A DNA stretch of 63,931 nt, taken from the IMG/VR virus record IMGVR_UViG_3300032893_001611, positions 1 to 63,931 of that record, one strand, 5' to 3'. The notes below the pieces were generated by a model. It was not told the DNA's origin. It saw only the letters and a program-made list of their open reading frames with translations, and did no database searches. The position numbers and the translations under genes are program-made. The DNA is from a virus. Taxonomy: Duplodnaviria; Caudoviricetes. Shown in pieces: positions 1 to 63,931 of this stretch. Each line of letters opens with the position of its first letter. Positions within the stretch are counted from its first letter, which is position 1.

Positions 1-52
1 CGGACACGAACCATATGGGAATGGTACACTAAAGGCGTTCCAGCCACGTTAC

Positions 53-128
53 GGCCAGGTAGCTCAGTTGGTAGAGCGCAGCCCTGAAAAGGCTGGCGTC
101 GGCGGTTCGATTCCGTCCCTGGCCACCA
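53..128 (+). tRNA. tRNA-Phe (GAA), integration target
   Basis: 76-nt cloverleaf GGCCAGG...CCTGGCCACCA; anticodon stem CAGCC/GGCTG with loop CTGAAAA (GAA at 86-88); T-loop GTTCGATTC; encoded CCA. Confidence 0.98.
79..127 (+). repeat. attL core, 49-bp direct repeat (3' part of tRNA-Phe)
   Basis: CAGCCCTGAAAAGGCTGGCGTCGGCGGTTCGATTCCGTCCCTGGCCACC is identical to 63821-63869. Confidence 0.97.
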
Positions 129-163
129 TGTTTTCAAGACCTTACCGACACCCCAGAACGCAG

Positions 164-183
164 TTTCATTCCATTTCATTCCA
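164..183 (+). repeat. Putative integrase arm-type sites (TTTCATTCCA x2)
   Basis: Tandem 10-mer; the same ATTCCA core occurs three times at 63718-63747, so both arms of the reconstituted attP carry it. Confidence 0.6.
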
Positions 184-399
184 AAATTTTGGCGCGCAGC
201 GACCAGCCTCCGGGATGAAGTGCGGTCTGGACCTCTCTCGGAGCCGCCACCTTTTCAAAACGGACGTCCGGCGACCTCGACGAAATCCCTAGACCCTGTC
301 TTTACCCGTCACCAACCAGACCGCATCCTACGGCCCTTAAAATCGAAAACGCCAGCCCGCTTTACAGAAAGTTAAGAAATCCCCGTCAGAATTAGGGAC

Positions 400-1242
400 A
401 TGGACAAGGAACCCGACCTGAGCGACGACGAGCTGCTGGCGATCCCGGAGGACGATGTTCCGACCGGTGGCATCGCGCGCCTGTGGTCGGTGCGGTCCGA
501 GCAACGGCACCTGCACGACCTCGCGGAGCTGGCGGCCGAGAAGGCCGGCGTCGCGCGCCCGTTCATGCTGTTCGAGGACCAGACGCCGGAGGCCAGGCGC
601 CGCCGCGACGAGGAACGCCGGCGCGAGGAAGAATACGAGATGGCGATGATGCAGGTCCACGAGCGCCAGGACCGGCTGCTGCGCAGCATCGAGGCAGCGC
701 AGCGCGAGAACGACCACCGCCGCAAGGAGATCGAGGACAACGCCCTGCGCCTGAAGGACGGCCGCCATGTCTACGTCGACGGCGACCACTACCGCGACGC
801 GCAGGGGAGGGTGCTGACCGGGGCCGACGCGGAGGAAGCCGCGAAGCTGCACCGCCTGCACCCCGAGGCGTCGACGTGGCAGGAGAAGGAGGAAGCCGAG
901 CGGCAGGCCGAGGCGCTCCGCCGGCAGAAGGAGCAGTTGCTGAAGGACCGCGACAGCGGCATCCCGCCTGAGGAAGCGGGCAAGCGGCTGGACGGTTACG
1001 AAAAGGAATTCGCTCAGGAAGCCGCCGCGCGGCAGCACGAGATGCAGGCGCAGGTAACACCGGACTACGGCAGCGCCGATTATTCCGACATGCTCTCGTC
1101 GGTCCCGGCCTTTACCGCCGCCGCGCAGATTGCTTCACATGAAACAATCGGACAACCCGCTGACACTGAAACCGAATCCTCTACCGCCGACGCTAAAAAA
1201 GCGCCCCGGCCTTCCGGCCAGGGCGCGTTGAAACTTGGGTAA
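400..1242 (+). CDS. Hypothetical charged/coiled-coil protein
   Basis: 280-aa ORF, AGGGA RBS, GC3-rich codons, E/R/Q-rich helices. Confidence 0.75.
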   Translation: MDKEPDLSDDELLAIPEDDVPTGGIARLWSVRSEQRHLHDLAELAAEKAGVARPFMLFEDQTPEARRRRDEERRREEEYEMAMMQVHERQDRLLRSIEAAQRENDHRRKEIEDNALRLKDGRHVYVDGDHYRDAQGRVLTGADAEEAAKLHRLHPEASTWQEKEEAERQAEALRRQKEQLLKDRDSGIPPEEAGKRLDGYEKEFAQEAAARQHEMQAQVTPDYGSADYSDMLSSVPAFTAAAQIASHETIGQPADTETESSTADAKKAPRPSGQGALKLG

Positions 1243-1296
1243 AGTTTGCGGCACTCTCTCCGCCCGTCACGCATGACCACCGTTTAGAAGTGGCAT

Positions 1297-1797
1297 AAAG
1301 GTAGCGTTGACCGTTGCTAGGGTTTCCGAGCTTCCTTCGCGGGCCTAGCCCCTCTCGCAGACGCCTGACACGACAAGCCTGCGATTTTTACCAGCCTTGC
1401 GGCCGCGTGTGATTCATAACGGGCCACGGGCTGAACCCCTTACGTGGCTGGGAGCCTTGCGAGCTGTACCAGATGGCCCTCTCTGAGGTATTCGAATTCA
1501 GTCCTACACTCTGGCAGTAGGCGCCCCTCGCGGCCCGTTTTAAGCGTTGGCCCGGACGAGGATTTGTCTCGCTTCACCGCATTTTATTTCGGTCGTCATC
1601 CCGGCCGTCTATCCATGGTCCGGCCAGTCCCCGAGCTCAAACGGTGCCTTGAGCTAACTCGAGTTTCAAACAAGGGGCCGGATCGATAGTACCGGCTCTG
1701 GCTATTCTCCCGACATCATTCCTTTCGGAACATACAGTCTGCGGGTCTTCGACCAGCCTTCTAGCAGACTTTCAGGCGTGACAACCACGCTGCCCTT
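1297..1797 (-). ncRNA. Candidate large structured ncRNA (~500 nt)
   Basis: No credible ORF; terminal helix 1797-1781/1314-1297, many nested 7-11 bp helices, GAAA and GCAA tetraloops and G-U pairs on the minus strand, upstream promoter. Confidence 0.7.
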
Positions 1798-1805
1798 GCA
1801 GAATC

Positions 1806-1835
1806 TGTCTACCAGCCAGTGATTCGCCGTGTCAA
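1806..1835 (-). promoter_or_regulatory. Putative sigma70 promoter for the ncRNA (TTGACA-N18-TAGACA)
   Basis: Perfect -35 at 1835-1830; -10-like hexamer at 1811-1806; predicted start just before the terminal helix at 1797. Confidence 0.5.
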
Positions 1836-1838
1836 GCC

Positions 1839-2186
1839 TTAGTCGTCATCAGCAATTCCTTCAGGAAGCGGCGGCAGCGGGACCGACTTACCAGCCAGAG
1901 AATGAGTGCAGTCGCGACAAAAGTTGAGGACACCAGCCGTCAAAACGTAATGGCAGATGAACGGAATGGTGTTGCCTTTGTTGTCTCGGACGAATTCCCC
2001 CGTCCATTTGCCAGCAACCTTGACCGTTTGTACTCCGGAATGCTTGAAACTCGGCGTGAAAGTCGGTTTTTCAAGGTTGCCGTCAAACTTCCAGCTATCA
2101 GGCAGTGGATGCATCTCTTCGCAGGCGGGACACCAATGCATGTATTTGCCGACCGCGCGACGTAGAGTGCTGCTGACTTGGTTCAT
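1839..2186 (-). CDS. DUF6527-like Cys/His metal-binding protein
   Basis: HWCPACEEMH...WKFDGNLEKPTFTPS...CHYVLTAG..FCRDCTHSLAG motif pattern. Confidence 0.75.
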   Translation of the reverse strand: MNQVSSTLRRAVGKYMHWCPACEEMHPLPDSWKFDGNLEKPTFTPSFKHSGVQTVKVAGKWTGEFVRDNKGNTIPFICHYVLTAGVLNFCRDCTHSLAGKSVPLPPLPEGIADDD

Positions 2187-2524
2187 CGAACCCTCCGCTT
2201 ATATTTTTCGGGCGCACGGCCGTGCTCTTTATTGAAGGAATTCAAACGCGTTTAAATCCGCTCCATTTTCCTCGAACCCCACTTTGCAGACCGTCACTGC
2301 GCGTCAAGGGTCGAGATGAACGGCAACCCCGGCCGCCCTTGACTCAGCTACGTGACGGCCTGCTTCACCCCTCTTTCCCATTAAGAGGAAAATGGAGGTT
2401 TTAAAACGCTATGAAGCTACAGAAGAAAGAACAGACCGGGCGGGACGGCGAGGCCGCGCCCGTGGCTTGCATAATTATGGAAGATTCCCGCAACAGATTG
2501 AAAGGAATCGGGTTATACTCGGGT

Positions 2525-2917
2525 ATGCGGTTATTGCTCGGTTTCGCCCTTGTCATGATCCCCATGCAGGCGATGAGCTTGAAGGACTTCAACGCGAAGG
2601 CCCCGGCAGAGCAATCCAGCTACGTCGCATCCTTTATAGAAAAGATGTCCGGCGACCTCGGCGCGAAGAACCCCGAGCTGGGCCAGGCCATCCGCGACTG
2701 GTTCACGAAGAAGGCCGCCGGCAAGCCGGTATCCGAAGGCATGGAGAAGCTGTACGTCGAGCTGACCGCGCTTGAGCTGCAGGCCCGCGACGGGAAGGCC
2801 GACCTGTCGAAGCTCCAGCTTGAATCCGTGATCGTCTACCTCGTGAAGCAGAAATTCCAGCCGCACAACGCGAACCTGCTGAAGGCGATGCCGCGCATAC
2901 TGCACGCGGCCGCCTGA
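2525..2917 (+). CDS. Secreted hypothetical protein (paralog of 2937-3728)
   Basis: Signal peptide MRLLLGFALVMIPMQA; mature SLKDF...IRDWF..K.AG..S.GM...DLSKLQLE; start moved from ORF-track 2411. Confidence 0.7.
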   Translation: MRLLLGFALVMIPMQAMSLKDFNAKAPAEQSSYVASFIEKMSGDLGAKNPELGQAIRDWFTKKAAGKPVSEGMEKLYVELTALELQARDGKADLSKLQLESVIVYLVKQKFQPHNANLLKAMPRILHAAA

Positions 2918-2936
2918 CAACGTAGAATGGCAGGCA

Positions 2937-3728
2937 GTGAAGCGCCTGCCCATTTTCGCGCTCATCGCGGCCTTGCCGGCCGCAGCGTTAAGCCTCAAGG
3001 ACTGGGAAGCCCGGACGAACGCGGCGCAGGTTGAATACCTGACCGGCTGCCTTGCGCGGCTTGTCGTTGCCATCGATAAATCAGACAAGCCGCTCGCGGA
3101 ACGCATCCGCCGTTATTACGGGGACAAGCCAGCCGGGCAGAAATCCTCAACCGGGATGCTCGATCTTTTGCAGCGCATCGGCCGCGTTGAAAGAGACCGC
3201 AGCCTTGACCTTTCCAAGGTCGAGATCGAGGACCAGATCCTCAAGACCACCGTCGCGAAGTTCGGCCCGATGCCGGCCACCGTCACCCGCGCGGGCATCA
3301 GCGCCCCGACGCGTGACTTCGTGGAAGTAACCCCGAAGCCGGGCATCCCGCCGACAGTCCATGAAACCGAGCCGACCGACAACCCCATCGGCCCCGGCGG
3401 CTTCATCACCGCGCCGCAGGTCCGCAGCGTCGCCGATCATCGGCCTGACTGGATCGGGAAAACGATGGACGTGCAAGGCACCGTCTCTCGCGTCACGGTG
3501 CCGGGCGTTGCCGCGCGGATCGTGTTCCGCGAAGCGCCCGACGGCAGCTTTCAGGTGTTCACGCCGCTTGTCGACGAGCTGCGCGCCCGATTCGGCCGGG
3601 ATCTCGCGGGACTGATCGGCAAGACGATCCGCGTCCATGGCGAGGTTCAGAACTTCGACGGTACGCAGGGCGGAATCCGCTTCACCGACATGCAGCAGTT
3701 TACGGTAATTGAGCCCCCTGCCCGGTAG
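2937..3728 (+). CDS. Secreted protein, paralogous N-domain plus C-terminal OB-fold-like domain
   Basis: Signal peptide; SLKDW...IRRYY..KPAG..S.GM...DLSKVEIE; C-terminal IGKTMDVQGTV...GKTIRVHGEV. Confidence 0.75.
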   Translation: MKRLPIFALIAALPAAALSLKDWEARTNAAQVEYLTGCLARLVVAIDKSDKPLAERIRRYYGDKPAGQKSSTGMLDLLQRIGRVERDRSLDLSKVEIEDQILKTTVAKFGPMPATVTRAGISAPTRDFVEVTPKPGIPPTVHETEPTDNPIGPGGFITAPQVRSVADHRPDWIGKTMDVQGTVSRVTVPGVAARIVFREAPDGSFQVFTPLVDELRARFGRDLAGLIGKTIRVHGEVQNFDGTQGGIRFTDMQQFTVIEPPAR

Positions 3729-3772
3729 CGACTTTACGGAAGATACATTATCACTCTGGCGCTAATGCGCCC

Positions 3773-4024
3773 TCACTGGACCGTCATCGTTGACGCCGGC
3801 ACAGTGCCTGCGAAATAATCGCACAGCGCCGATTGCCGCACCAGAGCGGCCCCGAGCTGGAAAGCCATGTCCGGCGGCAGCAGGAACGTCAGCCAGCCGT
3901 GATGCGGATGATGGAGCTGGACGACGCTGCCGTTCTTGCCATGCGGGATTTCCGTGTACCAGGCCGGCCGCTCGACCGCCTCGACGTTCTGCATTGGCCT
4001 CGGCCCCGCTATTTTCCCCGACAT
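3773..4024 (-). CDS. Hypothetical protein
   Basis: 83-aa ORF with GGGAGG RBS. Confidence 0.6.
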   Translation of the reverse strand: MSGKIAGPRPMQNVEAVERPAWYTEIPHGKNGSVVQLHHPHHGWLTFLLPPDMAFQLGAALVRQSALCDYFAGTVPASTMTVQ

Positions 4025-4087
4025 GCTGCCTCCCTATCGTGAGCAGCCATCCTACGCCCCGCGGCCCCGGCCATCAATAGTTATGGC

Positions 4088-4333
4088 ATGATAGACCACA
4101 TGCCAGACGCGGCCAAAAATCCGCCGTCGCCTCCGGCGCCGGATGATGTCGAGAAATTCCTGAACGAGCAGAAGGCCGTCGAGGCCAAGCGGCAGGACCT
4201 CATCAAGGAGCTACTGCGGCAGAAGGAAGCCGCGATCAAGTCCTACGACGAGAAGCTGGCCAAGCTCGGCTACGAAGCCGACAACCACCACCGCAGGCGC
4301 AGCCATCACAAGAAGGACGCGAAGGCAGAGTAA
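4088..4333 (+). CDS. Small coiled-coil protein with basic tail
   Basis: 81 aa, heptad pattern, HHRRRSHHKK tail. Confidence 0.6.
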   Translation: MIDHMPDAAKNPPSPPAPDDVEKFLNEQKAVEAKRQDLIKELLRQKEAAIKSYDEKLAKLGYEADNHHRRRSHHKKDAKAE

Positions 4334-4642
4334 TCACTGCGCCGGCACGGCCTCGGCCCCGGTCATGTCGTTGCCGGTGTCGATGATCGTGATGTGGATC
4401 TCGGGCGGTGTATCCGGCGGGCTGTTCGGCGGAACGACCATCGTCACCCCCTCGTCGCCGCAATCCTGATAACACCACTGGTCCCGCGCGGTGCAAAGCG
4501 CCCCGTCCGCGTTTCTGAAATCGCAGACCGTGCCGCCGACATGTGCCGCCCCGGCCGCGCAATCATGACGGCCATCCAAGCATGGCAGAGCGAACGCGGG
4601 CGACGCTGCGAGCAGCATGGCGATAAAAAGAAATCGGTTCAT
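4334..4642 (-). CDS. Secreted Cys-rich small protein
   Basis: Signal peptide MNRFLFIAMLLAASPAFA; 6 Cys; ATGA overlap with upstream gene. Confidence 0.7.
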   Translation of the reverse strand: MNRFLFIAMLLAASPAFALPCLDGRHDCAAGAAHVGGTVCDFRNADGALCTARDQWCYQDCGDEGVTMVVPPNSPPDTPPEIHITIIDTGNDMTGAEAVPAQ

Positions 4643-5628
4643 CCCCGCCTCCGCTCGATGATGACGGTGTCATTCAAGACAATCCGCGTCTTGCGCGGCT
4701 TCGGCTTTTTCCGGTTTTCCGCGAACATCGTTTTCGGCCGCAGGTCGAGCAGCGCGTAGGTGCGCGCGTGCCGGCTATTCAGCACTGTGACGACGTTGGA
4801 GAGATCGGCATCCGACAATGCTTTGTTGAACAGATACGCGCCATAGATTCTGGTTCCATTCGACATGGCAGTGCTGGCGTTGCCGTTGGCGATTTGGAAA
4901 GCCGCTGACGGTGAAGAGGTGGACGCGCCTGAACTCAATGTATTGCTGGTAAAGGTTTTTGCGTTCTGTGCAGATTTAAAAGTTGTCCCCGTGTAATTAA
5001 AGGCGAAGGCGACAAGGTAATCAGTGCTGGCGTTGAACGTGGCCGTGACCTGGGTCGCGTGTTGAGTTCCAGAGGTTTCTTGGTTGAGGGTATATTTTGT
5101 ACCCGTGCTTTGCAGTTCGAAGAGGACACCGGTGTTTCCCGATGCCACGTTACACGTACCGCCGAGTCTTTCGGTGGCGGCAATAGTTCCCGAAGTTCGA
5201 AAGGCGATGATGAAGGTAAAAGGACCGCCGCCGGTTGTTTTATGAAGGTTGTTAAGAGCCGCGGTATTTGATCCTGAAAGGGCGAAATAGTTTGATCCTC
5301 CCAAGGCCCAATAAGCTGCGGAGTCCCCGGCCGATCCCGTGAAAGTCGGCGATCCTGTAGCCGTGAAATTGTAAGCAGATTGCGCCGAACCATCGTCAGG
5401 TGAAGCTATAAGATTCGACCACGTTGTGCCCGATCCACTGTAGCTGGAAGAAAGAGTTGCATCCACATCAAACAGGGCCTGAACCCCGGATATCTGGTCA
5501 AGCGGCGATGTATTGCGGCTGGATACCTGGAGGGAACCCATGATGCCGACGTCAGACGGCAGGTTCGCGCTGGCCGTGGAGGCCAGCAGCACGCACGCCA
5601 GGAGAACGTAGATTATTTTTTTCATCAT
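4639..5628 (-). CDS. LamG/ConA-like putative receptor-binding protein with signal peptide
   Basis: LFDVDA..SSYSGSGTTWSNL...RIYGAYLFNKALSDAD LamG-type pattern; N-terminal MMKKIIYVLLACVLLASTASA. Confidence 0.75.
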   Translation of the reverse strand: MMKKIIYVLLACVLLASTASANLPSDVGIMGSLQVSSRNTSPLDQISGVQALFDVDATLSSSYSGSGTTWSNLIASPDDGSAQSAYNFTATGSPTFTGSAGDSAAYWALGGSNYFALSGSNTAALNNLHKTTGGGPFTFIIAFRTSGTIAATERLGGTCNVASGNTGVLFELQSTGTKYTLNQETSGTQHATQVTATFNASTDYLVAFAFNYTGTTFKSAQNAKTFTSNTLSSGASTSSPSAAFQIANGNASTAMSNGTRIYGAYLFNKALSDADLSNVVTVLNSRHARTYALLDLRPKTMFAENRKKPKPRKTRIVLNDTVIIERRRG

Positions 5629-7100
5629 GACGCCGCCAGATCGCCGGAGAGATACCAGTCGTCCTGTGCGTCCTCAAAAAGCGTTACACAGGAATATTGT
5701 GCGCGCAGTTTCTTGGTCGCCGCGCCGGTGTTGATGGTTACGCCGGCGCCGGCGACGATCGTCGTCTGCCCGGCGCCCTTCTGGCAGACGATGACCTGCG
5801 TGCCGACCAGCCATGCCACGGAGGAATGGGGCGGCACCGTCAGGTTGTTCGCCGATCCTACGTTCATGAGCACAGCGCCCCCTGCCCCCGAAGATCCGAG
5901 CGCATCGCCGAGCACGAGCGTATAGGATGCCGTCTGCGTATTGATGGCCAGAACCGCCGGGGCCGCGCCGAGATTAGCGAGCGCGCCTGCCGCCGTGCCG
6001 GCGTTGGTACCGCCGTAGCCGAGACCGACGGTAGAGCCGTGCCAGGTGCCGTTGCCCACCGTGCCGAGCGTGGTCAGGTTCATACTGCCCGCCCACGTCG
6101 ACAACGCCGTGTTCTCGACGTTGCCGAGCCCGACTTCGGATTTTGCTATGGTGCCGTTCTTCCACTTGCCCGTCGCATTGTCGTATTTCAGCACGTCCTT
6201 GTCGGACAGCGTGCCGAGAGCGACATCAGACAGGCCCGACAGCGCCGCGCCGGTGTGTCCGTCGATATAGGCCTTGACGGCTTTCTGGCTGGCCACGCGC
6301 ACATCGGAATTCGCGGCCAGGGTGTTGTCGGTGTCGAGATATGACAGCGGCATCTGCGCGGTATTGGTGACGTTGCCGAGGCCGACAAGTCCGGCGTTGA
6401 ACGCCCCGGCATCCTGCACCGTGCCGGATGTGTCGGCGAAGCTGGCCGCATGTCCTGCGGTGAACGTACCAGTGACCGAAGCGACCGTGCCGCCCGAGCC
6501 AGACGCCGCCTTCGCCGCCGCCGTGCCGAGCGTGGGCTTGTTGAGGATCTGCGCCAGACCCGAAACCGCGTTCCAGTCCGCGTTGACCGGCGCGGTATAA
6601 CCGCCGATGTCAGATGTCGAGAGCGTAACCGCGCCCGTGCGGCCGGCGACCGATGCCACGAGCGCGCCTCCGTCCTGCACAGTCCCGGCTGTGTCGGCGA
6701 AGGTGCAGACATGGCCGGCGGCCGTCGATCCGCTGACCGACGCCACGGTCGCTTTGGTATTGTCCGACGCCGCCTTGACGCCAGCCGTGCCGAGGCCGAG
6801 CTTTGTCCGCATGTTCGCGGCCGTATCGGTCGTCATCGTGCCGCCGGAATTGAACAATATCTGGCCCGACGTGCCCGGCGCGTGGGCCTGCATATATGTG
6901 TTCAGGTCGGCGTTGGTTTCCTGCCGCGTGCAGTAGCCCGGCGAGCCGTTGATCGTGCAGCTGCGGCCGACGAGGTGAATGTCGGCGCTTTGCGCCGGCG
7001 CGCCCGAGTTGAAGTCGCCGAAGCCGACGCCTGCCAGAGCCATCGGGCCGATCAAAAGGATGACGAGCGCGAGGGACGCTATGAAAATCCGTTGCTTCAT
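5625..7100 (-). CDS. Tail-fibre-like protein with signal peptide
   Basis: Fibre motifs VASVAGRTGAVTL, NADWNAVSGLAQILNKPTL, VGLGNV.NT, GGT.A.TA..A..NLG; C-terminal YTLVLGD...GAGQTTIVAGAGVTIN domain. Confidence 0.85.
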   Translation of the reverse strand: MKQRIFIASLALVILLIGPMALAGVGFGDFNSGAPAQSADIHLVGRSCTINGSPGYCTRQETNADLNTYMQAHAPGTSGQILFNSGGTMTTDTAANMRTKLGLGTAGVKAASDNTKATVASVSGSTAAGHVCTFADTAGTVQDGGALVASVAGRTGAVTLSTSDIGGYTAPVNADWNAVSGLAQILNKPTLGTAAAKAASGSGGTVASVTGTFTAGHAASFADTSGTVQDAGAFNAGLVGLGNVTNTAQMPLSYLDTDNTLAANSDVRVASQKAVKAYIDGHTGAALSGLSDVALGTLSDKDVLKYDNATGKWKNGTIAKSEVGLGNVENTALSTWAGSMNLTTLGTVGNGTWHGSTVGLGYGGTNAGTAAGALANLGAAPAVLAINTQTASYTLVLGDALGSSGAGGAVLMNVGSANNLTVPPHSSVAWLVGTQVIVCQKGAGQTTIVAGAGVTINTGAATKKLRAQYSCVTLFEDAQDDWYLSGDLAAS

Positions 7101-7115
7101 GCTGGAAAACCGCTG

Positions 7116-7277
7116 TTAGGGGTTGAGAACGATGTACTGGCCGGTTTCGGCGTCGATCATCGGCTGGCCTGTTTCCTGATCTGTCCACGCGTTGTCAGGG
7201 ACACCGCCGGAGCTGGTCGCCGGGGCCAGATAGCCTACGCGCACGATCCAGTTATTGGGGTTGCTGACCTTAATCAC
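7116..7277 (-). CDS. 53-aa protein with doubled D.ETGQ motif (not in ORF track)
   Basis: GTG start overlapping the upstream TGA; MIKVSNP...TDQETGQPMIDAETGQYIVLNP. Confidence 0.6.
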   Translation of the reverse strand: MIKVSNPNNWIVRVGYLAPATSSGGVPDNAWTDQETGQPMIDAETGQYIVLNP

Positions 7278-7714
7278 GACGGCACACGCGTCGCACCCAG
7301 CAGGAACCTGATATGGCCCTGCGTGTTGCAGAAGGTGTTGCCGTCGACATCCTTGAAGACAAGGTCATAAACGCAGACCTTTTCCGGCGCGAAATGGCCG
7401 GTGTGCGAGCCGCCGGTGATCGTCGCCGCGAGTTCGGCGAGCGATTCCTTGACGATCCGCGATTTGAATTGTGCCTGCCCCGAGTTGCTGATGATGAAGC
7501 CATTGGTCGGCCCGAGCGCAAACAACGGGTCCGCAGCGGCCTCGATATCCGCCCAGGAGCCATAGATGCTCAGATAGGCGGACCAGCCGTCGACGCCGCC
7601 GGCCGGGATCTCGCCCGTTGTAGGGTCGATTGGCTGCCAGATCCGCACGAAGTCGGCGTTGGTCTTGCAGACCAGATCCAGCTGCTGCAGTTCATCGTCT
7701 CCGGTTTCGCTCAT
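7274..7714 (-). CDS. Putative fibre adaptor (Ig-like/BppU-like) protein
   Basis: LDLVCKTNADFVRIW...VYDLVFKD.DG.....QGHI beta-sandwich pattern; lies directly before the fibre genes. Confidence 0.55.
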   Translation of the reverse strand: MSETGDDELQQLDLVCKTNADFVRIWQPIDPTTGEIPAGGVDGWSAYLSIYGSWADIEAAADPLFALGPTNGFIISNSGQAQFKSRIVKESLAELAATITGGSHTGHFAPEKVCVYDLVFKDVDGNTFCNTQGHIRFLLGATRVPS

Positions 7715-7727
7715 GGCAGCTTTCCTT

Positions 7728-7913
7728 TCAGATCTTCAGCAACAGATGGACGGCAATGCGGGAGATCGCGGCAAGGAAGAACAGGAAATTCAAAGCCGCG
7801 AACACCATCCCGTCCATCGCGCCTGCCAGATCGTCATCGGGCTTGCGGCAGATAAGCCACAACACCGCATTGAGTGCGGCGAAGACAAAGAGCCATCCGA
7901 AAAATTCGTGCAT
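7728..7913 (-). CDS. Small two-TM membrane protein
   Basis: 61 aa, two hydrophobic segments. Confidence 0.6.
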   Translation of the reverse strand: MHEFFGWLFVFAALNAVLWLICRKPDDDLAGAMDGMVFAALNFLFFLAAISRIAVHLLLKI

Positions 7914-7922
7914 GGGATTTCC

Positions 7923-8090
7923 CTACTGATTCAGGTGGAAAAGGTCGTCGGGATCGGTCGGGTCGCACGGAGGACCGGCTTTTGCTTCCGGAGCGGTTGC
8001 CCCGCTGCCGTCTCCGCGCGCCAGTTCCTCGGCCTCTTTGACAAGGCCGAGGAACTTAAGTAGGAGCTTTATCCACTTCCAGAGCTTCAT
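7923..8090 (-). CDS. 55-aa protein with cationic amphipathic N-terminus (not in ORF track)
   Basis: ATGA overlap with 8087; MKLWKWIKLLLKFLGLVKEAEE...LNQ. Confidence 0.65.
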   Translation of the reverse strand: MKLWKWIKLLLKFLGLVKEAEELARGDGSGATAPEAKAGPPCDPTDPDDLFHLNQ

Positions 8091-8398
8091 TGCGCGGGCG
8101 GCGGCGGCGCGGTCTGGACGACGTGGCCGACGAGCGCGCCGATGGCAGGCACCGCCTCATCGAGCGCGACATTGACGCCTACTGTAACGGCGTTTTTCTC
8201 AAGCGACGACAGGCCGGCATCGATCAGCGCTTTGCCCTGCGCGCCGTTGCCTTGCGCCGTGGCCACGTCGTGGTAGACCTTGGTCGCGAGGTCGACGCCG
8301 CCGGCCTTGAGGCCGGGCGCGAGAGCCGACCAGAGGTCATGAACGCCGGACGAGATGAAGTTCTCGACGCGGTCCCGGATATCAGTGAATTTAGACAT
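8087..8398 (-). CDS. Hypothetical lysis-region protein
   Basis: MSKFTDIRDRVENF..., AAAGGA RBS, overlaps the endolysin end. Confidence 0.65.
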   Translation of the reverse strand: MSKFTDIRDRVENFISSGVHDLWSALAPGLKAGGVDLATKVYHDVATAQGNGAQGKALIDAGLSSLEKNAVTVGVNVALDEAVPAIGALVGHVVQTAPPPPAQ

Positions 8399-8873
8399 TC
8401 GCAGTTTCCTTTTCGGTTTGAGGTTGAGGTTGAACCCGCGCCGGCACCGGCACGAGCTGGTAGAACACATGCTTGCCGATGCGCGCCGTCCGCAGCGGCG
8501 GCGGTTCCTCGCGCAGCCAGGCGGGATTGACGCCGGCGACGACGTAATGCGTGGCCTCGTTTGTGCTGTCGGGCAAACCGCCGGTCACGGCCGTGGTGGC
8601 GATGTCGAGCGCCTGCCGGAACTGCGGATCGGCGTCGGTCACGGCCAGCAATTTGTCGCGGTTGGGATCGTCCGCATTCCAGCAGCTGAACTGGAACGGC
8701 TTCTGGCAGATCTGCACGACCGTCGCGCCCCACCAGTAAGGCTGCGAGTCAGCGGCCGCGACGGCCAGCCGGTTCATGACCACGCAGGCGACGGCGGCCA
8801 TGCCGTCCGGCCCCTCGCCGCGCGCCTCGCCCCAGATCGTCCGGGCGAGGATATCGACGGTTTTGTCGATCAT
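8391..8873 (-). CDS. Endolysin, cell wall hydrolase (SleB/Hydrolase_2 family)
   Basis: LARTIWGEARGE...AVACVVMNR...QFSCWN...ATHY...IGKHVFY. Confidence 0.92.
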   Translation of the reverse strand: MIDKTVDILARTIWGEARGEGPDGMAAVACVVMNRLAVAAADSQPYWWGATVVQICQKPFQFSCWNADDPNRDKLLAVTDADPQFRQALDIATTAVTGGLPDSTNEATHYVVAGVNPAWLREEPPPLRTARIGKHVFYQLVPVPARVQPQPQTEKETANV

Positions 8874-9076
8874 GGCTTGTCGCTCATGATGTAGCGATAG
8901 AGCCGGACGGTGTCGTAGATCAGCCGCACCAGAACGATGAGCAGGCCGAAGAAGATCGTCAGGTTCTGCGCCGTGCTGACGGCCCAGGCCGCGATGCCGC
9001 CGCCGATGCCGTATGACACGGCGGCGTCTATTTTTTCGTGATGCTGGTCAACGAGGTGTTGCAGTTTGTCGAGCAT
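8870..9076 (-). CDS. Putative holin
   Basis: 68 aa, hydrophobic segments, charged C-terminus, directly upstream of the endolysin. Confidence 0.7.
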   Translation of the reverse strand: MLDKLQHLVDQHHEKIDAAVSYGIGGGIAAWAVSTAQNLTIFFGLLIVLVRLIYDTVRLYRYIMSDKP

Positions 9077-9112
9077 TGCGCTCTCCCTTTGGGTTAAGGG
9101 TTGGAGGGAAAC

Positions 9113-10417
9113 TCAGTCGTCGCGGCCGCGGCGGTCCACCCAGCCGCGCGTGGAGAGATAGAAATTGGTCACCGAAGCCGTGGCGCGCGCCCGGATCTGC
9201 GCGCTCGTGTTCGTCCACAGTCCGAACGGCGTTGTGCTCTGCGCATAGTTCGCATTCATGTAGAGATCAATGAGTGGAGCTGCTGTCACGCTCGGCGCAT
9301 CGTCGTTCTGGTCGAGGCTGGAGAAATAGACGCCGCGCGCACTCGATGTCGCGCCCGATTGCGCCGTAAACAGCGGCATGACCTTGATGCCCGTCGGGAC
9401 CGTCAATGTCAGGCTCGACGCCGACGTGGAGATCGTCGTGTTGTTCTGGTCAAGGACAGGCGATTTCCAGAGGACCGTGTCGCCACGTTCCACGAAGGCG
9501 ATGATGTGGCTGCTACCGTCCGTCAGCACTGAGCCGAGGCGGCGCTTGTAGCTGTAACCTGACGGCAGCGTCGGCGAAAGGCCGGCGAGATCGGCGCGAT
9601 CGCCGAAGCAGGCGTCGGTGCCGTCGGCCTTGTCGATCAGCCAGACGTGATACCACTTGCCAGCGGCGAGACTGCCGGTATCGAGGCCATTCGCGCCTGT
9701 CGTGGTGAAGTCGCAGGTCAACGTTCCGCTCGACATCATCACGGTATTGGTGTCGTCCGCAGCCGTGCCCGCGGCCACGTCGATCTTCGTGTTGGGCGTC
9801 GAGCCGTCGTTCGACAGCGCCAGCCCGGCGAGATAGGAGCGAATGACCGTCGAGCCGCCGCTGCTAGCCGCCGTCAACCGGCCCTTGGCGTCGACCGTAA
9901 TGCTGGCGTTCGTGTACGAACCGGCCGTCACGGCCGTGCTGGCGAGCTGCGTCGTGTCGATCGAGCCGTCAGCGACCTTGATGCCCGAGCTGCTGCGCCC
10001 GATGGTCGCGCCGTCGAGCTTGACGCGCAAATTGCCGGAGCCGTCGTCCTCAAGACCCTGCCCGATCGCCTCCGACAGAAGGGCCGACGCCGAAGCGCCG
10101 TTGTAATAGGGCGTGAACTTGTGCGTCGAGGTATTGACGCTGCCGATCACGACGTCGCTGCTGCCGTCATAGACCTTGACCAGCCACAGCGAACTGGAGG
10201 TCGTATCGCACCAGACCGTGCCGGCCGTGGCGTATGAGGGCCGCGAGCTGCCCGAATGGCAGCTGTTCAGCGCATTGCGCCATGTGCCGAGCAGCGTAGC
10301 GAGATCGGAGCCCGATGTCGTCGACGGGTTGATGGTGCCGAAATCGTACTGCGAGGCTGACGCCGGCAGCGCCAGCGCCACCAGCAGCGCCAGCGATAGC
10401 AGAATTTTCCTGATCAT
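9113..10417 (-). CDS. Tail fibre protein with signal peptide
   Basis: Start at the ATGA overlap with tail tip gene; MIRKILLSLALLVALALPASA then SQYDFG...HSG..RPSY..AG.VW.DT; ITVDAKGRLTAASSG; PTLPSGYSYKRRLG. Confidence 0.85.
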   Translation of the reverse strand: MIRKILLSLALLVALALPASASQYDFGTINPSTTSGSDLATLLGTWRNALNSCHSGSSRPSYATAGTVWCDTTSSSLWLVKVYDGSSDVVIGSVNTSTHKFTPYYNGASASALLSEAIGQGLEDDGSGNLRVKLDGATIGRSSSGIKVADGSIDTTQLASTAVTAGSYTNASITVDAKGRLTAASSGGSTVIRSYLAGLALSNDGSTPNTKIDVAAGTAADDTNTVMMSSGTLTCDFTTTGANGLDTGSLAAGKWYHVWLIDKADGTDACFGDRADLAGLSPTLPSGYSYKRRLGSVLTDGSSHIIAFVERGDTVLWKSPVLDQNNTTISTSASSLTLTVPTGIKVMPLFTAQSGATSSARGVYFSSLDQNDDAPSVTAAPLIDLYMNANYAQSTTPFGLWTNTSAQIRARATASVTNFYLSTRGWVDRRGRDD

Positions 10418-13400
10418 AGCTGTTTCCCGTAACCTGTGGCCGTCCAGTTGATGGTGCGGGCGACGGCCGATCCGCCCGAATCCAGAACCTTGACCTTGAA
10501 CCCCGTGCGGTCCGGCGAGCCCGTGCCCGAAGGCCCGGTGAAGACAAGATGGTCGCCGTTCGCGCCGTTGACTTCCGTCACATGCACGATCGGCGCGGCG
10601 TTGAAGGCCGGGCTGTAATTGACCGTATAACCGCCCGTGCCGCATGACACGCCGTTTTCGCCGTCGATCCGCTGTATCATCGAGGCCTTGACCGACAGCG
10701 CCGTGACGCTCGGATTCGTCGCGCCGTCGACTGAGGCCAGCAGCAGCTGGAACCGCGCCGCCCGGAACGAATAGTCGCCCGTCGAGAAGTCCTGCCACGC
10801 GCTCCATGTCGGCGAGCCCGCGGGGTCGTCGTCGGTGAAGCTGACCTGCAGCGTGACGCTCCAGTTGAGCGGATTCGCGCCCGACAGCGACGAAACCCCG
10901 GCCAGTGTCGGCCATGAGGCCAAGGTGTTGCTGGCCATCGCGCCGAAGGCCGTGATCGCGGCCGTCAGGCGCGTCGTGTATTTCTGGCCCAGGTCAATGA
11001 CATTCGCAAACGAATAGGCGCCTGTCAGCGAGCCAACGGTCGTCAGGGCCAGCGTTCCCGACGTCACCGAGCAATTGGTCTTGCTGCCCGAGAAGCCGGG
11101 GTCTTCGGTGACCGCCGCGATATCCGCGAACGTCGTCAGCGGGTCGTTCGGGATGATGAAGAAGGCCGCGTTCAGGCTTTCATTGCCCTGCCGGTCATAG
11201 GCCTTGATCGCGTAGGTTCCCTTCTGCAGCGCGAAAGGCATGTAATTGACGGTCAGATCCTCAAGGCCTGCGACCGGCTGCATGGTGTTCCACGTCGCCG
11301 AACCGTCGGTCACCGGCGAGAACCTGATCGTGTAGTGGTCGAAGTCTATGTTCGTGTTGGCGTCCCAGCTGCCGATGCCGGTTGATCCGACAGCCTGGAT
11401 CGTGAAATCGTCGACATCGTCCGGGCGACCCGATTCGCCGAGGAATATGACCGTCTGCGTCGTCACATCGGAATTCAGGTTCGCGGCCAGGACGTTGCCG
11501 GGATCGACCTTGTGATACCGGATCTCGACGTCGTAACTGACGCCGTCGTCGCAGCCGGTCACGATCACCAGCTGCGCCGAGGCCGATACCACCATCGCCG
11601 GCCCGAAATCGTCCGTACCGTTGCGCCGGATGCGCACGACAGGCGTCACCGGCGCCTGGTTGTTGTTCTGCAGCCGGATCACCATCCGCGTCTGCACCGA
11701 GCCGTCGATGTTGCGCACCGCGACGGTCTCGTCCGTCTGGATCGAAAGAATGACGGGCGCGGCAGGACGCCTGAGCGCGGGCGGCACCGTCACGCCGCTA
11801 TCCCATGCCGGAATCGGCAGCGAAGGATCGACAAATCGCGCGGGCGCGTAATCGAGCGCCGTGATCTGGGCCGAAAGGTCCGGTCCCGGCACGATCGACT
11901 TGATGATCAGCTCGCGGCTCTCGCTTCCCCCTTCCCCGAACGTGCAGAGATCGCCCGGAGCCGGCGCGTCGTCGAGCGCGAACGGCTCGGCGAAATTGAA
12001 ATGCCGGCCGGTTCCCGGCACAGTCGTCAGCGTCTTGAGCAGCTGCGTCTTGTCGGATAGGCGGAAGCGCATGGCGTAGGTCTTGCCCGCTTCCATCGTC
12101 ATGTCGTTGTCGACCGTGAATCCCGTCGCCATCGCGGGAGATCCGCCGTCTTCCTCGACCGTCTTCACGCGCGCCGACCCGAGGCCGACGAGGATCACGT
12201 CATGCGCGAACCTGATCTTGTCGCCGCGCGTCACGACCAGATGCTCGACGTCGGCGAAGAACGTGTGAGTCTCCGGCTGCAGGAGCATCGACGCGAGGTG
12301 CTCGCGTGCATGCACATAGATGAGCGCCGGATCGGTGATGCCCGGCAGTTCCAGCGTCAGGAACTTGCTCGCCGCGACCGTTCCCGGCACTTCGCCGAAC
12401 TCGCTGTAGCCGTCGGCGTAGACGATGCGCTCGTCGTTCACATATCCCTTTTGCTCGTTGATGAACGGAACGCGGAAGGCGTGTGGGATGTCGACGTAGT
12501 TGATGCTGCCCTTGTAGCCCCAGCTGTTACGCGGCGTGAAAAGGTCCTCGTCCGTGTCCTTTTCCTCGTCGATGACGACCGACCACTTGCCGTCCATGAT
12601 CGAGCGCGCCGCGCGCCCGGCCGCGGCGATCTCGTCGAGCTGGTCGGCCATCGTCGTCTGGAAATCGATAACGGCGTTGTATTTGAAGCCCCTCGCCGCG
12701 TTGCGGCCATGCCAGTACTGCAGCGTCGCGAGGTCGACGCGGTTGTCGGCGAGGCCTCGGCTCGTGTCCTCCGTCTGCAGCACGTAGCGGTAATGCGAGG
12801 CCGGGTTCTGCGTCTCGCGGACGATCCACGTCCCGCTGTCGGCATCCCAGTCGGGCATCTCGCTCGCGACGATGGCATTGAGCTGGTCGACCTCGCCGTT
12901 GAGCTGCCCGGTCGCCTTTATGCGCAGGACGGAGAACGCCACGCCCGCCTGCGTCACCGGCGGCCCGTAGGTGAAGGTGCGAAGCGCCGTCCAGAAGAAA
13001 TCGTCGAAGTAGGTGTCGTGCGTCTCGTCGGCCGTCACCCGCTGCACGCGGACGTCATACTGGCCGTTGGCGATCGTGAAATAGTCGTTGAGCCGGTAGG
13101 ACCGCCGTAGCGCCGATTCCTGCTGCAGCGTTAGCGTGAAATCCTGGTCGGTCCACGTCCCGGCGCCGGCCGGGCTGATGCCGATCTTGAATTCGACCGT
13201 CAGGGGCAGGTGCTTGCCGTCGCTCGTCCTGACGAAGAACAGGCCCTGCGGCCACGTCAGGTCGACCATGATCTCGTCGACGGCCGCCTCAGTCGTCTGG
13301 ACGTGCCAGCCGTCGACCTGCTTCAAATCGATGCTGATGTCCTGCTCGTCCGTCTTGTTGGGATAGAGCGCGATGGTAGCCGGCGGCGAGCCGTCGAGAT

Positions 13401-14136
13401 AATGCTCCACCTCGACATCCTGAAAATTCGAAAGCAGCGTGTCGCCGATCTTCAGGTCATAGAGGTTGACCGGCGCGCGCCCCCAGAGAAACATCTGGCG
13501 CACATACTGGTCATCGCCGACGGTCTCGGTATAGGTCTTGACGGCAAGGTCCGGCACCACTAGGTCTTTGCCGAAAATGACCTTGACCGGGCCGTAGGGG
13601 TTGAGCTGGTTGCGCGCCCCCTGGATGAATAATGTCTCGCTGACCGCGCGCCCCGGCGACGTCTGCGTCATCCGCGGCTTCGCCGGCGGCGCGAGGACGG
13701 ATTGCAGCAGGAAGCCGACACCACTGATGATGCCCTTGCCTAGCGCCGTGGCGATGTTGATGCCGCCGATGTTGCCCAGATCGCCGAACAGCGCCGCGCC
13801 GAGGCCGCCGCCAAACGCCGCGCCGGCCGCAAGCGTGACGAGCGAGATCACCGTGCCGAGCACGCTCTTCTTGCCGCCGCCGCCCGCAGGCACGATCCTG
13901 ATGGTCGTGCGCTCGCCGGGCTGGGGGATAACCTTGTCCCACTGGTCGAAGGGAATGTAACGGTCCCCCACCTGTGCGTGGCCGTTGCGGCGCAGTATGG
14001 GCTCGGGCTGGGCCAGCCGCGCCATTTCGGCCACGGTCATCCCGAACGGCACCTGCAGCCTGATCGACTTCGCCTCGAACGGATTCGGGCAGACGCGCAG
14101 GCTGACTGTCGGCTGCGCTGCTTCCATGCCCTTCAA
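10414..14136 (-). CDS. Tail tip / host-specificity protein (lambda J-like, with I-like N-terminal domain)
   Basis: 1240 aa; GQYDVRVQRVT, TQNPA, GD.I...HDV, FN3-like repeats; follows the NlpC gene; start could be ATG 14127. Confidence 0.9.
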   Translation of the reverse strand: MKGMEAAQPTVSLRVCPNPFEAKSIRLQVPFGMTVAEMARLAQPEPILRRNGHAQVGDRYIPFDQWDKVIPQPGERTTIRIVPAGGGGKKSVLGTVISLVTLAAGAAFGGGLGAALFGDLGNIGGINIATALGKGIISGVGFLLQSVLAPPAKPRMTQTSPGRAVSETLFIQGARNQLNPYGPVKVIFGKDLVVPDLAVKTYTETVGDDQYVRQMFLWGRAPVNLYDLKIGDTLLSNFQDVEVEHYLDGSPPATIALYPNKTDEQDISIDLKQVDGWHVQTTEAAVDEIMVDLTWPQGLFFVRTSDGKHLPLTVEFKIGISPAGAGTWTDQDFTLTLQQESALRRSYRLNDYFTIANGQYDVRVQRVTADETHDTYFDDFFWTALRTFTYGPPVTQAGVAFSVLRIKATGQLNGEVDQLNAIVASEMPDWDADSGTWIVRETQNPASHYRYVLQTEDTSRGLADNRVDLATLQYWHGRNAARGFKYNAVIDFQTTMADQLDEIAAAGRAARSIMDGKWSVVIDEEKDTDEDLFTPRNSWGYKGSINYVDIPHAFRVPFINEQKGYVNDERIVYADGYSEFGEVPGTVAASKFLTLELPGITDPALIYVHAREHLASMLLQPETHTFFADVEHLVVTRGDKIRFAHDVILVGLGSARVKTVEEDGGSPAMATGFTVDNDMTMEAGKTYAMRFRLSDKTQLLKTLTTVPGTGRHFNFAEPFALDDAPAPGDLCTFGEGGSESRELIIKSIVPGPDLSAQITALDYAPARFVDPSLPIPAWDSGVTVPPALRRPAAPVILSIQTDETVAVRNIDGSVQTRMVIRLQNNNQAPVTPVVRIRRNGTDDFGPAMVVSASAQLVIVTGCDDGVSYDVEIRYHKVDPGNVLAANLNSDVTTQTVIFLGESGRPDDVDDFTIQAVGSTGIGSWDANTNIDFDHYTIRFSPVTDGSATWNTMQPVAGLEDLTVNYMPFALQKGTYAIKAYDRQGNESLNAAFFIIPNDPLTTFADIAAVTEDPGFSGSKTNCSVTSGTLALTTVGSLTGAYSFANVIDLGQKYTTRLTAAITAFGAMASNTLASWPTLAGVSSLSGANPLNWSVTLQVSFTDDDPAGSPTWSAWQDFSTGDYSFRAARFQLLLASVDGATNPSVTALSVKASMIQRIDGENGVSCGTGGYTVNYSPAFNAAPIVHVTEVNGANGDHLVFTGPSGTGSPDRTGFKVKVLDSGGSAVARTINWTATGYGKQL

Positions 14137-14142
14137 CCCCCG

Positions 14143-14607
14143 TCAGTCGCGCCCGGCCAGCTCGCGGTGCCGGTAGATCGCCCGAACCCTGTTCTTCCAA
14201 GCCGTGCCGCCGATGCGCTCGATGACGCTGTGGCCGCTGTTGTCGCGGGCGTGAAGCATGCGCCCTGGCGCTATGACGATCCCGACATGCATGCCGCTCA
14301 CGTCAATCCGCATATGGACGACATCGCCCGGACGCTCCGCGCCCGGCGCGCCGTAGCCGTCCATCACCTTGAGCCAGCAATCGGCCGCTTCCTGTGCGTC
14401 GTAGATTTGCTTTTGCGCCGCGAAATCGCGCGTATGGAAATACACTTCGTCGTATGACGGTATTCCGACGCCGAATTGTTCGGCCAGCACCAGCCGCACA
14501 AGCCCCCAGCAGTCGACCCCGTGACGGTCCCTGCCCCGGTCGGCGAAGGGAATCCCGATATACGCGCCCGCCCACGAAGCGTGCCCGTCCTTTTCGGTGC
14601 TGCGCAC
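14143..14607 (-). CDS. NlpC/P60 tail assembly protein (K-like)
   Basis: YIGIPF..RGRD..GVDCWGLV...HVGIVI..GRMLHA. Confidence 0.92.
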   Translation of the reverse strand: MRSTEKDGHASWAGAYIGIPFADRGRDRHGVDCWGLVRLVLAEQFGVGIPSYDEVYFHTRDFAAQKQIYDAQEAADCWLKVMDGYGAPGAERPGDVVHMRIDVSGMHVGIVIAPGRMLHARDNSGHSVIERIGGTAWKNRVRAIYRHRELAGRD

Positions 14608-14608
14608 T

Positions 14609-15112
14609 TCAGAAGGAACCGGGGAACCCTGAAGGCGTAATGTTCATGCTCGGGAACGGCCGCTGATCGAGCAGCTCGACCGAGATCGCGCCCGTCACGG
14701 TGAACGCGTCGTATTCAACATTGATCAGGCTGAAGCCGTCGACGCTCGCCTCGACGGTGTCGGGGCTGCTGGCCAGGACCACCTCGGCCGTCACGGTCGC
14801 CGGCGAGGTCATCCTGCGCGCGGCTTGCGTGATATCGCGGCTGATGTTGTCGATCTGCAGCTGGGAATTGGCAGTCTGGTTTTCCTCAGAGTTCGGCAGC
14901 ACGAAGCTGAAGGGCAGATAGAGATATTCCTCGCTGCGCGACACGATGCCGGGCACGCCGGCCACCGGCAGCGTCACGAGCCCTTCGCTCGCCAGCCTTA
15001 TCGGGCCGTCGGCGATCGACTCATGGTCGAGCGTCAGCAGGACGTCGAAAACCTGTTCCGTCTGCGGCGCAAGGACGCCTTCTGTCGCCGTATCTGAGAG
15101 CGTGCGGGGCAT
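14609..15112 (-). CDS. Minor tail protein (DUF1833 / L-like)
   Basis: LLTLDH...LPFSFVLP...LQIDNI...LASSPDTVE...TPSGFPG; synteny. Confidence 0.85.
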   Translation of the reverse strand: MPRTLSDTATEGVLAPQTEQVFDVLLTLDHESIADGPIRLASEGLVTLPVAGVPGIVSRSEEYLYLPFSFVLPNSEENQTANSQLQIDNISRDITQAARRMTSPATVTAEVVLASSPDTVEASVDGFSLINVEYDAFTVTGAISVELLDQRPFPSMNITPSGFPGSF

Positions 15113-15115
15113 GGA

Positions 15116-15475
15116 TCAGGGCTGCTGCGCGAGGACAAGGGTGAGCGAATAGAGGCCGGCATCGACGGCCGCATAGGGCGGCGCGCCGCTGCCGTTGTTA
15201 TTGACGGTGACGCTGATGGTCGCGCCCGTCCGCGGATGCGGAAAATCGAAGGGCAGCACCTCCTGGATCGTGTTGTAGTAGAAATCCTCCCAGATCGCTA
15301 CCTCATCCTCGGTCAGGATCATGGTGCCGCTGAACAGGCGCTGCGCGTCCGTCGACCGGCGCCGGACCTTCGGCGGCCCCTGGTCCATCTGCGTGCGAAT
15401 GACGTTCGAGGGCGGAGTCTCGGCATAGTTCTGCACGAGCAGCACCTGCGGAAGCGTCAAGGGCCAGGTTGCCAT
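15116..15475 (-). CDS. Distal tail protein (M-like)
   Basis: MATWP..LP...RTQMDQGPPKVRRR...PFDFPHP; follows the tape measure gene. Confidence 0.8.
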   Translation of the reverse strand: MATWPLTLPQVLLVQNYAETPPSNVIRTQMDQGPPKVRRRSTDAQRLFSGTMILTEDEVAIWEDFYYNTIQEVLPFDFPHPRTGATISVTVNNNGSGAPPYAAVDAGLYSLTLVLAQQP

Positions 15476-15488
15476 CTCACATCACCCT

Positions 15489-17924
15489 TTAATAACGCGG
15501 CACAGGCGCGGAGACTTGCTGCCGCATGGCGGCCGAGAACCGCGAGAGCGGATTTTTCGCGTTGGCTTCCATCAGTTTGTCGATCGTCACCAGCAGCTGG
15601 GCGGAGCCATCCGGACCGCGCTGCGCCTGTGTGCTGACCTGCACGGGCGCGTTGTTGTTGATGGTCACCTGCATGCCGCCGCCGTTGTTCTCGCCGGCGG
15701 GAATGATCTTCTCGCCCTTGTGGATCTGGGCAACCATATCGTACGGCACGTAATCGGTGCCGACGTCGAACGACGGCAGGCTGAGGCCGCCGACAATGGA
15801 GCTGCCGCCCTGGTTCCAGTTGATTATCTCGGGACCGGTCGACAGGCCGAGGAAACCCGAGAGCGCGCTGAACAGCGGCTTCTCGATCTCAGACCGGATC
15901 TCCAGCCGAGCGAAATCCGCGATCATCGAATTGACCAGGTCCTTGACCGAGAGCTTGCCCGTGGTCGCGAACTCGACGAGCGCATCCTCGCCTTTCTGGA
16001 ACGCGTCGACAACCGTCTGGCTGGCGAGGTCGCTGACGTCGTTCATTTCCTGCTGGACCTTCAGAATCCCGGTATGGAAGCCGCCGCTCGCGGTCTTGTC
16101 CAGTTCGGACATCGAGATCTGCGCCTGCAGCATCGCGTCGCCGTACTGTTTCGTCGTGATGATCCCCTTGGCGAGCAGGGCGTTGAGGCCCGTCATGGTC
16201 GCCTGCGCCTTGCGGCCGGGACCGACGATATCGTTGAAGCTGCCGACGATCGAATCCTCGACCGATGCGCCTGTGTCGTTCATTTCCTGCTGCACCTTGA
16301 GCAGACCGGCCGTGATCCCGCCGGAAACCGTCTTGTCAAGCTCGGCCATCGATATCTTGGCGGCCAGCATCTGGTCGGAATAATTGCGCGCTGTGATCAG
16401 GCCTTTGCCCATCAGCACGTCGAGGGCGTCGATCCTGACCTGCAGCTTCTGCGCCGCGCCTGTGGTTTCCTCCCAGATGCCGACAAGCGACTGCTCGGCG
16501 GTGTTGCCGACGTCCTTCATCTCCATGTTGATTTTCATCAGGCCGGCGAGGAAGCCGCCCGACTCGGTCTTGTCCAGCTCCGCGACCTGAAGATTGAGCT
16601 TGTCCAGCGCATCGTTGTACTGGTCGGCCGTGATCTTGCCATCCCTGTACAGGATGTTGAGATCGGAGAGCGTCTGCTGATAATCCAGCAGCGGGCCGAC
16701 GATGGATTTCAACAGCTCCTTCTGGCGCTTTTCTGCTTCCTCCAGCGCCGAAATGCCTTCCAAATTCGGCGGCGGAATCGAAGACGGCCTTTTCTGCACA
16801 TTGGCCTTTGCGCGGGCGTCGGCGTCCTTCTGGATCTTGTCGATCTTAGAACGCGTGCTTACGAAGGTCTCAGCCTCTTTGTTCAGTGCGTCCAGCGCAG
16901 CCATGTCTTTATTGAGGAACGATTGATCGGACCAGGCCATGTCCTGCATGTCCTCGGCCATGCCGGTAAAATGCTTGCCGATCACCGGCAGCTTCTCGGC
17001 CATCTTGAGCGTGTTTGCTATGTCCTGGTCGGCACCCATGACCATCTTGTCGATGCCGACCGTGACCTCGCCGAACAGCTCCCGCATGCCGAGGACGCCC
17101 TCGCGGACGACATCGATGGCATCGGCGGCGACGCCGATACCATCGGCGACGGCCTTGCCGAAGTCGGCGGCGTCGGCGCTCGAATCTATGAAATCGTTCC
17201 CGACCTGCGTCACCAGCGGCGACAGCTGTACGTCGATGGCGTTGCCGAGGCCCTTGACGATATCCTTGACCCGGCCCATCGTATTGCCGGCTTCGTCGAC
17301 CTTCTTGGCGTCGACCTCGCTCAGCGAGAGGTTGAACTTGTCGTTGAAGGCGCGGGCGTCGTCGAGCTTGGCCTGGTAATCGACGAGCATGTCGATGACG
17401 GCACGGCCTTCCTTGCCGTACAGCTTGGTCGCCAGCGTCGTGCGCTCGGTCGGATTCTCCATGCCGGCGAGGGCCTGGGCCATCTTCTCGAACTGCTTGT
17501 CGGGCGAGAGCTGGATCACGTCCCGCCAGTTCAGGCCGAGCGCCTTGAAGATGTTCTGAAACTGCGTCGATCCGTTCGCGGCTTCCAGCAGCGCCTGCTG
17601 CGTCTTTGTTATGGCCTTCGCCAGCCCCTCCTGGTCGACCCCCGCCTCTGACGCCACGCGGCTCATGGCGCTATATTCGCGGCTGGCTATGCCGAGGCTC
17701 TCGGCCTGCCGGTCGGTCGCGACGATCGACTGCCCTTGCGTCAAGGTGAGGTACTTGAAGCCGTCGGCGAGGTCGCGTATGGCCGTCTCGGTCGCATTGC
17801 TGTAGATCGTCGCCTTCGCGACATCCTGGAACGACAGCATCGACTTCGAGGCGCGCTTCATCCCCGACTCGAAATCGGCGGTGTCCGCGAAGAGATAGGC
17901 CGTGAGTCTACCGACTACGCTCAT
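15489..17924 (-). CDS. Tail tape measure protein
   Basis: 811 aa helical; ADTADFESGMKRA; LVEFATTGKLSVKDLVNSMIADFARL; three 79-aa internal repeats. Confidence 0.93.
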   Translation of the reverse strand: MSVVGRLTAYLFADTADFESGMKRASKSMLSFQDVAKATIYSNATETAIRDLADGFKYLTLTQGQSIVATDRQAESLGIASREYSAMSRVASEAGVDQEGLAKAITKTQQALLEAANGSTQFQNIFKALGLNWRDVIQLSPDKQFEKMAQALAGMENPTERTTLATKLYGKEGRAVIDMLVDYQAKLDDARAFNDKFNLSLSEVDAKKVDEAGNTMGRVKDIVKGLGNAIDVQLSPLVTQVGNDFIDSSADAADFGKAVADGIGVAADAIDVVREGVLGMRELFGEVTVGIDKMVMGADQDIANTLKMAEKLPVIGKHFTGMAEDMQDMAWSDQSFLNKDMAALDALNKEAETFVSTRSKIDKIQKDADARAKANVQKRPSSIPPPNLEGISALEEAEKRQKELLKSIVGPLLDYQQTLSDLNILYRDGKITADQYNDALDKLNLQVAELDKTESGGFLAGLMKINMEMKDVGNTAEQSLVGIWEETTGAAQKLQVRIDALDVLMGKGLITARNYSDQMLAAKISMAELDKTVSGGITAGLLKVQQEMNDTGASVEDSIVGSFNDIVGPGRKAQATMTGLNALLAKGIITTKQYGDAMLQAQISMSELDKTASGGFHTGILKVQQEMNDVSDLASQTVVDAFQKGEDALVEFATTGKLSVKDLVNSMIADFARLEIRSEIEKPLFSALSGFLGLSTGPEIINWNQGGSSIVGGLSLPSFDVGTDYVPYDMVAQIHKGEKIIPAGENNGGGMQVTINNNAPVQVSTQAQRGPDGSAQLLVTIDKLMEANAKNPLSRFSAAMRQQVSAPVPRY

Positions 17925-18225
17925 TGTCTAACCTCTTCTGGTAAGCGCGGAACCGCGCCTTGATCGCCGCTTCGTCGATGCCGGGCTTTTTCGGCTTACG
18001 GTCGGCGGCGGTCAGGAACTCCGCCATCGGCGGCATTTTCCGCGCGCGGCTGAGGGCCTCGGCGTGCCACATCAGCCAGACGGCCTTTTCGTGATCCTCG
18101 CGCCGGCCGTCCTGCCAGCCTTCCACGCACTTGACGAACTGCCACGGCGTCAGCGCCCAGAAGACTTCGGGCGCCATGCCGATCCGGAACGAAAGCCGGA
18201 AGGCTTCCGTTATAGCGTCTTTTTT
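17908..18225 (-). CDS. Tail assembly chaperone T portion (GT fusion via -1 frameshift)
   Basis: -1 frame entered at A_AAA_AAG (18225-18219); GMAPEVFWALTPWQF motif. Confidence 0.85.
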   Translation of the reverse strand, partial: KKDAITEAFRLSFRIGMAPEVFWALTPWQFVKCVEGWQDGRREDHEKAVWLMWHAEALSRARKMPPMAEFLTAADRKPKKPGIDEAAIKARFRAYQKRLDNERSR

Positions 18226-18542
18226 TCGACGGCCTTCGCCCCCTCCTGCTTCTTCGGAGGACCGTCGGGCCCCCAATAGGCCATCGCCAGGGCGTCGTCG
18301 ATCGCCTTGATCGCCGGAATCAGCGGCGGCGAAAGATCGAGGATCTGGTCTTTGCCGATATCGGGATGATGCTTTTCAAGCCCGATCGCAAGCACGTCGG
18401 CGACGACATCGGGGGTGCGGCTGTAGAGGTTGTAGAAGACGTCATTACCGCACGTCTCCTTCGCGCGGGCGATGGCGCGCCAGTCATAGACCAGCCTGAC
18501 TTCCTTGTCGCCCAGCTTGAACTTCTTCTCTCCGGTGCGCAT
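18210..18542 (-). CDS. Tail assembly chaperone G
   Basis: 110 aa between tail tube and TMP; ends in the slippery heptamer. Confidence 0.85.
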   Translation of the reverse strand: MRTGEKKFKLGDKEVRLVYDWRAIARAKETCGNDVFYNLYSRTPDVVADVLAIGLEKHHPDIGKDQILDLSPPLIPAIKAIDDALAMAYWGPDGPPKKQEGAKAVEKKTL

Positions 18543-18970
18543 TACGGGCTGCCTCCGTCGTCGAAGGTCACGGCCCCTGTGATGCGAACGTCGAAGCTGC
18601 CGTCGACCTTCGCGTCGACGCCGCCAGACAGCGGGTTCGACAGCACGTAGCCGTCGAACACGGCGGTCGAGTTGTCGGAGAAAGTAGCGCGGAAGAGCTT
18701 CTTGTCACGGCTGGCCTTGGCCGCGCGCATCGCCTGCTGGCCGTCATCGGAGGCCAGGTAGTTGACGTCGATGCTGAACGTGCCGAAGTCCTGCAGGCCC
18801 ATCAGGAATTCCTTCGCCGTCGACTGCAGGTGCGTGATATCGATCTCCGCAGCCTGCCCGTCGAAGCCCTTGAAGGTTGTGATCTCCTTGACCTCGACAT
18901 ATTCCGGCGAGCCGGTGGGCTCCCCGATTTCAAGCTTGAATCCCTGGGTTCCAATTGCTTCAGATGGCAT
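18542..18970 (-). CDS. Major tail tube protein
   Basis: GFDGQAAEIDITHLQSTAKEFLMGLQDFG...RITGAVT; AAGGAG RBS. Confidence 0.92.
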   Translation of the reverse strand: MPSEAIGTQGFKLEIGEPTGSPEYVEVKEITTFKGFDGQAAEIDITHLQSTAKEFLMGLQDFGTFSIDVNYLASDDGQQAMRAAKASRDKKLFRATFSDNSTAVFDGYVLSNPLSGGVDAKVDGSFDVRITGAVTFDDGGSP

Positions 18971-19102
18971 GACATTCTCCTTGCGGTGGGTTGGTGGGAA
19001 AAACGGGTGAACCGCTGTCCTGCGGCCGCCCGGCGGCAACGGATGGTTGCTGCCGCCGGGCCGGACAACGGTTGCTTTGGTTATTGCGGAATTAGGGCTT
19101 GC

Positions 19103-19489
19103 CTATTGCTGGTAGGTGACGAGATATTCGGCGCGGTTGCGGTAGAGCTGCGGCGGCATCGTCTGGTCGAGAAGATCTTCGTCAGTCTGCAGCGATATGC
19201 CGCCGATGTTCACCGAACCGCCGTCGAATTCCACTGTGCCGCGGAAACCGTCGAGAGCCGCCTCGATGTCGGCGGCAAGCTCCTTGACGGTGTAGTAATC
19301 ATCGCCGTAGGCGTCGACCTGCAGCCGCGCCTGCGCCATGCCCGACGGACCGTTGACCGAGCGCCAGCGCTCGGACTCGATCCGCTGGAAGACGACGAAA
19401 GGCGTTTTCGAATTCTGCGGCGCCTGCAGCGCGTAAACGCGGCCGCCGGCAAATGTCTTGAGCTTTTCGAAGATGCCGCGTTCCATCAT
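19103..19489 (-). CDS. Tail completion/terminator protein (DUF3168-like)
   Basis: GGRVYALQAPQ...PFVVFQRI...RLQVDAY. Confidence 0.85.
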   Translation of the reverse strand: MMERGIFEKLKTFAGGRVYALQAPQNSKTPFVVFQRIESERWRSVNGPSGMAQARLQVDAYGDDYYTVKELAADIEAALDGFRGTVEFDGGSVNIGGISLQTDEDLLDQTMPPQLYRNRAEYLVTYQQ

Positions 19490-19911
19490 TTCCTGAGCTT
19501 CGCCGCCTCTTGTTCGATGCCTGACTGGAGCTGGCTTCTTAGTTCGTCGAGCATCACGTTGGCCGCGCGCTCGAATGCGGGACCCATAAAAGGCTGCGCG
19601 CGTTCATGGCGCGTTCCCAGCTCCAGGAAAGCCCCCCAGAAGCCGTCGCCAGTGTCGATCCGGGCTCCCCGCTGACCGGTCCGCGGATGTTTCACAGTGA
19701 CAATGCGCAGATTGCTTCTCAGATGCCCATACTTCTTTGAAGCTGCCGATTGAAAAGTGCTCTTGCGAGTCGCGGCCTTGACGATCTTCAGACCAACTTT
19801 TATGGCCGCATTCACGGCCTTCTGCAGCACGCGTCTCTGCACGTTTTGCGGCAGGTTCAGAAGCAGGTCATTGAGTTCCTTCGTCCCCTGGATCTGCAGG
19901 TCTACCTTCAC
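19486..19911 (-). CDS. HK97 gp10-family neck protein
   Basis: GTG start at GTGA overlap; I.GT.EL...FLELGT....AQPFMGPAF. Confidence 0.88.
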   Translation of the reverse strand: MKVDLQIQGTKELNDLLLNLPQNVQRRVLQKAVNAAIKVGLKIVKAATRKSTFQSAASKKYGHLRSNLRIVTVKHPRTGQRGARIDTGDGFWGAFLELGTRHERAQPFMGPAFERAANVMLDELRSQLQSGIEQEAAKLRK

Positions 19912-20228
19912 TCGGCGCCGTAGATCTCGGCGGTCAGCCAAAGCTCCCCCTGTTGCGCCATGCTGCGGTCGATGCTGTAGATGCTGAAGGACTGGCCTTT
20001 CCAGACGATGCGCCACTTGTCCGTCACGTCATCGCGATAGAGCATGCCGATCCTGATTCTCTGGCGCGCGTTGATACGCGCCGACTCGAACTCCTGGCTC
20101 GCCCTTTGGGTAATGATCTTCGCCCAGACCGTCGCCACGGTCTTGTACGTGCGCTTGAGCGAGCCGCCGTCATTGGTCTCGGTCAGCGGCTGCAGCTCGA
20201 TCCTCTGGTTGCGTTCACCGGCTTTCAT
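19908..20228 (-). CDS. Head closure / head-tail adaptor protein
   Basis: MKAGERNQRIELQ...VATVWAKI...YRDDVT..WRI; ATGA overlap start. Confidence 0.88.
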   Translation of the reverse strand: MKAGERNQRIELQPLTETNDGGSLKRTYKTVATVWAKIITQRASQEFESARINARQRIRIGMLYRDDVTDKWRIVWKGQSFSIYSIDRSMAQQGELWLTAEIYGAE

Positions 20229-20770
20229 GGAAAAGGCCAATCCCCGTCGTATGTTTCGCGGTTCATCGGTATGTTGCCGGTGTAGTGGATGTCGATCAGC
20301 GCCTCGCATTGCGTAATTTCGCGGCCCTTGTGGAAGCGCCGGTAGCTGTATTTCCTGAATGCCGCGTATTTCCTTTCCGTTTCCTCGGCGTTCAGATCGA
20401 TGATGTGCCGCCCGAGGCCGTAGCCGAAGAACGTCAGCCATGCTTCCTGCGCGTTCTTGCGGACATGCCGGTGAACTTGCACATGGTGCGGATGGCCGTA
20501 TTCGCCCTTCTCGCCGTGCGTGACGATATGGTCGAACTCCGACAGGTCGATCCAGCCGAGATTCTCGAGGTTCGGCTTTTCCGGGCACGGGATCAGGCGC
20601 GCCTTGCAGCCGAGTGCCTCGCACACCGTGAAGAACTGGTATGCACGCACCGGATCGACCGTAGGCACCGAGCAGCAGATGACGGTCCAGTCGCCCGGAT
20701 ATCTTATCGGCAAGCCGCCGCCCCAGAGGATTTCATCGTCGGGATGGCCGACGACCATGGCGCGCTTCAT
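20225..20770 (-). CDS. PIG-L/LmbE-family de-N-acetylase
   Basis: VVGHPDDE and THGEKGEYGHPHH metal motifs; ATGA overlap start. Confidence 0.88.
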   Translation of the reverse strand: MKRAMVVGHPDDEILWGGGLPIRYPGDWTVICCSVPTVDPVRAYQFFTVCEALGCKARLIPCPEKPNLENLGWIDLSEFDHIVTHGEKGEYGHPHHVQVHRHVRKNAQEAWLTFFGYGLGRHIIDLNAEETERKYAAFRKYSYRRFHKGREITQCEALIDIHYTGNIPMNRETYDGDWPFP

Positions 20771-21993
20771 GCCGGAATCCATTCCTCTTGTGTCTGCCAC
20801 GGGCGCGGCTTGCCGTGAAAGCAGACGATATCGGCCGTTGAAAGGTCTCCGTTCTCGGGCCGGTGAAACCTGTTTTTGAGGACATCGGCCTTGTAGCTTA
20901 TGACCTTGCCCGGCGCGGCGTTCTGGAACCGCGCTTTTCTGCTCCAGAAGCGGTCGAGGAACGCCTGGTCGCCGCCGGCGCCGCACTCGCGAATCGCATC
21001 TGCCTTGTCCTCCGCGAATGCCAGCCAGATCGCCGGCCTGTCCTCATGCCGCAGATACATCAGGCCCGAGTTAATGACCTTGCCCCCGTACATGTCCGAG
21101 AGCACATGCGTCTCGCGCAAATCCGTTATCCAGCCCGGCACCCCCCGCAGGAAAACCGTATCGAGATCGGCGTAAAGGAAATCGCCGAGCACCAGATCGT
21201 CGCGGAACATCTCAAGCTTCGACCACCAGCCCGGAAGATCGTGTTCGAGCGGGATCGATACGACGCCTTTCATCTTCCTTGTGCTGTCGGTCAGGCAGAC
21301 AATCGGATGCCCTATCTGCCGCTGCAGCCACTCGACATGGCCTTCGTTGTACTCGCCGCCGCATTTCAGGACCGTCACGACCGGCACGCGCGAGAGGCCC
21401 AGCATGCCGTAGGCGTAGGCCGGCGTTATCTTCGGCAGGCTGCTGATGCGGCTCACCGGCGAGACATTCCACGTCTCGACCGGCGGCTTGTGCCGGTTCC
21501 AGTTGTCAAGCGCAATCTTCCAGTTGCGCAGGGCCGCGGGATTTCGCTGCTGCCCGTAAAAATAGGTTCCCTGCTGCGAATGGTCGCAGCCGAAGATGAA
21601 CACCCTGTCAGCGTCAAGGAACTTGTACGCGAACTGGTAGGCGCCGAAGCCCGAGCACCCGGTCATGATCTTGCCGACGGTGTCGAACCCTGCACGGAAA
21701 TCCGTCCTTTCGATATAACGGACATCCGGCATCGGGTCGACGCGATCGCAGCGGAAGCGCGCGTCAGGAGCGCCGTAATCAGAAGGAACCGCCGCGACCC
21801 TCACACCCCTGAACCAGGGCAGGTCGTAGCGCTCGTTCAGGTCGACCGTATCGAGCGTGAAGACGTAGTCCGCGAACCGCGCATGCAGCACGGCGTTGTT
21901 GACGGCGATTGTCACTGCATCGGCCGCCTGCAGTAGCGGCAGGCAAACCGAGCGCATCGACGGGCCGGACGCGATGACGATGGCTGTCTTCAC
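20767..21993 (-). CDS. Two-domain glycosyltransferase (Maf/GT42-like N-domain + GT8-like C-domain)
   Basis: IVIASGPS...IAVN...SGFGA...IFGCD; then GWWSKLEMF, YADLDTV (DxD), GDQAFL, IVCFHGKPRPW. Confidence 0.82.
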   Translation of the reverse strand: MKTAIVIASGPSMRSVCLPLLQAADAVTIAVNNAVLHARFADYVFTLDTVDLNERYDLPWFRGVRVAAVPSDYGAPDARFRCDRVDPMPDVRYIERTDFRAGFDTVGKIMTGCSGFGAYQFAYKFLDADRVFIFGCDHSQQGTYFYGQQRNPAALRNWKIALDNWNRHKPPVETWNVSPVSRISSLPKITPAYAYGMLGLSRVPVVTVLKCGGEYNEGHVEWLQRQIGHPIVCLTDSTRKMKGVVSIPLEHDLPGWWSKLEMFRDDLVLGDFLYADLDTVFLRGVPGWITDLRETHVLSDMYGGKVINSGLMYLRHEDRPAIWLAFAEDKADAIRECGAGGDQAFLDRFWSRKARFQNAAPGKVISYKADVLKNRFHRPENGDLSTADIVCFHGKPRPWQTQEEWIPA

Positions 21994-22550
21994 AACACCT
22001 CGCGCAGGCTCTTTCTCGGGAAGCACGTCAGCGCGGTTTCCCGGCTGCAGTTGACGACAGGCACCTTGATATGGGGAGCCGCCCGGTTGAACCGCTTGAT
22101 CCATTCCGGGAAATTCATGCCCCTGTTCAGCTTGCCGGGATGCTCACCGAAGAAATGACGCCTTCCCTCCACGCCGCCCATGTCGTAGCCGAGCAGGACG
22201 ACGCTGCTGGCCCCCTGTAGCACGGCGAGGTTCAGAGCCTGGAAGCCGCTGTTCCTGCCGGTGGCGATCTCGCCCGGAAAATTGCTCCACGGGACACCCG
22301 AGGCGATCCCGATCCGCTTCAGGCCGTACCGCCTTGCCGCACCGCGGTCGACGGTCCATTTCTCGCCTGCGAATTCAGGCACGCCGGCGTGATGATCCCA
22401 CCACGAGCCGTCCCCCGCGTAGAGCACGTCGGCCCATGGCGCCAGCCGGTGAACGTCGTTGACGGCATAGACCTTGCCCTTGCCGCGGCAGTAATCGACG
22501 TCTTCCTGCGTCAGGCTCGGTCCGGACGCGATGCAGACGGCCGCCGTCAT
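21990..22550 (-). CDS. Maf/MptE-like (sialyltransferase-fold) putative glycosyltransferase
   Basis: CIASGPSL...YAVND...ADVLYAGD..WW...NSGFQALNLA...VLLGYDM...VVNCSRETAL. Confidence 0.75.
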   Translation of the reverse strand: MTAAVCIASGPSLTQEDVDYCRGKGKVYAVNDVHRLAPWADVLYAGDGSWWDHHAGVPEFAGEKWTVDRGAARRYGLKRIGIASGVPWSNFPGEIATGRNSGFQALNLAVLQGASSVVLLGYDMGGVEGRRHFFGEHPGKLNRGMNFPEWIKRFNRAAPHIKVPVVNCSRETALTCFPRKSLREVL

Positions 22551-22870
22551 CAGGCCATCGACGGATCGCGAATGGTCGACAGGAGCCCTATGACCGCTCC
22601 GGGCAGTTTCCCGTCGCCCCAATCATCGCCGCCGCCGTCCCGGTCGCGATAGAGCACGCCGGTCAGGTAAAGAACAGATTTCTTGACCAGCGCCGGAATG
22701 TTCTCCGCGATGATCTCGCCGGCGGAATCGAAATACGCGTCCGGGTGATCGAGATAGTTCAGGACCGCTTCACTCGCCGCCTCGATCTTCAGCTCGACGT
22801 CGCCCTGGTCGTCGTCGCTGTCGAGCCGCAGATGATCGCGGGCCTCTTCGTAGGTCACAAGCGAAATCAT
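22550..22870 (-). CDS. Head-tail connector (gp6-like)
   Basis: LVTYEEARDHLRLD...IEAASEAVLNYL...LY.DR. Confidence 0.9.
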   Translation of the reverse strand: MISLVTYEEARDHLRLDSDDDQGDVELKIEAASEAVLNYLDHPDAYFDSAGEIIAENIPALVKKSVLYLTGVLYRDRDGGGDDWGDGKLPGAVIGLLSTIRDPSMA

Positions 22871-23934
22871 CAGGCCTTGTCCTTCCCGTCAGCGCCGCGC
22901 TTGACCGCGAGGGTCCAGCTTTTCGCACCCGAAGCGGGCCGTTCGTCGGTCTTTTCGTTGCAGTGGAACAGGCTGCCGGCGAACGTCACGCAATCGCCGC
23001 GCAGATACGTCTTGCCCGCCACGTAGACGCCGCGATAGATCATGCACGGGATCTCGAACGATTTCTCTTTCACGCTGTCGTCGGCCATCTCCTCGCGCAG
23101 CGTGATGGTCCGTTCACCGTCGTGCGCGATCGTGAGCGCCTTGCGGCCGTTGAGGATCAGCTGCCAGTCGGTGCCGCCCTTCGAGCGCCACAGGCCGCCT
23201 TTATCAGCGGCGAAAACACCCTTCCGGTAGGTTTTCTCGGGGTCGATCGACCCCAGAACCTCGATTTCTGCGGCATCACGGCCGTCAATCCCGTCCCGGC
23301 CGTCCTTGCCGTCGCGCCCGTCGCGGCCGTCCTTGCCTGATTCGCCATCCTTGCCGGGATCTCCCTTTTCGCCCTTCTGGCCCTGAGTGCCAACGTCGCC
23401 CTTAAGGCCTTTCTCTCCGGGCTGGCCTTCGGCACCATCACGGCCCGGCTTGCCGTCGACACCGTCGCGCCCGTCCTTGCCGGGAGCCCCCGGCTCGCCT
23501 TTTTCACCGGGCTTGCCGTCGACACCGTCGCGCCCGTCCTTGCCGGGACTGCCGGGATCTCCGTTTTCGCCCGGTTTTCCGTCGATTCCGTCCTTGCCGG
23601 GTGTCCCAGGGTCGCCTTTTTCGCCCTTTTCACCGGGTTTTCCGTCAATTCCGTCCCTGCCCGGCGCGCCATCCTTGCCATCGATGCCATTGCGGCCGTC
23701 GACGCCATCCTTCCCCGGAGCGCCCGGCTCGCCTTTTTCACCCGGCTTGCCGTCGACGCCATCGCGGCCATCCTTGCCAGGAGCGCCGTCCTTGCCGTCG
23801 AGGCCGGTCTCGCCTTTCTCGCCGCGCTGCGGCGCGCGGGCTTCCAGCGCGACGATCCGCTCTGCCAGCGGCTTCAGGGCGCGCGCGATGTAGTCCTGCA
23901 CGCCGGCGACGAACTTTTCAGGGTCAAATTTCAC
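22870..23934 (-). CDS. Collagen-like (Gly-X-Y) head-associated protein
   Basis: About 60 G-X-Y triplets (GKDG, GEKG); C-terminal YRGVY..G..Y..GD.VTF.GSLFHC...WTLAVKRG. Confidence 0.88.
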   Translation of the reverse strand: MKFDPEKFVAGVQDYIARALKPLAERIVALEARAPQRGEKGETGLDGKDGAPGKDGRDGVDGKPGEKGEPGAPGKDGVDGRNGIDGKDGAPGRDGIDGKPGEKGEKGDPGTPGKDGIDGKPGENGDPGSPGKDGRDGVDGKPGEKGEPGAPGKDGRDGVDGKPGRDGAEGQPGEKGLKGDVGTQGQKGEKGDPGKDGESGKDGRDGRDGKDGRDGIDGRDAAEIEVLGSIDPEKTYRKGVFAADKGGLWRSKGGTDWQLILNGRKALTIAHDGERTITLREEMADDSVKEKSFEIPCMIYRGVYVAGKTYLRGDCVTFAGSLFHCNEKTDERPASGAKSWTLAVKRGADGKDKA

Positions 23935-25306
23935 TGAAAACCAGCCCTTCCGGCGACTTTTTGTTCAGAAAATCGAGCATTTTCGCGGTCGCGTCCTCTT
24001 CCGGAGGCGCCTTATCGAGCCCGGCCGCTTCATCCGGCGGCGGCAGGCCCGCGAAGGGATTGGGCAGCGCGTCGCGCTTGGCGAGTGCAGCGAGGCTGAA
24101 GTTCTGCTGCTGCAGGTACGGGCTGTCGCCGCCCTCGACCGGCGGCAGGTTGATCTTCTTCCGTCCCTCGTTCGGCGCGATGAGGCCCTTGGACGCGCCC
24201 TCGCCGAGGGTCTTTATTTTCGTCGCCGTATCCATGCGCAGGAGGCCGTCCAGATCGAACTCGACACCCTGTTTTGCCGGTATTTCGAGCCCTTCGTTGA
24301 GGCACAGCTCGATCGATTCGATCAGGGTCTGCAGGCACTGGCTGTAATACTGCTGGTCGAGAGATTCGATGTTGTTGTAGGAGGGCGGATCGCCGACGAC
24401 CTTGAACTTCGGAACGTGAAAGGTCGAGCAGACGATCTCCGCCGACAACTCAAGCTGCTCGACCAGCTGCGCATCCTCGGGTGTCATCGAAAGCGGAATG
24501 AATTTCAGATCGTCGCCGAGCACGGCTATGCGGCCGATATTGTCGCCGCCGTAATTGGTTTCCCACTGTTCTTTCAGCCTTTTCGCGGTCGATTCGTTGA
24601 TCTCGCCCGGCCCGGTGAGAATGCCGCTCGGCCGGCTCATGTTGCCGAAGGTCTTGGCGCTGTTTTTCTGCATGCTCAGGCCCTGCGTCGCTGACAGGCC
24701 GCAGGCGTAAATCGGCGACAGGCCGACGAGAGGATGGAACAGGCAATTGAAGCGGTCGTGAATGATCTCGCTGGCGGGCACGATGACCAGCTCGTCAATA
24801 TCGCTGAGATAGTCGATCCCGAGCCTGTAAAACACATCTCCAGACTCGGAAACCAGCGGCTGGACGAGATCAGGGTTCAGCACATAGAGCCCGATGACCT
24901 GACGCTTTGCGTTGCGCACCTTCAGGATGTAGGTATTCCCTCGCGCCAGCTTCGACATCACCCAGTTCTCGAAAAACTGGATGCGGTTCTGCCATGCGTT
25001 CGGGCGCGCCAGCACGCCGAAGTTTCCGAAGTCGATCTCGCTGCGGATGCCCTTCGCTTCCTGCATCAGCCGCGGGCGCAGCTTCGAAATATCGGACGAG
25101 ATGAGCGTAATGCAGGAAAAAATGGCGTGAAAGGCCAGGACCGCGTTGCGGTCGACCTTCACGTCCTGCTGGAAGGCGCCGGTAAACGATTCGAAGATCG
25201 TATACCAGCCCCTGTCCGACGGCTGAAACAGGATCGGCGCCACCGATTTCCCGGTGGGGATAATCTCTGCCATCTCCGACTTTGGCTTGCGGCTGAAGAA
25301 GCCCAT
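23924..25306 (-). CDS. Portal protein (HK97 family)
   Basis: RPNAWQ..IQFFE...RGNTYI...EIIHDR...GLSPI...PSGIL...PNEGR. Confidence 0.95.
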   Translation of the reverse strand: MGFFSRKPKSEMAEIIPTGKSVAPILFQPSDRGWYTIFESFTGAFQQDVKVDRNAVLAFHAIFSCITLISSDISKLRPRLMQEAKGIRSEIDFGNFGVLARPNAWQNRIQFFENWVMSKLARGNTYILKVRNAKRQVIGLYVLNPDLVQPLVSESGDVFYRLGIDYLSDIDELVIVPASEIIHDRFNCLFHPLVGLSPIYACGLSATQGLSMQKNSAKTFGNMSRPSGILTGPGEINESTAKRLKEQWETNYGGDNIGRIAVLGDDLKFIPLSMTPEDAQLVEQLELSAEIVCSTFHVPKFKVVGDPPSYNNIESLDQQYYSQCLQTLIESIELCLNEGLEIPAKQGVEFDLDGLLRMDTATKIKTLGEGASKGLIAPNEGRKKINLPPVEGGDSPYLQQQNFSLAALAKRDALPNPFAGLPPPDEAAGLDKAPPEEDATAKMLDFLNKKSPEGLVFSEI

Positions 25307-25593
25307 TAGGCGCTTTTGCCGTCGTCAGCGTTCAGAGCGCGGGTTTTGTAGGCGTTTTTCCGCTCAGCCTTGAGCTGTTTCTTGGTCTTTTTCTTCTCCG
25401 GCTTCACTTCCGGTGCCGTCGCGGCCGCGCGCGAAGGCTTGGCTGCGGGCTGCGCGGGCTGATTTTCGGACAGCGAGGCCCTGCCAACGGCGACCAGCAG
25501 CTTGGCGTGCTTCGGCTTCGCCGAGAAGGTGCCACCGACGGCAACCCGCTTGCCCGCGTATGTCAGTTTTTTCTTCGCAACGAGTTCGATCAT
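25306..25593 (-). CDS. Small basic head-associated protein
   Basis: GGAGAA RBS before MIELVAKK; LTYAGKRVAVG..F; Lys-rich tail. Confidence 0.65.
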   Translation of the reverse strand: MIELVAKKKLTYAGKRVAVGGTFSAKPKHAKLLVAVGRASLSENQPAQPAAKPSRAAATAPEVKPEKKKTKKQLKAERKNAYKTRALNADDGKSA

Positions 25594-25641
25594 CAGGTTC
25601 TCCATTTTTCCGGGTGTTTCCACAGGACCGATCCGGCCCTG

Positions 25642-25675
25642 AAAAAACACCCGGCCCTCGACATTGGGCCGGGTG
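25642..25675 (-). terminator. Intrinsic terminator after the capsid gene
   Basis: 10-bp stem CACCCGGCCC/GGGCCGGGTG followed by T6 on the minus strand. Confidence 0.75.
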
Positions 25676-25704
25676 AAGTTGGTTAAGAAGATTTTTTAGG
25701 AGAA

Positions 25705-27672
25705 CTATGCAGATTCCGTGCTGCCGTAAGCCGCGTCGTCGATGTAGGCGACGGCTGAGCTACGGCGCTTTGCGAAGTTGATCGGGCGCACGATCTTGAT
25801 GGCGGTCAGTTCCTGCTGGAAGGTGTTCTGCAGGTTGGCCGAAGCCGCCGTATGCGTCAGCGCCGCGCCGGCCGGAACCGAGCTTTGCTCGATGGTGGCT
25901 TCCTGGCTGACCGACACCTGCAGGCCCAGATCGCCGATGCGGTAGATATCGCGCGGCTTGAGCAGGATCAGGTCGGTGGCGCCGACATTGTCGCCCGTCA
26001 CGACCGGATCGCCGAGCAGCGTGCCGCCGTCGGCCGTGATGCCGGGGAACTCGGTCTGGCCGAGTGCGTTGACCATCAGCTGGATCGCCTTCGCCAGAGC
26101 AGGGTTCATGACGAAGGTCAGGCCCTTGGCGTTGAACGCTGCGATGAAGTGGGCATAGAGCGCCTTCACGTCGGCGCGCAGTCCTTCACCGTCGTTGCCG
26201 ACCGTATGGTCCGCCGCCACGCCGTACAGCATGCCCGCCGGGTACACGCCTGCGGAGGCCGCGGCGGAACCGAGGAACACGGTGTCGATTTTCTGCGCGG
26301 TTGCTTCGATGAGCGAATTGCGGATGATCATCTCTGCATCCACAGACGCGTTCCGGATCAGATCGTTCGAGACGGTCGTGATGGCTGCTGCCTTCAGCGG
26401 CGTCAGCGTGACGTCCGTGAAGTCCGGCTTGGACATCGGGATACCCTTGCCCTCGCCGACGAAGTAGCCGGTCGCAGCACCGTCCTGGCCCATGATCGTG
26501 ACGTTGGCCGGGATCGTGGTCAGGCCGAGCTTGTCGAATACCGTCGACGCGTTCAGCAATTCGATGAAATCCGCCGTGTAGGGAACCGGCTGAACCAGCT
26601 GGGAACCCCACGCGCCGCCAGCCTCGCCGCCTGCGTCGACCTCGTTGGCCTTGATGAACTCGATCAGCTTCGGGTTCGTCTTGCCCCAACGTTTCTCGGC
26701 GATGGCCGCCGGCGAAGCGCCGGGGTTCTTGGCCGCAAGCGCCTTCGCGATGACCATGCGCGTGAAGCTCTGGCCCTGGAAGGCGTCTTCCTTGTTTTTC
26801 TGGAGGATGATGGTCGGGCCTTTGTTGCGGCGCTGTTCGGCCGCATCCTCGGTCGTTTCGACCTCGACAACGGGCGCAGCATTGCGCGCCTGCGCCTTCT
26901 GGAGCGATTCGAGCCGGTCGAGATGCTTGTCGATCTTATCGACTTCCTTCTCGAGGGTGTCGTACTCTTCGGCCTTGTCCTCGGGCAGCGTTTCGCCGGC
27001 GTCGGCGGAGGCTTTCATGATGGCCTCCATCTTCGCGGTCTTGGCAGCCCGCTCGTTCTGATACTGCTTGATCTGTTCCGAAATCTTCATTTTGTTGCCC
27101 TCCTTGGGCGTCAGTTTTACGGTTGGGGTTGGTTTTTTCTCCGAAGCGCCGGAGGGAGTGTCAGCCTTCTTCGCCTTGCCCTTTGCGCCCATCGCGGCGC
27201 GGGCTTGAGCGTCGAAAGACTTGATCGAGGTGATGGTGGCGGAGATGTTCGCCGGAATGGTCACAGCCGAAAGCTCAAGCCATTCCCATTTCTGGAAGTG
27301 CAGGCCGCCGTCGTCGAGAAAGGCATACTCGATGGGCTTGAAGCCGATCGACAGCCCCTTGACGAGGCCGATCTTGATGCTTTCCCACGCCTCGTCAAGC
27401 CGCTGCATGAGCGTGACCGACTCGGATGCCTTTTTGACCCTGGCCTTGATTTCGATGCCGTTCTTGGTGGCTGTCGCGGCGTAGATCTCGCCGATCGGCT
27501 GCTCGTCGTCGTGCTGCCAGAGCAGAGGGATCGGCAGCTTGTACTCTGCGCCATCCGGCTCCACGACATCGCCCATGCGGTCCGTCTCCGGCGTGCTGGC
27601 GATGCCGGTGATCTCGCGCTGGTCTTCATTGACGGCCTTGATCGAGAGAAGGCTGTAGGCACGGTTTTTCAT
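25705..27672 (-). CDS. Prohead protease (S78)-major capsid protein fusion, HK97 fold
   Basis: ITGIASTP..DRMGD.V, PLLWQHD, GLSIGF, ELSAVTIPAN; coiled scaffold; capsid GEGKGIP...LTPLKAAAI; AGGAG RBS before ATG 27672. Confidence 0.93.
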   Translation of the reverse strand: MKNRAYSLLSIKAVNEDQREITGIASTPETDRMGDVVEPDGAEYKLPIPLLWQHDDEQPIGEIYAATATKNGIEIKARVKKASESVTLMQRLDEAWESIKIGLVKGLSIGFKPIEYAFLDDGGLHFQKWEWLELSAVTIPANISATITSIKSFDAQARAAMGAKGKAKKADTPSGASEKKPTPTVKLTPKEGNKMKISEQIKQYQNERAAKTAKMEAIMKASADAGETLPEDKAEEYDTLEKEVDKIDKHLDRLESLQKAQARNAAPVVEVETTEDAAEQRRNKGPTIILQKNKEDAFQGQSFTRMVIAKALAAKNPGASPAAIAEKRWGKTNPKLIEFIKANEVDAGGEAGGAWGSQLVQPVPYTADFIELLNASTVFDKLGLTTIPANVTIMGQDGAATGYFVGEGKGIPMSKPDFTDVTLTPLKAAAITTVSNDLIRNASVDAEMIIRNSLIEATAQKIDTVFLGSAAASAGVYPAGMLYGVAADHTVGNDGEGLRADVKALYAHFIAAFNAKGLTFVMNPALAKAIQLMVNALGQTEFPGITADGGTLLGDPVVTGDNVGATDLILLKPRDIYRIGDLGLQVSVSQEATIEQSSVPAGAALTHTAASANLQNTFQQELTAIKIVRPINFAKRRSSAVAYIDDAAYGSTESA

Positions 27673-27732
27673 GGCTGGCTGACTCCTGCGGGAAATGACT
27701 GCTCGCATCGCGCGAGCCGGGGTTGCGGGGGA

Positions 27733-27882
27733 CTAGAAGGTGTGGATTCGAAAAATCTTCAGTTTTCGCGGGGCCCTTCTCAGCCACTGCCAGAAGGTCC
27801 GGCGTTCGTATACGCCTTCGAATGTCAGTTCGTCGCCGATGGACAGAAGCGCAAATTTGACGAGAAGCTCTGTTGCAGCCAT
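27733..27882 (-). CDS. 49-aa hypothetical protein (not in ORF track)
   Basis: Fills the terL-capsid gap; MAATELLVKFALLS... Confidence 0.4.
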   Translation of the reverse strand: MAATELLVKFALLSIGDELTFEGVYERRTFWQWLRRAPRKLKIFRIHTF

Positions 27883-27888
27883 CTCTGT

Positions 27889-29568
27889 TCACCCGATGAA
27901 AAAGCTCTGGTACTGCCTCGGCTTCTCCGGCGCTTCGCCGGTCGTCGCCAGGCCGAGCGCCATGATCATCGCGACAGCCGCGTCGATCTTGTTTTCCTCG
28001 CGCGCCTTGCGCGGATAGACGTTGTCCTTCGCATCCGTATACGCGACGACGTTCGACAGGCACCACGCCGCGACAGGGTCGCCGTTGTGCTGGATCTTGC
28101 CGGCGCGGATCAGCGCGTCCAGCTTTTTCATCGGCTCTGACATCGTGCCGGTGCTGGGACGGTATTCGATGACCGGCGCGCCTTCCTTCATCAGCTCGGT
28201 CGCCAGCTGCGTCGCCTGCCACGGGTCGTAGCCGATCTGCTGGACCTCGTACATGCTGGAGAGGTTCAGGATTTCGTCCTTGATCCGCTCGAAGTCGATG
28301 ATCTCGCCGTCGGTGACGGTGATCCATTCCTCCTTCGCCCAGGCCTTGTAGTGATCGCGCGGCGTGTCGTAGACCGCGGCCTCGGGCAGGAAATACTTGC
28401 CGAAGCGCGCGAACCTGTCCTCGCCGAGCGGGAACATCACTTCCAGCGCCGCCAGGTCAATCTTGCTGGCGAGGTCGAGGCCGATATAGCAGGGCTTGCC
28501 CCTGAAGTCCTCGATCTTCAGCCCGTCGACCTTGCAGGCGCGGTACTTCTGCGCGTTGAAAAACGCGTCCATCGCGCCGACCCAGATGTTCAGATGCTTG
28601 GTTTTGAACACCGCCTGCTTGCGCGGGTTCTTGATCGCCTCTTTCTGCTGGTGGCGCAGGAACTCCGCGTCGATGGACACGCCGAAATTCGGATTGGCCT
28701 TGCGCAGCGCCTCTTCCGTCGTCCAGTCGTCGCCTTCGTCGATCGTGTAGATGATCACGAAGACCTCGTCGTTCTCGACGACGCCCTCGAGTATCTTCTT
28801 GCCGTCCTCGAACTCCATGAAGCAAGGGCCGGAGATATTGTCGCCGGCCGTCGTGATGATCAGCTGCAGAGGCTGCTCGCGCGCGCCCATGCCGGTGCGC
28901 ATCGTGTCGACCTGCTCGTCGCTCTGGTGCTCGTGATACTCGTCGTGGATCGAGCAGCTGGGCGACGCGCCGTCGCCGGGATTTCCGATCAGCGGCTTGA
29001 AGAAGCTGCTGCTCTTGAGCTGGCTGATCGCTTTTGCCCCCGCGATCACGCCGAAGTTCGCCTGGAACTCGGGCGATTTCTCGACCATCAACTTCGCCGG
29101 CCGGAAAACCTCGAACGCCTGGTATTCCGAAGTGGCGCCGGCGTAGACCTCGGCGCCGTACTCGCCGTCGGCCACCAGCATGAACAGGCCGGTGCCGGCA
29201 GCGATTGTAGATTTCGCGTTCTTGCGCGGGACCTTGATGTTGCCGCGCCGGAACCGGCGCAGGCCCGTGGATCTGTGGACCCATCCGAACAGGCTGCAGC
29301 CGATGAAGCACTGCCAGCCCTCAAGCTCTATCAGCGTGCCTGCCCATTTGCCCTTGATGTGGGGCAGGCATTCCTGGAATGCGCAGAACCGCTCGGCCTT
29401 GGCCCGGTCGAACTTGTATTTCCATGCGCGGTTGCGGGCGCTTTTCTCCTTGTCGGCGAAGTGACGGCCGCAGGCGAGCTTGACCCACTTGCAGGCCGGG
29501 ATCTTGCCGTCGACGACGTCGCGGGCGTACTTCTCCGCCTTGACGACATGCGGGTACTTCGCCGGCAT
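27889..29568 (-). CDS. terL: Terminase large subunit
   Basis: VPRKNAKST Walker A, IHDEYHE Walker B, IITTAG, GLDLASKIDL, KIDAAVA. Confidence 0.97.
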   Translation of the reverse strand: MPAKYPHVVKAEKYARDVVDGKIPACKWVKLACGRHFADKEKSARNRAWKYKFDRAKAERFCAFQECLPHIKGKWAGTLIELEGWQCFIGCSLFGWVHRSTGLRRFRRGNIKVPRKNAKSTIAAGTGLFMLVADGEYGAEVYAGATSEYQAFEVFRPAKLMVEKSPEFQANFGVIAGAKAISQLKSSSFFKPLIGNPGDGASPSCSIHDEYHEHQSDEQVDTMRTGMGAREQPLQLIITTAGDNISGPCFMEFEDGKKILEGVVENDEVFVIIYTIDEGDDWTTEEALRKANPNFGVSIDAEFLRHQQKEAIKNPRKQAVFKTKHLNIWVGAMDAFFNAQKYRACKVDGLKIEDFRGKPCYIGLDLASKIDLAALEVMFPLGEDRFARFGKYFLPEAAVYDTPRDHYKAWAKEEWITVTDGEIIDFERIKDEILNLSSMYEVQQIGYDPWQATQLATELMKEGAPVIEYRPSTGTMSEPMKKLDALIRAGKIQHNGDPVAAWCLSNVVAYTDAKDNVYPRKAREENKIDAAVAMIMALGLATTGEAPEKPRQYQSFFIG

Positions 29569-29571
29569 GCA

Positions 29572-30057
29572 TCACGCGTTGAATTTTGCGAAACGGTTGT
29601 TTTCCCTGCCTTCGAAGAGATCGCCGTTAATGAGATTCGGCACGTTGCCTCGGCTGGCCGGCGTGCATCCCATCTCGATGGCCAGGCCCTTCAGCTGCTG
29701 CATCGACTTCAGCAGCGTGTCCATGTCGGGATGCTTGAAATATCGCCTGCCGTTGTCGGTGTCGACGGCATACGATTCGCCTTCCTTCAGGACCTTCGCC
29801 TGCAGCCGCCGGACGCGCTCCAGGTTGATCACGTAGGCCTCGACCGTGCCGCTGTCCGTCCGATTGAGCCGGTTCAGCCGGTCGAGGTCCGTCACGACTT
29901 CGATCCACACCGCCCTGAGCTGGAGGCTTTCCTCGATATACGCCGGCATCGGGGGCGCCTCGGCCGGAATCAGGCTTTGCGCCGCAGGCGCGTTCTGCCG
30001 CTGCCGCGCGCCGGTGACGTCCTTGATTTCGGGGGCTGTTTTCCTGCGACCAGTCAT
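29572..30057 (-). CDS. terS: Terminase small subunit (P27 family)
   Basis: MTGRRK...KHP...EMGCTPASR. Confidence 0.9.
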   Translation of the reverse strand: MTGRRKTAPEIKDVTGARQRQNAPAAQSLIPAEAPPMPAYIEESLQLRAVWIEVVTDLDRLNRLNRTDSGTVEAYVINLERVRRLQAKVLKEGESYAVDTDNGRRYFKHPDMDTLLKSMQQLKGLAIEMGCTPASRGNVPNLINGDLFEGRENNRFAKFNA

Positions 30058-30159
30058 GACGGAAAAGGTAAAACCCTCTGTTTTGCCGTTTGTGGCGTCG
30101 AGTAACCCATTGATTTCTCTTGACCAAAAATCAGCTTTTTGTTATTGATTTCAACCACG

Positions 30160-30230
30160 TAAAAATTTGGTGGGCCAAGCGGTCAGATTGCGGGTCGCCT
30201 AAAACTTTTTCGACACCCCCCGCCGCCGAT
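30160..30230 (-). other. Putative cos packaging region
   Basis: Between HNH and terS: GGGGGTGTCGAAAAAGT...GACCGCTTGGCC...TTTTT, the usual location and pattern in HK97-like phages. Confidence 0.55.
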
Positions 30231-30239
30231 GAGTGGGCG

Positions 30240-30569
30240 TTATTTCCGCGCGAACGAGCTATCTTCGAGCGCCGTTTTGCGGTCGTGACAGGTCTTAGCC
30301 ATCGCCTGCCAGTTGGTACGATCCCAGAACAGTTTCATGTCGCCCTTATGCGGCACGATGTGATCGACGACTTCGGAGGCGTGATAATAACCCTGTTTCT
30401 CGCAGGGCTCGCACAACGGATGCGCTTTCAGGTACGCCTTGCTCGCCTTCTGCCACTTGTGGCCATAACCGCGTTCGGACGCAGACTGCCGATTGCGATC
30501 ATATTCGGCCCGGCGTTCAGCCGTGGATCTCCATCCCGGCGGCCTGTGAACAGGCGGCTTTATCGGCAT
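30240..30569 (-). CDS. HNH endonuclease (HK97 gp74-like packaging cofactor)
   Basis: RGYGHKW...HPLC..C...VVDHIVPHKGD...NWQ....CHDRKT. Confidence 0.95.
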   Translation of the reverse strand: MPIKPPVHRPPGWRSTAERRAEYDRNRQSASERGYGHKWQKASKAYLKAHPLCEPCEKQGYYHASEVVDHIVPHKGDMKLFWDRTNWQAMAKTCHDRKTALEDSSFARK

Positions 30570-30595
30570 CGCGGCTTTCGGGTTTATCGGTGGGC

Positions 30596-30621
30596 AAAGA
30601 AAAACCCGCTTTCGGCGGGTT
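30596..30621 (-). terminator. tR'-like terminator ahead of the late operon
   Basis: AACCCGC/GCGGGTT stem plus T-rich tail on the minus strand. Confidence 0.7.
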
Positions 30622-30651
30622 CTTCATCTCGCAGGGCGGGACGATACAGAA

Positions 30652-30681
30652 AAACTACCCCTGACTGGTTCCCGCTGTCAA
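30652..30681 (-). promoter_or_regulatory. pR'-like late promoter (TTGACA-N18-TAGTTT)
   Basis: Perfect -35; lies about 30 nt before the terminator, at the end of the late regulator gene. Confidence 0.55.
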
Positions 30682-31611
30682 CAGAAAATTTTTATCGGGG
30701 ATTTCCAGACCCTCCGCGACAAGCGCTCCCATGCGGGAACCTGCGGGTTTGAGATAAGCGCGGGCTATGTCTTCTAGCCCTTCCCTGAAACGCCGCAAGA
30801 CCTCGGACTTGCGCATGCGGTGCGTGCTGGCGATCCAGTTCAGGCTCTTGCCATAGCAGCAGAACCACATCACGAACAGGCTGTCGTAAGAATTCCGGCC
30901 GCCTTTCACGAAGTCGAGCATCTTCGTGTACTTCCTGATCGCCCGCATGCGGCGCTCGACGATATACGCCTCGTCAACGCGCCCGTTTCCGGTGCGCTCC
31001 ATGTTGATCGAGCCGTACCTGACATCGTTGGAGTCCTGATACGCGGCCTTCAGTTCGCGGGCCGCGCAGTATGCCGCATCGCTCAGGCAGCCCTTGTCGT
31101 ACAGCAGATCGATCTGGTCACGGCGGACGTTCGCGTGGTAGTGCCTGTCGCCGAAATAGATTTCCATGCCCTTGAGCGGCTTCGGGAAGTCGCCGGGCTC
31201 GCAGAATTCCATCAGGCCTTCGACCACGCGCGAGAGATATTCCGGCGTGCCCTTGTCGTCGCTCATCACCGCGACATGCACGCCGCAGCGCGGATCGAGC
31301 ACCGTGTTCTTCGGGCCTTGGTATTCGCCGGAGGCCTTCGATTTCTTCTTCGCGCGTTCGAGCGCCGCTTTCCTCGCGGCGGCATCCATCGCTGCCGCTT
31401 TGCCCGGATACCATTCCCGCTCGAAAATGCTCATTTCGCCGATCCACACGGCGTGCGGTGTTTTGCCCTTCCGAGGCGTTTTCGCTTTCTTCGCCAGCGC
31501 CCGGCGCGCAACCGGGACAATGTTCCGGATCACCACCACGCGCGAGGCCTGCCACCAGTGCGCCTCGAAGGTTTTCTGGAGTCGGCTAGGCCGTGATTTT
31601 TTCTTCGCCAT
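30655..31611 (-). CDS. Late-gene regulator / antiterminator (DUF6456-like C-terminus)
   Basis: DLLYDKG.LS...Y.AA..L; C-terminal HTH CCYGKSLNWIA...REGLEDIA; Q-like position; start at MAKKK. Confidence 0.65.
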   Translation of the reverse strand: MAKKKSRPSRLQKTFEAHWWQASRVVVIRNIVPVARRALAKKAKTPRKGKTPHAVWIGEMSIFEREWYPGKAAAMDAAARKAALERAKKKSKASGEYQGPKNTVLDPRCGVHVAVMSDDKGTPEYLSRVVEGLMEFCEPGDFPKPLKGMEIYFGDRHYHANVRRDQIDLLYDKGCLSDAAYCAARELKAAYQDSNDVRYGSINMERTGNGRVDEAYIVERRMRAIRKYTKMLDFVKGGRNSYDSLFVMWFCCYGKSLNWIASTHRMRKSEVLRRFREGLEDIARAYLKPAGSRMGALVAEGLEIPDKNFLLTAGTSQG

Positions 31612-32860
31612 GGTCGTTTCCCTCTGGTTGAACTGCATCAGCCGCCTGCGGCTGAAGGATGTTGTCGAACAAAACCGATTGCTCCGATGCCTGATGCTTT
31701 CCGCGCATGACATCGTCGATCTGCCGCAGCGTCTCGGCCTTCTGTGCGGGCGTCCTGCGGCTGAGGTCGCCGGCGGGATGATGCGGGCTGTCGGTGTAGG
31801 CATCGCGCGGCGGCGCCGTCGGCAGGTACCGGAATTCACGGCCCATGATCGCGGCAAGCCGCGAGCCGCAGTTTTTCTCGATCCATTCGGCGACGTAGGC
31901 CGATCCACAGTACAGATCGCTCAGGTTCAGCCACACCGCCGAAAACCACTGCGCGTAGACGTCGTCGCCCAGCTGCCGGCGCACTTCATCCAGCCAGGGC
32001 TGCGGCCACAGCGCGCGCGGGCTTGCGGTTTCAGCGGGTGCGGGCGGTTTGTCGCCGGCTGTTCCGGCGCTCCCCTCGCCGAGCCCCTTTTCCTCCGGAC
32101 GGAATACGCACGACCTCAACCAGTTTTCAAGGTGCTTGGTCTTGCAGCGCGTGACGTGGCACTGCTGGTTGTAGACCCGCGCCGCCTTCGCGACCTGGTC
32201 CGCGCTGATGCCGCCTTCACGGATCTCGACGTACTTCGCCTCGCCCTGCCGATAATCGCCCTTGGTCATCTCGAACGGCGACCACGCCTCGAAAAGTTTT
32301 TCGAAGTCGGCCTTGATCTCAGCAAGGGGGATTATGGGGGTTTTCTTAGAAGAGGATTCTAAGAAAGAATCGGGCGAACTCAGTTCGTGTTTAATACGAA
32401 CTGAGTTCGTGTTCGCGTCGTCCGGCGAAACCGAACTGGGTTCGTTCTCAATACGAACTGGGTTCGTATTGGCGTCGTTCCCCGAATACGAACTGAGTTC
32501 GTGTTCGGACGTCTTCTTCCGGTACGCGTCTATGACCGGCTCGGCAGCGCTCTCGATGGCTGCCTTGATGTTTTCAATGTTGAGCTTGTAGATGCGCGCC
32601 CGGATGTACTTGCCATCCTTCCGCAGCGACGCCTCCAGCTCGGGGTCCTCGGCGATGATGCCTTTCTCCTCCAGCCGGCGCATGATCTTCCGCGCGCCGT
32701 CCGAGGTTTTGAGCAGCCCGGCGCGGGCATACGTCTCCATCGAAAAATAGATCGACCGGCCTTCGTCCGTCGCCTGGTCCGCGATCTTGAGCAGGATCAG
32801 CCGCTCGGCCGCCGTCTCGGCGGGATAATCCCAGCAGAGCGTTTCCATCTTCTTGCTCAT
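31586..32860 (-). CDS. Replication initiator (N-terminal HTH, internal ori, DnaA-N-like C-domain)
   Basis: ERLILLKIADQATDEG.SIYFS..T; LGDDVYAQWFS...YVAEWIEKN; iterons inside the gene. Confidence 0.82.
   Translation of the reverse strand: MSKKMETLCWDYPAETAAERLILLKIADQATDEGRSIYFSMETYARAGLLKTSDGARKIMRRLEEKGIIAEDPELEASLRKDGKYIRARIYKLNIENIKAAIESAAEPVIDAYRKKTSEHELSSYSGNDANTNPVRIENEPSSVSPDDANTNSVRIKHELSSPDSFLESSSKKTPIIPLAEIKADFEKLFEAWSPFEMTKGDYRQGEAKYVEIREGGISADQVAKAARVYNQQCHVTRCKTKHLENWLRSCVFRPEEKGLGEGSAGTAGDKPPAPAETASPRALWPQPWLDEVRRQLGDDVYAQWFSAVWLNLSDLYCGSAYVAEWIEKNCGSRLAAIMGREFRYLPTAPPRDAYTDSPHHPAGDLSRRTPAQKAETLRQIDDVMRGKHQASEQSVLFDNILQPQAADAVQPEGNDHGEEKITA
32343..32502. repeat. Phage origin: five palindromic iterons CGAACT(C/G)(A/G)GTTCGT plus AT-rich inverted repeat
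   Basis: Copies at 32375, 32397, 32432, 32454, 32489 (spacing 22/35/22/35); TTCTTAGAA-N5-TTCTAAGAA at 32343-32365. Confidence 0.85.
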
Positions 32861-33102
32861 GCGCCGTCCTCCGGCTTGCGAAACGAAACGACGTTCGCGG
32901 GCAGTTCGCCGATCTGCGGCGTCAGGAACGTCACCATCGCGTTCTTGATCATTTCCGGCGTCATGCCGAGATTCCTGCCGCCGAGCGCCGTGATCATCAC
33001 GAGCGCCATGACCTGAACCTCGTGGCTTTCGCCCGAGCCGTCGAGGAGGTCCATGATCCGGTTAGCGAGCGCAGTCGATGCCTGGGCGTCGGGATCGATC
33101 AT
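32857..33102 (-). CDS. Hypothetical protein
   Basis: 81 aa, ATGA-coupled on both sides. Confidence 0.65.
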   Translation of the reverse strand: MIDPDAQASTALANRIMDLLDGSGESHEVQVMALVMITALGGRNLGMTPEMIKNAMVTFLTPQIGELPANVVSFRKPEDGA

Positions 33103-33647
33103 GTCAGCGACCGCCTTCTGGGCAAGACAGGCAAAAAACTTGCACCACTGCCATCGAGCGAACTGCCGCCGCCAGCAAGTGCAGGCGGCGAGCGACCCGG
33201 CAGGTATGTGCCGATCACTTCACGGCCCTTGAAATCCTCATAGCGTTGACCGCCATACAGCGCGTGGCGCTTTTCGTCGCTCATGCAGCAGACAGGCCAC
33301 GCGCCGTAATCGTCGTCGAGTTGCGACGGCGGCCGCATGAAAATCCGCTTTTTGCCCTTCATGGGCGACACGCGTTTCACGCGCGGGATGTACAATTTCT
33401 GAAATTCAGAGCATTCAAGCTTTGCCGCTGCGCGGCCCTTCTCTGTCAGCTGGGACAACATACATTTGCCCGACCTTCTCTGCGTGATTAATTCCTGCCT
33501 TTGCAGGCCGGTGAAAATGTAATGGATTCTGCCGGGATTGATGCCAAACGCACGGGCGATATCGGATTGCGACATGGTAATGTTTTCGCGGTCGAGTAGA
33601 GTGAGAACTCGCCAGGCCATTTCGCAGTAATTCTCGAACCGGCTCAC
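33099..33647 (-). CDS. Winged-HTH (MarR-like) protein
   Basis: MSQSDIARAFGINPGRI...L...ELI...QLTEKGR. Confidence 0.65.
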   Translation of the reverse strand: MSRFENYCEMAWRVLTLLDRENITMSQSDIARAFGINPGRIHYIFTGLQRQELITQRRSGKCMLSQLTEKGRAAAKLECSEFQKLYIPRVKRVSPMKGKKRIFMRPPSQLDDDYGAWPVCCMSDEKRHALYGGQRYEDFKGREVIGTYLPGRSPPALAGGGSSLDGSGASFLPVLPRRRSLT

Positions 33648-34108
33648 CGAGCAGCCCCCTCCAGCACACCGCGCGCGAGAGCCAGATCAGACATCGCTCG
33701 TTCGATGTCACCCCGAAGCTTGTCGATCTGCTCGGAAGTGAATTTCCCGTCCGTCGCGGCGTAGGCATCCTTGATCAGTTGCCCGATATCCTGTCCCACG
33801 GCTGGCATGACAGCGCCGAATGCCGTGCGGATTTTTTCCTCGCGTGTCGGCTTGACGAAATAACCGCCCGCGAGGAAGCACATCGCCTCGGTCACGAAAT
33901 GCGCTCCGGTCGGCTTCTCAAGATCAGCGACGATATCGACGGGTGGGAACAGATCGCTACGGTCGGGGTTGGCGTATTCATACAAAACACGCTGACCGAC
34001 GCGCGTCATCAGTTCGGCGTTCTTCACGCCGCCGCACTTGTCGATCAGCAAGCTGAATCGCTGCTTGAGCAGGACGCCGTCCGGCGTCAGGTTTGGGCTT
34101 TTGTCCAT
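33644..34108 (-). CDS. CII-like regulatory protein
   Basis: LIDKCGG...A...RV...LYEYANP....FPPVDIVADLE; position after cro. Confidence 0.6.
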   Translation of the reverse strand: MDKSPNLTPDGVLLKQRFSLLIDKCGGVKNAELMTRVGQRVLYEYANPDRSDLFPPVDIVADLEKPTGAHFVTEAMCFLAGGYFVKPTREEKIRTAFGAVMPAVGQDIGQLIKDAYAATDGKFTSEQIDKLRGDIERAMSDLALARGVLEGAAR

Positions 34109-34201
34109 GATGATCCCCCGTGGACTCAAGTTTGCGCCGGCGTGCGAATTTTCACCGTTTCCGCACACGCCGCCCGGCTGGACGCACGCGGGAAATCCCT
34201 G

Positions 34202-34405
34202 TTACTTGGCGGTATGAGCCACCAGATAGAAATCATTCGGCATCACGGCCCCGTTCGACCATTTGGCGATGGCCGCCATGTTGGCTTCGTCGGGGATGCT
34301 GCGCCCGCGTTCCCAATAGCCGAACGCGACGTCGCTGACGCCGATTTCGGCGGCGGCGGCTTCGATCGTCAGGCCCTTGAGTTCGCGGTACTTTCTTAGC
34401 TTCAT
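34202..34405 (-). CDS. cro: Cro-like XRE regulator
   Basis: 67-aa HTH, WERGRSIP...SNGAVMPNDF; divergent from the repressor. Confidence 0.85.
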   Translation of the reverse strand: MKLRKYRELKGLTIEAAAAEIGVSDVAFGYWERGRSIPDEANMAAIAKWSNGAVMPNDFYLVAHTAK

Positions 34406-34414
34406 GCGATCAAC

Positions 34415-34488
34415 CTAACAGGCAGTTAGCTTTTGATAAAGGAAAAACTCACAACCGGACGACTTGCCCGTGGATAACGTTCGGTTAG
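34415..34488. promoter_or_regulatory. OR operators (CTAAC-N5-GTTAG)
   Basis: Perfect site at 34415-34429; ATAAC-N5-GTTAG at 34474-34488. Confidence 0.75.
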
Positions 34489-34499
34489 CCTTGACTGCC

Positions 34500-34886
34500 A
34501 TGGAAAAACGCCATCGCAAAAATTTCCTGAAAGAGGTGAGAAAACAACGCCATCTGACTCAGGAGCAGCTCGGCGACCTTGTCGGCGTCAAGGACTCGCA
34601 TATCACGATGATGGAGAACGGACGGCGCGGCATCAGCGCGGACATGCTCGTGCGCCTGGCCGTCGCGCTCCAATGCCACCCGGCCGAGATCACCGACGGG
34701 CCGGCGACGGCCATCATAGCCCGCAACGATCGCGAGCGCGAAGTGCTGCTGATCATGCGGGAGATGGGGGAACGGGAGCAGGAGACATTCTCGGCTGGCT
34801 TGAAAGCCTTCGCCAGCGCGAAAAAAGGAAACTTGACTGACGGCGAAAAACCGCTACAGAAAAAAGACAACCGGGATCACAGGTAG
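34500..34886 (+). CDS. cI: CI-like XRE repressor (no S24 peptidase domain)
   Basis: LKEVRKQRHLTQEQLGDLVG...MENGRR HTH; 128 aa. Confidence 0.85.
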   Translation: MEKRHRKNFLKEVRKQRHLTQEQLGDLVGVKDSHITMMENGRRGISADMLVRLAVALQCHPAEITDGPATAIIARNDREREVLLIMREMGEREQETFSAGLKAFASAKKGNLTDGEKPLQKKDNRDHR

Positions 34887-34889
34887 ACG

Positions 34890-35177
34890 ATGCCCTCAGA
34901 CGTCGATAAATACTACGGTTCGCACGGCCAGCTTGCAGCCTCGACCGTTGCCACCGAACGAACGCCGCATTCAACGCCTGATGACAATACGCAGGGCTGG
35001 GCAATTCTCACCATCGTCCTGGTCCTTTATTTCCTGCCCGCGCTCACCGCGTCGCAGCGCAGGCACCGCAACCGTCACGCCATCGGCATCATGAACCTGT
35101 TTCTGGGCTGGACCTTGCTCGGCTGGATTGGCGCGCTGATCTGGGCTTTCACCGCCAACACGGAGCCACGTCCATGA
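34890..35177 (+). CDS. Superinfection immunity protein (T4 Imm family)
   Basis: LYFLP..A..R.H.N..AI...NLFLGWTLLGWIGALIWA. Confidence 0.9.
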   Translation: MPSDVDKYYGSHGQLAASTVATERTPHSTPDDNTQGWAILTIVLVLYFLPALTASQRRHRNRHAIGIMNLFLGWTLLGWIGALIWAFTANTEPRP

Positions 35178-35461
35178 GACCGAAATCTATCCTTGCCGCC
35201 CTTGCGGCCGTTCAGCTGCTGGCCTGTTGCACCTACGCCGTGGCTGAAAAATCCGCCGATGGCATCTACACGATCAAGCAGCCTCAGTCCAAATATGACC
35301 TTCTCGGGCAGGATCAGCTGCTGGCGACCGGCGATCACGAAAGCATGAATTACCAGGCCAAGCAGGCCTGTCCGGGCGGCTATGAAAAGGTCCGGGAATA
35401 CCTTCGCCGGTTACCCGACCGGAACAGCTACTACGCCTGGGACATCCGCTGCCTCAAATGA
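35174..35461 (+). CDS. Exported small protein (lysogenic conversion)
   Basis: Signal-like N-terminus; A.QACPGGYE...WDIRC. Confidence 0.65.
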   Translation: MRPKSILAALAAVQLLACCTYAVAEKSADGIYTIKQPQSKYDLLGQDQLLATGDHESMNYQAKQACPGGYEKVREYLRRLPDRNSYYAWDIRCLK

Positions 35462-35462
35462 C

Positions 35463-35526
35463 TTATCCACAAAAACCCTAACCTGCTGTCAGTTTCTTCC
35501 TTGCGGACTTCCTAACACCCTGTTAG
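35463..35526. promoter_or_regulatory. OL operators plus perfect DnaA box
   Basis: TTATCCACA at 35463-35471; CTAAC-N5-GTCAG at 35478-35492; CTAAC-N5-GTTAG at 35512-35526. Confidence 0.72.
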
Positions 35527-35551
35527 CTTCCCCCTCAACACAGGGGGAAGA

Positions 35552-35740
35552 ATGCCGAAAGAACATCAATGCCATTGCGCGAGCGGAAGCGGCGCGGCCA
35601 TGCCCGCCGCGCGCCCGATGATCCGGCAGATCGTCAATCCTCAGCTCACTTTCTTCACAGCTCCGATGTACACGTGCATAGCGCGCGCCCTCCAGCTTGC
35701 AGACGAACTCGAAGCCACGCTCACGGAGGACAAGACGTGA
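35552..35740 (+). CDS. Early-operon hypothetical protein
   Basis: First gene after OL, AGGGGG RBS. Confidence 0.5.
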   Translation: MPKEHQCHCASGSGAAMPAARPMIRQIVNPQLTFFTAPMYTCIARALQLADELEATLTEDKT

Positions 35741-35913
35741 CCGGCGTGGCTTACAAGGTTCTGGTCGACGGCGATCTCATCGCCACCATCACCCTCTACA
35801 GAGATACGCAGGCGCAACGCGATCTCGTGCGCCGCCAGATCGCACGCGAGCACAAAATCCCCGCCCATTACCTGCGCTTCTATCCCGTACAGCACAAGCG
35901 GAGCGCGGCATGA
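35737..35913 (+). CDS. Hypothetical protein
   Basis: GTGA overlap, GGAGG RBS. Confidence 0.55.
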   Translation: MTGVAYKVLVDGDLIATITLYRDTQAQRDLVRRQIAREHKIPAHYLRFYPVQHKRSAA

Positions 35914-36116
35914 GGACGGCGGGGAGCATGGCCGCGCGGCTTGACGACCTTGAACGGCAGGAGGATCTATGCCGCCGGCAAGGGTTTAACGACCTCGCCG
36001 ATGCCATCGCCGAGCGCGCCAATGACGAGGCTATCGAATTCCTCGACGAGTTCTATCACGGCGAGCCCGAGGTCGAGCCGCGCACGCAGGTCGGCATCTT
36101 CAAGGGAGGCCTCTGA
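35910..36116 (+). CDS. Hypothetical protein
   Basis: ATGA overlap, MRTAGSMAARLDDLE. Confidence 0.55.
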   Translation: MRTAGSMAARLDDLERQEDLCRRQGFNDLADAIAERANDEAIEFLDEFYHGEPEVEPRTQVGIFKGGL

Positions 36117-36385
36117 TGGGACAGATCGTCAACTTCCCCCTCGCCCATTCACGCAACACGCCGCTTTATCGCGAACCGTTGCATCAGGCGCTGCGCCATG
36201 ACGGGATGCCCGTGCGCCCCGGCGATTTCGTGAAGATCACCGACACGCGCGGGCACGAACACAAGGGCACCGTCACCAAGGTCGGCATGCCCGGCAATGC
36301 CGCCGTCACGCAGGTCTACGAGGTCCGCTGCCATGATGGCTGGCCGCGCGTCGTCTCCGCCGACCAGATCGAGGCTCTGCTGTGA
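36116..36385 (+). CDS. SH3/KOW-like small protein
   Basis: VRPGDFVKI...KGTVTKV...YEVRC. Confidence 0.6.
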
Positions 36386-37089
36386 GCCGCGAAGCCACCA
36401 CCGAGAAGAACGTCGTTTATCACCTTACCGGCACGATGCTCGGCATCGCCATCCAGGAAACGCGGAACACGCGCGAGGCGGCGATTGAGCGCCTCGGTCT
36501 AATCGCCGCTGCCGCGAACGTGATCGCCGATGGCAATCCCCTTGCGCGGCGCCTGAATTCGCCCGTGTTCCAGCTGACGGATTCCTTCATCCCCGAGTTG
36601 CTGGACACGCGCACCGGCGACACGCTTGTGGAGATCACGCAACAGCAAGTCCCTAACCCTTCTCTGCGAGCCGCCTGCGTCGAGTGCTGGCAGGCGGCTC
36701 ACACGGACGGGCGGAGAAGTCGGAAGACCTCGGCATTGTGCCATGTTTCGGTTTGCAGTTATCGAACGTGCCGCCTGTCCGATCACAACCAGCAGAAGGA
36801 AACGACCAGGATGAAAGGACCGCCACCACCCAACATCAAAGAAATCATGGCAATGACGACATTAGCCGAGAAGGAGTGCGTCAACGCCATTTCGACATGG
36901 CCTCCTTTCAATAGCGCCCACGAAGGATTCGCTGTGCTGCATGAAGAATTCGATGAGCTAAAGGCTCACGTCTGGACAAATCAGAAGCAGCGTGACATCG
37001 ACTGCATGCGCAAGGAGGCCATTCAAGTCGCGGCTATGGCAATACGATTCGCCGTTGAAATCTGTAACGAGGATCGCGGACGGAAATGA
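36382..37089 (+). CDS. Protein with C-terminal MazG-like helical domain (possibly a separate gene from 36811)
   Basis: [18 protein letters not shown]...[13 protein letters not shown]; internal AAGGA RBS and ATG at 36811. Confidence 0.65.
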
Positions 37090-37355
37090 AAGACCTGCTT
37101 GGCAATACCGTCGCGCAAGGCGAGGACTTTCTCGAAGGCGAAGGCGGCGTCGAGGAATACAAGGGCCGCATCCTCGCGGCATCGGCCGCCGGCATCAGGT
37201 TCACCGACGGCGTGTTCAACGACTGGCTGCCACGCTCCAAGATCCTGATCGACGGCATCCCCGGCCCCGACGCCGGTGAGCGTTTCGAGCGGTTCGAGAT
37301 CTACACCCTCACCATCCCCGACTGGCTCGCACGCAAGAAAGGACTGATCCAATGA
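37086..37355 (+). CDS. Hypothetical phage protein
   Basis: WLPRSKI...[12 protein letters not shown] motif. Confidence 0.7.
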
Positions 37356-37645
37356 TCTCGCCCTTCGTGATTTCTGCAGCCTGCATTGGTTTTGTCGCGC
37401 TCATCATAGGCGCATTGATTTTCTGGTGCGATTTCTGCGCGGTGCGCAATGCCGGCACTTTGTTTTTCATGTCGCCGTTGCTCTTGATCACATGGCTGAT
37501 CCTCGGACTGTCAATAAATGTAGATCAATCACGCCAGCACGCCGACGTGCGCCGCTGCTACGCCCACAGCTGCGTGATCGTCGATGACGGCCATGGCCGG
37601 AGGGTCCTTGAATGCGACGAAGCGAAGCCGGAGGCCTGCCCATGA
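37352..37645 (+). CDS. Membrane protein
   Basis: Two TM segments. Confidence 0.55.
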   Translation: MISPFVISAACIGFVALIIGALIFWCDFCAVRNAGTLFFMSPLLLITWLILGLSINVDQSRQHADVRRCYAHSCVIVDDGHGRRVLECDEAKPEACP

Positions 37646-37878
37646 AAGCCGTCCTGATCATCCATTTTGTAATCAGCTGTCTGCTGTGTTCTCCGGAACC
37701 GCAGATCATTTCCTCAGAAGTTGACAGCATGGATACCTGCTATTTGGTAGCCAGGAGAATGCTGGAGAAGGACAGACAGGTCACCGAGGCTGACTGCTAC
37801 CCATTCGACAAATCTGCAAAACTCTTCCGCCCCGATGGCGATTGGATCGACGATCAGGGCCACAAGGTCAACCGATGA
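37642..37878 (+). CDS. Hypothetical Cys-containing protein
   Basis: ATGA overlaps at both ends. Confidence 0.55.
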   Translation: MKAVLIIHFVISCLLCSPEPQIISSEVDSMDTCYLVARRMLEKDRQVTEADCYPFDKSAKLFRPDGDWIDDQGHKVNR

Positions 37879-39056
37879 GCGACAAGACCGGCATCGAATG
37901 GACGGACGCCACATGGAACCCGCTCGCCGGTTGTTCGCTGAAAAGTCCGGGCTGCACAAATTGCTACGCGATGAAATTCGCGCACCGGTTGCTCGACAAG
38001 CCCGGCAGCCACTACTACGGCACGACGAAGATCGTCAATGGCAAGGCCGTCTGGACCGGAAAAATTAACCTCGCACCCGACCGTATCCTGCGTCTTCCGC
38101 TGACTTGGAAAAAACCACGCCGGATTTTCCCCAACAGCATGTCCGACCTATTTCACGAGGACGTGCCCGACGAATGGATAGACCGCATTTTCGCGGTCAT
38201 GGCCCTCAGTCAGCAACACACCTACCAGATACTCACCAAACGCGCCGAACGCATGCATGACTACATGACCACGCGATGGCAACCAGCCAAGGCGCAGCGT
38301 TTAGAGATCGCTGGAACGGCCATCGATTATCCGGGCGAAACCACCGGCGACACCCGCGAGGATCGCGTCCGTCAGGCAGCCAGTGATCTCCTGATCGGCG
38401 ATATCGGCGAACAAGATAAGTTCTGGACCGCTGATGGTTCCATGAGATGGCCATGCTGGCCGTTGCCCAACGTCTGGCTCGGCGTCAGCGTCGAGGACCA
38501 GAAGCGCGCCGACGAGCGCATACCGTGGCTGCTCAAAACGCCTGCAGCCGTGCGATTCCTGTCCTGCGAGCCATTGCTGGAGCCCGTCAATATCCGCGGC
38601 TATTTGATGCAAGGTGAGGACCCCGGAAAATGTCTGACCTGCTGTATGAACCACGGCTTCACGCGCTGTCCGAATTACGGCGGCATTTCCAAGACGCGAA
38701 CCGGGCTGGATGAAAATTGCGAGACTTTTCTCCGCAAGAACTTTGCGATCCACTGGGTCATCGCCGGCGGCGAGAGCGGCCCCGGCGCGCGGCCTATGAA
38801 CCCGGCGTGGGTCCGCTCGATCCGCGACCAGTGCCATCATGCCGGCGTGCCGTTCTTCTTCAAGCAGTGGGGCGAATGGGCGCCTCTTTACGGGCTTCTC
38901 AGCGAAAATTCGTGCAAGCATACCGGCATCTTCAAGTGGTCGGATGGCTGGCAGGACGGCTGCTGCAGCCTTCGCGTCGGCAAAAAAGCCGCCGGCCGCC
39001 TTCTCGACGGCCGCACGCACGACGATTTCCCCGTCTACCTTCAACCCGCAGCATAG
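37875..39056 (+). CDS. Phage Gp37/Gp68 (DUF5131) radical-SAM-like protein
   Basis: TGIEWTDATWNP..GC...SPGC.NCYA; SMSDLFHE; LSCEPLL; WVIAGGESGPGARP; FFFKQWG. Confidence 0.93.
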   Translation: MSDKTGIEWTDATWNPLAGCSLKSPGCTNCYAMKFAHRLLDKPGSHYYGTTKIVNGKAVWTGKINLAPDRILRLPLTWKKPRRIFPNSMSDLFHEDVPDEWIDRIFAVMALSQQHTYQILTKRAERMHDYMTTRWQPAKAQRLEIAGTAIDYPGETTGDTREDRVRQAASDLLIGDIGEQDKFWTADGSMRWPCWPLPNVWLGVSVEDQKRADERIPWLLKTPAAVRFLSCEPLLEPVNIRGYLMQGEDPGKCLTCCMNHGFTRCPNYGGISKTRTGLDENCETFLRKNFAIHWVIAGGESGPGARPMNPAWVRSIRDQCHHAGVPFFFKQWGEWAPLYGLLSENSCKHTGIFKWSDGWQDGCCSLRVGKKAAGRLLDGRTHDDFPVYLQPAA

Positions 39057-39065
39057 GAGCCGCCG

Positions 39066-39299
39066 ATGAAAGTCACACTGGAAAACACCGACAAGATCGT
39101 CACCATCGTCGTCGACGGCAAGGAAGTTCCGGCGCGCATCTGGGAAGGCGTCACCGAGAAAGGCGTTCATTGCCATGCCTATATCACGCGCATCGCCGTG
39201 CATAAGGACGAGGACAACGCCGAGTTCGAGCGCGACCTGCTGGAAACGCGCGCTCCGTCGCCTGAGATAGCAGCATTCCCGCTTCATCTGGTCGTCTGA
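39066..39299 (+). CDS. Hypothetical protein
   Basis: AGGAG RBS; VPARIWEG.T..G...HAYITRI. Confidence 0.7.
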   Translation: MKVTLENTDKIVTIVVDGKEVPARIWEGVTEKGVHCHAYITRIAVHKDEDNAEFERDLLETRAPSPEIAAFPLHLVV

Positions 39300-39390
39300 T
39301 GTCCGCGCTCGCCGTCATACCGTCCCCCCCCCCCCCCGAATTTCCGTATCGGGCGCATCCGCGCAGTCGCCCCTGACCTTTTTTGCCGTC

Positions 39391-39440
39391 TCCCTCGTCG
39401 CCGAGGGGATGGCTTCGTGACCCCTCGGCTAGAGGGAAAC
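39391..39440 (+). repeat. Repeated leader hairpin, copy 1
   Basis: GCCGAGGGG-N12-CCCCTCGGC with outer CCCTC/GAGGG; near-identical copy at 41628-41676. Confidence 0.75.
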
Positions 39441-39466
39441 TTCAACCCCAAAAAAGGAGCATATCT

Positions 39467-41146
39467 ATGACTGACATCACGCAAATACCGATTAGCAAGC
39501 TCGTGGCCTGGGACGGCAACGTGCGCAAGACCGCAGGCGCTGACACCGCGCTCGCGGAACTGGCCGCGTCCATCGCAGCACACGGGCTGATCAACAACCT
39601 GGTCGTCAATCCAGAGAAGAAAGGCGCCTACGCCGTCGTCACCGGCGGCCGCAGGCTTGCCGCGCTCCAGTTGTTGGTCAAGCAAGGCAAGAAGAAGGCC
39701 GACGACACGGTGGCCTGCCAGATCCTTCCCGCCGAAGCGAACGCGACGGAAATCAGCCTCGCCGAAAACTTCGTGCGCGAGGAAATGCACCCCGCCGACG
39801 AGTTCGACGCCTTCAAGATGCTGGCCGACCAGAACATGCCGGCGGCCGACATCGCGGCGCGTTTCGGCGTCACCGAGAAGGTCGTGCTTGAGCGCCTGAA
39901 GCTCGCGCGCGTCAGCCCGGTCATCATCAAGGCGTACCGTGACGGCAAGACGACGCTCGACTGCGTCATGGCCTTCGCGGTTACCGACGACCACAAGCGG
40001 CAGGAGCGCTTCTGGAAATCATGCCCCGAATGGGCGCGCACCAACCGCCGCCAGATCCGCGACTCGCTTACCGAAGGCGAGATTGACGCAACCGACCGCA
40101 TGGTCCGGTTCGTCACGCTACAAGCCTACGAAAAGGCCGGTGGCACCGTTCGCCGCGACCTCTTCACCGATGGCGACCAGGGCGTGTTCATCACCAAGCC
40201 CGACCTGCTCAACGAACTGGCCGCCGCGAAGCTGCAGACGAAGATCGACGCAGCGCTCAAGGACGGCTGGAAATGGGCCGACGTGCTCGCGCCGAACGAT
40301 CATGAAACCACCTACAAGCTGAAATCGATTCAGCCTGCGGGCAAGAAGGATACGTTCAAGCCCGAGCAGAAAGCCAATGCCGGCATCTTCGTACGCATCC
40401 TTCCCGGCGGCGAGCTGGACGTGCTGGAAGGATACGTGAAGCCGGGCGATGCCAAGGCCGCCAAATCGGCCGATCCGAGGGCTAAGGACAAAGCCAAGGC
40501 GAAACCCGCCGAGCAAGCCGGTCTGTCGCAATCTTTGACCGACGACCTTATCGGCCAACGCACAGCGGCAATCGCAGCCGAACTTACCGGCCAGCCGCTG
40601 CTCGCGCTGCGGGCAGTGGTTCACAGCCTCGGGATGAAAGCCGTTTACGGCACCTTCAACTCCGACGACAGGCCGGTCGACGTGAACTTCAAGCACACGG
40701 ACCATCCTATCGGGTTCGCCGAGCGATGCAAGCCGAAGGCTGTCGTCGAGCTGGAGGAACAGCGCAAGGCGTGGAAGAAGAAACTTCCCGCCGAGAGCAA
40801 ATTCTGGCAATGGTGCCTCGACGCCGACCAGAAGCAGCTGCTCTCTCTGCTGGCCTTCTGCGCCGCTCAGTCCTGCACGAACGGCGAGTTGCTGATCGAA
40901 CCGCTCGGCCTCGACATGGCCAAGTGGTTCATGCCGACGGTCGACAACTACTTCGGCCGCATCGGCAAGCCGCAGATCGTCGCCGACTTGAAGGAGATAG
41001 GCAAGGGCAACTTGCTCTCGCCGGAGAAAACCGGCAAAGCCGATGCCGCGTCCTTCGCCGAGCGCACGGCCAAGGGCTCCGGATGGTTGCCGAAGCTGCT
41101 GCGTACGGCCAAACCCGGCAAAAAGCCGCAGAAGAAAGCGGCCTGA
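39467..41146 (+). CDS. ParB/RepB/Spo0J-family protein (plasmid/ICE type)
   Basis: NVRKT...LAASIAAHGLINNLVV...GGRRLAAL...EISLAEN..RE.MHPADEF; AAAGGAG RBS. Confidence 0.9.
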   Translation: MTDITQIPISKLVAWDGNVRKTAGADTALAELAASIAAHGLINNLVVNPEKKGAYAVVTGGRRLAALQLLVKQGKKKADDTVACQILPAEANATEISLAENFVREEMHPADEFDAFKMLADQNMPAADIAARFGVTEKVVLERLKLARVSPVIIKAYRDGKTTLDCVMAFAVTDDHKRQERFWKSCPEWARTNRRQIRDSLTEGEIDATDRMVRFVTLQAYEKAGGTVRRDLFTDGDQGVFITKPDLLNELAAAKLQTKIDAALKDGWKWADVLAPNDHETTYKLKSIQPAGKKDTFKPEQKANAGIFVRILPGGELDVLEGYVKPGDAKAAKSADPRAKDKAKAKPAEQAGLSQSLTDDLIGQRTAAIAAELTGQPLLALRAVVHSLGMKAVYGTFNSDDRPVDVNFKHTDHPIGFAERCKPKAVVELEEQRKAWKKKLPAESKFWQWCLDADQKQLLSLLAFCAAQSCTNGELLIEPLGLDMAKWFMPTVDNYFGRIGKPQIVADLKEIGKGNLLSPEKTGKADAASFAERTAKGSGWLPKLLRTAKPGKKPQKKAA

Positions 41147-41214
41147 CGCTGTTTCGCCAGATGGCCTGTCGTTCGCGGCAGGCCATCGCGTGAACCAGCA
41201 GAAGGAAATACTCC

Positions 41215-41604
41215 ATGGCTAAACGCCCAAGACTTACGGCTGCACAACGCGATCAGATCGACTCGCTTCGCATTGAGCGCGGGTGGTCATGCGAACGGAT
41301 AGCGCGGCACATGAATGTCTGCCCTGGCGCTGTTTCATGGTATTGCCTGATGGAGGGAATCGAGAAGAACGGCAAACCGCCTGTCCCCAAGCCCTACCGT
41401 GGCCCTATGATGACGAAGCGCGGCAATCACGTCGTGCGCTGCTTTACACAGGAAGACGACAAACTTCTCCTAGAGCTGGAGGCCCAAGGAAAACGCTATA
41501 GCGAAATTGCCCGTGCTCTGGGCCGCCAAAGGAACTCTGTTGTTGCTCGGCTCGCTACTCTTGCGCGCCGCGAAGAACGCGCAGCTGCCCACGCCGGTGA
41601 CTAA
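41215..41604 (+). CDS. Double-HTH protein
   Basis: GWSCERIARHM; FTQEDD.LL......G..YSEIARALGR..NSV. Confidence 0.7.
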   Translation: MAKRPRLTAAQRDQIDSLRIERGWSCERIARHMNVCPGAVSWYCLMEGIEKNGKPPVPKPYRGPMMTKRGNHVVRCFTQEDDKLLLELEAQGKRYSEIARALGRQRNSVVARLATLARREERAAAHAGD

Positions 41605-41627
41605 TCCCCGATCATCCTTTGCAGATC

Positions 41628-41676
41628 CCCTCCGCGCCGAGGGGCCGTTTTTGTGACCCCTCGGCTTGAGGGCAAC
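41628..41676 (+). repeat. Repeated leader hairpin, copy 2
   Basis: GCCGAGGGG(41636-44)...CCCCTCGGC(41657-65) TTGAGGGCAAC. Confidence 0.75.
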
Positions 41677-41698
41677 CAGAACAGCAAAGGAACTAGCG

Positions 41699-42166
41699 AT
41701 GAAGAAGTACGAAATCGTCTATGCGCAAGATGTATCGCACTACGGCTGCGTGGAGCTGGAGGCCGAAGGCGACGACCAGATCGTCGAAGCGGCCAAAACC
41801 TACTGGAAAGAAACCGACCTCGACCCGGCCGACGATCCCGACTGGAACAATCCAGTCTCCAAGCGCATCGTCCAGATCACCGACGAAGCTGGGAACGAAA
41901 TTGTCGCTGACGTCCGGTGCGATGACTACCACCTCGAATACATCAACGACGCCGAAGTCGATCTCCGCGACAGCGCGGCCGAATTACTTGAAATGCTGGA
42001 GCGCGCGCAGGGCTGCCTTGAACGCATCTCCGATCGCCTTCTGTACGACGAAGGCCAGCCGGTCACGTTCCTCGAAGCGCGTCAGATCGAGGAAACCTAC
42101 AACGATGCCATCTGCGAGCTGGCGCCGATCGATACGCTCATCCGCAAGGCACGGGGGCTGCAATGA
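41699..42166 (+). CDS. Acidic hypothetical protein
   Basis: AAAGGA RBS; ends ...IRKARGLQ. Confidence 0.7.
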   Translation: MKKYEIVYAQDVSHYGCVELEAEGDDQIVEAAKTYWKETDLDPADDPDWNNPVSKRIVQITDEAGNEIVADVRCDDYHLEYINDAEVDLRDSAAELLEMLERAQGCLERISDRLLYDEGQPVTFLEARQIEETYNDAICELAPIDTLIRKARGLQ

Positions 42167-42339
42167 CGGACTATGCCCACATTCTCAAAGCCGCAGAAAA
42201 AACCATTCCGGCGATTGAACAGCTTTGCGACATGGTGAACACCTATAGCATGAAACTAGGGCTTGGTAGAAAAGTTAGACCCGAAGACTTCACTGAGCCG
42301 CTTAGAACGGCCATCGCCAAAGCACGGGGACGGCAATGA
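42163..42339 (+). CDS. 58-aa hypothetical protein (not in ORF track)
   Basis: ATGA overlaps at both ends; ends ...AIAKARGRQ. Confidence 0.6.
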   Translation: MTDYAHILKAAEKTIPAIEQLCDMVNTYSMKLGLGRKVRPEDFTEPLRTAIAKARGRQ

Positions 42340-43055
42340 CGATTCTTGCCCCCTATACCTGTGATCTCTTTCCGCGACCGAGCATCACTTACGACGACAT
42401 CATCGCGACCAACGGTCCACCCATGCGCGTTCTCGTGGCATGCGAACACTCAGGTACTGTCCGCAATGCCTTCCTTGCGCGTGGGCACGATGCGTGGTCC
42501 TGCGATCTTCTACCGTCCTCGGATGGCAGCAACCGTCACATCCGTGGCGACGCTCGCGAAATCCTGAACGACGGTTGGGATCTTCTCATGGTCGCGCACC
42601 CGCCCTGCACGCGGCTGTGCAACTCCGGAATTTGTTGGCTCACAAAACCGCCGCCGGGTAAGACTGAGCAGCAGATCTGGAATGAGCTCGACGAGGCCGC
42701 GGCGTTCTTCTCCGAATTGTGGAATGCGTCAATACCCAGAATCTGCATGGAAAACCCGATTATGCACCGGCACGCCAAGCAGAGGATCATCAACTATGAA
42801 CCGCCCGCGCAGACCATCCATCCGTGGCAATTTGGAGATCCGCTCCAGAAGAAGGTCTGTCTATGGCTGAAGGAATTGCAGCCCCTCAAGCCGACTAAAA
42901 TCGTTGATCTTCCGAAACCGAAATTCTGCGTGAGGAAAACCGGCGGCCGCGCCGGCCAAAAATATAATTACTACTTCCATCAAGGCCGAAGCGGCCATGA
43001 ACGCAGCATATTCTTTCCCGGCATCGCTAAAGCCATGGCCGAGCAATGGGGTTAA
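42336..43055 (+). CDS. Phage-type short C5 cytosine methyltransferase-like protein
   Basis: VLVACEHSG.VR.AF...WSCDL; AHPPCT; ENP; GIAKAMAEQWG. Confidence 0.8.
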   Translation: MTILAPYTCDLFPRPSITYDDIIATNGPPMRVLVACEHSGTVRNAFLARGHDAWSCDLLPSSDGSNRHIRGDAREILNDGWDLLMVAHPPCTRLCNSGICWLTKPPPGKTEQQIWNELDEAAAFFSELWNASIPRICMENPIMHRHAKQRIINYEPPAQTIHPWQFGDPLQKKVCLWLKELQPLKPTKIVDLPKPKFCVRKTGGRAGQKYNYYFHQGRSGHERSIFFPGIAKAMAEQWG

Positions 43056-43345
43056 TCCCCGATCATCGGCCGCTGGCTGAACAGCATGCCGCGCGGCCCC
43101 TTCCATTCGTGCCGCCGGTTCTCGATCCATTTCTTAAGCCGCGTGCCGGACACGGTCATGATCCGGCCACCGGCGACGACCTCGAACTGCGTCGACGTCG
43201 TCGGGATCGGGAATCCGCATGACGGATTCTGCCGGACGTGCGTTAAATAAAGATGCGCGGCATCGTAGGAGCTGTCGGCGCTGACGTCGAGGCTGTAGCG
43301 CTTTCCCTCGCCGTCGGTCACCGTCACCGTACACCACTTACCCAC
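43052..43345 (-). CDS. Hypothetical protein
   Basis: 97 aa; CTVTVTD.EG.RYSLDV.A.S.YDAA. Confidence 0.65.
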   Translation of the reverse strand: MGKWCTVTVTDGEGKRYSLDVSADSSYDAAHLYLTHVRQNPSCGFPIPTTSTQFEVVAGGRIMTVSGTRLKKWIENRRHEWKGPRGMLFSQRPMIGD

Positions 43346-43454
43346 GCATCGATGATAGCGAACAAAAGGCGAAATCGCACGGATACCGGCAGCGTCCGGC
43401 GGCTCGATGCGCAGAAGGCTGGTACCAGAATCGAAATATTTCTGTGGGCTGCTA

Positions 43455-43484
43455 TTGAAGTCTACAAATTAAAATTGTATACTT
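43455..43484 (+). promoter_or_regulatory. sigma70 promoter overlapped by inverted-repeat operator
   Basis: TTGAAG-N17-TATACT; AAGTCTACAA-N7-TTGTATACTT (9/10 symmetric) at 43458-43484. Confidence 0.7.
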
Positions 43485-43500
43485 ATAGCTTCAGCAATAC

Positions 43501-43743
43501 ATGAAGGAATCGACCAACGGTGACAAGGCTAGCCGCTTCGAGCGGCTGGCCGAACGTCGCGTCTCGGAGACCCTGAAGAAAATGCGCCTGATCGGCAATT
43601 TGGCGAACCGCCACAACTATTCCTATACCGATGAACAAGTTAAGCAGATCCTGGAAGCACTCGAAGTGGAGCTGAAACAGGTCAAAGCCCGCTTCCGGCA
43701 GGAGACGTCGGCACAGTCGCAAGGCTTTTCGTTCAAGAAATAA
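43501..43743 (+). CDS. Small helical protein, probable operon regulator
   Basis: RFERLAERRV...LIGNLANRHNYSYTDEQV; first gene of the MTase operon. Confidence 0.75.
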   Translation: MKESTNGDKASRFERLAERRVSETLKKMRLIGNLANRHNYSYTDEQVKQILEALEVELKQVKARFRQETSAQSQGFSFKK

Positions 43744-44777
43744 AGGCGGCGACTATTCCTTCCCGACGAAACTCCAAACGGACGCGGCACCAGGTCGGCA
43801 GCTTGTTCGCCGGCATGGGCGGCTTCTGCCTCGCCTTCGCCAAGGAGGGCTTCGAAGTCGCGTGGGCGAACGAGAAAGACAATTTTGCCGTGCAGACATA
43901 CGCCGCCAATTTCCCGGACACGTCGCTCTACCACAAGCCGATCCAGGAACTGTCCGTGATCGGCGACGACCTACAGCCGGTCGACGTGCTCACGGCGGGC
44001 TTCCCCTGCCAGCCCTTCTCCGTCGCCGGCTCCAAGATGGGCTTCGACGACGAGCGCGGCAAGACCTTCTTCGAGATCATCCGCCTGATCCGCGAATTCG
44101 GCGACGACCGGCCGAAGATGCTGCTGTTCGAGAACGTGCCGCACCTTCTCACGCACGATCGGGGCCGCACCTTCAACCGCATCGCCCACGAAATCCAGGC
44201 CTCCGGCTACTGGTTCATGCCGCAGCAGAACACCGCCGTCCTGAATACGCGCGTCCACACCGACATTCCGCAGAACCGCGAGCGGCTCTATATGATCGCG
44301 CTGTCGTGGGACCACTTCAACACGCCCGAGTTCAAGTTCCCCGACCGGGCGGCGTCGCGCCGGGATTTCCGCGAGTTTCTCGACCTCCAGCAGCGCTCGG
44401 ACGATTATTACTACTTCACAGAATCTTCGAAATACCTGAAGCTGTTCGAGGAATCGATCGACGCCGGCGACCCCGAGTCGATCTACATGCTGCGCCGCAG
44501 CTACGTGCGCGAGAACAAGAGCAACTCCGTCCCCGCGCTGCTCGCGAACATGGGCGACGGCGGCCACAACCAGCCTGTCATTCAGGACAAATGGGGCATA
44601 CGCAAGCTCACCCCTGTCGAGTGCCTGCGCCTGCAGGGCTTCTCCGACGAGGAATTCATTTTCCCGGACACAGTGTCTCGGGTCCAGCAGTACAAACAAA
44701 TCGGTAATGCCGTAACCGTTCCGCTCGTGCAGAAGCTGGCCGCGGAGTGCGAACGGCTGCTCAAGGAGAAGGGCTAA
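43740..44777 (+). CDS. dcm: DNA (cytosine-5)-methyltransferase
   Basis: SLFAGMGG, AGFPCQPFS, FENV, PQNRER, RKLTPVEC.RLQGF, YKQIGNAV; start uncertain (ATA 43740 proposed, TTG 43803 in track). Confidence 0.93.
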   Translation: MKAATIPSRRNSKRTRHQVGSLFAGMGGFCLAFAKEGFEVAWANEKDNFAVQTYAANFPDTSLYHKPIQELSVIGDDLQPVDVLTAGFPCQPFSVAGSKMGFDDERGKTFFEIIRLIREFGDDRPKMLLFENVPHLLTHDRGRTFNRIAHEIQASGYWFMPQQNTAVLNTRVHTDIPQNRERLYMIALSWDHFNTPEFKFPDRAASRRDFREFLDLQQRSDDYYYFTESSKYLKLFEESIDAGDPESIYMLRRSYVRENKSNSVPALLANMGDGGHNQPVIQDKWGIRKLTPVECLRLQGFSDEEFIFPDTVSRVQQYKQIGNAVTVPLVQKLAAECERLLKEKG

Positions 44778-46693
44778 TGTTCAGCAGACTTAAGCGCAGC
44801 ATCGGGTGGAACTTTCCTACGAACGACGACGGCCAGGAGAGCGGCCCGAACGATCCGGGCCTCGAAACCTTCAAGGGCCATCCGCTGACGAACCTCGCGC
44901 GGGAGGTTCTCCAGAATTCGTCCGACGCGTCGCCGGTCGGATCGACCAAGCCGGTGCAGGTCAACTTCGAGCTGCGCACGATCCCGACGTCTGAATTCCC
45001 CGGTCTGGCGGAATTCAAGAAGATACTGCAGGCGTGCGGCACCTATTGGGAGAAGTCGAAGCCCGGCGAGAAGATGGTCAAGACCGCGATGGCGGTCCTC
45101 TCGAAAAGCGAGATGCCCGTCCTCAAGATCTCCGACTTCAACACCACCGGCCTGACGGTCGGCGGAAAGGGCGACCATTCATCGGACTTCTACAAGCTGA
45201 CCAAATCGGTCGGCTCCTCCGACAAGGCCACCGGAAAAGCGGGATCGTTCGGCATCGGCAAGCACGCCACCTACGTCTGCTCCGACCTGCGCACGGTCTT
45301 CTACGGCACGCTCGATATCGACGGCGCGACCGCCGTGCAGGGCGTGGCGAAGCTGGCGACGCACCGCAAGGAGCGCAACGTCACCACGCAGGGAACCGGC
45401 TATTTCGGGATCAAGAACGGCAACAAGCCGATCCTCGATCCCGGCGACATGCCGCAGTTCTTCGAGCGCAAGAAGATCGGCGCCGACGTCTACGTCATGG
45501 GCTTCCGCGACTATCCCGATTGGGAGGCGCGCATCGTCAAATCGGTGATCGAGAGCTTTTTCCTCGCCATCCATACCGGCAAGCTGATCGTAAAGGTCGG
45601 CAAGACAACCGTCAACGACACCGCACTGCCAAAGCTGATCGCCAAATACTATGCCGAGCCGGAAAAGGAATTCCTTGCCGACGAATACTACAGAGCCCTG
45701 ACCAGCGAGGGCGTCGTCGTCCACACCGAAGCCGATTTCCTGGGGCTCGGGCCGGTCAAGCTGACCCTGCTCGAAGACAAGATTTTCAACAAGCGCGTCG
45801 CCATGTTCCGCCGCAGCGGCATGAAGATCTTCGACAAGCGCTTCGTCACACCCTCCCGGTTCGCCGCCGTCTTCACGGCGGACGGCCCGAAATTCGACGC
45901 GCTGATGCGCACGCTGGAGCCGCCGACGCACGACGCGTGGCAGCCCGACCGCGCCGACGATCCGACGGCGGCCAACAAGGTCCTGAACGAGCTTTATGGC
46001 TGGATACGCGACAAGGTGCGCCAACTCGCCGGCACGGAAGACCTGCAGGAGATGGATGCCGAGGGCATCAGCCAATACCTGCCCGACGACGTGGAAGACG
46101 CCGAAAAGGGCCAGCCGGTCATCGTCGAGGAACTGAACGACGAGCCCGCGCCGGTTCTCGACATGCGCATCCGCTCGACGCCCAAGCAGACGATCCCGAC
46201 CTACGACGCGGCCGCCGTGTCCGATGAGGAACAGGGCGACACGGAGGGCGCCGCCGAGGGAGCAACCGGCGGCGGCGGTGGAGATGGCGGAGGCGGCGGC
46301 GATGGGGGCGGTGGTGAAGGCGGCAGCACCAACGGCACCGGCACGAGCGGCGGAGGCACTTCGCACACAGGCCCCGATCACAACAAGCGCGTCGATCTCA
46401 CGAACCTGCGGATATATTGTTCCGATCCGTCGCAGGGCCGGTACCGTCTCCTGTTCGAGCCGAAAAACGAGGACGCCGCCCACCTGCGGGTTTTCGTCAT
46501 CGGCGAAGTCGGCGTCGAGCCCGCGCAGCTGGTCAGCTATGCCGTCAACGGCGGCCCGGACATCCCTGTCAACGGCCATTCCAAAGGCATGATCGGCCCC
46601 CTGACCCTGAAGAAGGGACAGCGCGCCTCGCTCGACGTTGTCCTGCAGGACAATCTTCGCTGCGCCCTCGGAGTAAACGCATATGCAGATTAA
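44777..46693 (+). CDS. GHKL (MORC/sacsin-like) ATPase-domain protein
   Basis: LAREVLQNSSDA (N box), ISDFNTTGL (G1), GSFGIGK (G2); acidic Gly-rich linker; C-terminal beta domain. Confidence 0.82.
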   Translation: MFSRLKRSIGWNFPTNDDGQESGPNDPGLETFKGHPLTNLAREVLQNSSDASPVGSTKPVQVNFELRTIPTSEFPGLAEFKKILQACGTYWEKSKPGEKMVKTAMAVLSKSEMPVLKISDFNTTGLTVGGKGDHSSDFYKLTKSVGSSDKATGKAGSFGIGKHATYVCSDLRTVFYGTLDIDGATAVQGVAKLATHRKERNVTTQGTGYFGIKNGNKPILDPGDMPQFFERKKIGADVYVMGFRDYPDWEARIVKSVIESFFLAIHTGKLIVKVGKTTVNDTALPKLIAKYYAEPEKEFLADEYYRALTSEGVVVHTEADFLGLGPVKLTLLEDKIFNKRVAMFRRSGMKIFDKRFVTPSRFAAVFTADGPKFDALMRTLEPPTHDAWQPDRADDPTAANKVLNELYGWIRDKVRQLAGTEDLQEMDAEGISQYLPDDVEDAEKGQPVIVEELNDEPAPVLDMRIRSTPKQTIPTYDAAAVSDEEQGDTEGAAEGATGGGGGDGGGGGDGGGGEGGSTNGTGTSGGGTSHTGPDHNKRVDLTNLRIYCSDPSQGRYRLLFEPKNEDAAHLRVFVIGEVGVEPAQLVSYAVNGGPDIPVNGHSKGMIGPLTLKKGQRASLDVVLQDNLRCALGVNAYAD

Positions 46694-47552
46694 GCCACGT
46701 TCCTATCCGCACCCGGTGCTGGCGCACTTCGGCGACGATATCGTCAATTCGGCCTTCATGCCGGTGGTCACGGTCAAGGCGAACAAGAACGCCTATTCCT
46801 TCGACGCCATTTTCAAGACCAACAATACCGACCTGCTCAAGCTCATCGCGCAGAAAGAGGCCCGCTACGCCGTCCACGTCGAATGCCCGCAGACGCGCTA
46901 CCGCAACATCTTTAAATCGGAATCCGACAAGATGTCCTTCGAGATCCCGGCCGGGATGCTCGACGGCAACGTCGAGGTGACGTCGTTCATCCTGGCGTCC
47001 AAGCCGATCGACAAATACCGCAATGACCTGTTTCACCCCGATTACGCGAAGTTGACGTTCCGCGTCCGCAAGGCGGATACGCTCGCCGTCGGCCTCGATC
47101 ACGAATTCACGGCCGAGAAGAAAGTCGATCCGCTGCGCAAGGTGCCTTCCATCTTCTCGATCCAGCCCAACGACGAGCCTGAAGCCACCGGAATGGATAT
47201 CGACAGCGCCGGCAACAAGGTGACGGTCCGTCTTTCCCGACCGAACTACGATGCCTACGCGCTGCTGCGCAACGACGCGAAGCTGCACCCCATGCTTTCG
47301 CTCGCCGTGATCGTTCCGGCGCTTGTGGCCGTCATCGACGAGATGCGGCGCGAAGCCGCCGCCGGCAGCATCGGCGAATACAAGGACCGCCGTTGGTTTC
47401 TGGTTGTCTCGCGCCGCCTGCGCGAGATCGGCATCGACCCGGAAGACGCGGATGCGTACAACGAATCCAGCCTGCGCATCGCGCATGAAATGCTGGGCCA
47501 GCCCCTCGGCGAATCGCTCGCGGGCCTGAAAGACATGCAGGACACGGAGTGA
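46683..47552 (+). CDS. Hypothetical partner of the GHKL ATPase
   Basis: 289 aa, SYPHPVL N-terminus, overlaps the upstream stop. Confidence 0.85.
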   Translation: MQIKPRSYPHPVLAHFGDDIVNSAFMPVVTVKANKNAYSFDAIFKTNNTDLLKLIAQKEARYAVHVECPQTRYRNIFKSESDKMSFEIPAGMLDGNVEVTSFILASKPIDKYRNDLFHPDYAKLTFRVRKADTLAVGLDHEFTAEKKVDPLRKVPSIFSIQPNDEPEATGMDIDSAGNKVTVRLSRPNYDAYALLRNDAKLHPMLSLAVIVPALVAVIDEMRREAAAGSIGEYKDRRWFLVVSRRLREIGIDPEDADAYNESSLRIAHEMLGQPLGESLAGLKDMQDTE

Positions 47553-47556
47553 TTTC

Positions 47557-48306
47557 ATGAACAAGCTCACCTTTCTTCGCGCCAACAGCCTGGAACGCCT
47601 GCAGTCGAACATCATCGCGAACCAGCATCGCTATTCCGAAGCCGCGCCATGGCTGACTTCCTATTTCTCCGGCTCGTCGTGGCTTCAGGAATCGAACCTG
47701 ATCCAGTACGAGCCCTTCCAGCTCGTGATGCCGGCCAGCAAGACCGATCACCGCGATCTTGAAAACACGCGGATCGTCTACACCGCGCTGCGTCACCTGA
47801 CACCCCTGCAGGCCGCCGATCCGCGCCTGTGGGCCTACATGACGCACGTCACGCATTGGGAATATATGCGCCAGCGGTGGCCGATCGAGCAGTACCTGGG
47901 CCGCAAGGATCTCCGGGACAATATCCAGGACCACTATTTCCTGAAGCCGCCGAAATCGCGGGCGCTGATCCACAACGGGCTCGCGCGCCTGTGGTGGTAC
48001 GGATACTGCAGCTTCGACGAAAGCCGGCAGGACCCTTTCGAACTGACGACCGCGCTCCTGAAGAACCTCGACGTCGCGCAGACCCTGCTCGAACGGGCTT
48101 TTTCGCTGAACACCACGGTCACGCGGACGATGCTCTCGATCCTGCTGGAGCGCGAGAAGCAGGGCAAGGCATTCTACGTGCGTGAGCGCGTGCGCGATCT
48201 TGCGAAATACATCGTGCAGATCGGCGGCGTCACCATCATCGACGCGCTCGATGAGCCGGATCTGCGCGACCTGGTCAACGGCAAGATCGAGCAGCTGGCG
48301 GCCTGA
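47557..48306 (+). CDS. DUF6339-like protein
   Basis: LTPLQAADPRLWAYMTH...Y...RW...NGLARLWW; family name from recall. Confidence 0.7.
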   Translation: MNKLTFLRANSLERLQSNIIANQHRYSEAAPWLTSYFSGSSWLQESNLIQYEPFQLVMPASKTDHRDLENTRIVYTALRHLTPLQAADPRLWAYMTHVTHWEYMRQRWPIEQYLGRKDLRDNIQDHYFLKPPKSRALIHNGLARLWWYGYCSFDESRQDPFELTTALLKNLDVAQTLLERAFSLNTTVTRTMLSILLEREKQGKAFYVRERVRDLAKYIVQIGGVTIIDALDEPDLRDLVNGKIEQLAA

Positions 48307-48310
48307 AGTC

Positions 48311-48727
48311 ATGCCCGATAACCTCACGCCCGAGCAGCGCTCCTTCAGCATGTCGCGCATACGCTCGCGCGGCAACAGCTCGACCGAGCTGCGGCTGATC
48401 GAGCTGATGCGGGGCGCGGGCATCAAGGGATGGCGCCGCAAAAGCAAGCTTTGCGGGCGCCCGGATTTCGTTTTTCCCCGCTTTCACATAGCCGTCTTCG
48501 TCGACGGCTGCTATTGGCACGGCTGCCGCAAATGCTCGCTAGGCTCGAAAAGCAACGTCGAATACTGGAAACCAAAGATCGCCGGTAATATCAAGCGCGA
48601 CCGGTCCAACAGCAGGGCGCTGCGCGGTGACGGCTGGCGCGTTGTCAGGATCTGGGAACACGACCTCAAGGCCTCGCCGATGAAGTGCCTGGCGAAGATC
48701 ATGTCTGCCATGCGGCCGCAGGAATGA
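48311..48727 (+). CDS. vsr: Very short patch repair endonuclease
   Basis: D.LTPEQRS..MSRIR...TEL; GRPDFVF; VFVDGCYWHGC; YW..KI..N..RD; GWRVVRIWEH. Confidence 0.95.
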   Translation: MPDNLTPEQRSFSMSRIRSRGNSSTELRLIELMRGAGIKGWRRKSKLCGRPDFVFPRFHIAVFVDGCYWHGCRKCSLGSKSNVEYWKPKIAGNIKRDRSNSRALRGDGWRVVRIWEHDLKASPMKCLAKIMSAMRPQE

Positions 48728-48871
48728 AGGGTCCGGGCGAATGTGCTTCGGATCGCTTAGTGGGGTTTCCCCCGGATCGCTGTTGAGCGCCATTCAACGT
48801 GCTACGCTTTGCCAGCGGAACCCGAACCCGCGTTGATTGTAGCTCAGTTTTCCCGCGTGGGCTCGCGGGCT

Positions 48872-49144
48872 TCAGACCTTGTTGAACGATGCCGGCGTGC
48901 GGTGGTCGCGGATATTGTCGTAGCTGACGGCAAGCTGCATTCCTAGCCGCAGGTCGGCGCTGACGACCGGCTCGTTGTCCAGCCTGCCGAAGACAACCCG
49001 GTTCTCCGGATCGTCGGAATCCACCTTGACCCACATCCATTCGCTTTCGCCCGACTGCTCGTCGCGGAATTCAGCCTTGATGTAATCGCCTTGCGCGTAC
49101 ATGCCTGATCCGTATTGTCCCTCGTTTTTCGGCAACGATGCCAT
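48872..49144 (-). CDS. DUF2314-like small protein
   Basis: GDYIKAEF...EWMWV.V......GRLDNEP. Confidence 0.65.
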   Translation of the reverse strand: MASLPKNEGQYGSGMYAQGDYIKAEFRDEQSGESEWMWVKVDSDDPENRVVFGRLDNEPVVSADLRLGMQLAVSYDNIRDHRTPASFNKV

Positions 49145-49267
49145 CAGCGCAGCCCGTCCACCGGCCTGACCGGTGCGGATGATCGGCCCAGATCACTGCG
49201 GAGCTATCCGCCGTCTTTCTCCTTTCGTGGTCCGTTGCCGGGGCGAGAACCACGAAAGGAGAAAATC

Positions 49268-49603
49268 ATGACTGGCTCTAAAGACACTTCAGCATGCGGC
49301 CTGCAGGCCTTCTCCCCGGATACGCCTCCGGGTTGGCAGATCCTCGCGCGCCAGAAGCTCACGCGGGAGAAACTCGACACCGCCATCGCTCTCCATGAAC
49401 AAATCGACAAGGCTGTCATAGGAACGCTGATCGGCGTTTCCGAGCCGGGCGTCATCTACAGCGCGCAGAAGGACTGGCATCCCGAGCAGCCAGACGCCTT
49501 CGAGGACATCGGCATCATCCCGTGGATTCTCGTCCACGAGTTGCTTGGCAACGTCCCGGAGGGATCGATGCGAGACTTCGTCCGGTCAGGAGGCGAGCAA
49601 TGA
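49268..49603 (+). CDS. Hypothetical protein
   Basis: AAGGAG RBS, 111 aa. Confidence 0.6.
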   Translation: MTGSKDTSACGLQAFSPDTPPGWQILARQKLTREKLDTAIALHEQIDKAVIGTLIGVSEPGVIYSAQKDWHPEQPDAFEDIGIIPWILVHELLGNVPEGSMRDFVRSGGEQ

Positions 49604-49859
49604 CGCGCATTATCGCCAATTTCGGTCTCTGCACGGCATTCCCCGTCCGTCATGTCCGTTCCCCGCGCAGGGTTTCCCGCGAACCTCATGCCTCGATCGT
49701 GACCGTGAGCGTCGGCCTGTCAACGGCGCTGCCCGCTCCATTCCTCGCTGCGCTCGTCCCGTGTTGGCCGTTACCCTGTGGTGACAGCCCGACTATCTGC
49801 GCCCGTTCTCTCTGGTCTCGGCGGTTCGGGAAAAACCCGGCCGCAAAGGAGAACAGACA

Positions 49860-50531
49860 ATGAGAACCGAACGGCAGAACGCTTTCATCAACACCGTCAT
49901 CAACGGCGATTGCATCGAGGTTATGCGCCGCCTTCCGTGGGCGAGCGTCGATTTCATCCTCACCGACCCGCCCTATCTCGTGAACTACCGCGACCGCACG
50001 GGCCGCACCGTGGCGAACGACGCCGGCGACGGGGCATGGCTGAAGCCGGCGTTCCGGGAGATGCACCGGGTCCTGCGGCCCGACAGCCTGGCCGTCAGCT
50101 TCTACGGCTGGAACAAGGCCGACCTGTTCTTCGACGCGTGGAAGTCTGCCGGGTTCTCGATCGTCGGCCACATCGTGTTCCGCAAGCGCTACGCCTCGAC
50201 CGCGCGGTTTTTGAGCTACCGTCACGAGAGCGCCTACCTACTGGCGAAGGGCCGTCCGCAACTGCCCGCGCAGCCGGTGCCCGACGTGCTCGATTGGGAC
50301 TACACCGGCAACGCGCTGCATCCGACGCAGAAGCCGGTCGGCTCGCTGAAGCCGCTGATCGCCGCGTTCACGAAGCCGGGAGCGGTCGTGCTGGACCCGT
50401 TCTGCGGTTCGGGATCTTCGCTCGTGGCGGCGCGCGATCTCGGCCGGCGCTACATCGGCATCGAGCTGGACGCGAAGCACCACGCCACCGCGACCGCGCG
50501 GCTGGCTAGCCCGCAGGCCGAGGCCGCGTAA
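49860..50531 (+). CDS. N6A/N4C DNA methyltransferase (beta class, plasmid leading-region type)
   Basis: ILTDPPY; HPTQKP; VLDPFCGSGSS; IGIELD. Confidence 0.93.
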   Translation: MRTERQNAFINTVINGDCIEVMRRLPWASVDFILTDPPYLVNYRDRTGRTVANDAGDGAWLKPAFREMHRVLRPDSLAVSFYGWNKADLFFDAWKSAGFSIVGHIVFRKRYASTARFLSYRHESAYLLAKGRPQLPAQPVPDVLDWDYTGNALHPTQKPVGSLKPLIAAFTKPGAVVLDPFCGSGSSLVAARDLGRRYIGIELDAKHHATATARLASPQAEAA

Positions 50532-50684
50532 GCGGCCTTTTTCATCCGTCAACTGCCACTTCCGGTAGGGCCGCGTTTTTCATTCCCGTTGCCATCAAGG
50601 GGTTATTCGGGCATGCTGACGCGATGGCCGTCCGATTCACGGCCGTCCAAGCGTAAAACCCGAGGAAACGATGAAACCGAAATA

Positions 50685-50708
50685 GAAAACCCGCCGGTCA
50701 GGGCGGGT
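50685..50708 (-). terminator. Terminator of a putative counter-transcript upstream of the rep-like gene
   Basis: ACCCGCC/GGCGGGT stem with T-run on the minus strand. Confidence 0.5.
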
Positions 50709-50847
50709 CTTAAAAGCTCAAGAAGCGAGGCGCGGTGTCTATGCAACCCCAACCTCGCAGAAAAACGGACCCCTTGCAAGAGAAATCTTGCAGCGGCTGA
50801 TTGCGCTCTCATCCCGGCAGGTTTTCCCGTAACCACAGGAGAAAGCC

Positions 50848-51408
50848 ATGCCCACCAAAGACCCGATACGTCAATTGCGAGCTCTTCGCACCTGCCACCT
50901 GCCCCGCGAGGAACAGCCGCTCAGGGCCGCCCACCAGACGCGCGGCTATGTCCCCCAGCTCGCCGAGGCGCTCGACCGTGATCCCAACCTGACCGACGGC
51001 GCGCGCAGGACGGGCCGCATCGTGGCGGCCTATATCCACCGGCGCGACCGCACGGGCAGCGCCGACATCACCGTCACCTTCCTGATGAAGGCGACGGGGC
51101 GGAGCCGCCGGACCATCCAGCGGCATCTGAGGCAACTGGAGAGGGCCGGCTACATCGCCGTGCAGGTGATCGTCGCGGCCACCCGCGTATGCGCCGGGCT
51201 GACGGTCGAGCTGCTCGCCAAAATCCTGCCCGCGCACGGCTGGCAGCGCGGCAGTTCAATAAAACCTACCGCGCCACGAAGGTCACAGAACTACAGGAAG
51301 ATTTACAAATTAAGCCTCGCACAGTGGGCGTACCGCTGCTGCGACGGTGTCTGGCGGTCGTATATGGCAACCCTGCCATCACCGCCGGTGCTTTTCGGCC
51401 AGTCCTGA
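50848..51408 (+). CDS. HTH Rep-like protein (plasmid type)
   Basis: DPNLTDGARR...ITVTFLMKATGRSRRTIQRHLRQLERAGYI; AGGAG RBS. Confidence 0.65.
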   Translation: MPTKDPIRQLRALRTCHLPREEQPLRAAHQTRGYVPQLAEALDRDPNLTDGARRTGRIVAAYIHRRDRTGSADITVTFLMKATGRSRRTIQRHLRQLERAGYIAVQVIVAATRVCAGLTVELLAKILPAHGWQRGSSIKPTAPRRSQNYRKIYKLSLAQWAYRCCDGVWRSYMATLPSPPVLFGQS

Positions 51409-51549
51409 CCCCGGTCCAACCAAAGAAAGAGGCTCGGCGGGGGAGAGCCTGTGGCCCCGCCAGTCAGAACCTTTCGGCATTCCGCGTGCATCGAAAGAGA
51501 TGGATGCGACGTAAACCCGGCATTAACGGGTCGAGCCGTAGGATCATCT

Positions 51550-53205
51550 ATGATCCTGAAGGGAAATCAGCGTGGTGGCGGCCAGAAATTAGCCGCTCAC
51601 CTGATGAACGCGTTCGACAACGAGCGCGTTGAAGTCGCTGAAGTCCGCGGCGCCGTCGCGCAGGATCTCTCCGGCGCATTCGCCGAATGGAACGCATACA
51701 CCCACGGCACCAAGGCCAAGGAAGCTCTTTATAGTTTTTCCGCCAGCCCCGATCCCGCCCAGCGCCAACTGACCCGCGAGGAATACTACGATATCCTCGC
51801 CCGCACTGAGCGCAGCCTCAACCTTGTCGGGCAGCCGCGCGCCGTCGTCTTCCACGTCAAGGAAGGCCGTGAGCATGTCCATGCCGTCTGGTCGCGCATC
51901 GATACCGAGAAGATGAAGGCCATCCAACTATCGGATGATCGCCTGAAGCTGCGCACGGTCGCACGGGATTTCGCCCGTGACCACGGCCTGGAACTGCCCG
52001 ACGGCTTGAAGAAGGATCGTAAAAAAGACCGTTTCGACGATCGCCTTAAGCAGGAGAACCTCGCCGAGCGCCAGCAGAAGGAGCGCAATGGCATCCCGAA
52101 GGCGCAGCGCATGGCCGACATCGCCACCTGCTGGCGGGAAACCGGCAACGGCGCGGCCTTCGTGCAGGCCCTTGAGTCAAAGGGCTATTTCATCGCCAGG
52201 GGCGATCAGCGGGCCTTCGTCGTCATCGACCTGCACGGCGAGGTTCACAGCCTTTCCCGCCAGCTCGCCGGCGTGGCGAAGTCGAAGGAGCTGTCGGGGC
52301 GGCTGGCATCGCTTCCACTCGACAAGCTGAACGACATCGCCGGAGCGCAGGACATGGCCCGCCGCGCCGTCGAGCAGGCGCGGGAGAAAGACCGCGCGCA
52401 GGAACACCAGCAGCAGGAAAAGGAGAAGGAGCACGACCGCGAGGAACAGATCAAGGAACGCCGCGCCCGGATCTTCAAATGGTGGCTGGCCCGTCAGCAG
52501 GAGCTGGAGCAGGCGACGTTTAAAGCCCTCTCCGAACACCTTAGCGAACGGACAGCGCTGAGGGAAATGCACGACGCCGAGAACACCGGCATCGTCAGCG
52601 CGCGCCTCGCGCGGCAGCCCAAGGGATTGCTGGGCTTCCTGCGGCGGATCACCGGGATCGAGCTGATGGCCGACCGCCGCGCGCAACGGCAGGACGCCGA
52701 GCGCGACGCGCAGCAGAAGCAGCAGATGAAATCCCTGCAGGACAAGCACGACCGCGAACTCGCGGAGCTGGACCGCCGGAAAAAATGGCTCAAATCGCTT
52801 GAGGCGCGGGAGACACGTTCAATGGAAACCGCGCTGCACCGCGAGGAATTCCAGCAGGTCGCCCGCAAGATCGTCGAGATCGACCGCAAGCGCGTCCAGC
52901 CTGAATTCCAGCGTGCCGCCGCGCCGGCGGTCCTGCAGCGCACCGGCACCGACGATGCCAAGGCCCCGGAAAAGGGCAAACTCGTAAACCTGTTCACTCG
53001 TTTCCGCGATATGCTGAACCCGCCGGAACCGACCCCCGAGCAGCCGCGCGTCACGCCGAAGGAGGACTTCGAGCAGGCGGCCAAGCCGCCGGTCGACCTC
53101 ACCGCGGAATTCAACCGCGAGGTCGAATACCGCAAGCAACAGGAAGACCGCGACCGGGACATCGATCCCGGCCGCGACTTCGACCCGAGCGATCCCACCA
53201 ATTAG
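51550..53205 (+). CDS. Relaxase/mobilisation nuclease (VirD2/MOBP-like)
   Basis: MILKGNQRGGG..LAAHL; LYSFSASP; VFHVKEGREHVHAVWSRID (HUH); coiled C-terminus. Confidence 0.9.
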   Translation: MILKGNQRGGGQKLAAHLMNAFDNERVEVAEVRGAVAQDLSGAFAEWNAYTHGTKAKEALYSFSASPDPAQRQLTREEYYDILARTERSLNLVGQPRAVVFHVKEGREHVHAVWSRIDTEKMKAIQLSDDRLKLRTVARDFARDHGLELPDGLKKDRKKDRFDDRLKQENLAERQQKERNGIPKAQRMADIATCWRETGNGAAFVQALESKGYFIARGDQRAFVVIDLHGEVHSLSRQLAGVAKSKELSGRLASLPLDKLNDIAGAQDMARRAVEQAREKDRAQEHQQQEKEKEHDREEQIKERRARIFKWWLARQQELEQATFKALSEHLSERTALREMHDAENTGIVSARLARQPKGLLGFLRRITGIELMADRRAQRQDAERDAQQKQQMKSLQDKHDRELAELDRRKKWLKSLEARETRSMETALHREEFQQVARKIVEIDRKRVQPEFQRAAAPAVLQRTGTDDAKAPEKGKLVNLFTRFRDMLNPPEPTPEQPRVTPKEDFEQAAKPPVDLTAEFNREVEYRKQQEDRDRDIDPGRDFDPSDPTN

Positions 53206-53381
53206 AGGTTCGGACGCTGAACCTTACGCTGCCCCTGCACCGCGCGGATATCGGCCAGCGCCGCGAGGTCACGGCGCTTGCGCCTTTCGCAGTTGCCGAT
53301 ATCCTTGCGGATCTCGTCCCGCATCCCGTCGAGTTCCCGGCTGGTCCGTCTGTACATATCGCCGCGTGACATCAGTTTCAT
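53202..53381 (-). CDS. Small basic protein
   Basis: AAGGA RBS; MKLMSRGDMYRRTSREL. Confidence 0.5.
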   Translation of the reverse strand: MKLMSRGDMYRRTSRELDGMRDEIRKDIGNCERRKRRDLAALADIRAVQGQRKVQRPNL

Positions 53382-53633
53382 CGTTCGCTTCCTTTCGTTC
53401 GCGCCCCGGCATGGGGCTTTCATGGACGGCCTCACGCCCGGCGGCGCACGCCGGCCGTCAACGGATTGCACGGTCACTGGTGCGGTCTGTTCGTTGATCG
53501 GCCGGACCGCCGCGGGCAGCGTCCAGCCTGAAAGAACCTGACTGGCAAGACACGGAAGGAGAACGGTTTTTACTGATTGTTAACGCCGAACCTGTAGGAT
53601 GGATTAAACCGCAACGAAATCAGGGATTCGGGC

Positions 53634-53927
53634 ATGCTGCAATTAATCAGGAAGGCTCCCATCGGCAAGAAGTTCGAGAGCCTGCGCATCGTGCTCGACG
53701 GCAACTTCTCTCTCGATGAGAAGGCTTGCGAATTCCGGCAGGCCCTCGCCTGGCTGCAGGAGCATCAGAACATCCACTTCGCGGGCTCCAGCAACTTCTA
53801 CATGCCACTGGTCGACCGCCACGGCCATCCGCTCACGCACTTCCCCGACGGGACCGAGATCGCCGACCACATCCTCACCGTCAAAGGCCCGTATCTGTGC
53901 GCCGCTGACATTTATCGCGCCGGGTGA
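53634..53927 (+). CDS. Hypothetical protein
   Basis: 97 aa, GC3-rich codons. Confidence 0.65.
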   Translation: MLQLIRKAPIGKKFESLRIVLDGNFSLDEKACEFRQALAWLQEHQNIHFAGSSNFYMPLVDRHGHPLTHFPDGTEIADHILTVKGPYLCAADIYRAG

Positions 53928-54242
53928 CCTTTCCTTCGTTCCCGATGCATGGCCGTAGCCGATGACGGATGGCGCGGGGTTTATGCGCCGCCTGCCTTTT
54001 TCCCGGTGTTACGTGCCAGTGTTTCCCCGTCCGCGCCGGAATCCATTCATGCCAGCCTGACCCGCGTTTCTGCCTGAAAACCGGCCCTGATGCCCGCAAG
54101 GGTTTCCCCGCGTCTCGCAGCGCTGCGACGACGCTGCCGCTCGGGTGATCCCCCTCCCCTGACGGGCGGTCCTGTTTGTCAGGCTCTCCCGAAACCACGG
54201 GCTGGCAATGAAGCCGGCCCGAACAGAAAAGGAAACAACATC

Positions 54243-54515
54243 ATGGCACTCTCAACTCCGAAGAAAAACGAACAGGGCGAAGCGAAGAAAGGCCCCGCCG
54301 AGAAGATCCGCGTCGGCAGCACGACCGCGAGCATCTGGGAAAACACGAAGGACGGCAAGACCTTCTACAACGTCAGCTTCGAGCGCCGCTACAAGCAGGG
54401 CGAGGAATGGAAGTCCTCCGACAGCTACGGCCCCGGCGACCTGCTGGAGCTGGCCAAGGCGGCCGACCTCGCTCACAGCCGCATCATCGCCGTGTTGAAC
54501 GGCCCGGCTGAATAA
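54243..54515 (+). CDS. Putative ssDNA-binding (PC4/Whirly-like) protein
   Basis: IRVG...ASIWEN......YNVSFERRYK.GEEWKSSDSYG..DLL.L; followed by a hairpin at ~54522-54549. Confidence 0.65.
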   Translation: MALSTPKKNEQGEAKKGPAEKIRVGSTTASIWENTKDGKTFYNVSFERRYKQGEEWKSSDSYGPGDLLELAKAADLAHSRIIAVLNGPAE

Positions 54516-54792
54516 CCGCACGGCGGCGGCTCGGCATCGGGCCGCCGCCACAACCTTCAGACAACGGAGATCCCGATGAACCGCATCCTCACCGTCACCG
54601 ACGAAAACGAAACGCTCGAATTCGAATATGTCGACCTGGACGACCTAAAGAACGAAAGAATATTACCCAATCTTTTCGTGACTAAACAGGATCAATGATC
54701 CTATTCTGAAGGTATAGCCGCCTCGCACTTAGGGACGGCTATACCACCACCCCAACAGGTCATTTTGACCGGCTAACAAAGGAGCAAAACCT

Positions 54793-55185
54793 ATGACAAC
54801 CGAGCAGAACAAATCACCGCCACCGCACACGCCGAGGCCTTGGATTAAAGAAACGCAAGATGGCGGAAGCATCCTTATTTTGGACAGCATCAGCGAAAAC
54901 AAAATCATTGCCACCATAACCCACCCGCCTATCCCCAGATTTGGCATAAGGGTTGGCAGCGAAGATGAAATGCAAGCCAACGCCCGCCTGATCGCCGCCG
55001 CGCCTGATTTACTGATAGCCGCAGAGATGGAAGACTTGCTTTTGCGCTACATACGTCAGGAAATCTCCGGCCATCAACTTGACGTTTTTCTGGAACGCCA
55101 TGGGCGAAACCCAAAAAAAGCACCCGTCGATTTCATATCTGATTACCGCAGAGCCGCTATCGCCAAAGCACGGGGGCATCAATGA
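54793..55185 (+). CDS. Hypothetical phage-type protein
   Basis: HTPRPW...ANARLIAAAPDLL...AAIAKARG. Confidence 0.75.
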   Translation: MTTEQNKSPPPHTPRPWIKETQDGGSILILDSISENKIIATITHPPIPRFGIRVGSEDEMQANARLIAAAPDLLIAAEMEDLLLRYIRQEISGHQLDVFLERHGRNPKKAPVDFISDYRRAAIAKARGHQ

Positions 55186-55436
55186 GCCGACGCACACCAC
55201 ACCCTAGCCTGAACGCGACCGCCTTCAGACTGATCGAGGACGGCCTCGAATGGACCGAAACCGGCATCGCCTCCGCGCTCGTACAAAAATTCCGCGATCA
55301 GGGGAAACGGATCACCGAGCGCGTCCGCGAGGACTGCCAGGACGCCGCGCGCGTGGCGATCTACACACACCGCGACAAAATCGCGGCCATGCGTCGCGGT
55401 GAAACCTTTGTTAATCCATTCGAATTATACGAATGA
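55182..55436 (+). CDS. Hypothetical protein
   Basis: 84 aa, ATGA-coupled. Confidence 0.6.
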   Translation: MSRRTPHPSLNATAFRLIEDGLEWTETGIASALVQKFRDQGKRITERVREDCQDAARVAIYTHRDKIAAMRRGETFVNPFELYE

Positions 55437-55615
55437 CCCCCGCTGAGTTCAAGGAAGCACGCAAGCGCCTCTGCCTTTCCCAAGCGGAAATGGCCGAGTT
55501 TTTGCGCTTGTCGGATGCGCGCGTCATCCGCTTCTACGAAGCGGGCGCGCGGGAGATCAGCGGCCCTATACAGGTCGCCATCGCCTACCGCTTGAAATAC
55601 GGCCCGCTGCTCTAG
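55433..55615 (+). CDS. XRE HTH protein
   Basis: MTPAEFKEARKRL.LSQAEMA...YEAG.REI. Confidence 0.8.
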   Translation: MTPAEFKEARKRLCLSQAEMAEFLRLSDARVIRFYEAGAREISGPIQVAIAYRLKYGPLL

Positions 55616-58600
55616 GCAAAATCCCTCTCGTCAGGCTTCGGGATATCCTCTTCCTCGAACATCGTGACGTCGACCTTCGGCCCCTTGGTCGACAGCCGGT
55701 CCGCCTGACGGGCGACGCATTCCTCGAAGATGTTGCGCACCGTGCGCCCGTTGCCGAATCCCTTCTTGCCGGTCTCCAGAGATTCGAGCAGCTGGCTGGC
55801 CGCCGTCACCGCATCGAGCGAAAAGCGGATGCCGGCCGCCGACGCCATATGCCCCAGGATCTGCAGCAGCTCGGCCGCGTCGTAATCCTCGAAGTCGATG
55901 AAGGTCTTGAAGCGCGACTTGAGGCCGGGATTGCTGTCGATGAAGCGCCCCATCTCGTCCTTGTAGCCGGCGACGATCACGACCAGCCGGTCGCGGTAAT
56001 CCTCCATCGCCTTGAGCAGCGTCGCCACCGCTTCCGGCCCGAAGTCGTTCGTCGTGCCCTGCGCCAGCGTGTAGGCTTCGTCGATGAACAGCACGCCGTC
56101 GAGCGCCCGCGACAGCACTTCCTTCGTCTTCGTCGCCGTCTGGCCGACATAGTCGGCAACGAGATCGCCACGGTCGCACTCGACCATGTGGCCGGATTTC
56201 AGGAGGCCCATTTCCTTGTAGACCTTGCCGACGATCCGCGCCACGGTCGTCTTGCCCGTGCCGGGATTGCCGGTGAAGACCAGATGGTGCGTGAGTTCGA
56301 GCTTGGGCATGCCCTTGCGCTCGCGCTCCTTGCCCAGCTGCACGAGGTTGACGGTCTTGCGCACCTGCTTCTTGACCTCGGCCAGCCCGATCAGGGCGTC
56401 GAGTTCCGCCAGCACGGCCTTCTGCCTCACCTTGTCCGAAGTCGTTTTGCCGTCCGCCACGGGCAGCGGCTTTTCCGTTCGCGGCGGGAGTGCCAGTCCG
56501 GGATTGAGGGGCGGATTGCTCGTGACTTTCTCCGGTACCGGCGTGTAGTCGTAGCCGGGGTTCGGCTTCGGCGTTTCCGTCCGTTGTTCCGATCGGCCGA
56601 GATACTTGTGCAGCGCCTCGTCCCACGTCATGTTCGTGCCCGGCACGGTTTCCGACAGGTGAATGACGTCGTCTTTCTCGGCCTGCGGCGTCGACGCCGG
56701 CGCGTAGATTTCGTCGTCAGGCCTCGGCGTAAATACCTTCTCGATTTCACCCGGCGGCTTCGGCGGCCGGGGCGCAATGTCGCCCGGCGGTTTGGGCGGG
56801 ATCTTCGGCGGTTTTATATCGTCGTCCTCCCTTCCCCAGCGCCAGATCCAGCGATTAGGCTTCTCGCGGAACCTCCGGTCGCGGGAATAATACCACCATG
56901 GCATGTATTCGAAGTACGGGCAGACCTTGAGCAGCAGCGGGCGTTTCGAGCCGCGCCAGACGATCTGGTTCTTGCTTTCCTTGGAGAGCATCCGCGCCAC
57001 CTGGTCCGGATCGCGCAACGCCCGTTCCGAGACAAGTTCGCGGAGTTTTCCGTCGCCCATGTCCTGCTGTGACGTGATCACATGCTCGCCCAACCGTTCG
57101 GCCAGCCACGCGACCGTCGGCGGATGCGTGATGCCCATGACCTGCACGGCCTCGGCATTGCCGATGAAGCCGCCCCACGAATCGGGATAGACCCGCTCGA
57201 ACTGCTCAAGATCCTGGCCGATCACCCACAGGCGCACGCCCTGCGAGCGCATGGTGGGCGCGACGGTCTCGATGCCGTCGAGCTTGCCGAGGCTGGGGAA
57301 TTCGTCGATGGCCAGAAGAATGGGCGGTTTCGGAGCCTTGTTGACACGCGTCATCATGTCGACGGTCAGCAGGACGAACATGCGCAGCCAGCGCCCCTCG
57401 ATGCCGGAAACGGCATTGAGCGGCAGGCACAGATAGACCGAGATCACGTCGTTCTTGAGGTCCTCTAACAGGAAGTCGGACGACGTGCTGATGCGCCGGA
57501 TCTCCGGCATGTCGAGGAACGAGGTATGCTCCATCGCCATGGTCAGGACGGAGCCCCGTTGGTTGTGCGACATCTTCGAGAGCGAATTCGCAGCGCCGAC
57601 GATGACATGGCGGTAAGGCCCCTCGGGCGAGTTCTTCATCAGGGTCAGCAGCGCGTCGAAGGCGTCACCCGTGGACTTGCCGCGGATGACGAAGCCGGGC
57701 CGTTCGTCGGTTTCACCCTCCATGATCAGCGAGCGCAGCTTGCACAGATTGCGGTTTTCCTTCGGTCCCTGGAAGACGTAGAGGATGAGCCCGGCGATGA
57801 AGGTCCGGGGCGCGTCGTCCCAATAGGGATCGCGGCTGGTGGAGGGAACCAGAGCCTGCGCAATCTTGCGGGCATAGCTGACCGGCCGGTCGGCATCGTA
57901 CTGGGCGACGCGCTCCATTTCGTCGAAGACGTTGTAGCAGGCGCTCTGAAAACCCTTCACCGTATGAAACGGATCGAGAACGAAAACCTTCTGTCCCATG
58001 CCACGGACACCGCCCCCGCCGTTGCCGCGACGACGTGCGGTAATGGCCGCCAGCTCGCCCTTGGGATCGATGCAGAGCAGAGATCCCCGATGAATGCAAA
58101 GGTTCGGGATCAGCGCCCCTGTTGACTTGCCAGCGCCCGTGCCGGCGATGGTGACCATGTGACGTTCGGTAGGAACGCCGATGGGCCTGAGCATGCCGCC
58201 GATCGGCAGCTTGGGGCGGCCGAGGAAGATATCGCCGTCCTTGAATTCGCAGGAAAGGGTTTCCCACAAAGAGGCAAAACGCCCGGTTGCATGCTGCCCG
58301 AAATGACGCTCGCGCTCCCACCAGTTGCTGATGCCGACCATCATCTTCAGGAAGTGAGGACGATGCCGGAATGTTTTCCAGCCGAACGGATTCCACCGCC
58401 CGATCAGCTTCCAGAAACGCGCCCCGAAGAACGTCCAGAAGAAATACGAAATCAGGATGGCGACAAGCCAGCTGAGGGCCTCTCCGGTGATCCGGAAGAA
58501 GCCTGCACCGTGATAGACCTCGCGCCAGGTCAGATGGAAAAAACCGTCCCAGACGCGGAGCATAAGCCACCGGCCGGGAGCCGTGAAAATCCCGATGAAG

Positions 58601-58725
58601 GCGAGGAAGACGGGGTCGGTGTAATGCGATACCGCCCGGACATGGGGCTCAAGCGAAGGCGGAGGACCGATGACCAGCACCCAAGCGCCAAGGACGACGA
58701 GCGCAAGTATGAGCCAGCCTCTCAT
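55612..58725 (-). CDS. VirD4/TraG-like coupling protein fused to a SpoVK/CbbX-type AAA+ ATPase
   Basis: N-terminal TMs; AGTGAGKS, IDPKGE, IDEFPSLG, GQDL.Q; Pro-rich linker; LIGLAEVK, HLVFTGNPGTGKTTVAR, LFIDEAY, NPGLKSRF, FGNGRTVRN. Confidence 0.92.
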   Translation of the reverse strand: MRGWLILALVVLGAWVLVIGPPPSLEPHVRAVSHYTDPVFLAFIGIFTAPGRWLMLRVWDGFFHLTWREVYHGAGFFRITGEALSWLVAILISYFFWTFFGARFWKLIGRWNPFGWKTFRHRPHFLKMMVGISNWWERERHFGQHATGRFASLWETLSCEFKDGDIFLGRPKLPIGGMLRPIGVPTERHMVTIAGTGAGKSTGALIPNLCIHRGSLLCIDPKGELAAITARRRGNGGGGVRGMGQKVFVLDPFHTVKGFQSACYNVFDEMERVAQYDADRPVSYARKIAQALVPSTSRDPYWDDAPRTFIAGLILYVFQGPKENRNLCKLRSLIMEGETDERPGFVIRGKSTGDAFDALLTLMKNSPEGPYRHVIVGAANSLSKMSHNQRGSVLTMAMEHTSFLDMPEIRRISTSSDFLLEDLKNDVISVYLCLPLNAVSGIEGRWLRMFVLLTVDMMTRVNKAPKPPILLAIDEFPSLGKLDGIETVAPTMRSQGVRLWVIGQDLEQFERVYPDSWGGFIGNAEAVQVMGITHPPTVAWLAERLGEHVITSQQDMGDGKLRELVSERALRDPDQVARMLSKESKNQIVWRGSKRPLLLKVCPYFEYMPWWYYSRDRRFREKPNRWIWRWGREDDDIKPPKIPPKPPGDIAPRPPKPPGEIEKVFTPRPDDEIYAPASTPQAEKDDVIHLSETVPGTNMTWDEALHKYLGRSEQRTETPKPNPGYDYTPVPEKVTSNPPLNPGLALPPRTEKPLPVADGKTTSDKVRQKAVLAELDALIGLAEVKKQVRKTVNLVQLGKERERKGMPKLELTHHLVFTGNPGTGKTTVARIVGKVYKEMGLLKSGHMVECDRGDLVADYVGQTATKTKEVLSRALDGVLFIDEAYTLAQGTTNDFGPEAVATLLKAMEDYRDRLVVIVAGYKDEMGRFIDSNPGLKSRFKTFIDFEDYDAAELLQILGHMASAAGIRFSLDAVTAASQLLESLETGKKGFGNGRTVRNIFEECVARQADRLSTKGPKVDVTMFEEEDIPKPDERDFA

Positions 58726-58926
58726 AAACGATTAAGGCCATTCTTTCACGGATCGCCCTTTTCCGTTGCCGTGAAGTCTGTCATGCTTACGCTACGCCGG
58801 GTCCCCGGCGAAATTCAGCGCCTGTATTGCATTTGAGCTAAATTTTATCTACCATGCTGATAACTTCAGCCCACGCAATTAAATTACGCGGCCTGCGGCC
58901 GAAGGCAGCAGAAAAAGGCCGTCGCG

Positions 58927-58993
58927 TACCGCTCGCAAGATGTGCGCGTGTTCCACGCGCTACCGCTCGCCTGACGGCTCACTCATCTTGCAA
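58927..58993. other. Candidate oriT
   Basis: Between divergent T4CP and mobC; GCAAGATG/CATCTTGC and GCGCGTG/CACGCGC inverted repeats; TACCGCTCGC x2; CATCTTGC resembles the MOBP nic YATCCTG^Y. Confidence 0.5.
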
Positions 58994-59245
58994 AGGGGGT
59001 AGCTTCGCCCCCCGTTTGATCCCCCGGACCATGGGCTTCGCCCGCTGGACCCGACCAGGAGAGCCTTCGTGCCCTCCATGGACCTCCAGACCGGGCGAGA
59101 CTTCGCTCTCTCCCTGGACCCTCATCGACCATGGGCCTTGCCCCGTGGACCCGCGCCGGATGCGTTCCGCCCCTGCACCCCTGACCAACCCTCGGCGGAT
59201 TGGATGCCCCGCCTGCGGCGCGCTAATGCGCCCGGAGAACAAAAC

Positions 59246-59638
59246 GTGAGCAGCAGCGGCAGCCAGAAGCGCAAGGCGACGAAGCGCATCGCCGTCAACT
59301 GCACGCCCGAACAGTACGCGGAGATCGTCGCCAAGACAAGCGCCGCGGGGCTCTCGCCGAGCGCGGTCTGCCTCAACGTCCTGCTCGACACGCCCCTGCC
59401 CGCCCGTCGCCGCCCCGTGAAGGACGAAGCGCTGCTGGCGAAGGTGCTGGCCGAGCTGGGCAAGATCGGCTCCAACATCAACCAGATCGCCTACCGCTAC
59501 AACATCGCCGAGGTGCTGCCCGCCGGCAACATCGAAGGCGCCCTCGAAGCCGCCCTGCGCGAGCTGCTGGAATGGCGCACAGCCATCATGCAGTCGCTCG
59601 GCTACGAGCGCCCCCGCAAGCCCCCGAAAAAGGATTGA
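59246..59638 (+). CDS. mobC: Relaxosome accessory protein MobC
   Basis: SGSQKRK....IAV..TPEQY...AAGLS.S RHH; ELGKIGSNINQIA; GGAG RBS before GTG. Confidence 0.9.
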   Translation: MSSSGSQKRKATKRIAVNCTPEQYAEIVAKTSAAGLSPSAVCLNVLLDTPLPARRRPVKDEALLAKVLAELGKIGSNINQIAYRYNIAEVLPAGNIEGALEAALRELLEWRTAIMQSLGYERPRKPPKKD

Positions 59639-59647
59639 CCGCGCCCT

Positions 59648-59687
59648 GTGAACGTGTAAACTCGTTTGCCTGTCAACCAGCAAACAG
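59648..59687. repeat. 8-bp periodic centromere-like array 1
   Basis: GTGAACGT GTAAACTC GTTTGCCT GTCAACCA GCAAACAG. Confidence 0.55.
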
Positions 59688-59699
59688 GGAATCACGGGC

Positions 59700-60050
59700 A
59701 TGGTCGCGTTCAACTTCCAGAAAGTCTTCGCGCCAAAAATTCAGGACGGCACCAAGATCCAAACGATCCGTGCGAAAATCCGCTGCCACCCCGGACAACT
59801 GATGCAGCTGTACACCGGCATGCGTACCAAGGCGTGCGCCAAGATCATCGCCGACCGCTCCTGCGCCCTTGTAGATTATTGCCATCTGGCCCCGGACGGG
59901 ATTACCTTCGGCGATAAAACGAAGCACCCTTCCATCGACGAATTCGCCCAGCTTGACGGCTTCAAGAGCTTCGATGATCTCCTGTCATGGTTTCAGGGGA
60001 AATATGGAACGCCTCACTTCATTGGCTACGTTCACAGATGGACAGCGTGA
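59700..60050 (+). CDS. ASCH-like protein
   Basis: F...F...I..GTK.QTIR...G..MQLYTGMRTK.C...FAQLDGF. Confidence 0.7.
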   Translation: MVAFNFQKVFAPKIQDGTKIQTIRAKIRCHPGQLMQLYTGMRTKACAKIIADRSCALVDYCHLAPDGITFGDKTKHPSIDEFAQLDGFKSFDDLLSWFQGKYGTPHFIGYVHRWTA

Positions 60051-60053
60051 GCG

Positions 60054-60590
60054 ATGGAAACCCGCGCCAAGCCCCCGCCGAGCAAGCGGCCGCCGAAAGC
60101 ATCCGGCAGGCCTAACGAATTCCAAACCGAGCCGAAAGACGTCCGGCCCCTTCTGCCCTTCCTTCCCAAGAACAAGATCATCTGGGAGCCCGCGCAGGGT
60201 GAAGGGCAGATCGTTGCCTTCCTCCACGGCATGGGCTACAACGTCGTCGGCACCGACATCCTTAATGGTTTCGACTTCCTGAGCCCCCTCGCCGCCCCGC
60301 CGGCCTTCGACATCATCGTCACCAACCCGCCCTACAGCATCAAGGATCAGTGGCTCGAACGGTGCTTCGCGCTTGAGAAGCCGTTCGCCCTATTCCTGCC
60401 GATCACCATCTTCGACAGCAAGGAACGCCGCGCCCTTTTCAAGCGGTACAAGCCGCAGTTCCTGATGCCCGACGACAGGCCCACCTTCACGACGCCGAGC
60501 GGTAAGAAGGGCGGCAGTTGGTTCTATTGCACCTGGATCTGCTGGCAGTTCGACCTGCCCGACCGTATCACCTATGCGGAGGCTGCATGA
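60054..60590 (+). CDS. Small phage-type N6-adenine methyltransferase
   Basis: IWEPAQGEG; IIVTNPPYS; KPFALFLP. Confidence 0.85.
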   Translation: METRAKPPPSKRPPKASGRPNEFQTEPKDVRPLLPFLPKNKIIWEPAQGEGQIVAFLHGMGYNVVGTDILNGFDFLSPLAAPPAFDIIVTNPPYSIKDQWLERCFALEKPFALFLPITIFDSKERRALFKRYKPQFLMPDDRPTFTTPSGKKGGSWFYCTWICWQFDLPDRITYAEAA

Positions 60591-60802
60591 CCGCCCTTCT
60601 CCCTTGCCCGTTCTGCGGCGGCGACGCCAATCCCTGTTATCGGATCGCCTGCGACGAAGAACACTTCACACTCTACGGCGTTTCATGCGCCCGCTGCCAA
60701 ATTGGCTATCGCGATCTAGATACGCAGGCAGAGGCAAACCAGCTATGGAACACCAGAACGCCCTTGACCATTCCCCCCGACTCGGGCAAAGTGAACCCGT
60801 AA
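60587..60802 (+). CDS. Lar-family restriction alleviation protein
   Basis: LLPCPFCGG...VSC.RC...EA...WNTR. Confidence 0.8.
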   Translation: MTALLPCPFCGGDANPCYRIACDEEHFTLYGVSCARCQIGYRDLDTQAEANQLWNTRTPLTIPPDSGKVNP

Positions 60803-60854
60803 ACTCCCTTCCTCTTTTGCGTGTAAACACGTAAACCAGACAACCAGACAACAG
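60791..60854. repeat. 8-bp periodic centromere-like array 2 (parC/operator)
   Basis: GTGAACCC GTAAACTC ... GTAAACAC GTAAACCA GACAACCA GACAACAG directly before parA. Confidence 0.65.
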
Positions 60855-60862
60855 GTGTTCCC

Positions 60863-61543
60863 ATGAAGGTGATTTCCGTCCTGATGCAGAAAGGCGGCAG
60901 CGGCAAGACCACGCTTGTTGAAAGCCTCGCCGTCGCCGCGATGGCCGACGAGGCCGTCGCCATCGTCGACCTCGACCCGCAATCGACCGCCTGCAAGTGG
61001 GGCGACCGGCGCAACGCCGAGCCCGCGATCATGTCCGTCCAGCCCGCGCGCCTGCCGCAGACGCTGAAGGTTCTGCGCGAGAAGGGGGCGAGCCTTGTCC
61101 TGATCGACACGCCCCCGCGGGCGGCCGACGCGGCGATGGCGGCGGCGCAGGCGGCCGACCTGATCCTGATCCCGTCGCGCCCCACGATCAATGACCTCGA
61201 AACAATCGCCACCACACGCGACCTGATCAGCGGGGCAGGGGCTTCCGCCAAAATCGCCGTTGTTCTTAACGGCATTCCGCCGCAGGGCCGGCAGCGCGAG
61301 CAGGCCGAGAACGCCGTCCGCGAGATGGGGCTGTATATCTGCCCCGTCGCCTTCGGCCACCGCAGCGCCTTCACGCACGGCGCCGTGCTCGGGCAGACCG
61401 CGCAGGAGTTCGACCCGAGCGGCAAGGCCGCCGGGGAAATAAAACAGCTTTACAAGTTTACGAGCAAACTCCTAAACTCCCTCACACCCAAACAGGAAAA
61501 CACCGATGGCAAAGAAATCAGCAGATCTGGCGCAGGCGCTTAA
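60863..61543 (+). CDS. parA: Type Ib partition ATPase ParA
   Basis: QKGGSGKTT; DLDPQ; LIDTPP; no N-terminal HTH. Confidence 0.95.
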   Translation: MKVISVLMQKGGSGKTTLVESLAVAAMADEAVAIVDLDPQSTACKWGDRRNAEPAIMSVQPARLPQTLKVLREKGASLVLIDTPPRAADAAMAAAQAADLILIPSRPTINDLETIATTRDLISGAGASAKIAVVLNGIPPQGRQREQAENAVREMGLYICPVAFGHRSAFTHGAVLGQTAQEFDPSGKAAGEIKQLYKFTSKLLNSLTPKQENTDGKEISRSGAGA

Positions 61544-61829
61544 GGGGCACGACCGGGCCGCGTCACCGCCCAAGGCCGAAGCGCAGCCGCGCCCGGATGC
61601 CGGCGAGCGCGACCCGCACTACCGCCCCGGCCGCGTGGGCATGGAGAACCTGACCGGGTATTTCCCGCCGTCGGTGAAGGACCAGTTGACAATCCTAACC
61701 ATCGAGCGCAAGCGCGCCCTCGGCCGCAAGGTCACGATCCAGGACCTGCTGGCCGAAGCCCTCAACGACCTGTTCGCAAAGTACGGCAAGCCAGAGATCG
61801 CGCCCGTCGGCCGGAAGGAAGGGCAGTGA
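61506..61829 (+). CDS. Ribbon-helix-helix centromere-binding protein (ParG-like)
   Basis: GYFPP.VK.QL...TIQDLLAEALNDLFAKYG; follows parA. Confidence 0.85.
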   Translation: MAKKSADLAQALKGHDRAASPPKAEAQPRPDAGERDPHYRPGRVGMENLTGYFPPSVKDQLTILTIERKRALGRKVTIQDLLAEALNDLFAKYGKPEIAPVGRKEGQ

Positions 61830-62023
61830 TAAAGGTCCGTCCGCCTCTCGCGAGCCCGAGCGCCGAGGACATCGAGGCTGCCACCGAATTCCTCTTCCCC
61901 ATGGCGCCCGGCCCCGGCGATCCCGGCTTCAGGATCTGGACCGATCACGAACGCGCCGAGATCAACCGCGTCGCATGGGAGATCATGACCAAGCGCCTGC
62001 GGTCGACCAACACCACGCACTGA
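61826..62023 (+). CDS. Hypothetical protein
   Basis: GTGA overlap, 65 aa. Confidence 0.5.
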   Translation: MIKVRPPLASPSAEDIEAATEFLFPMAPGPGDPGFRIWTDHERAEINRVAWEIMTKRLRSTNTTH

Positions 62024-62032
62024 CGGCGTAAA

Positions 62033-62314
62033 ATGGGCGGCATGGCGGCCACACAATTCCCGAAGCGGGCGAGGGACCGCGCCAGGAAGATCAAGAGCCC
62101 CGAGGATTTCAAGGCCGCCGAGGATCGCCTGCGCGCCGCCGTCAACGCCGGCAACACGCGAACCGAAAAGTTCTGGCGCGAAGTCTTCGGCGCTTACGCA
62201 GCCATCCTGCAGCGGCGCGGAAAGTCGGAGTTCGCCGACGTCTGGAACCTCGCCACCAACTATTCCCTCACCGACGAGTTCGGCTGGACGCCGCCGGAAT
62301 CAACCAACGGCTGA
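62033..62314 (+). CDS. Hypothetical protein
   Basis: 93 aa, GC3-rich codons. Confidence 0.55.
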   Translation: MGGMAATQFPKRARDRARKIKSPEDFKAAEDRLRAAVNAGNTRTEKFWREVFGAYAAILQRRGKSEFADVWNLATNYSLTDEFGWTPPESTNG

Positions 62315-62354
62315 AAACCACCACCAATTTCCCGCTTTCGTGACAGGCCCTGAA

Positions 62355-62386
62355 TTCACGCCGGAGTTCATGAATTCCGGCGTGAA
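62355..62386. repeat. 32-bp near-perfect palindrome upstream of int
   Basis: TTCACGCCGGAGTTCA|TGAATTCCGGCGTGAA (15/16). Confidence 0.8.
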
Positions 62387-62566
62387 CTTCCCCGGCGTCT
62401 AAGCCCTTTAAATCCGCCACATCGCCACGGCAGCGCGAATGCCTTTACAGGCCGCGAGGCCATGAAAGGGACGCCGTCCAATCCGCCAGCGCCGACAGCC
62501 ACGAATGGTGGTAATGTCGTGGTCGAGGCAAATCGCTGCGCGTCATCGAAGGGAGATTTCGATGCA

Positions 62567-63715
62567 ATGGCGCGCAGAAGATTTCAGGACCCGCGGCCCA
62601 GGATAGAGGGTCATTTCTGGGTCCTGTATTACTGGCAGGATGAATTCGAAAACGGACAAAGGAGGCGGCGCAAAAAGAGAGAGAAACTTGCCCCCGCCAC
62701 CGTAAAGGAGCGGGAAGTCCGCAAAATCGCGGCTGAGTTTCTCCGCCCCGTCAATCAGGGCCTTGTGCCCCTCGGAGCGGCGACTAGCTTCGATGACTTC
62801 GTGGACAGCACGTATACTCCGGTCGTTTTACCGACGATGGCCAAGAGCACGCAGGATCGCTACAAAGGCGTGATCAGGAATTACCTCAAGCCCCAATTCG
62901 GCGGTTTGAGCCTGCGCGACATCACGCCCCTGACCACCGACCGGTATTTCTCGGAGCTGGGCAAGACGGGCCTGCAGTACGAATCAATCGACAAGGTCCG
63001 CGATGTCCTCGCCAGCGTTCTGACATCGGCGATCCGCTATGGGTTGCTGATCAAGAACCCGGCGGAAGGCGTGCGGCTCCCGCGCGCGAAGCGGGGCAAA
63101 AAAAGCAAACCGTGGATCACGCAGCAGCAGTTCAACACCCTCACCGGACTGATCGCGGAACCCTACGCCACCATGCTGTACGTGGCGGTCTACACGGGCC
63201 TGCGCGTCAGCGAGTTGATCGGCCTCCGGTGGAACGATGTGCATGAAGACTCGATCACGATCGACGAGCGGTGCTGCCGGGGTGACTGGGGCGCTCCCAA
63301 GAGCGAAGCCAGCAACGACACCATTCCGGTCAACCGCGCCGTGATCGAGCGCATTCTCCGGCTGAAGACCCTGACCGTCGACGTGAAGGCGGGCAGGGCG
63401 GTCAGGCATTACAAGGTCGTGAAGTCCGACGGCCCGAATGACCTGGTCTTTCAGTCCGTGTCGACGGGAGCCGCAATGCGGGACAACAACATCCTCAAGC
63501 GGCACATCAAGCCTGCAGCCCGCAAGCTCGGGCTTGATTTCGTCAACTGGAGATGCCTGCGGACGTCCTACGCCACATGGCTCAAGGAAGCCAAGGCGGA
63601 TATAAAGGATGCGCAGAAGCTCATGCGGCATTCGAGGGCGACAACGACACTGGAAATCTACCAGCAGTTCATTCCGGAGTCGCAGCGGAGAGTTGTGGAC
63701 GGCCTGATCAACTAG
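62567..63715 (+). CDS. int: Tyrosine recombinase / integrase
   Basis: YTGLRVSELIGLRW, PKS, RCLRTSYAT, MRHS...T..IY; beside attR; GGGAG RBS. Confidence 0.96.
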   Translation: MARRRFQDPRPRIEGHFWVLYYWQDEFENGQRRRRKKREKLAPATVKEREVRKIAAEFLRPVNQGLVPLGAATSFDDFVDSTYTPVVLPTMAKSTQDRYKGVIRNYLKPQFGGLSLRDITPLTTDRYFSELGKTGLQYESIDKVRDVLASVLTSAIRYGLLIKNPAEGVRLPRAKRGKKSKPWITQQQFNTLTGLIAEPYATMLYVAVYTGLRVSELIGLRWNDVHEDSITIDERCCRGDWGAPKSEASNDTIPVNRAVIERILRLKTLTVDVKAGRAVRHYKVVKSDGPNDLVFQSVSTGAAMRDNNILKRHIKPAARKLGLDFVNWRCLRTSYATWLKEAKADIKDAQKLMRHSRATTTLEIYQQFIPESQRRVVDGLIN

Positions 63716-63717
63716 GC

Positions 63718-63747
63718 CATTCCAGAACTTATTCCAATCTCATTCCA
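63718..63747 (+). repeat. Putative arm-type sites (ATTCCA x3)
   Basis: CATTCCA, TATTCCA, CATTCCA spaced 11-12 bp; same core as 164-183. Confidence 0.6.
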
Positions 63748-63820
63748 ATAAAATGGCGGTTTCGAGAGCAAAAAAGGTGAGGGAAGGCAATCAAATCAAC
63801 GGGATGAGAATGGCAGGCCC

Positions 63821-63869
63821 CAGCCCTGAAAAGGCTGGCGTCGGCGGTTCGATTCCGTCCCTGGCCACC
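63821..63869 (+). repeat. attR core (tRNA-Phe 3' fragment)
   Basis: Identical to 79-127; lacks the D arm and 5' acceptor strand. Confidence 0.97.
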
Positions 63870-63931
63870 TCAATTTTTCAAACACTTACCTCGATATTTG
63901 CGACGCAAGTGTGCCTCTGAGGAGTCCAAAC

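Follow-up and report, generated by a model that had tools for sequence, protein, structure and literature searches.

The non-coding stretch studied here lies at a prophage's cargo end and probably represents a phage transcript of about 600 nt, of which the 3' ~110 nt are a diverged copy of a structured module found in other phages, the remainder being lineage-specific. The module itself is a structured element uncatalogued in Rfam 15, and the compensatory changes among its aligned copies show base pairing within it to be under selection. A preliminary description of the region had proposed a single large ornate RNA of ~500 nt, possibly of a new phage-borne class. The stretch as a whole is not such an RNA, and the proposal found no support; what stands of it is a compact structured element that is unnamed in the libraries used, and the large new class falls away.

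The window, which is the whole 63,931-nt stretch of DNA analysed, carries an integrated siphovirus-type prophage of an acidobacterium. Its features relevant to this account are listed below.

53-128, plus strand: tRNA-Phe at attL, the 3' part of which is repeated at 63811-63869 (attR)
400-1242, plus strand: acidic protein of 280 aa, convergent, with its stop codon 4 nt from core B
1195-1226, minus strand: intrinsic terminator with an 11-bp stem (10 G-C), a GGAA loop and a T-run
1195-1800, minus strand: candidate non-coding transcript of ~600 nt, predicted from the promoter-like sequence and terminator that bracket it
1195-1835, minus strand: non-coding stretch between the last late gene and attL, at the prophage cargo end
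1246-1272, minus strand: core B, with an exact 23-mer (1268-1246) in 48 other loci and identity usually over 25-30 nt
1246-1358, minus strand: module copy, diverged and untranslated, corresponding to the 3' domain, from a covariance-model match at 1345-1244 plus motifs placed by eye
1574-1667, minus strand: piece A, with one 151-nt contig at 98-100% identity in each of two other metagenomes, X4 and X5
1801-1835, minus strand: promoter-like sequence, TTGACA (1835-1830), 18-nt spacer, TAGACA (1811-1806) and GATTC (1805-1801)
1839-2186, minus strand: DUF6527 / phrog_3362 protein of 115 aa, the upstream gene, which closes the late operon
62462-63715: integrase, a prophage gene

Only five relatives of the terminase were found (39-56% identity), all of them on short contigs. 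The 280-aa acidic protein has no Pfam or PHROG match and no relatives among viral or genome contigs, and GC3 is ~0.93 in its frame, flanking genes overall showing values of 0.83-0.97. A single orthologous locus sharing the flanks, L162, keeps the C-terminus of this protein.

The stretch had been described as non-coding, and this was borne out: over 1297-1835 every one of the six frames contains 5-9 stops, and a codon-phase GC signal is lacking. The promoter reported earlier, TTGACA-N18-TAGACA, is present letter for letter on the minus strand at 1835-1806, and its layout and relative place are matched in L162 by TTGACG-N18-TAAATA-GATTC; a consensus promoter scan called no sigma-70-type site there, because TAGACA lacks the final T. 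The 3' end that had been placed at 1297 is too early, since a strong terminator hairpin lies further on at 1226-1201 of the same strand, inside the 3' end of the convergent 280-aa gene, and the region containing it is kept in L162 (window 1272-1102, 79% identity). As both the promoter-like sequence and the terminator are common to L162, the stretch probably forms its own transcription unit, as judged from these two signals. The distance from the promoter-like sequence to the conserved tail of the module is about 250-260 nt in L162 against ~555 nt in the window, and the RNA predicted in L162 is ~300 nt shorter. The L162 copy of the module is also untranslated, and it keeps compensated helices (GCGGA/UCCGC and AGCCU/AGGCU). 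Two further sequencing runs, X2 and X3, contain identical pieces only, with parts uncovered, and gave no variants within the interval.

The module was recognized through core B, all 48 other loci (25 metagenome, eight genome and 15 viral) having been gathered by the exact 23-mer. It spans ~90-165 nt. Its long-range helix P1 is bordered by two invariant motifs facing each other, GCGAAAG and GAGUAGG; P3 follows between GAGUAGG and a (U)GCAAC junction, P4 closes immediately ahead of GAC, and after the hairpin P5 (GCGG/CCGC) the module ends with a tail, GUGACGGGCGGAGAGAGUGCCGCAA, whose near-invariance is partly built in by the way in which the loci were gathered. When all 25 sequences were submitted together to MAFFT and RNAalifold, P5 alone was returned, the variable helices being misaligned, and subgroup folding and a covariance model (R1, built here) were used instead. 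RNAalifold applied to six units gave 34 pairs, compensatory changes occurring at 11 of these, and helices such as GAUGCCG/CGGCAUC, GCUGG/CCAGC, GUCGG/CCGAC and GCCGAUG/CAUCGGC remain paired despite changes that alter the encoded peptide. Over the R1-fitted alignment, 94.5% of cells were paired compared with 75.3% in shuffles, all 17 of 17 pairs were changed on both sides, and double-change cells numbered 113 against 29, counts that lean towards structure because the alignment is fitted to the model and the sequences are related. None of 500 shuffles reached the observed values, and slid partners were paired in 23-49% of cases. G-U pairs are frequent; at one P4 pair, for example, 16 sequences have U-G. 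This assigns the structure to the module-sense strand. No Rfam family matched in the 30 module loci scanned, and the core sequence was not found in the literature searched, though a phage survey may already list it. R1 gave 55 matches in all, and window 1345-1244 is among them.

In most carriers the module is read as protein. Of 43 distinct loci, 24 have at least 100 open codons preceding the module in the VTGGESAA frame; in most of the 43 the remaining forward frames run into a stop after a few codons. In 13 loci and the window, short frames only are present. The encoded peptide reads ...MDVTGGESAAT..., core B supplying V-T-G-G-E-S-A-A, and it is very conserved in 16 aligned proteins, so that selection also acts at the protein level. 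The module forms a linker between unrelated protein domains, with protein conservation on both sides, and its flanking contexts differ widely (GapR, GcrA, ParB-like, Cys-rich and DUF2303). The carriers are phage or prophage genes of Alphaproteobacteria, of a verrucomicrobium and of metagenome hosts, to which the window adds an acidobacterium. There are one or two copies per genome in all five whole-genome carriers, and two of 151 genomes of the order around Devosia have the module. Some members of a protein family have it, and others lack it or have half of it; in a search for empty sites, P0025 proved shorter than P0004 yet kept it. Units sometimes stand head to tail, and a few proteins read the module end in a shifted frame. 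Homology stops sharply after ...GCCGCAA, and what follows is unrelated from locus to locus: different C-terminal domains, a terminator or a tRNA, which in locus L169 begins 2 nt past the module end.

The copy in the window is a poor member of this family. R1 matched it with 28.8 bits (E 5.4e-6 in 348 kb), a score that comes mostly from the identical tail, and the next matches in the window reached 17.2 and 16.8 bits (E 0.013 and 0.016). The order of elements is GCGAGAGGGG (1358-1349), P3 (1349-1344/1321-1316, GCUAGG/CCUAGC), AACG (1315-1312), a short P4, GAC and P5, in which GCGG at 1263-1260 pairs with CCGC at 1251-1248; the tail is identical over 1272-1246. P3 is in place by eye and R1 aligns two of its seven pairs, because its loop is 22 nt. 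For P4, R1 pairs three of six positions (1314-1312 with 1271-1269), and an alternative of 4 bp joins 1307-1304 with 1272-1269, a 35-40-nt insertion separating the strands. These long insertions explain why the two helices were only partly aligned by the model. The counterpart of the GAGUAGG motif is GAGAGGGG. Neither a GCGAAAG-type partner nor a P1 in family order could be assigned in the window copy, where GCGAGAGGGG stands at 1358-1349. Most of the conserved part (1358-1246) falls outside the interval that had originally been put forward.

Within that interval, the helices listed in the preliminary description were confirmed as sequence: all eight are complementary at the positions given, seven of them perfectly or with one G-U, and both GNRA hairpins were found, at 1730 and 1404. 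The eighth, said to close the structure, has strands of unequal length (17 and 18 nt), and its strand 1314-1297 covers what in the family is AACG together with the 5' half of P4. Only the hairpin GCUAGG/CCUAGC falls at the position expected of a family helix (P3). The nested fold of ~500 nt has no thermodynamic, statistical or comparative support. Comparison of folding energy with dinucleotide shuffles, a check named at the outset, gave a minus-strand minimum of -185.6 kcal/mol against -183.8 +/- 6.6 (z -0.27), 37 of 100 shuffles folding as well; z was +0.12 on the plus strand, and it ranged from +0.9 to -0.56 in sub-pieces except for piece A (-1.83, equal on both strands). Stems of at least 7 bp with at most one G-U numbered 18 compared with 18.7 +/- 4.8 in shuffles, 33 of 60 shuffles reaching 18, and an 11-bp stem occurred in five of 60 (8%).

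The stretch belongs to no Rfam family. None of the 4227 models of Rfam 15, which we take to include GOLLD, ROOL, group I and II introns, RNase P, tmRNA, HEARO and the known ribozymes and riboswitches, matched the stretch at the gathering score, the whole window giving tRNA only, and ARAGORN recognized tRNA-Phe alone and no tmRNA. At E<=10, window 1000-2200 gave sub-threshold matches only, the best being CRISPR-DR9 (22.3 bits, cut-off 45) at 1198-1234. This match is the terminator hairpin, and a solitary CRISPR repeat was rejected.

Homologues of the 5' part were sought widely. The candidate region is absent downstream of DUF6527 homologues in all 19 viral loci having them, and 1850-1275 has no homologue at those 19 loci or in any of the 19 whole records. 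Among 401 Acidobacteriota genomes, seven gave matches of 23-35 nt only (E 0.0025-0.009); the B-like matches in the two of these genomes inspected lie within unrelated coding sequence and were set aside as chance. The 55 element-bearing loci gave no match to 1850-1275 at E<=10, and blastn of the candidate DNA against GenBank phages found no homologue. Once the conserved tail, the last 30 nt, is removed, the homologue check for an ornate RNA comes back empty in these collections.

An exact 25-mer taken from piece A is absent from the genome, viral and metagenome contigs searched, and the B-to-A junction pattern is absent from viral contigs. In X4 and X5, piece A directly follows core B and would finish an ORF that reads through B; it would there supply the last codons of that ORF (..T-K/E-L/F-ELAQGTV-stop) and the 3' flank, in the predicted frame. 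It also contains two local hairpins. The order is B then A in X4 and X5 and A then B, 300 nt apart, in the window, which suggests rearrangement among module-bearing units. Piece A is identical to X4 at 89 of 89 positions, and core B to functional-looking copies at 27 of 27; in the sequence that separates them, less than 80% identity is left. Two other readings were tried and rejected. For a repeat present in the window as two incomplete copies, the alignment scores lay inside the shuffle range. For a decayed gene, tblastn of all near-B ORFs against 1100-2300 matched only the B region, with one weak further match to an ORF of locus L165 (51 aa, 39% identity, E 4.5e-4).

These observations are best accommodated by an RNA of ~600 nt that would be transcribed from the weak promoter-like sequence to the intrinsic terminator. 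Only its last ~110 nt (1358-1246) would belong to the conserved family, and the 5' ~440 nt, fragment A included, would be lineage-specific filler. The form of the module that matters would be RNA, acting in cis on the transcript that carries it, and the most likely roles are putatively those of a processing or stability signal or of a site bound by a conserved host factor. On the broader and doubtful reading given further below, the near-invariance of the tail across hosts would point to a universally conserved partner, and the small ribosomal subunit is a candidate: the Devosia 16S rRNA gene contains, ~140 nt before its 3' end, 11 nt to which the invariant GUGACGGGCGG is exactly complementary. 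This complementarity is only an idea because the raw 11-mer is common, at 7-25 occurrences per genome compared with 3-14 for the reversed control. Self-processing at the ...GCCGCAA boundary, which abuts the 5' end of a tRNA in L169, is a further possibility on that reading.

Prophage cargo ends collect recombination debris, and the stretch might be a scar of decayed module-bearing genes that has no function of its own and is transcribed by read-through from the late operon. The orphan C-terminal piece A beside a truncated module, the permuted order of A and B relative to X4 and X5, the five stops between 1835 and 1297 in the one reading frame that A and B share in the window, and the long insertions and missing canonical GAGUAGG of the window copy would all fit such an origin. 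Decay, however, has not been uniform, since A is fully identical to X4 and B to functional-looking copies, and the sequence between them is not conserved to that degree. L162 moreover keeps the promoter-like sequence with GATTC and the order of B, spacer and terminator, and its untranslated copy keeps compensated helices. This origin appears unlikely.

A role at the DNA level was also considered, in which the module would be a recombination joint or the end of a mobile cassette, tolerated in frame in the manner of Rickettsia palindromic elements, and the pairing would reflect hairpins in single-stranded DNA. The sharp break of homology after ...GCCGCAA, the head-to-tail units, the permuted order in X4 and X5, the patchy presence within a protein family and the occasional shifted-frame reads speak for it. 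Against this, no transposase, TnpB or integrase lies alongside, genomes hold one or two copies only, neither terminal inverted repeats nor target duplications were observed, and the G-U pairs make the structure specific to the mRNA-sense strand. The AGUA/GAA-type internal loop of the module, presumably an RNA motif, counts in the same direction. A DNA-level role is accordingly rated as distinctly improbable; if it did apply, the module would mark a recombination joint shared by very different phages.

That long-range helices close the whole 500-600 nt into one large, highly structured RNA that founds a new phage-borne class is highly improbable: although the listed helices exist and several are used in the minimum-energy fold, the non-coding stretch is unusually long with promoter- and terminator-like ends and no Rfam match, and ACGCCUGA/UCAGGCGU (1779-72/1368-61) ends just before the P1-end motif, so that a P1-like closure round a ~400-nt insertion is conceivable, the folding energy, the stem counts and the frequency of the 11-bp stem are those of shuffled sequence, the 5' 440 nt have no homologue in any collection searched, the closing helix competes with the family hairpin P4, and L162 manages with ~250 nt.

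Returning to the ~600-nt transcript with a module copy at its 3' end, a broader and tentative reading, which we hold doubtful at present, is that the module defines a new structured RNA class in phages of at least three phyla, where it would sit in frame within the linkers of proteins with early or regulatory roles and also form the active end of small transcripts of its own, such as the one here. Should the module function as RNA, it would offer a rare example of one structured RNA serving in coding as well as non-coding settings, and a handle on module exchange or regulation in phages. That a giant RNA of the GOLLD or ROOL type was not upheld is itself worth knowing.

The likeness to GOLLD and ROOL lies in a phage or prophage site near a tRNA gene and in a non-coding stretch of several hundred nucleotides. 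The comparison fails on structure, as there is no large conserved fold here and the conserved part is small (~110 nt in the window, 90-165 nt elsewhere). The ends of IS200/IS605 elements and the omega RNA of TnpB share with the module a structured conserved end, a sharp 3' boundary and head-to-tail copies; in contrast to them, the module has a low copy number and no adjacent TnpA, TnpB or IscB ORF at the copies examined. No transposase family was found either by Pfam in ten neighbouring ORFs or by clustering of all ORFs within 3.5 kb at 49 loci, and a TnpB/IS605-associated RNA was rejected for want of a TnpA/TnpB-type neighbour gene. An integron attC site was likewise rejected: no matching R''/R' core-site pair (RYYYAAC ... 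GTTRRRY) occurs at the inspected junctions, and in the sole G|TT orientation the conserved 27 nt would sit at the cassette start and not at the 3' end.

Rickettsia palindromic elements are structured repeats that lie in frame inside genes, in dozens of copies and as simple palindromes. The module resembles them, as they are generally described, in being a short structure-prone element found in frame in unrelated genes and at non-coding sites, sometimes by tRNA or tmRNA genes. It is set apart from that description by its one or two copies per genome in place of dozens, by being phage-borne across phyla and GC-rich, and by its several hairpins and near-invariant tail of 23-27 nt.

A further likeness is with the conserved cis-acting structured RNA motifs of phages, such as those in Rfam and in large surveys (PMC10690425). 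Compact covarying hairpins that unrelated phages conserve, some copies being intergenic and placed upstream of genes, are common to both. The module differs in that translated ORFs contain most of its copies, always read in the same fixed frame. What is unusual is that one and the same module is kept both in translated frames and as an untranslated unit running from a promoter-like sequence to a terminator.

The minus-strand stretch at 1297-1835, proposed in the preliminary description as a large ornate RNA of about 500 nt, most likely belongs to a non-coding phage transcript some 600 nt long, whose 3' ~110 nt would be a diverged copy of a compact, widespread and strongly covarying module. The complementarity recorded there is real, and the stretch is truly non-coding. 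Each helix pairs as described and both GNRA hairpins are found in the sequence; every frame carries 5-9 stops and the codon-phase GC signal is absent, the neighbouring regions differing in this. The number and stability of the stems are, however, no better than in shuffled sequence. The minus strand folds at -185.6 kcal/mol (MFE) and its dinucleotide shuffles at -183.8 +/- 6.6 (z -0.27); for the plus strand z is +0.12, and sub-pieces of the interval likewise fold at chance level. Stems of at least 7 bp number 18, compared with 18.7 +/- 4.8 after shuffling, and 5 of 60 shuffles contain an 11-bp stem. That the minus strand has the lower energy reflects composition rather than strand-specific structure, since its own shuffles are equally low. 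With no homologues recovered in the collections searched either, the ornate RNA itself finds no support.

TTGACA-N18-TAGACA is present, but a consensus scan calls no promoter. A strong intrinsic terminator lies on the minus strand at 1226-1201, which would place the end of any transcript near 1195 instead of 1297. The absence of a known family was borne out: Rfam 15 gave nothing at the gathering score for the interval, with only sub-threshold matches at E<=10, and ARAGORN found no tmRNA. The best sub-threshold match (CRISPR-DR9, 1198-1234, plus strand, 22.3 bits against a cut-off of 45) corresponds to the terminator hairpin seen from the opposite strand, and a CRISPR array is absent. GenBank phages hold no homologue of the interval. 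The adjacent DUF6527 gene is common to 19 viral loci, in which synteny ends at its stop codon, and the candidate region is absent from these loci and their whole records. Matches in 7 of 401 sampled Acidobacteriota genomes were each merely 23-35 nt (E 0.0025-0.009); the two inspected were both inside unrelated coding sequence and were rejected as homologues. With the conserved tail removed, a repeated search gave 0 matches at E<=10 across 55 loci (347 kb); by these comparisons the interval proper is an orphan.

The module itself is under selection for base pairing at the nucleotide level. A covariance model of its 3' domain (R1), seeded on ten ungapped sequences, retrieved 55 matches. In the resulting alignment, which is a model-fitted one of related sequences, 94.5% of cells are paired, compared with 75.3% in shuffles, two-sided changes occur in 17 of 17 pairs, and doubly changed cells number 113 against 29; none of 500 shuffles reached the observed pair values. 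Sliding the partners by 1-3 columns reduces pairing to 23-49%. G-U pairs are common, which assigns the fold to the sense strand. Substitutions that change the peptide leave the pairing of hairpin P3 and of the long-range helix P1 intact; P1 has seven complementary versions adjoining the invariant GCGAAAG and GAGUAGG, and the versions of P3 include the following.

Versions of hairpin P3 and the peptides encoded
GAUGCCG/CGGCAUC, peptide VDAGRTAS
GCUGG/CCAGC, peptide VAGDRAPA
GUCGG/CCGAC, peptide GVGDRAPT
GCCGAUG/CAUCGGC, peptide PADGRSSA

Judging from the reading frames, the module usually lies in frame within phage genes. At 24 of 43 distinct loci the frame encoding V-T-G-G-E-S-A-A extends upstream without a stop for 100 codons or more, and at most loci the remaining forward frames are shut within a few codons. 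In eight open ORFs the module's tail, B (1246-1272 in the window), is flanked by a GapR-type N-terminal domain and a ParB-like or Cys-rich C-terminal domain. A protein search found the segment in 23 proteins, some with GapR or GcrA domains; among the 16 of these that were aligned, about 55 residues (...FQAKASEDNGATG...GE(A/V)SRVDAGRTASATSExMDVTGGESAA) are nearly invariant and the flanks are unrelated. In one module-bearing family (P0004; nine of at least 120 relatives listed were aligned), the segment sits within a hypervariable linker and is missing or half present in remoter members. The N-terminal domain of this family (~150 residues) also occurs as an N-terminal extension on many phage N6-adenine methyltransferases of the MT-A70 and Dam-type Pfam families. 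In a few proteins the module end is read in a shifted frame, which also points to conservation at the nucleotide level.

In the window, R1 matches 1345-1244 at 28.8 bits, with no other match within 1346-1835. Read against the family, the copy is laid out as follows.

Module layout in the window, minus strand, 1358-1246, in order
GCGAGAGGGG at the start
GCUAGG/CCUAGC, the seventh helix of the preliminary description, a candidate P3 by position
AACG junction, putative short P4, GAC, P5 hairpin and AA

The copy is diverged, with long insertions; it lacks the canonical GAGUAGG, and P1 is not assignable. The closing helix once drawn around the whole RNA occupies the same bases as the AACG junction and P4. 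Stops in frame leave this copy untranslated. Weak R1 matches on the minus strand at 1081-1166 (17.2 bits, E 0.013) and 48330-48410 (16.8 bits, E 0.016) may be chance or highly degenerate extra copies.

Only one locus, the orthologue L162, has both flanks in common with the window (window 2595-2286 at 78%, 1272-1102 at 79%). It is laid out like the candidate stretch: a promoter-like TTGACG-N18-TAAATA-GATTC leads into about 250 nt and then B, after which come a comparable spacer and the shared terminator, which lies within the end of a convergent gene. The ~250 nt contain an untranslated module with compensated helices (GCGGA/UCCGC, AGCCU/AGGCU). The window is about 300 nt longer, and the extra sequence includes piece A (1574-1667). 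Parts of the stretch are present in five metagenome runs, none on record as RNA. Runs X4 (root) and X5 (soil) have single 151-nt contigs in which 1574-1662/1667 occurs with 0 and 2 differences and is joined directly to 1246-1272/1270, in the order opposite to that of the window; the contig flanks are diverged, their relation to the window still recognisable. A and B are thus almost invariant elsewhere and the intervening 300 nt are not. In these contigs A would comprise the last codons and 3' flank of an ORF traversing B. That the window copy is a recombination scar is a live rival reading; the rearranged order speaks for it, and the architecture shared with L162 against it.

That the module acts at the DNA level is likewise a live rival. 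The exact 23-mer of B was found in 25 metagenome contigs, 15 IMG/VR contigs and eight representative genomes (three Devosia, Rhizomicrobium, Pleomorphomonas, Tianweitania, an alphaproteobacterial MAG and the verrucomicrobial Lacunisphaera), at 1-2 copies per carrier genome and in 2 of 151 genomes of the order around Devosia. Similarity among loci breaks off abruptly past ...GCCGCAA, and the sequence 3' of B is unrelated among most of them. At one locus (L169, 1016-1119, minus strand) a tRNA gene, whose anticodon region carries a 13-nt insertion, begins 2 nt 3' of B, and at another (L159, 1-62, minus strand) a tRNA-like 5' half follows it. Head-to-tail module units occur at loci such as L155, L170, L158 and L199. 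No transposase was found near B, the neighbours being phage genes. At L167/L189 the module lies 157 nt past a permuted alphaproteobacterial tmRNA gene. A cis-acting role of the module at the RNA level is considered most likely, and could be that of a processing or stability signal or of a site bound by a conserved host factor.

The window is the entire IMG/VR record (63,931 bp, completeness estimate 82%), and its landmarks are as follows.

Landmarks of the record
53-128, tRNA-Phe, attL
69-127 and 63811-63869, direct repeat (D12) of the tRNA-Phe 3' part, 59 nt, 93% identity, last 49 nt identical
2186-1839, minus strand, DUF6527/phrog_3362 gene, at the end of the terminase-to-tape-measure operon
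Minus strand, terminase, portal, major head and tape-measure genes, one operon
62462-63715, tyrosine-type integrase, just inside the right repeat copy

Because the repeat copies bracket the whole record and the integrase adjoins one of them, the record represents a prophage in its integrated state, with short flanks of host DNA. At least 120 contigs, nearly all from Acidobacteriota (Terriglobia, Bryobacterales), carry an identical tRNA-Phe, and one of these matches the left host flank at 92% identity; together these matches indicate an acidobacterial host. The candidate occupies a cargo zone, with attL on one side and the last late gene on the other. Directly 3' of the tRNA-Phe, about 100 nt (129-235) are 76-91% identical to the same place in some ten other Acidobacteriota contigs (L134, L138, L090 and L122 included) and may represent either an att arm conserved among related integrating elements or phage-carried host sequence. 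Several repeats were also observed. Dense 9-nt-periodic families (D1-D3, D5) at 23273-23828, within the minus-strand ORF 22870-23934 adjoining the portal gene, look like a collagen-like Gly-X-Y region; a 23-nt unit with internal dyad symmetry (AATACGAACTGAGTTCGTGTTCG), four times at 32393-32507 with spacings of 35, 22 and 35 nt, looks like an operator or iterons at a packaging-module boundary. A 71-nt direct repeat of 75% identity (39382-39452 and 41618-41688, 2.2 kb apart) holds the GC-rich hairpin GAGGGG...CCCCTC, and the tape-measure gene carries a 100-nt repeat three times at a spacing of 237 nt (16007-16580).

Rfam has no family matching the module in the 30 loci scanned, and its core sequence and peptide were not found in the literature searched; the supplements to extensive surveys of phage RNAs (e.g. 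PMC10690425) might list it. GATTC, a GANTC-type site, stands immediately 3' of the promoter-like sequence in the window (1801-1805) and in L162 (oriented ~940). In Alphaproteobacteria, GANTC-type sites are a mark of promoters that depend on methylation, and many of the module carriers have genes for GapR- or GcrA-like proteins; in an acidobacterial phage the GATTC may be coincidence. The invariant GUGACGGGCGG complements 11 nt close to the 3' end of the 16S rRNA gene of Devosia; this same 11-mer is common at other places in GC-rich genomes, and the pairing is put forward as an idea for a candidate link between the module and 16S rRNA.

Follow-up and report, generated by a model that had tools for sequence, protein, structure and literature searches.

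Predicted Sec Signal Peptides on Fibre-Like Proteins of a Temperate Siphophage

Introduction

Can the tail fibres of a phage be exported across the inner membrane and still become part of the virion? Virions of tailed phages assemble in the cytoplasm, and because this assembly is thought to be wholly cytoplasmic, export signals on fibres are unexpected. The question is raised by a prophage from a wetland metagenome, in which four tail-fibre-like proteins, here called P0001 to P0004, have predicted secretion signals. We know of no Sec-exported structural protein of a tailed phage, and no published account of export signals on tailed-phage fibres was found in the literature. The reading favoured here, tentatively and with somewhat less than even confidence, is that late-expressed fibre- and RBP-like proteins of a temperate siphophage bear signal peptides and are exported, and that P0001 most likely remains a fibre of the virion. 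If the fibres do join the particle after export, a Caudoviricetes virion would complete its assembly outside the cytoplasm.

The Prophage and Its Late Genes

The window (the whole stretch of DNA analysed, 63,931 nt) is a single att-bounded prophage integrated in tRNA-Phe. The tRNA gene occupies 53..128 on the plus strand, and in its 3' part, at 79-127, lies the left copy of a 49-bp att repeat (repeat family D7), whose right copy was located by repeat search at 63821..63869 on the plus strand and adjoins the integrase gene (62462-63715). The genes of interest are all on the minus strand. A J-like tail tip or host specificity protein of 1240 aa (10414..14136; PF24801 FNIII-A_GpJ, E 3.5e-24; phrog_31 'central tail fiber J', E 1.3e-90) has a C-terminal region of about 200 aa that is conserved in 12 related loci and ends in GYGK. 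It is followed by P0001 (434 aa, 9113..10417), whose ATG at 10417 shares the sequence ATGA with the TGA stop of the J-like gene. The lysis genes come next, namely a small membrane protein of 68 aa (8870..9076), considered holin-like from its position and hydrophobic segments and matching no Pfam or PHROG family, and an endolysin of the SleB-type cell wall hydrolases (8391..8873; PF07486, E 6.8e-16; phrog_938 endolysin). This endolysin has neither a signal nor a SAR segment, and lysis should therefore need a hole-forming holin.

Past the lysis cassette, at the end of the prophage, lie P0002 (491 aa, 5625..7100), P0003 (329 aa, 4639..5628) and P0004 (102 aa, 4334..4642), with 4-nt overlaps between P0002 and P0003 and between P0003 and P0004. 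No promoter-like site or terminator that would split P0001-P0004 from the late operon was found on the minus strand from 10417 to 4334. These gene overlaps and the lack of predicted promoters or terminators suggest that P0001-P0004 are made together with the tail genes. The first-pass annotation had placed the first of the four in the canonical fibre slot, coupled to J, and this holds well beyond the window, as a J-like match ending at most about 50 nt upstream directly precedes the fibre gene in 12 of 13 viral loci. Its assignment of the set to late-operon fibre- or RBP-like proteins likewise agrees with the post-J position of P0001 and with the matches of P0002 to the PHROG families 'virion structural protein' and 'minor tail protein'. 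In function, the fibre encoded after J in such siphophages resembles lambda Stf.

Four Signal-Like N-Termini

The four N-termini, with the predicted cleavage site marked by a solidus, read MIRKILLSLALLVALALPASA/SQYDF for P0001 (start 10417), MKQRIFIASLALVILLIGPMALA/GVG for P0002 (start 7100), MMKKIIYVLLACVLLASTASA/NLP for P0003 (start 5628) and MNRFLFIAMLLAASPAFA/LPC for P0004 (start 4642). The predicted Sec signal peptide of P0001 comprises codons 1-21 (10355..10417) and can be parsed as MIRK, ILLSLALLVALAL and PASA, with the cut predicted before SQYDFGTI; the signal-like peptides of the other proteins span residues 1-23 (nt 7032-7100, P0002), 1-21 (nt 5566-5628, P0003) and 1-18 (nt 4589-4642, P0004). 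All four n-regions (MIRK, MKQR, MMKK and MNR, respectively) are positively charged and contain no acidic residue, and the h-regions are uninterrupted, measuring 10-14 residues by manual parsing and 10-12 under the strict rule described below. The c-regions (ASA before S, ALA before G, ASA before N and AFA before L) place small residues at both -3 and -1, and +1 is never Pro. Neither a lipobox Cys at +1 nor a twin-arginine (RR) motif occurs in P0001-P0004.

These calls are based on a purpose-made rule together with comparative evidence. The strict rule demanded K or R in the n-region, 10 or more uncharged residues in the h-region with a mean Kyte-Doolittle hydropathy of 2.2 or higher, and a small residue at both -3 and -1. 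As a control for chance, it was applied to 444 ORFs of 50 aa or longer, read from their first start in all six frames of the window. Only P0002, P0003 and P0004 passed, the other 441 failing; P0001 too passes if translation is taken to begin with the ATG at 10417, its open frame extending farther upstream within the J gene. The textbook signal peptides that had been described earlier, each with a basic n-region, a hydrophobic core and A-x-A, are thus present as described and are the sole rule-passing N-termini in the window.

A Predicted Signal Peptide Joined to a Conserved Fibre N-Terminus

P0001 consists of the signal-like segment (residues 1-21), a conserved N-domain (about 22-105), a stalk and a beta-rich, receptor-binding-like C-terminal domain (about 190-434). 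The N-domain matches its family profile over profile positions 1-93 (E 2.8e-32), and the family is a large, unnamed one of phage proteins with 5,835 cluster representatives at E<=1e-3. Among 147 new top matches to the profile, 142 have the domain from residue 1 and begin M-[S/T/A/P]-Q (MSQ 110, MTQ 22, MAQ 8, MPQ 2), with MSQYDFGTI or MSQSDFGTI a frequent start; the start M-(S/A)-Q-(H/Y)-D that had been given for cytoplasmic homologues was therefore right in substance. P0001 differs from the family in that its domain begins at residue 21-22 instead of 1-2, and its predicted cleavage site aligns with Met1 of the signal-less homologues. All columns that are invariant in a six-sequence alignment, including Q23, D25, N30, G36, W69, D71 and Y83-G85, are kept in P0001, which is the sole copy of its kind in the element.

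Extensions of 20-22 residues were found in seven distinct sequences, P0001, P0005, P0011, L003, P0245 (the same as L034 over the N-terminal stretch compared), P0288 and L021. In each, two basic residues precede a hydrophobic core, and [A/V]-x-A leads directly into [S/A]QYDFGTI; the core residues vary while remaining hydrophobic throughout, and the c-regions of the six relatives of P0001 end in ASA, AHA, APA or VPA. Since the extension ends exactly at [S/A]QYDFGTI, cleavage would restore the normal N-terminus of the family. P0001 and P0005 are 82% identical in the N-domain and 63% over the whole protein. Signal-bearing forms are rare (2/147, 2/69, 0/5 and 1/12 in four samples), and their confinement to two small groups indicates that few independent events lie behind the pattern; the closest signal-less neighbour of one of these groups is P0246, which starts MAQYDFGTI. 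A signal on a minority of members is the same pattern that the sequences of the P0003 and P0002 families present, with a signal-like N-terminus in 5 of 27 homologues of the LamG-like P0003. That seven distinct sequences have the extension joined so exactly to the usual start of the family supports the view that these hydrophobic N-termini behave as real, selected Sec signals. Given this placement and the recurrence of the minority pattern in the two other families, the four N-termini are probably Sec-type (SPase I) signal peptides, and the proteins are likely to be exported and cleaved.

In the AF2 model of P0001 (pLDDT 83), residues 2-16 form a helix and the C-terminal domain exceeds a pLDDT of 95. 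Among PDB folds, the Bdellovibrio fibre Bd2133 (8OND; E 2e-4, probability 0.90) ranks first, a weak match given a TM of only 0.18-0.21, and T7 gp17 and a cyanophage fibre match less well still. A role for P0001 as the variable protein of a DGR (Mtd type) was considered and rejected, PF21916 mtd_2nd scoring 19.2 bits against a cut-off of 24.6; no repeat pair involves 9113-10417, and a Pfam scan of 30 proteins of the window yielded no reverse transcriptase.

Proposed Export, Trimming and Docking

On the reading preferred here, SecYEG would move P0001-P0004 unfolded to the periplasm, where cleavage after A-x-A would leave P0001 starting S-Q-Y-D-F-G-T-I. Methionine aminopeptidase removes Met1 when the second residue is small, and the mature N-terminus of P0001 would thus be the same as that of signal-less homologues once M-S-Q- has lost its methionine. 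The fibres may then trimerise in the periplasm, like the Sec-exported, phage-like fibres of Bdellovibrio. P0001 would dock through its conserved N-domain on J-tipped particles only once lysis by holin and endolysin joins cytoplasm and periplasm, and P0002-P0004, exported likewise, may be further fibres or accessory proteins that act in the envelope. If P0001 is exported, the chances of post-lysis docking are about even, and it counts against docking that joining at lysis would have to outpace rapid dilution. The complete pathway, in which the host-recognition fibres pass through Sec, are trimmed by signal peptidase to the canonical docking N-terminus and are added at lysis to virions that are J-tipped and in other respects finished, is a possibility that we rate as rather unlikely.

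A Possible Role of the Exported Proteins in the Envelope

An alternative possibility is that the proteins are exported and cleaved, yet are no parts of the virion. Their site of action would be the envelope of the cell, whether it is producing phage or lysogenic, and they would derive from fibre genes of the phage itself. They might mask or modify a receptor against progeny or competing phages, as T5 Llp does, or serve the lysogen as adhesins or lectins. We consider this doubtful. Points in its favour are features of the distal genes and of a homologue. P0002 has internal fibre repeats (repeat D5) and a C-terminal domain (about 365-491) common to hundreds of phage proteins. P0145, its homologue in a sister element, shares a 162-kb contig with P0005 and bears a lipobox (LSGC), a sequence feature that suggests membrane anchoring rather than virion incorporation for the P0002 family. 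P0003 extends at its C-terminus past the usual ...RTYA end of its family, and its AF2 model (pLDDT 83, pTM 0.78) has lectin-like jelly rolls of the ConA/LamG kind as fold matches; its GC3 of 0.62 is foreign to the 0.78-0.86 of the other seven genes measured. P0004 is small, has 6 Cys in its mature part and has neither a Pfam or PHROG family match nor an Atlas relative. The position of these three genes beyond the lysis genes, at the prophage end, and the atypical GC3 are also typical of cargo genes, which counts against the preferred reading. Precedents exist in T5 Llp (bioRxiv 10.64898/2026.03.26.714494) and in the Bdellovibrio MAT fibres, which sit on the cell surface (PMC10769870).

The cysteines bear on the same point. 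The first-pass annotation had noted multiple Cys in three of the four proteins, which is true of the mature parts (4 in P0001, 5 in P0002 and 6 in P0004, with 1 in P0003), and had proposed that the fibres fold in the periplasm, with disulfides. For P0001 the disulfide rationale fails, as all 4 Cys lack conservation across 100 aligned relatives and only one Cys occurs in P0005, the sister that also bears a signal. For P0002 it is only hinted at, by the pair C439/C471, which is shared with the lipobox-bearing P0145 alone (1 of 119 homologues, 120 sequences); a Cys pair limited to the two export-tagged members of the family speaks for an envelope role.

Several observations speak against such a role. 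No promoter-like site or terminator separates the genes from the late operon, and P0001 is translationally coupled to J. Its J-associated N-domain and exact N-terminus appear to be under purifying selection, which a decoy would not obviously need, and receptor epitopes exposed at the surface are beyond the reach of a periplasmic protein that is not translocated further. Nor does the element encode another copy, free of the signal, with a receptor for a decoy to protect. For the reading of P0001 as a virion fibre, in turn, its being the sole copy is not a compelling argument, since side fibres, lambda Stf among them, are sometimes dispensable.

Improbable Readings: Uncleaved Segments and Misread Starts

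It is also conceivable that the hydrophobic N-terminus is not cleaved and stays on a fibre that is assembled in the cytoplasm, where it might tether the fibre to the inner membrane until lysis, be buried as a helix in the tail tip or act as a membrane-active segment during infection. The helix modelled at residues 2-16 of P0001 would suit such roles, hydrophobic segments occur in phage tail proteins (tape measure proteins, for example), and a hydrophobic stretch is present in the J-like protein here too. Signal-anchor (SAR) segments are also described on phage endolysins of the phiKMV type (PMC7696170). This reading is nevertheless improbable: small residues at -3 and -1 and a fixed distance to the conserved Q are kept in 7/7 sequences, neither of which an anchor needs, and the h-regions, at 10-14 residues, are short and typical of signals rather than transmembrane anchors. 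Moreover, 142 of the 147 family members lack any N-terminal extension, and a free N-terminus accordingly appears important.

Wrong start codons or chance hydrophobic stretches are a very improbable explanation. In its favour, the open frame of P0001 runs on upstream of 10417, and an obvious Shine-Dalgarno sequence is missing from P0002. Against it, the codons from the proposed starts to the conserved domains include no ATG, and the P0001 signal contains a single in-frame GTG, at codon 13, which is not preceded by a ribosome-binding site. Complete n-, h- and c-regions are kept in homologues on independent contigs, and the strict rule was passed by 0/441 other ORFs.

Comparison with Known Systems

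Surface-acting phage fibre proteins of one Gram-positive host are not known to have signal peptides, unlike P0001-P0004 with their signal-like peptides; permeabilisation by holin and lysin brings them to the surface. Phage tail-fibre genes with products that have a further role at the surface of the bacterium are described for this system (PMC4393417). The use of host Sec by a late phage protein before lysis is exemplified by KMV45, the Sec-exported/SAR endolysin of phiKMV (PMC7696170), which is an enzyme of the lysis pathway, whereas P0001-P0004 are proteins of the host-recognition or structural type.

T5 Llp and the Cor-type lipoproteins are encoded by phages, exported, and able to block the receptor that the phage itself uses. 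T5 Llp is a small lipoprotein that resides at the inner leaflet of the outer membrane and binds FhuA (bioRxiv 10.64898/2026.03.26.714494). P0145, through its lipobox, resembles this phage-encoded, Sec-dependent and receptor-tied envelope protein. Llp, however, is small, early and unrelated to fibres, while P0001-P0004 are fibre- or lectin-like products of the late operon and, except for P0004, large. An exclusion lipoprotein of the Llp/Cor type was considered for P0001-P0004 and rejected, as none has a lipobox and P0145 alone does.

A further comparison is with the mosaic adhesive trimer (MAT) fibres of Bdellovibrio bacteriovorus, in which a conserved domain directly follows the signal peptide in 21/21 cases (PMC10769870). 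Such fibres, for example Bd2133 (PDB 8OND), are described there as surface-located trimers that resemble phage tail fibres and have variable tips. The order of signal peptide and conserved N-domain in P0001 is analogous, although the MAT fibres are encoded by chromosomal genes of a predator and not in a phage late operon. A counterpart in a cultured phage is EVB27_007 of Rhizobium phage RHph_TM16 (MN988459.1), a 'tail collar domain-containing protein' (start MTQFDFGTIN, MTQFDFGTINPATTTG). Like it, P0001 has the same N-domain, is encoded by a gene that overlaps the end of J and precedes the lysis genes, and is modular, with a conserved N-terminal anchor and exchangeable C-terminal binding domains. 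Whereas EVB27_007 has the domain from its start and no signal, P0001 begins with 21 extra residues that have all the features of a Sec signal.

Signal-Like N-Termini in the Late Operon

The first-pass annotation described signal peptides at the start of four late-operon proteins, and all four N-termini are present as written. These belong to P0001, a fibre encoded directly after the J-like gene (9113-10417, minus strand), the fibre-like P0002 (5625-7100, minus strand), the ConA/LamG-like P0003 (4639-5628, minus strand) and P0004, a small Cys-rich protein (4334-4642, minus strand). Each features one or two basic residues, an uncharged hydrophobic core of 10-14 residues and an A-x-A motif, and neither a lipobox nor a twin-arginine motif is found in any of the four N-termini. 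Under a strict rule of our own (K/R in the n-region, an h-region of at least 10 uncharged residues with a Kyte-Doolittle mean of at least 2.2, and small residues at -3 and -1), P0002, P0003 and P0004 are the only sequences to pass among 444 first-start ORFs in six frames. Read from its ATG at 10417, where the start overlaps the stop codon of the J-like gene, P0001 passes as well. A later start at the GTG of codon 13 was set aside, as it is without a ribosome-binding site and the full signal is conserved in homologues. The four signals are well supported as a feature of the sequence.

A complete IMG/VR virus record, 63,931 bp long, makes up the window. A 49-bp sequence occurs as a direct repeat at 79-127 and 63821-63869 and contains the 3' part of a tRNA-Phe gene (53-128); together with a tyrosine integrase gene (62462-63715), this repeat shows the record to be a single att-bounded integrated element. 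The late operon occupies the minus strand from the terminase gene (27889-29568) through P0004. It continues with a single 667-aa ORF in which a prohead protease (Peptidase_S78) is fused to the major capsid protein (Phage_capsid; 25705-27708), followed by the portal, the tape measure (15489-17924), gpM-like, gpL-like and NlpC-like genes and the 1240-aa J-like tip protein (10414-14136; PF24801, phrog_31). After P0001 come a holin-like gene (8870-9076), a SleB-type endolysin (8391-8873; PF07486) and five small ORFs, all on the minus strand, and then P0002, P0003 and P0004. From P0001 to P0004 the genes are separated by 0-36 nt or overlap by 4 nt, and a consensus scan of the minus strand, which is weak evidence, found no promoter- or terminator-like site separating them. 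The GC3 of P0001, P0002 and P0004 (0.78-0.84) is that of the tail genes, so these three are ordinary coding genes of the element.

Several other features of the element were observed. Directly 3' of the portal gene lies a gene for a collagen triple-helix repeat protein (22870-23934, minus strand; PF01391, four stretches), the DNA of which contains 63-nt periodic repeats (families D1 and D2). The element also carries a ParB_N protein, a MobA/VirD2-type relaxase, a VirD4/TraG-type coupling protein fused to an AAA ATPase, and a protein beginning MKVISVLMQKGGSGKTT that is ParA-like by eye. These genes span 39383-41146, 51451-53205, 55612-58725 and 60863-61543, and prophage and mobilisable element may be combined here in one composite. 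Two neighbouring plus-strand genes (2411-3728), located in the stretch that separates attL from the late operon's end, are apparent paralogues with signal-like N-termini ending in A(L/M)S followed by LKD(W/F). One starts at 2937 and begins MKRLPIFALIAALPAAALS; for the other, an internal Met within the 2411-2917 ORF gives MRLLLGFALVMIPMQAMS. Neither has a Pfam match, and the pair may represent cargo genes.

A Fibre of Known Kind With a Displaced N-Terminal Domain

Of 13 related viral loci, 12 have a J-like gene that ends no more than about 50 nt upstream of the fibre gene, the thirteenth (L014) giving no J match; by this synteny P0001 is the canonical fibre following J. Most of its homologues match only the C-terminal 55%, as is usual for exchangeable receptor-binding domains, and C-terminal domains of this type are present in cultured Rhizobium and Bradyrhizobium phages. 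The N-terminal ~85 residues (the N-domain) belong to a separate and very large family: a profile built from 13 sequences retrieved 5,835 cluster representatives at E<=1e-3, of which 2,369 also reach E<=1e-10. No relatives of the N-domain were found in Pfam, PHROG, NCBIfam (searched with eight window proteins, none of which matched) or the PDB, where the only sequence matches, to designed 'Pizza' propellers, were spurious. Profile match and synteny together place P0001 within a known kind of protein. It departs from one family feature in that the domain does not begin at residue 1, and this departure is the finding.

In the AF2 model of P0001 (mean pLDDT 83), residues 2-16 form a helix, the alpha/beta N-domain is confident, the stalk has low confidence, as expected when a trimeric protein is modelled as a monomer, and the beta-rich C-terminal domain exceeds pLDDT 95. 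A complex prediction of three copies of the J C-terminal domain with three copies of the N-domain, run without controls, scored 0.01 against a mark of 0.32, which weighs neither way. The reading of P0001 as the variable protein of a DGR was rejected, with a sub-threshold Mtd match, no TR/VR repeat and no reverse transcriptase among the proteins scanned.

Signal-Bearing and Signal-Less Forms of the N-Domain

Residue 1 is the usual start of the N-domain. Among 147 new top profile hits, 110 begin with MSQ, 22 with MTQ, 8 with MAQ and 2 with MPQ, while P0244, P0306 and P0308, all multi-repeat proteins, start differently and two further hits, P0245 and P0288, carry a signal-like extension. The signal-bearing form is similarly rare elsewhere, being found in 1 of 12 viral loci having the N-domain, in none of five reference-genome loci (Micavibrio, Pseudomonas, Roseovarius and one unclassified) and in 2 of 69 metagenome loci, a count that omits one further, unreadable locus and that motif-centred search patterns may bias. 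Over all searches there are seven distinct signal-bearing sequences: P0001, its closest relative P0005, P0011, L003, P0245, P0288 and L021, with P0245 and L034, identical over the printed N-terminal stretch, counted as one.

All seven extensions are 20-22 residues long, contain two basic residues and place [A/V]-x-A directly before [S/A]QYDFGTI; their hydrophobic cores differ in sequence and are alike in character. It had been suggested that the N-termini of cytoplasmic homologues coincide with the predicted mature N-terminus, and alignment bears this out: the extension stops exactly where the homologues have their Met, the initiator Met of signal-less proteins falling on position -1 of the predicted cleavage site. 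A small second residue permits removal of the initiator methionine, and thus methionine removal in one form and predicted cleavage in the other should give the same mature N-terminus, S/T/A-Q-x-D-F. Without removal of the extension, such a shared N-terminus, deduced from the alignments, would be difficult to account for.

The tree built from 149 N-domains places the signal-bearing sequences in two small groups with signal-less ones between, P0246 being the nearest signal-less neighbour of one group; the tree is based on 95 residues and is compatible with one gain plus losses or with two gains. Among the listed homologues of the P0001 C-terminal domain, 7 of 119 start with a signal-like peptide, and in five of these (P0021, P0050, P0059, P0072 and P0121) it precedes other N-terminal modules.

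P0002, P0003 and P0004

P0002 matches the PHROG families 'virion structural protein' and 'minor tail protein', contains fibre repeats, and ends in 125 residues that recur in hundreds of phage proteins. Under a relaxed signal rule, the one homologue to pass among the 119 listed is P0145, which has a lipoprotein lipobox (LSGC) and shares a 162-kb contig with P0005, the protein most closely related to P0001. Among 120 aligned C-terminal domains (5625-6010, minus strand, in P0002), Cys occupies both column 439 and column 471 in P0002 and P0145 alone; Ala and Gly prevail there in the remaining sequences. The Cys pair amounts to one evolutionary event, but it is compatible with an oxidising destination.

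No family match was obtained for P0003, which is modelled (pLDDT 83, pTM 0.78) as a ConA/LamG-type jelly roll. Its PDB neighbours, 9-16% identical, are lectin-like domains from sialidases, from clostridial toxin-complex proteins and from a CBM40 module; the predicted fold is a generic carbohydrate-binding one, with no sign of toxicity. Signal-like N-termini occur in 5 of 27 homologues, the rest starting directly, and none was seen by eye among 41 viral-contig relatives. Three signal-bearing homologues (P0390, P0397 and P0399) share with P0003 a C-terminal extension past the usual RTYA end. This extension (RTYA-LLDLRxKTM; 4639-4770, minus strand) is missing from signal-less family members, and a Cys/Pro-rich tail follows it in P0390. 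The GC3 of P0003 is 0.62 overall and 0.46 in the middle, compared with 0.78-0.86 in the other seven genes measured, which suggests a recently imported binding domain; the signal-coding start and the 3' end are at 0.74-0.76. P0004 has six Cys among 84 mature residues; no relatives were detected, and an Atlas search gave nothing above 0.76.

Possible Fates of the Putatively Exported Proteins

Export and cleavage of P0001-P0004 are the best-supported steps and probably occur. For P0001 we favour continued use as a virion fibre, because it is the sole copy in the element, is translationally coupled to J, retains all invariant residues of the family alignment, is more conserved relative to P0005 in the N-domain (82% identity) than over the whole protein (63%), and keeps the exact N-terminus found in all seven signal-bearing sequences. 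The endolysin is without any export signal, so a hole-forming holin should be required for lysis, and through its action particles would meet periplasmic fibres ahead of the burst. Against such docking, joining after lysis would compete with dilution, and to our knowledge it has no precedent. The proposal that disulfides account for periplasmic folding fails for P0001, whose four Cys are all unconserved and whose relative P0005 contains a single one; a disulfide-driven reason for its export is rejected.

An alternative possibility is that the proteins, once exported, are envelope-resident accessory proteins with receptor-masking (Llp-like), lectin or adhesin functions. This role is the better fit for the lipobox of P0145, for the distal placing of P0002-P0004 and for the foreign composition of P0003, while the features that tie P0001 to J favour the virion. 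An uncleaved anchor is less likely, given an extension that ends exactly at the homologues' start, as is an annotation artefact, given a signal conserved in homologues.

Comparison With Known Systems

Tailed-phage morphogenesis is taught as purely cytoplasmic. If a canonical fibre does bear a cleavable export signal exactly at its docking N-terminus, one of two things would follow: virion completion can wait until lysis, or phages repeatedly turn receptor-binding proteins of their own into proteins of the infected cell's envelope. Both possibilities have consequences for the evolution of host range and superinfection exclusion. Prophage annotation is affected because the same proteins would be named both 'tail fibre' and 'secreted protein', and receptor-binding-protein engineering because periplasmic folding would allow disulfides. 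The question is directly testable since one and the same domain is available with the signal and without it.

The open full-text literature searched contained no description of tailed-phage fibres with a Sec signal, though an earlier one may exist. An envelope role would have models by analogy in Llp-like masking and, for lectin or adhesin functions, in PblA/PblB and MAT fibres. Among PDB neighbours of the P0001 model, the Bdellovibrio Bd2133 fibre ranks first (E 2e-4, but at a TM of 0.2), with T7 gp17 and a cyanophage fibre lower down the list. In the literature covered, signal peptides are reported for phage endolysins, one holin, small membrane proteins and Bdellovibrio fibres (PMC3556154, PMC5291501, PMC10769870, PMC7696170, PMC12323379).
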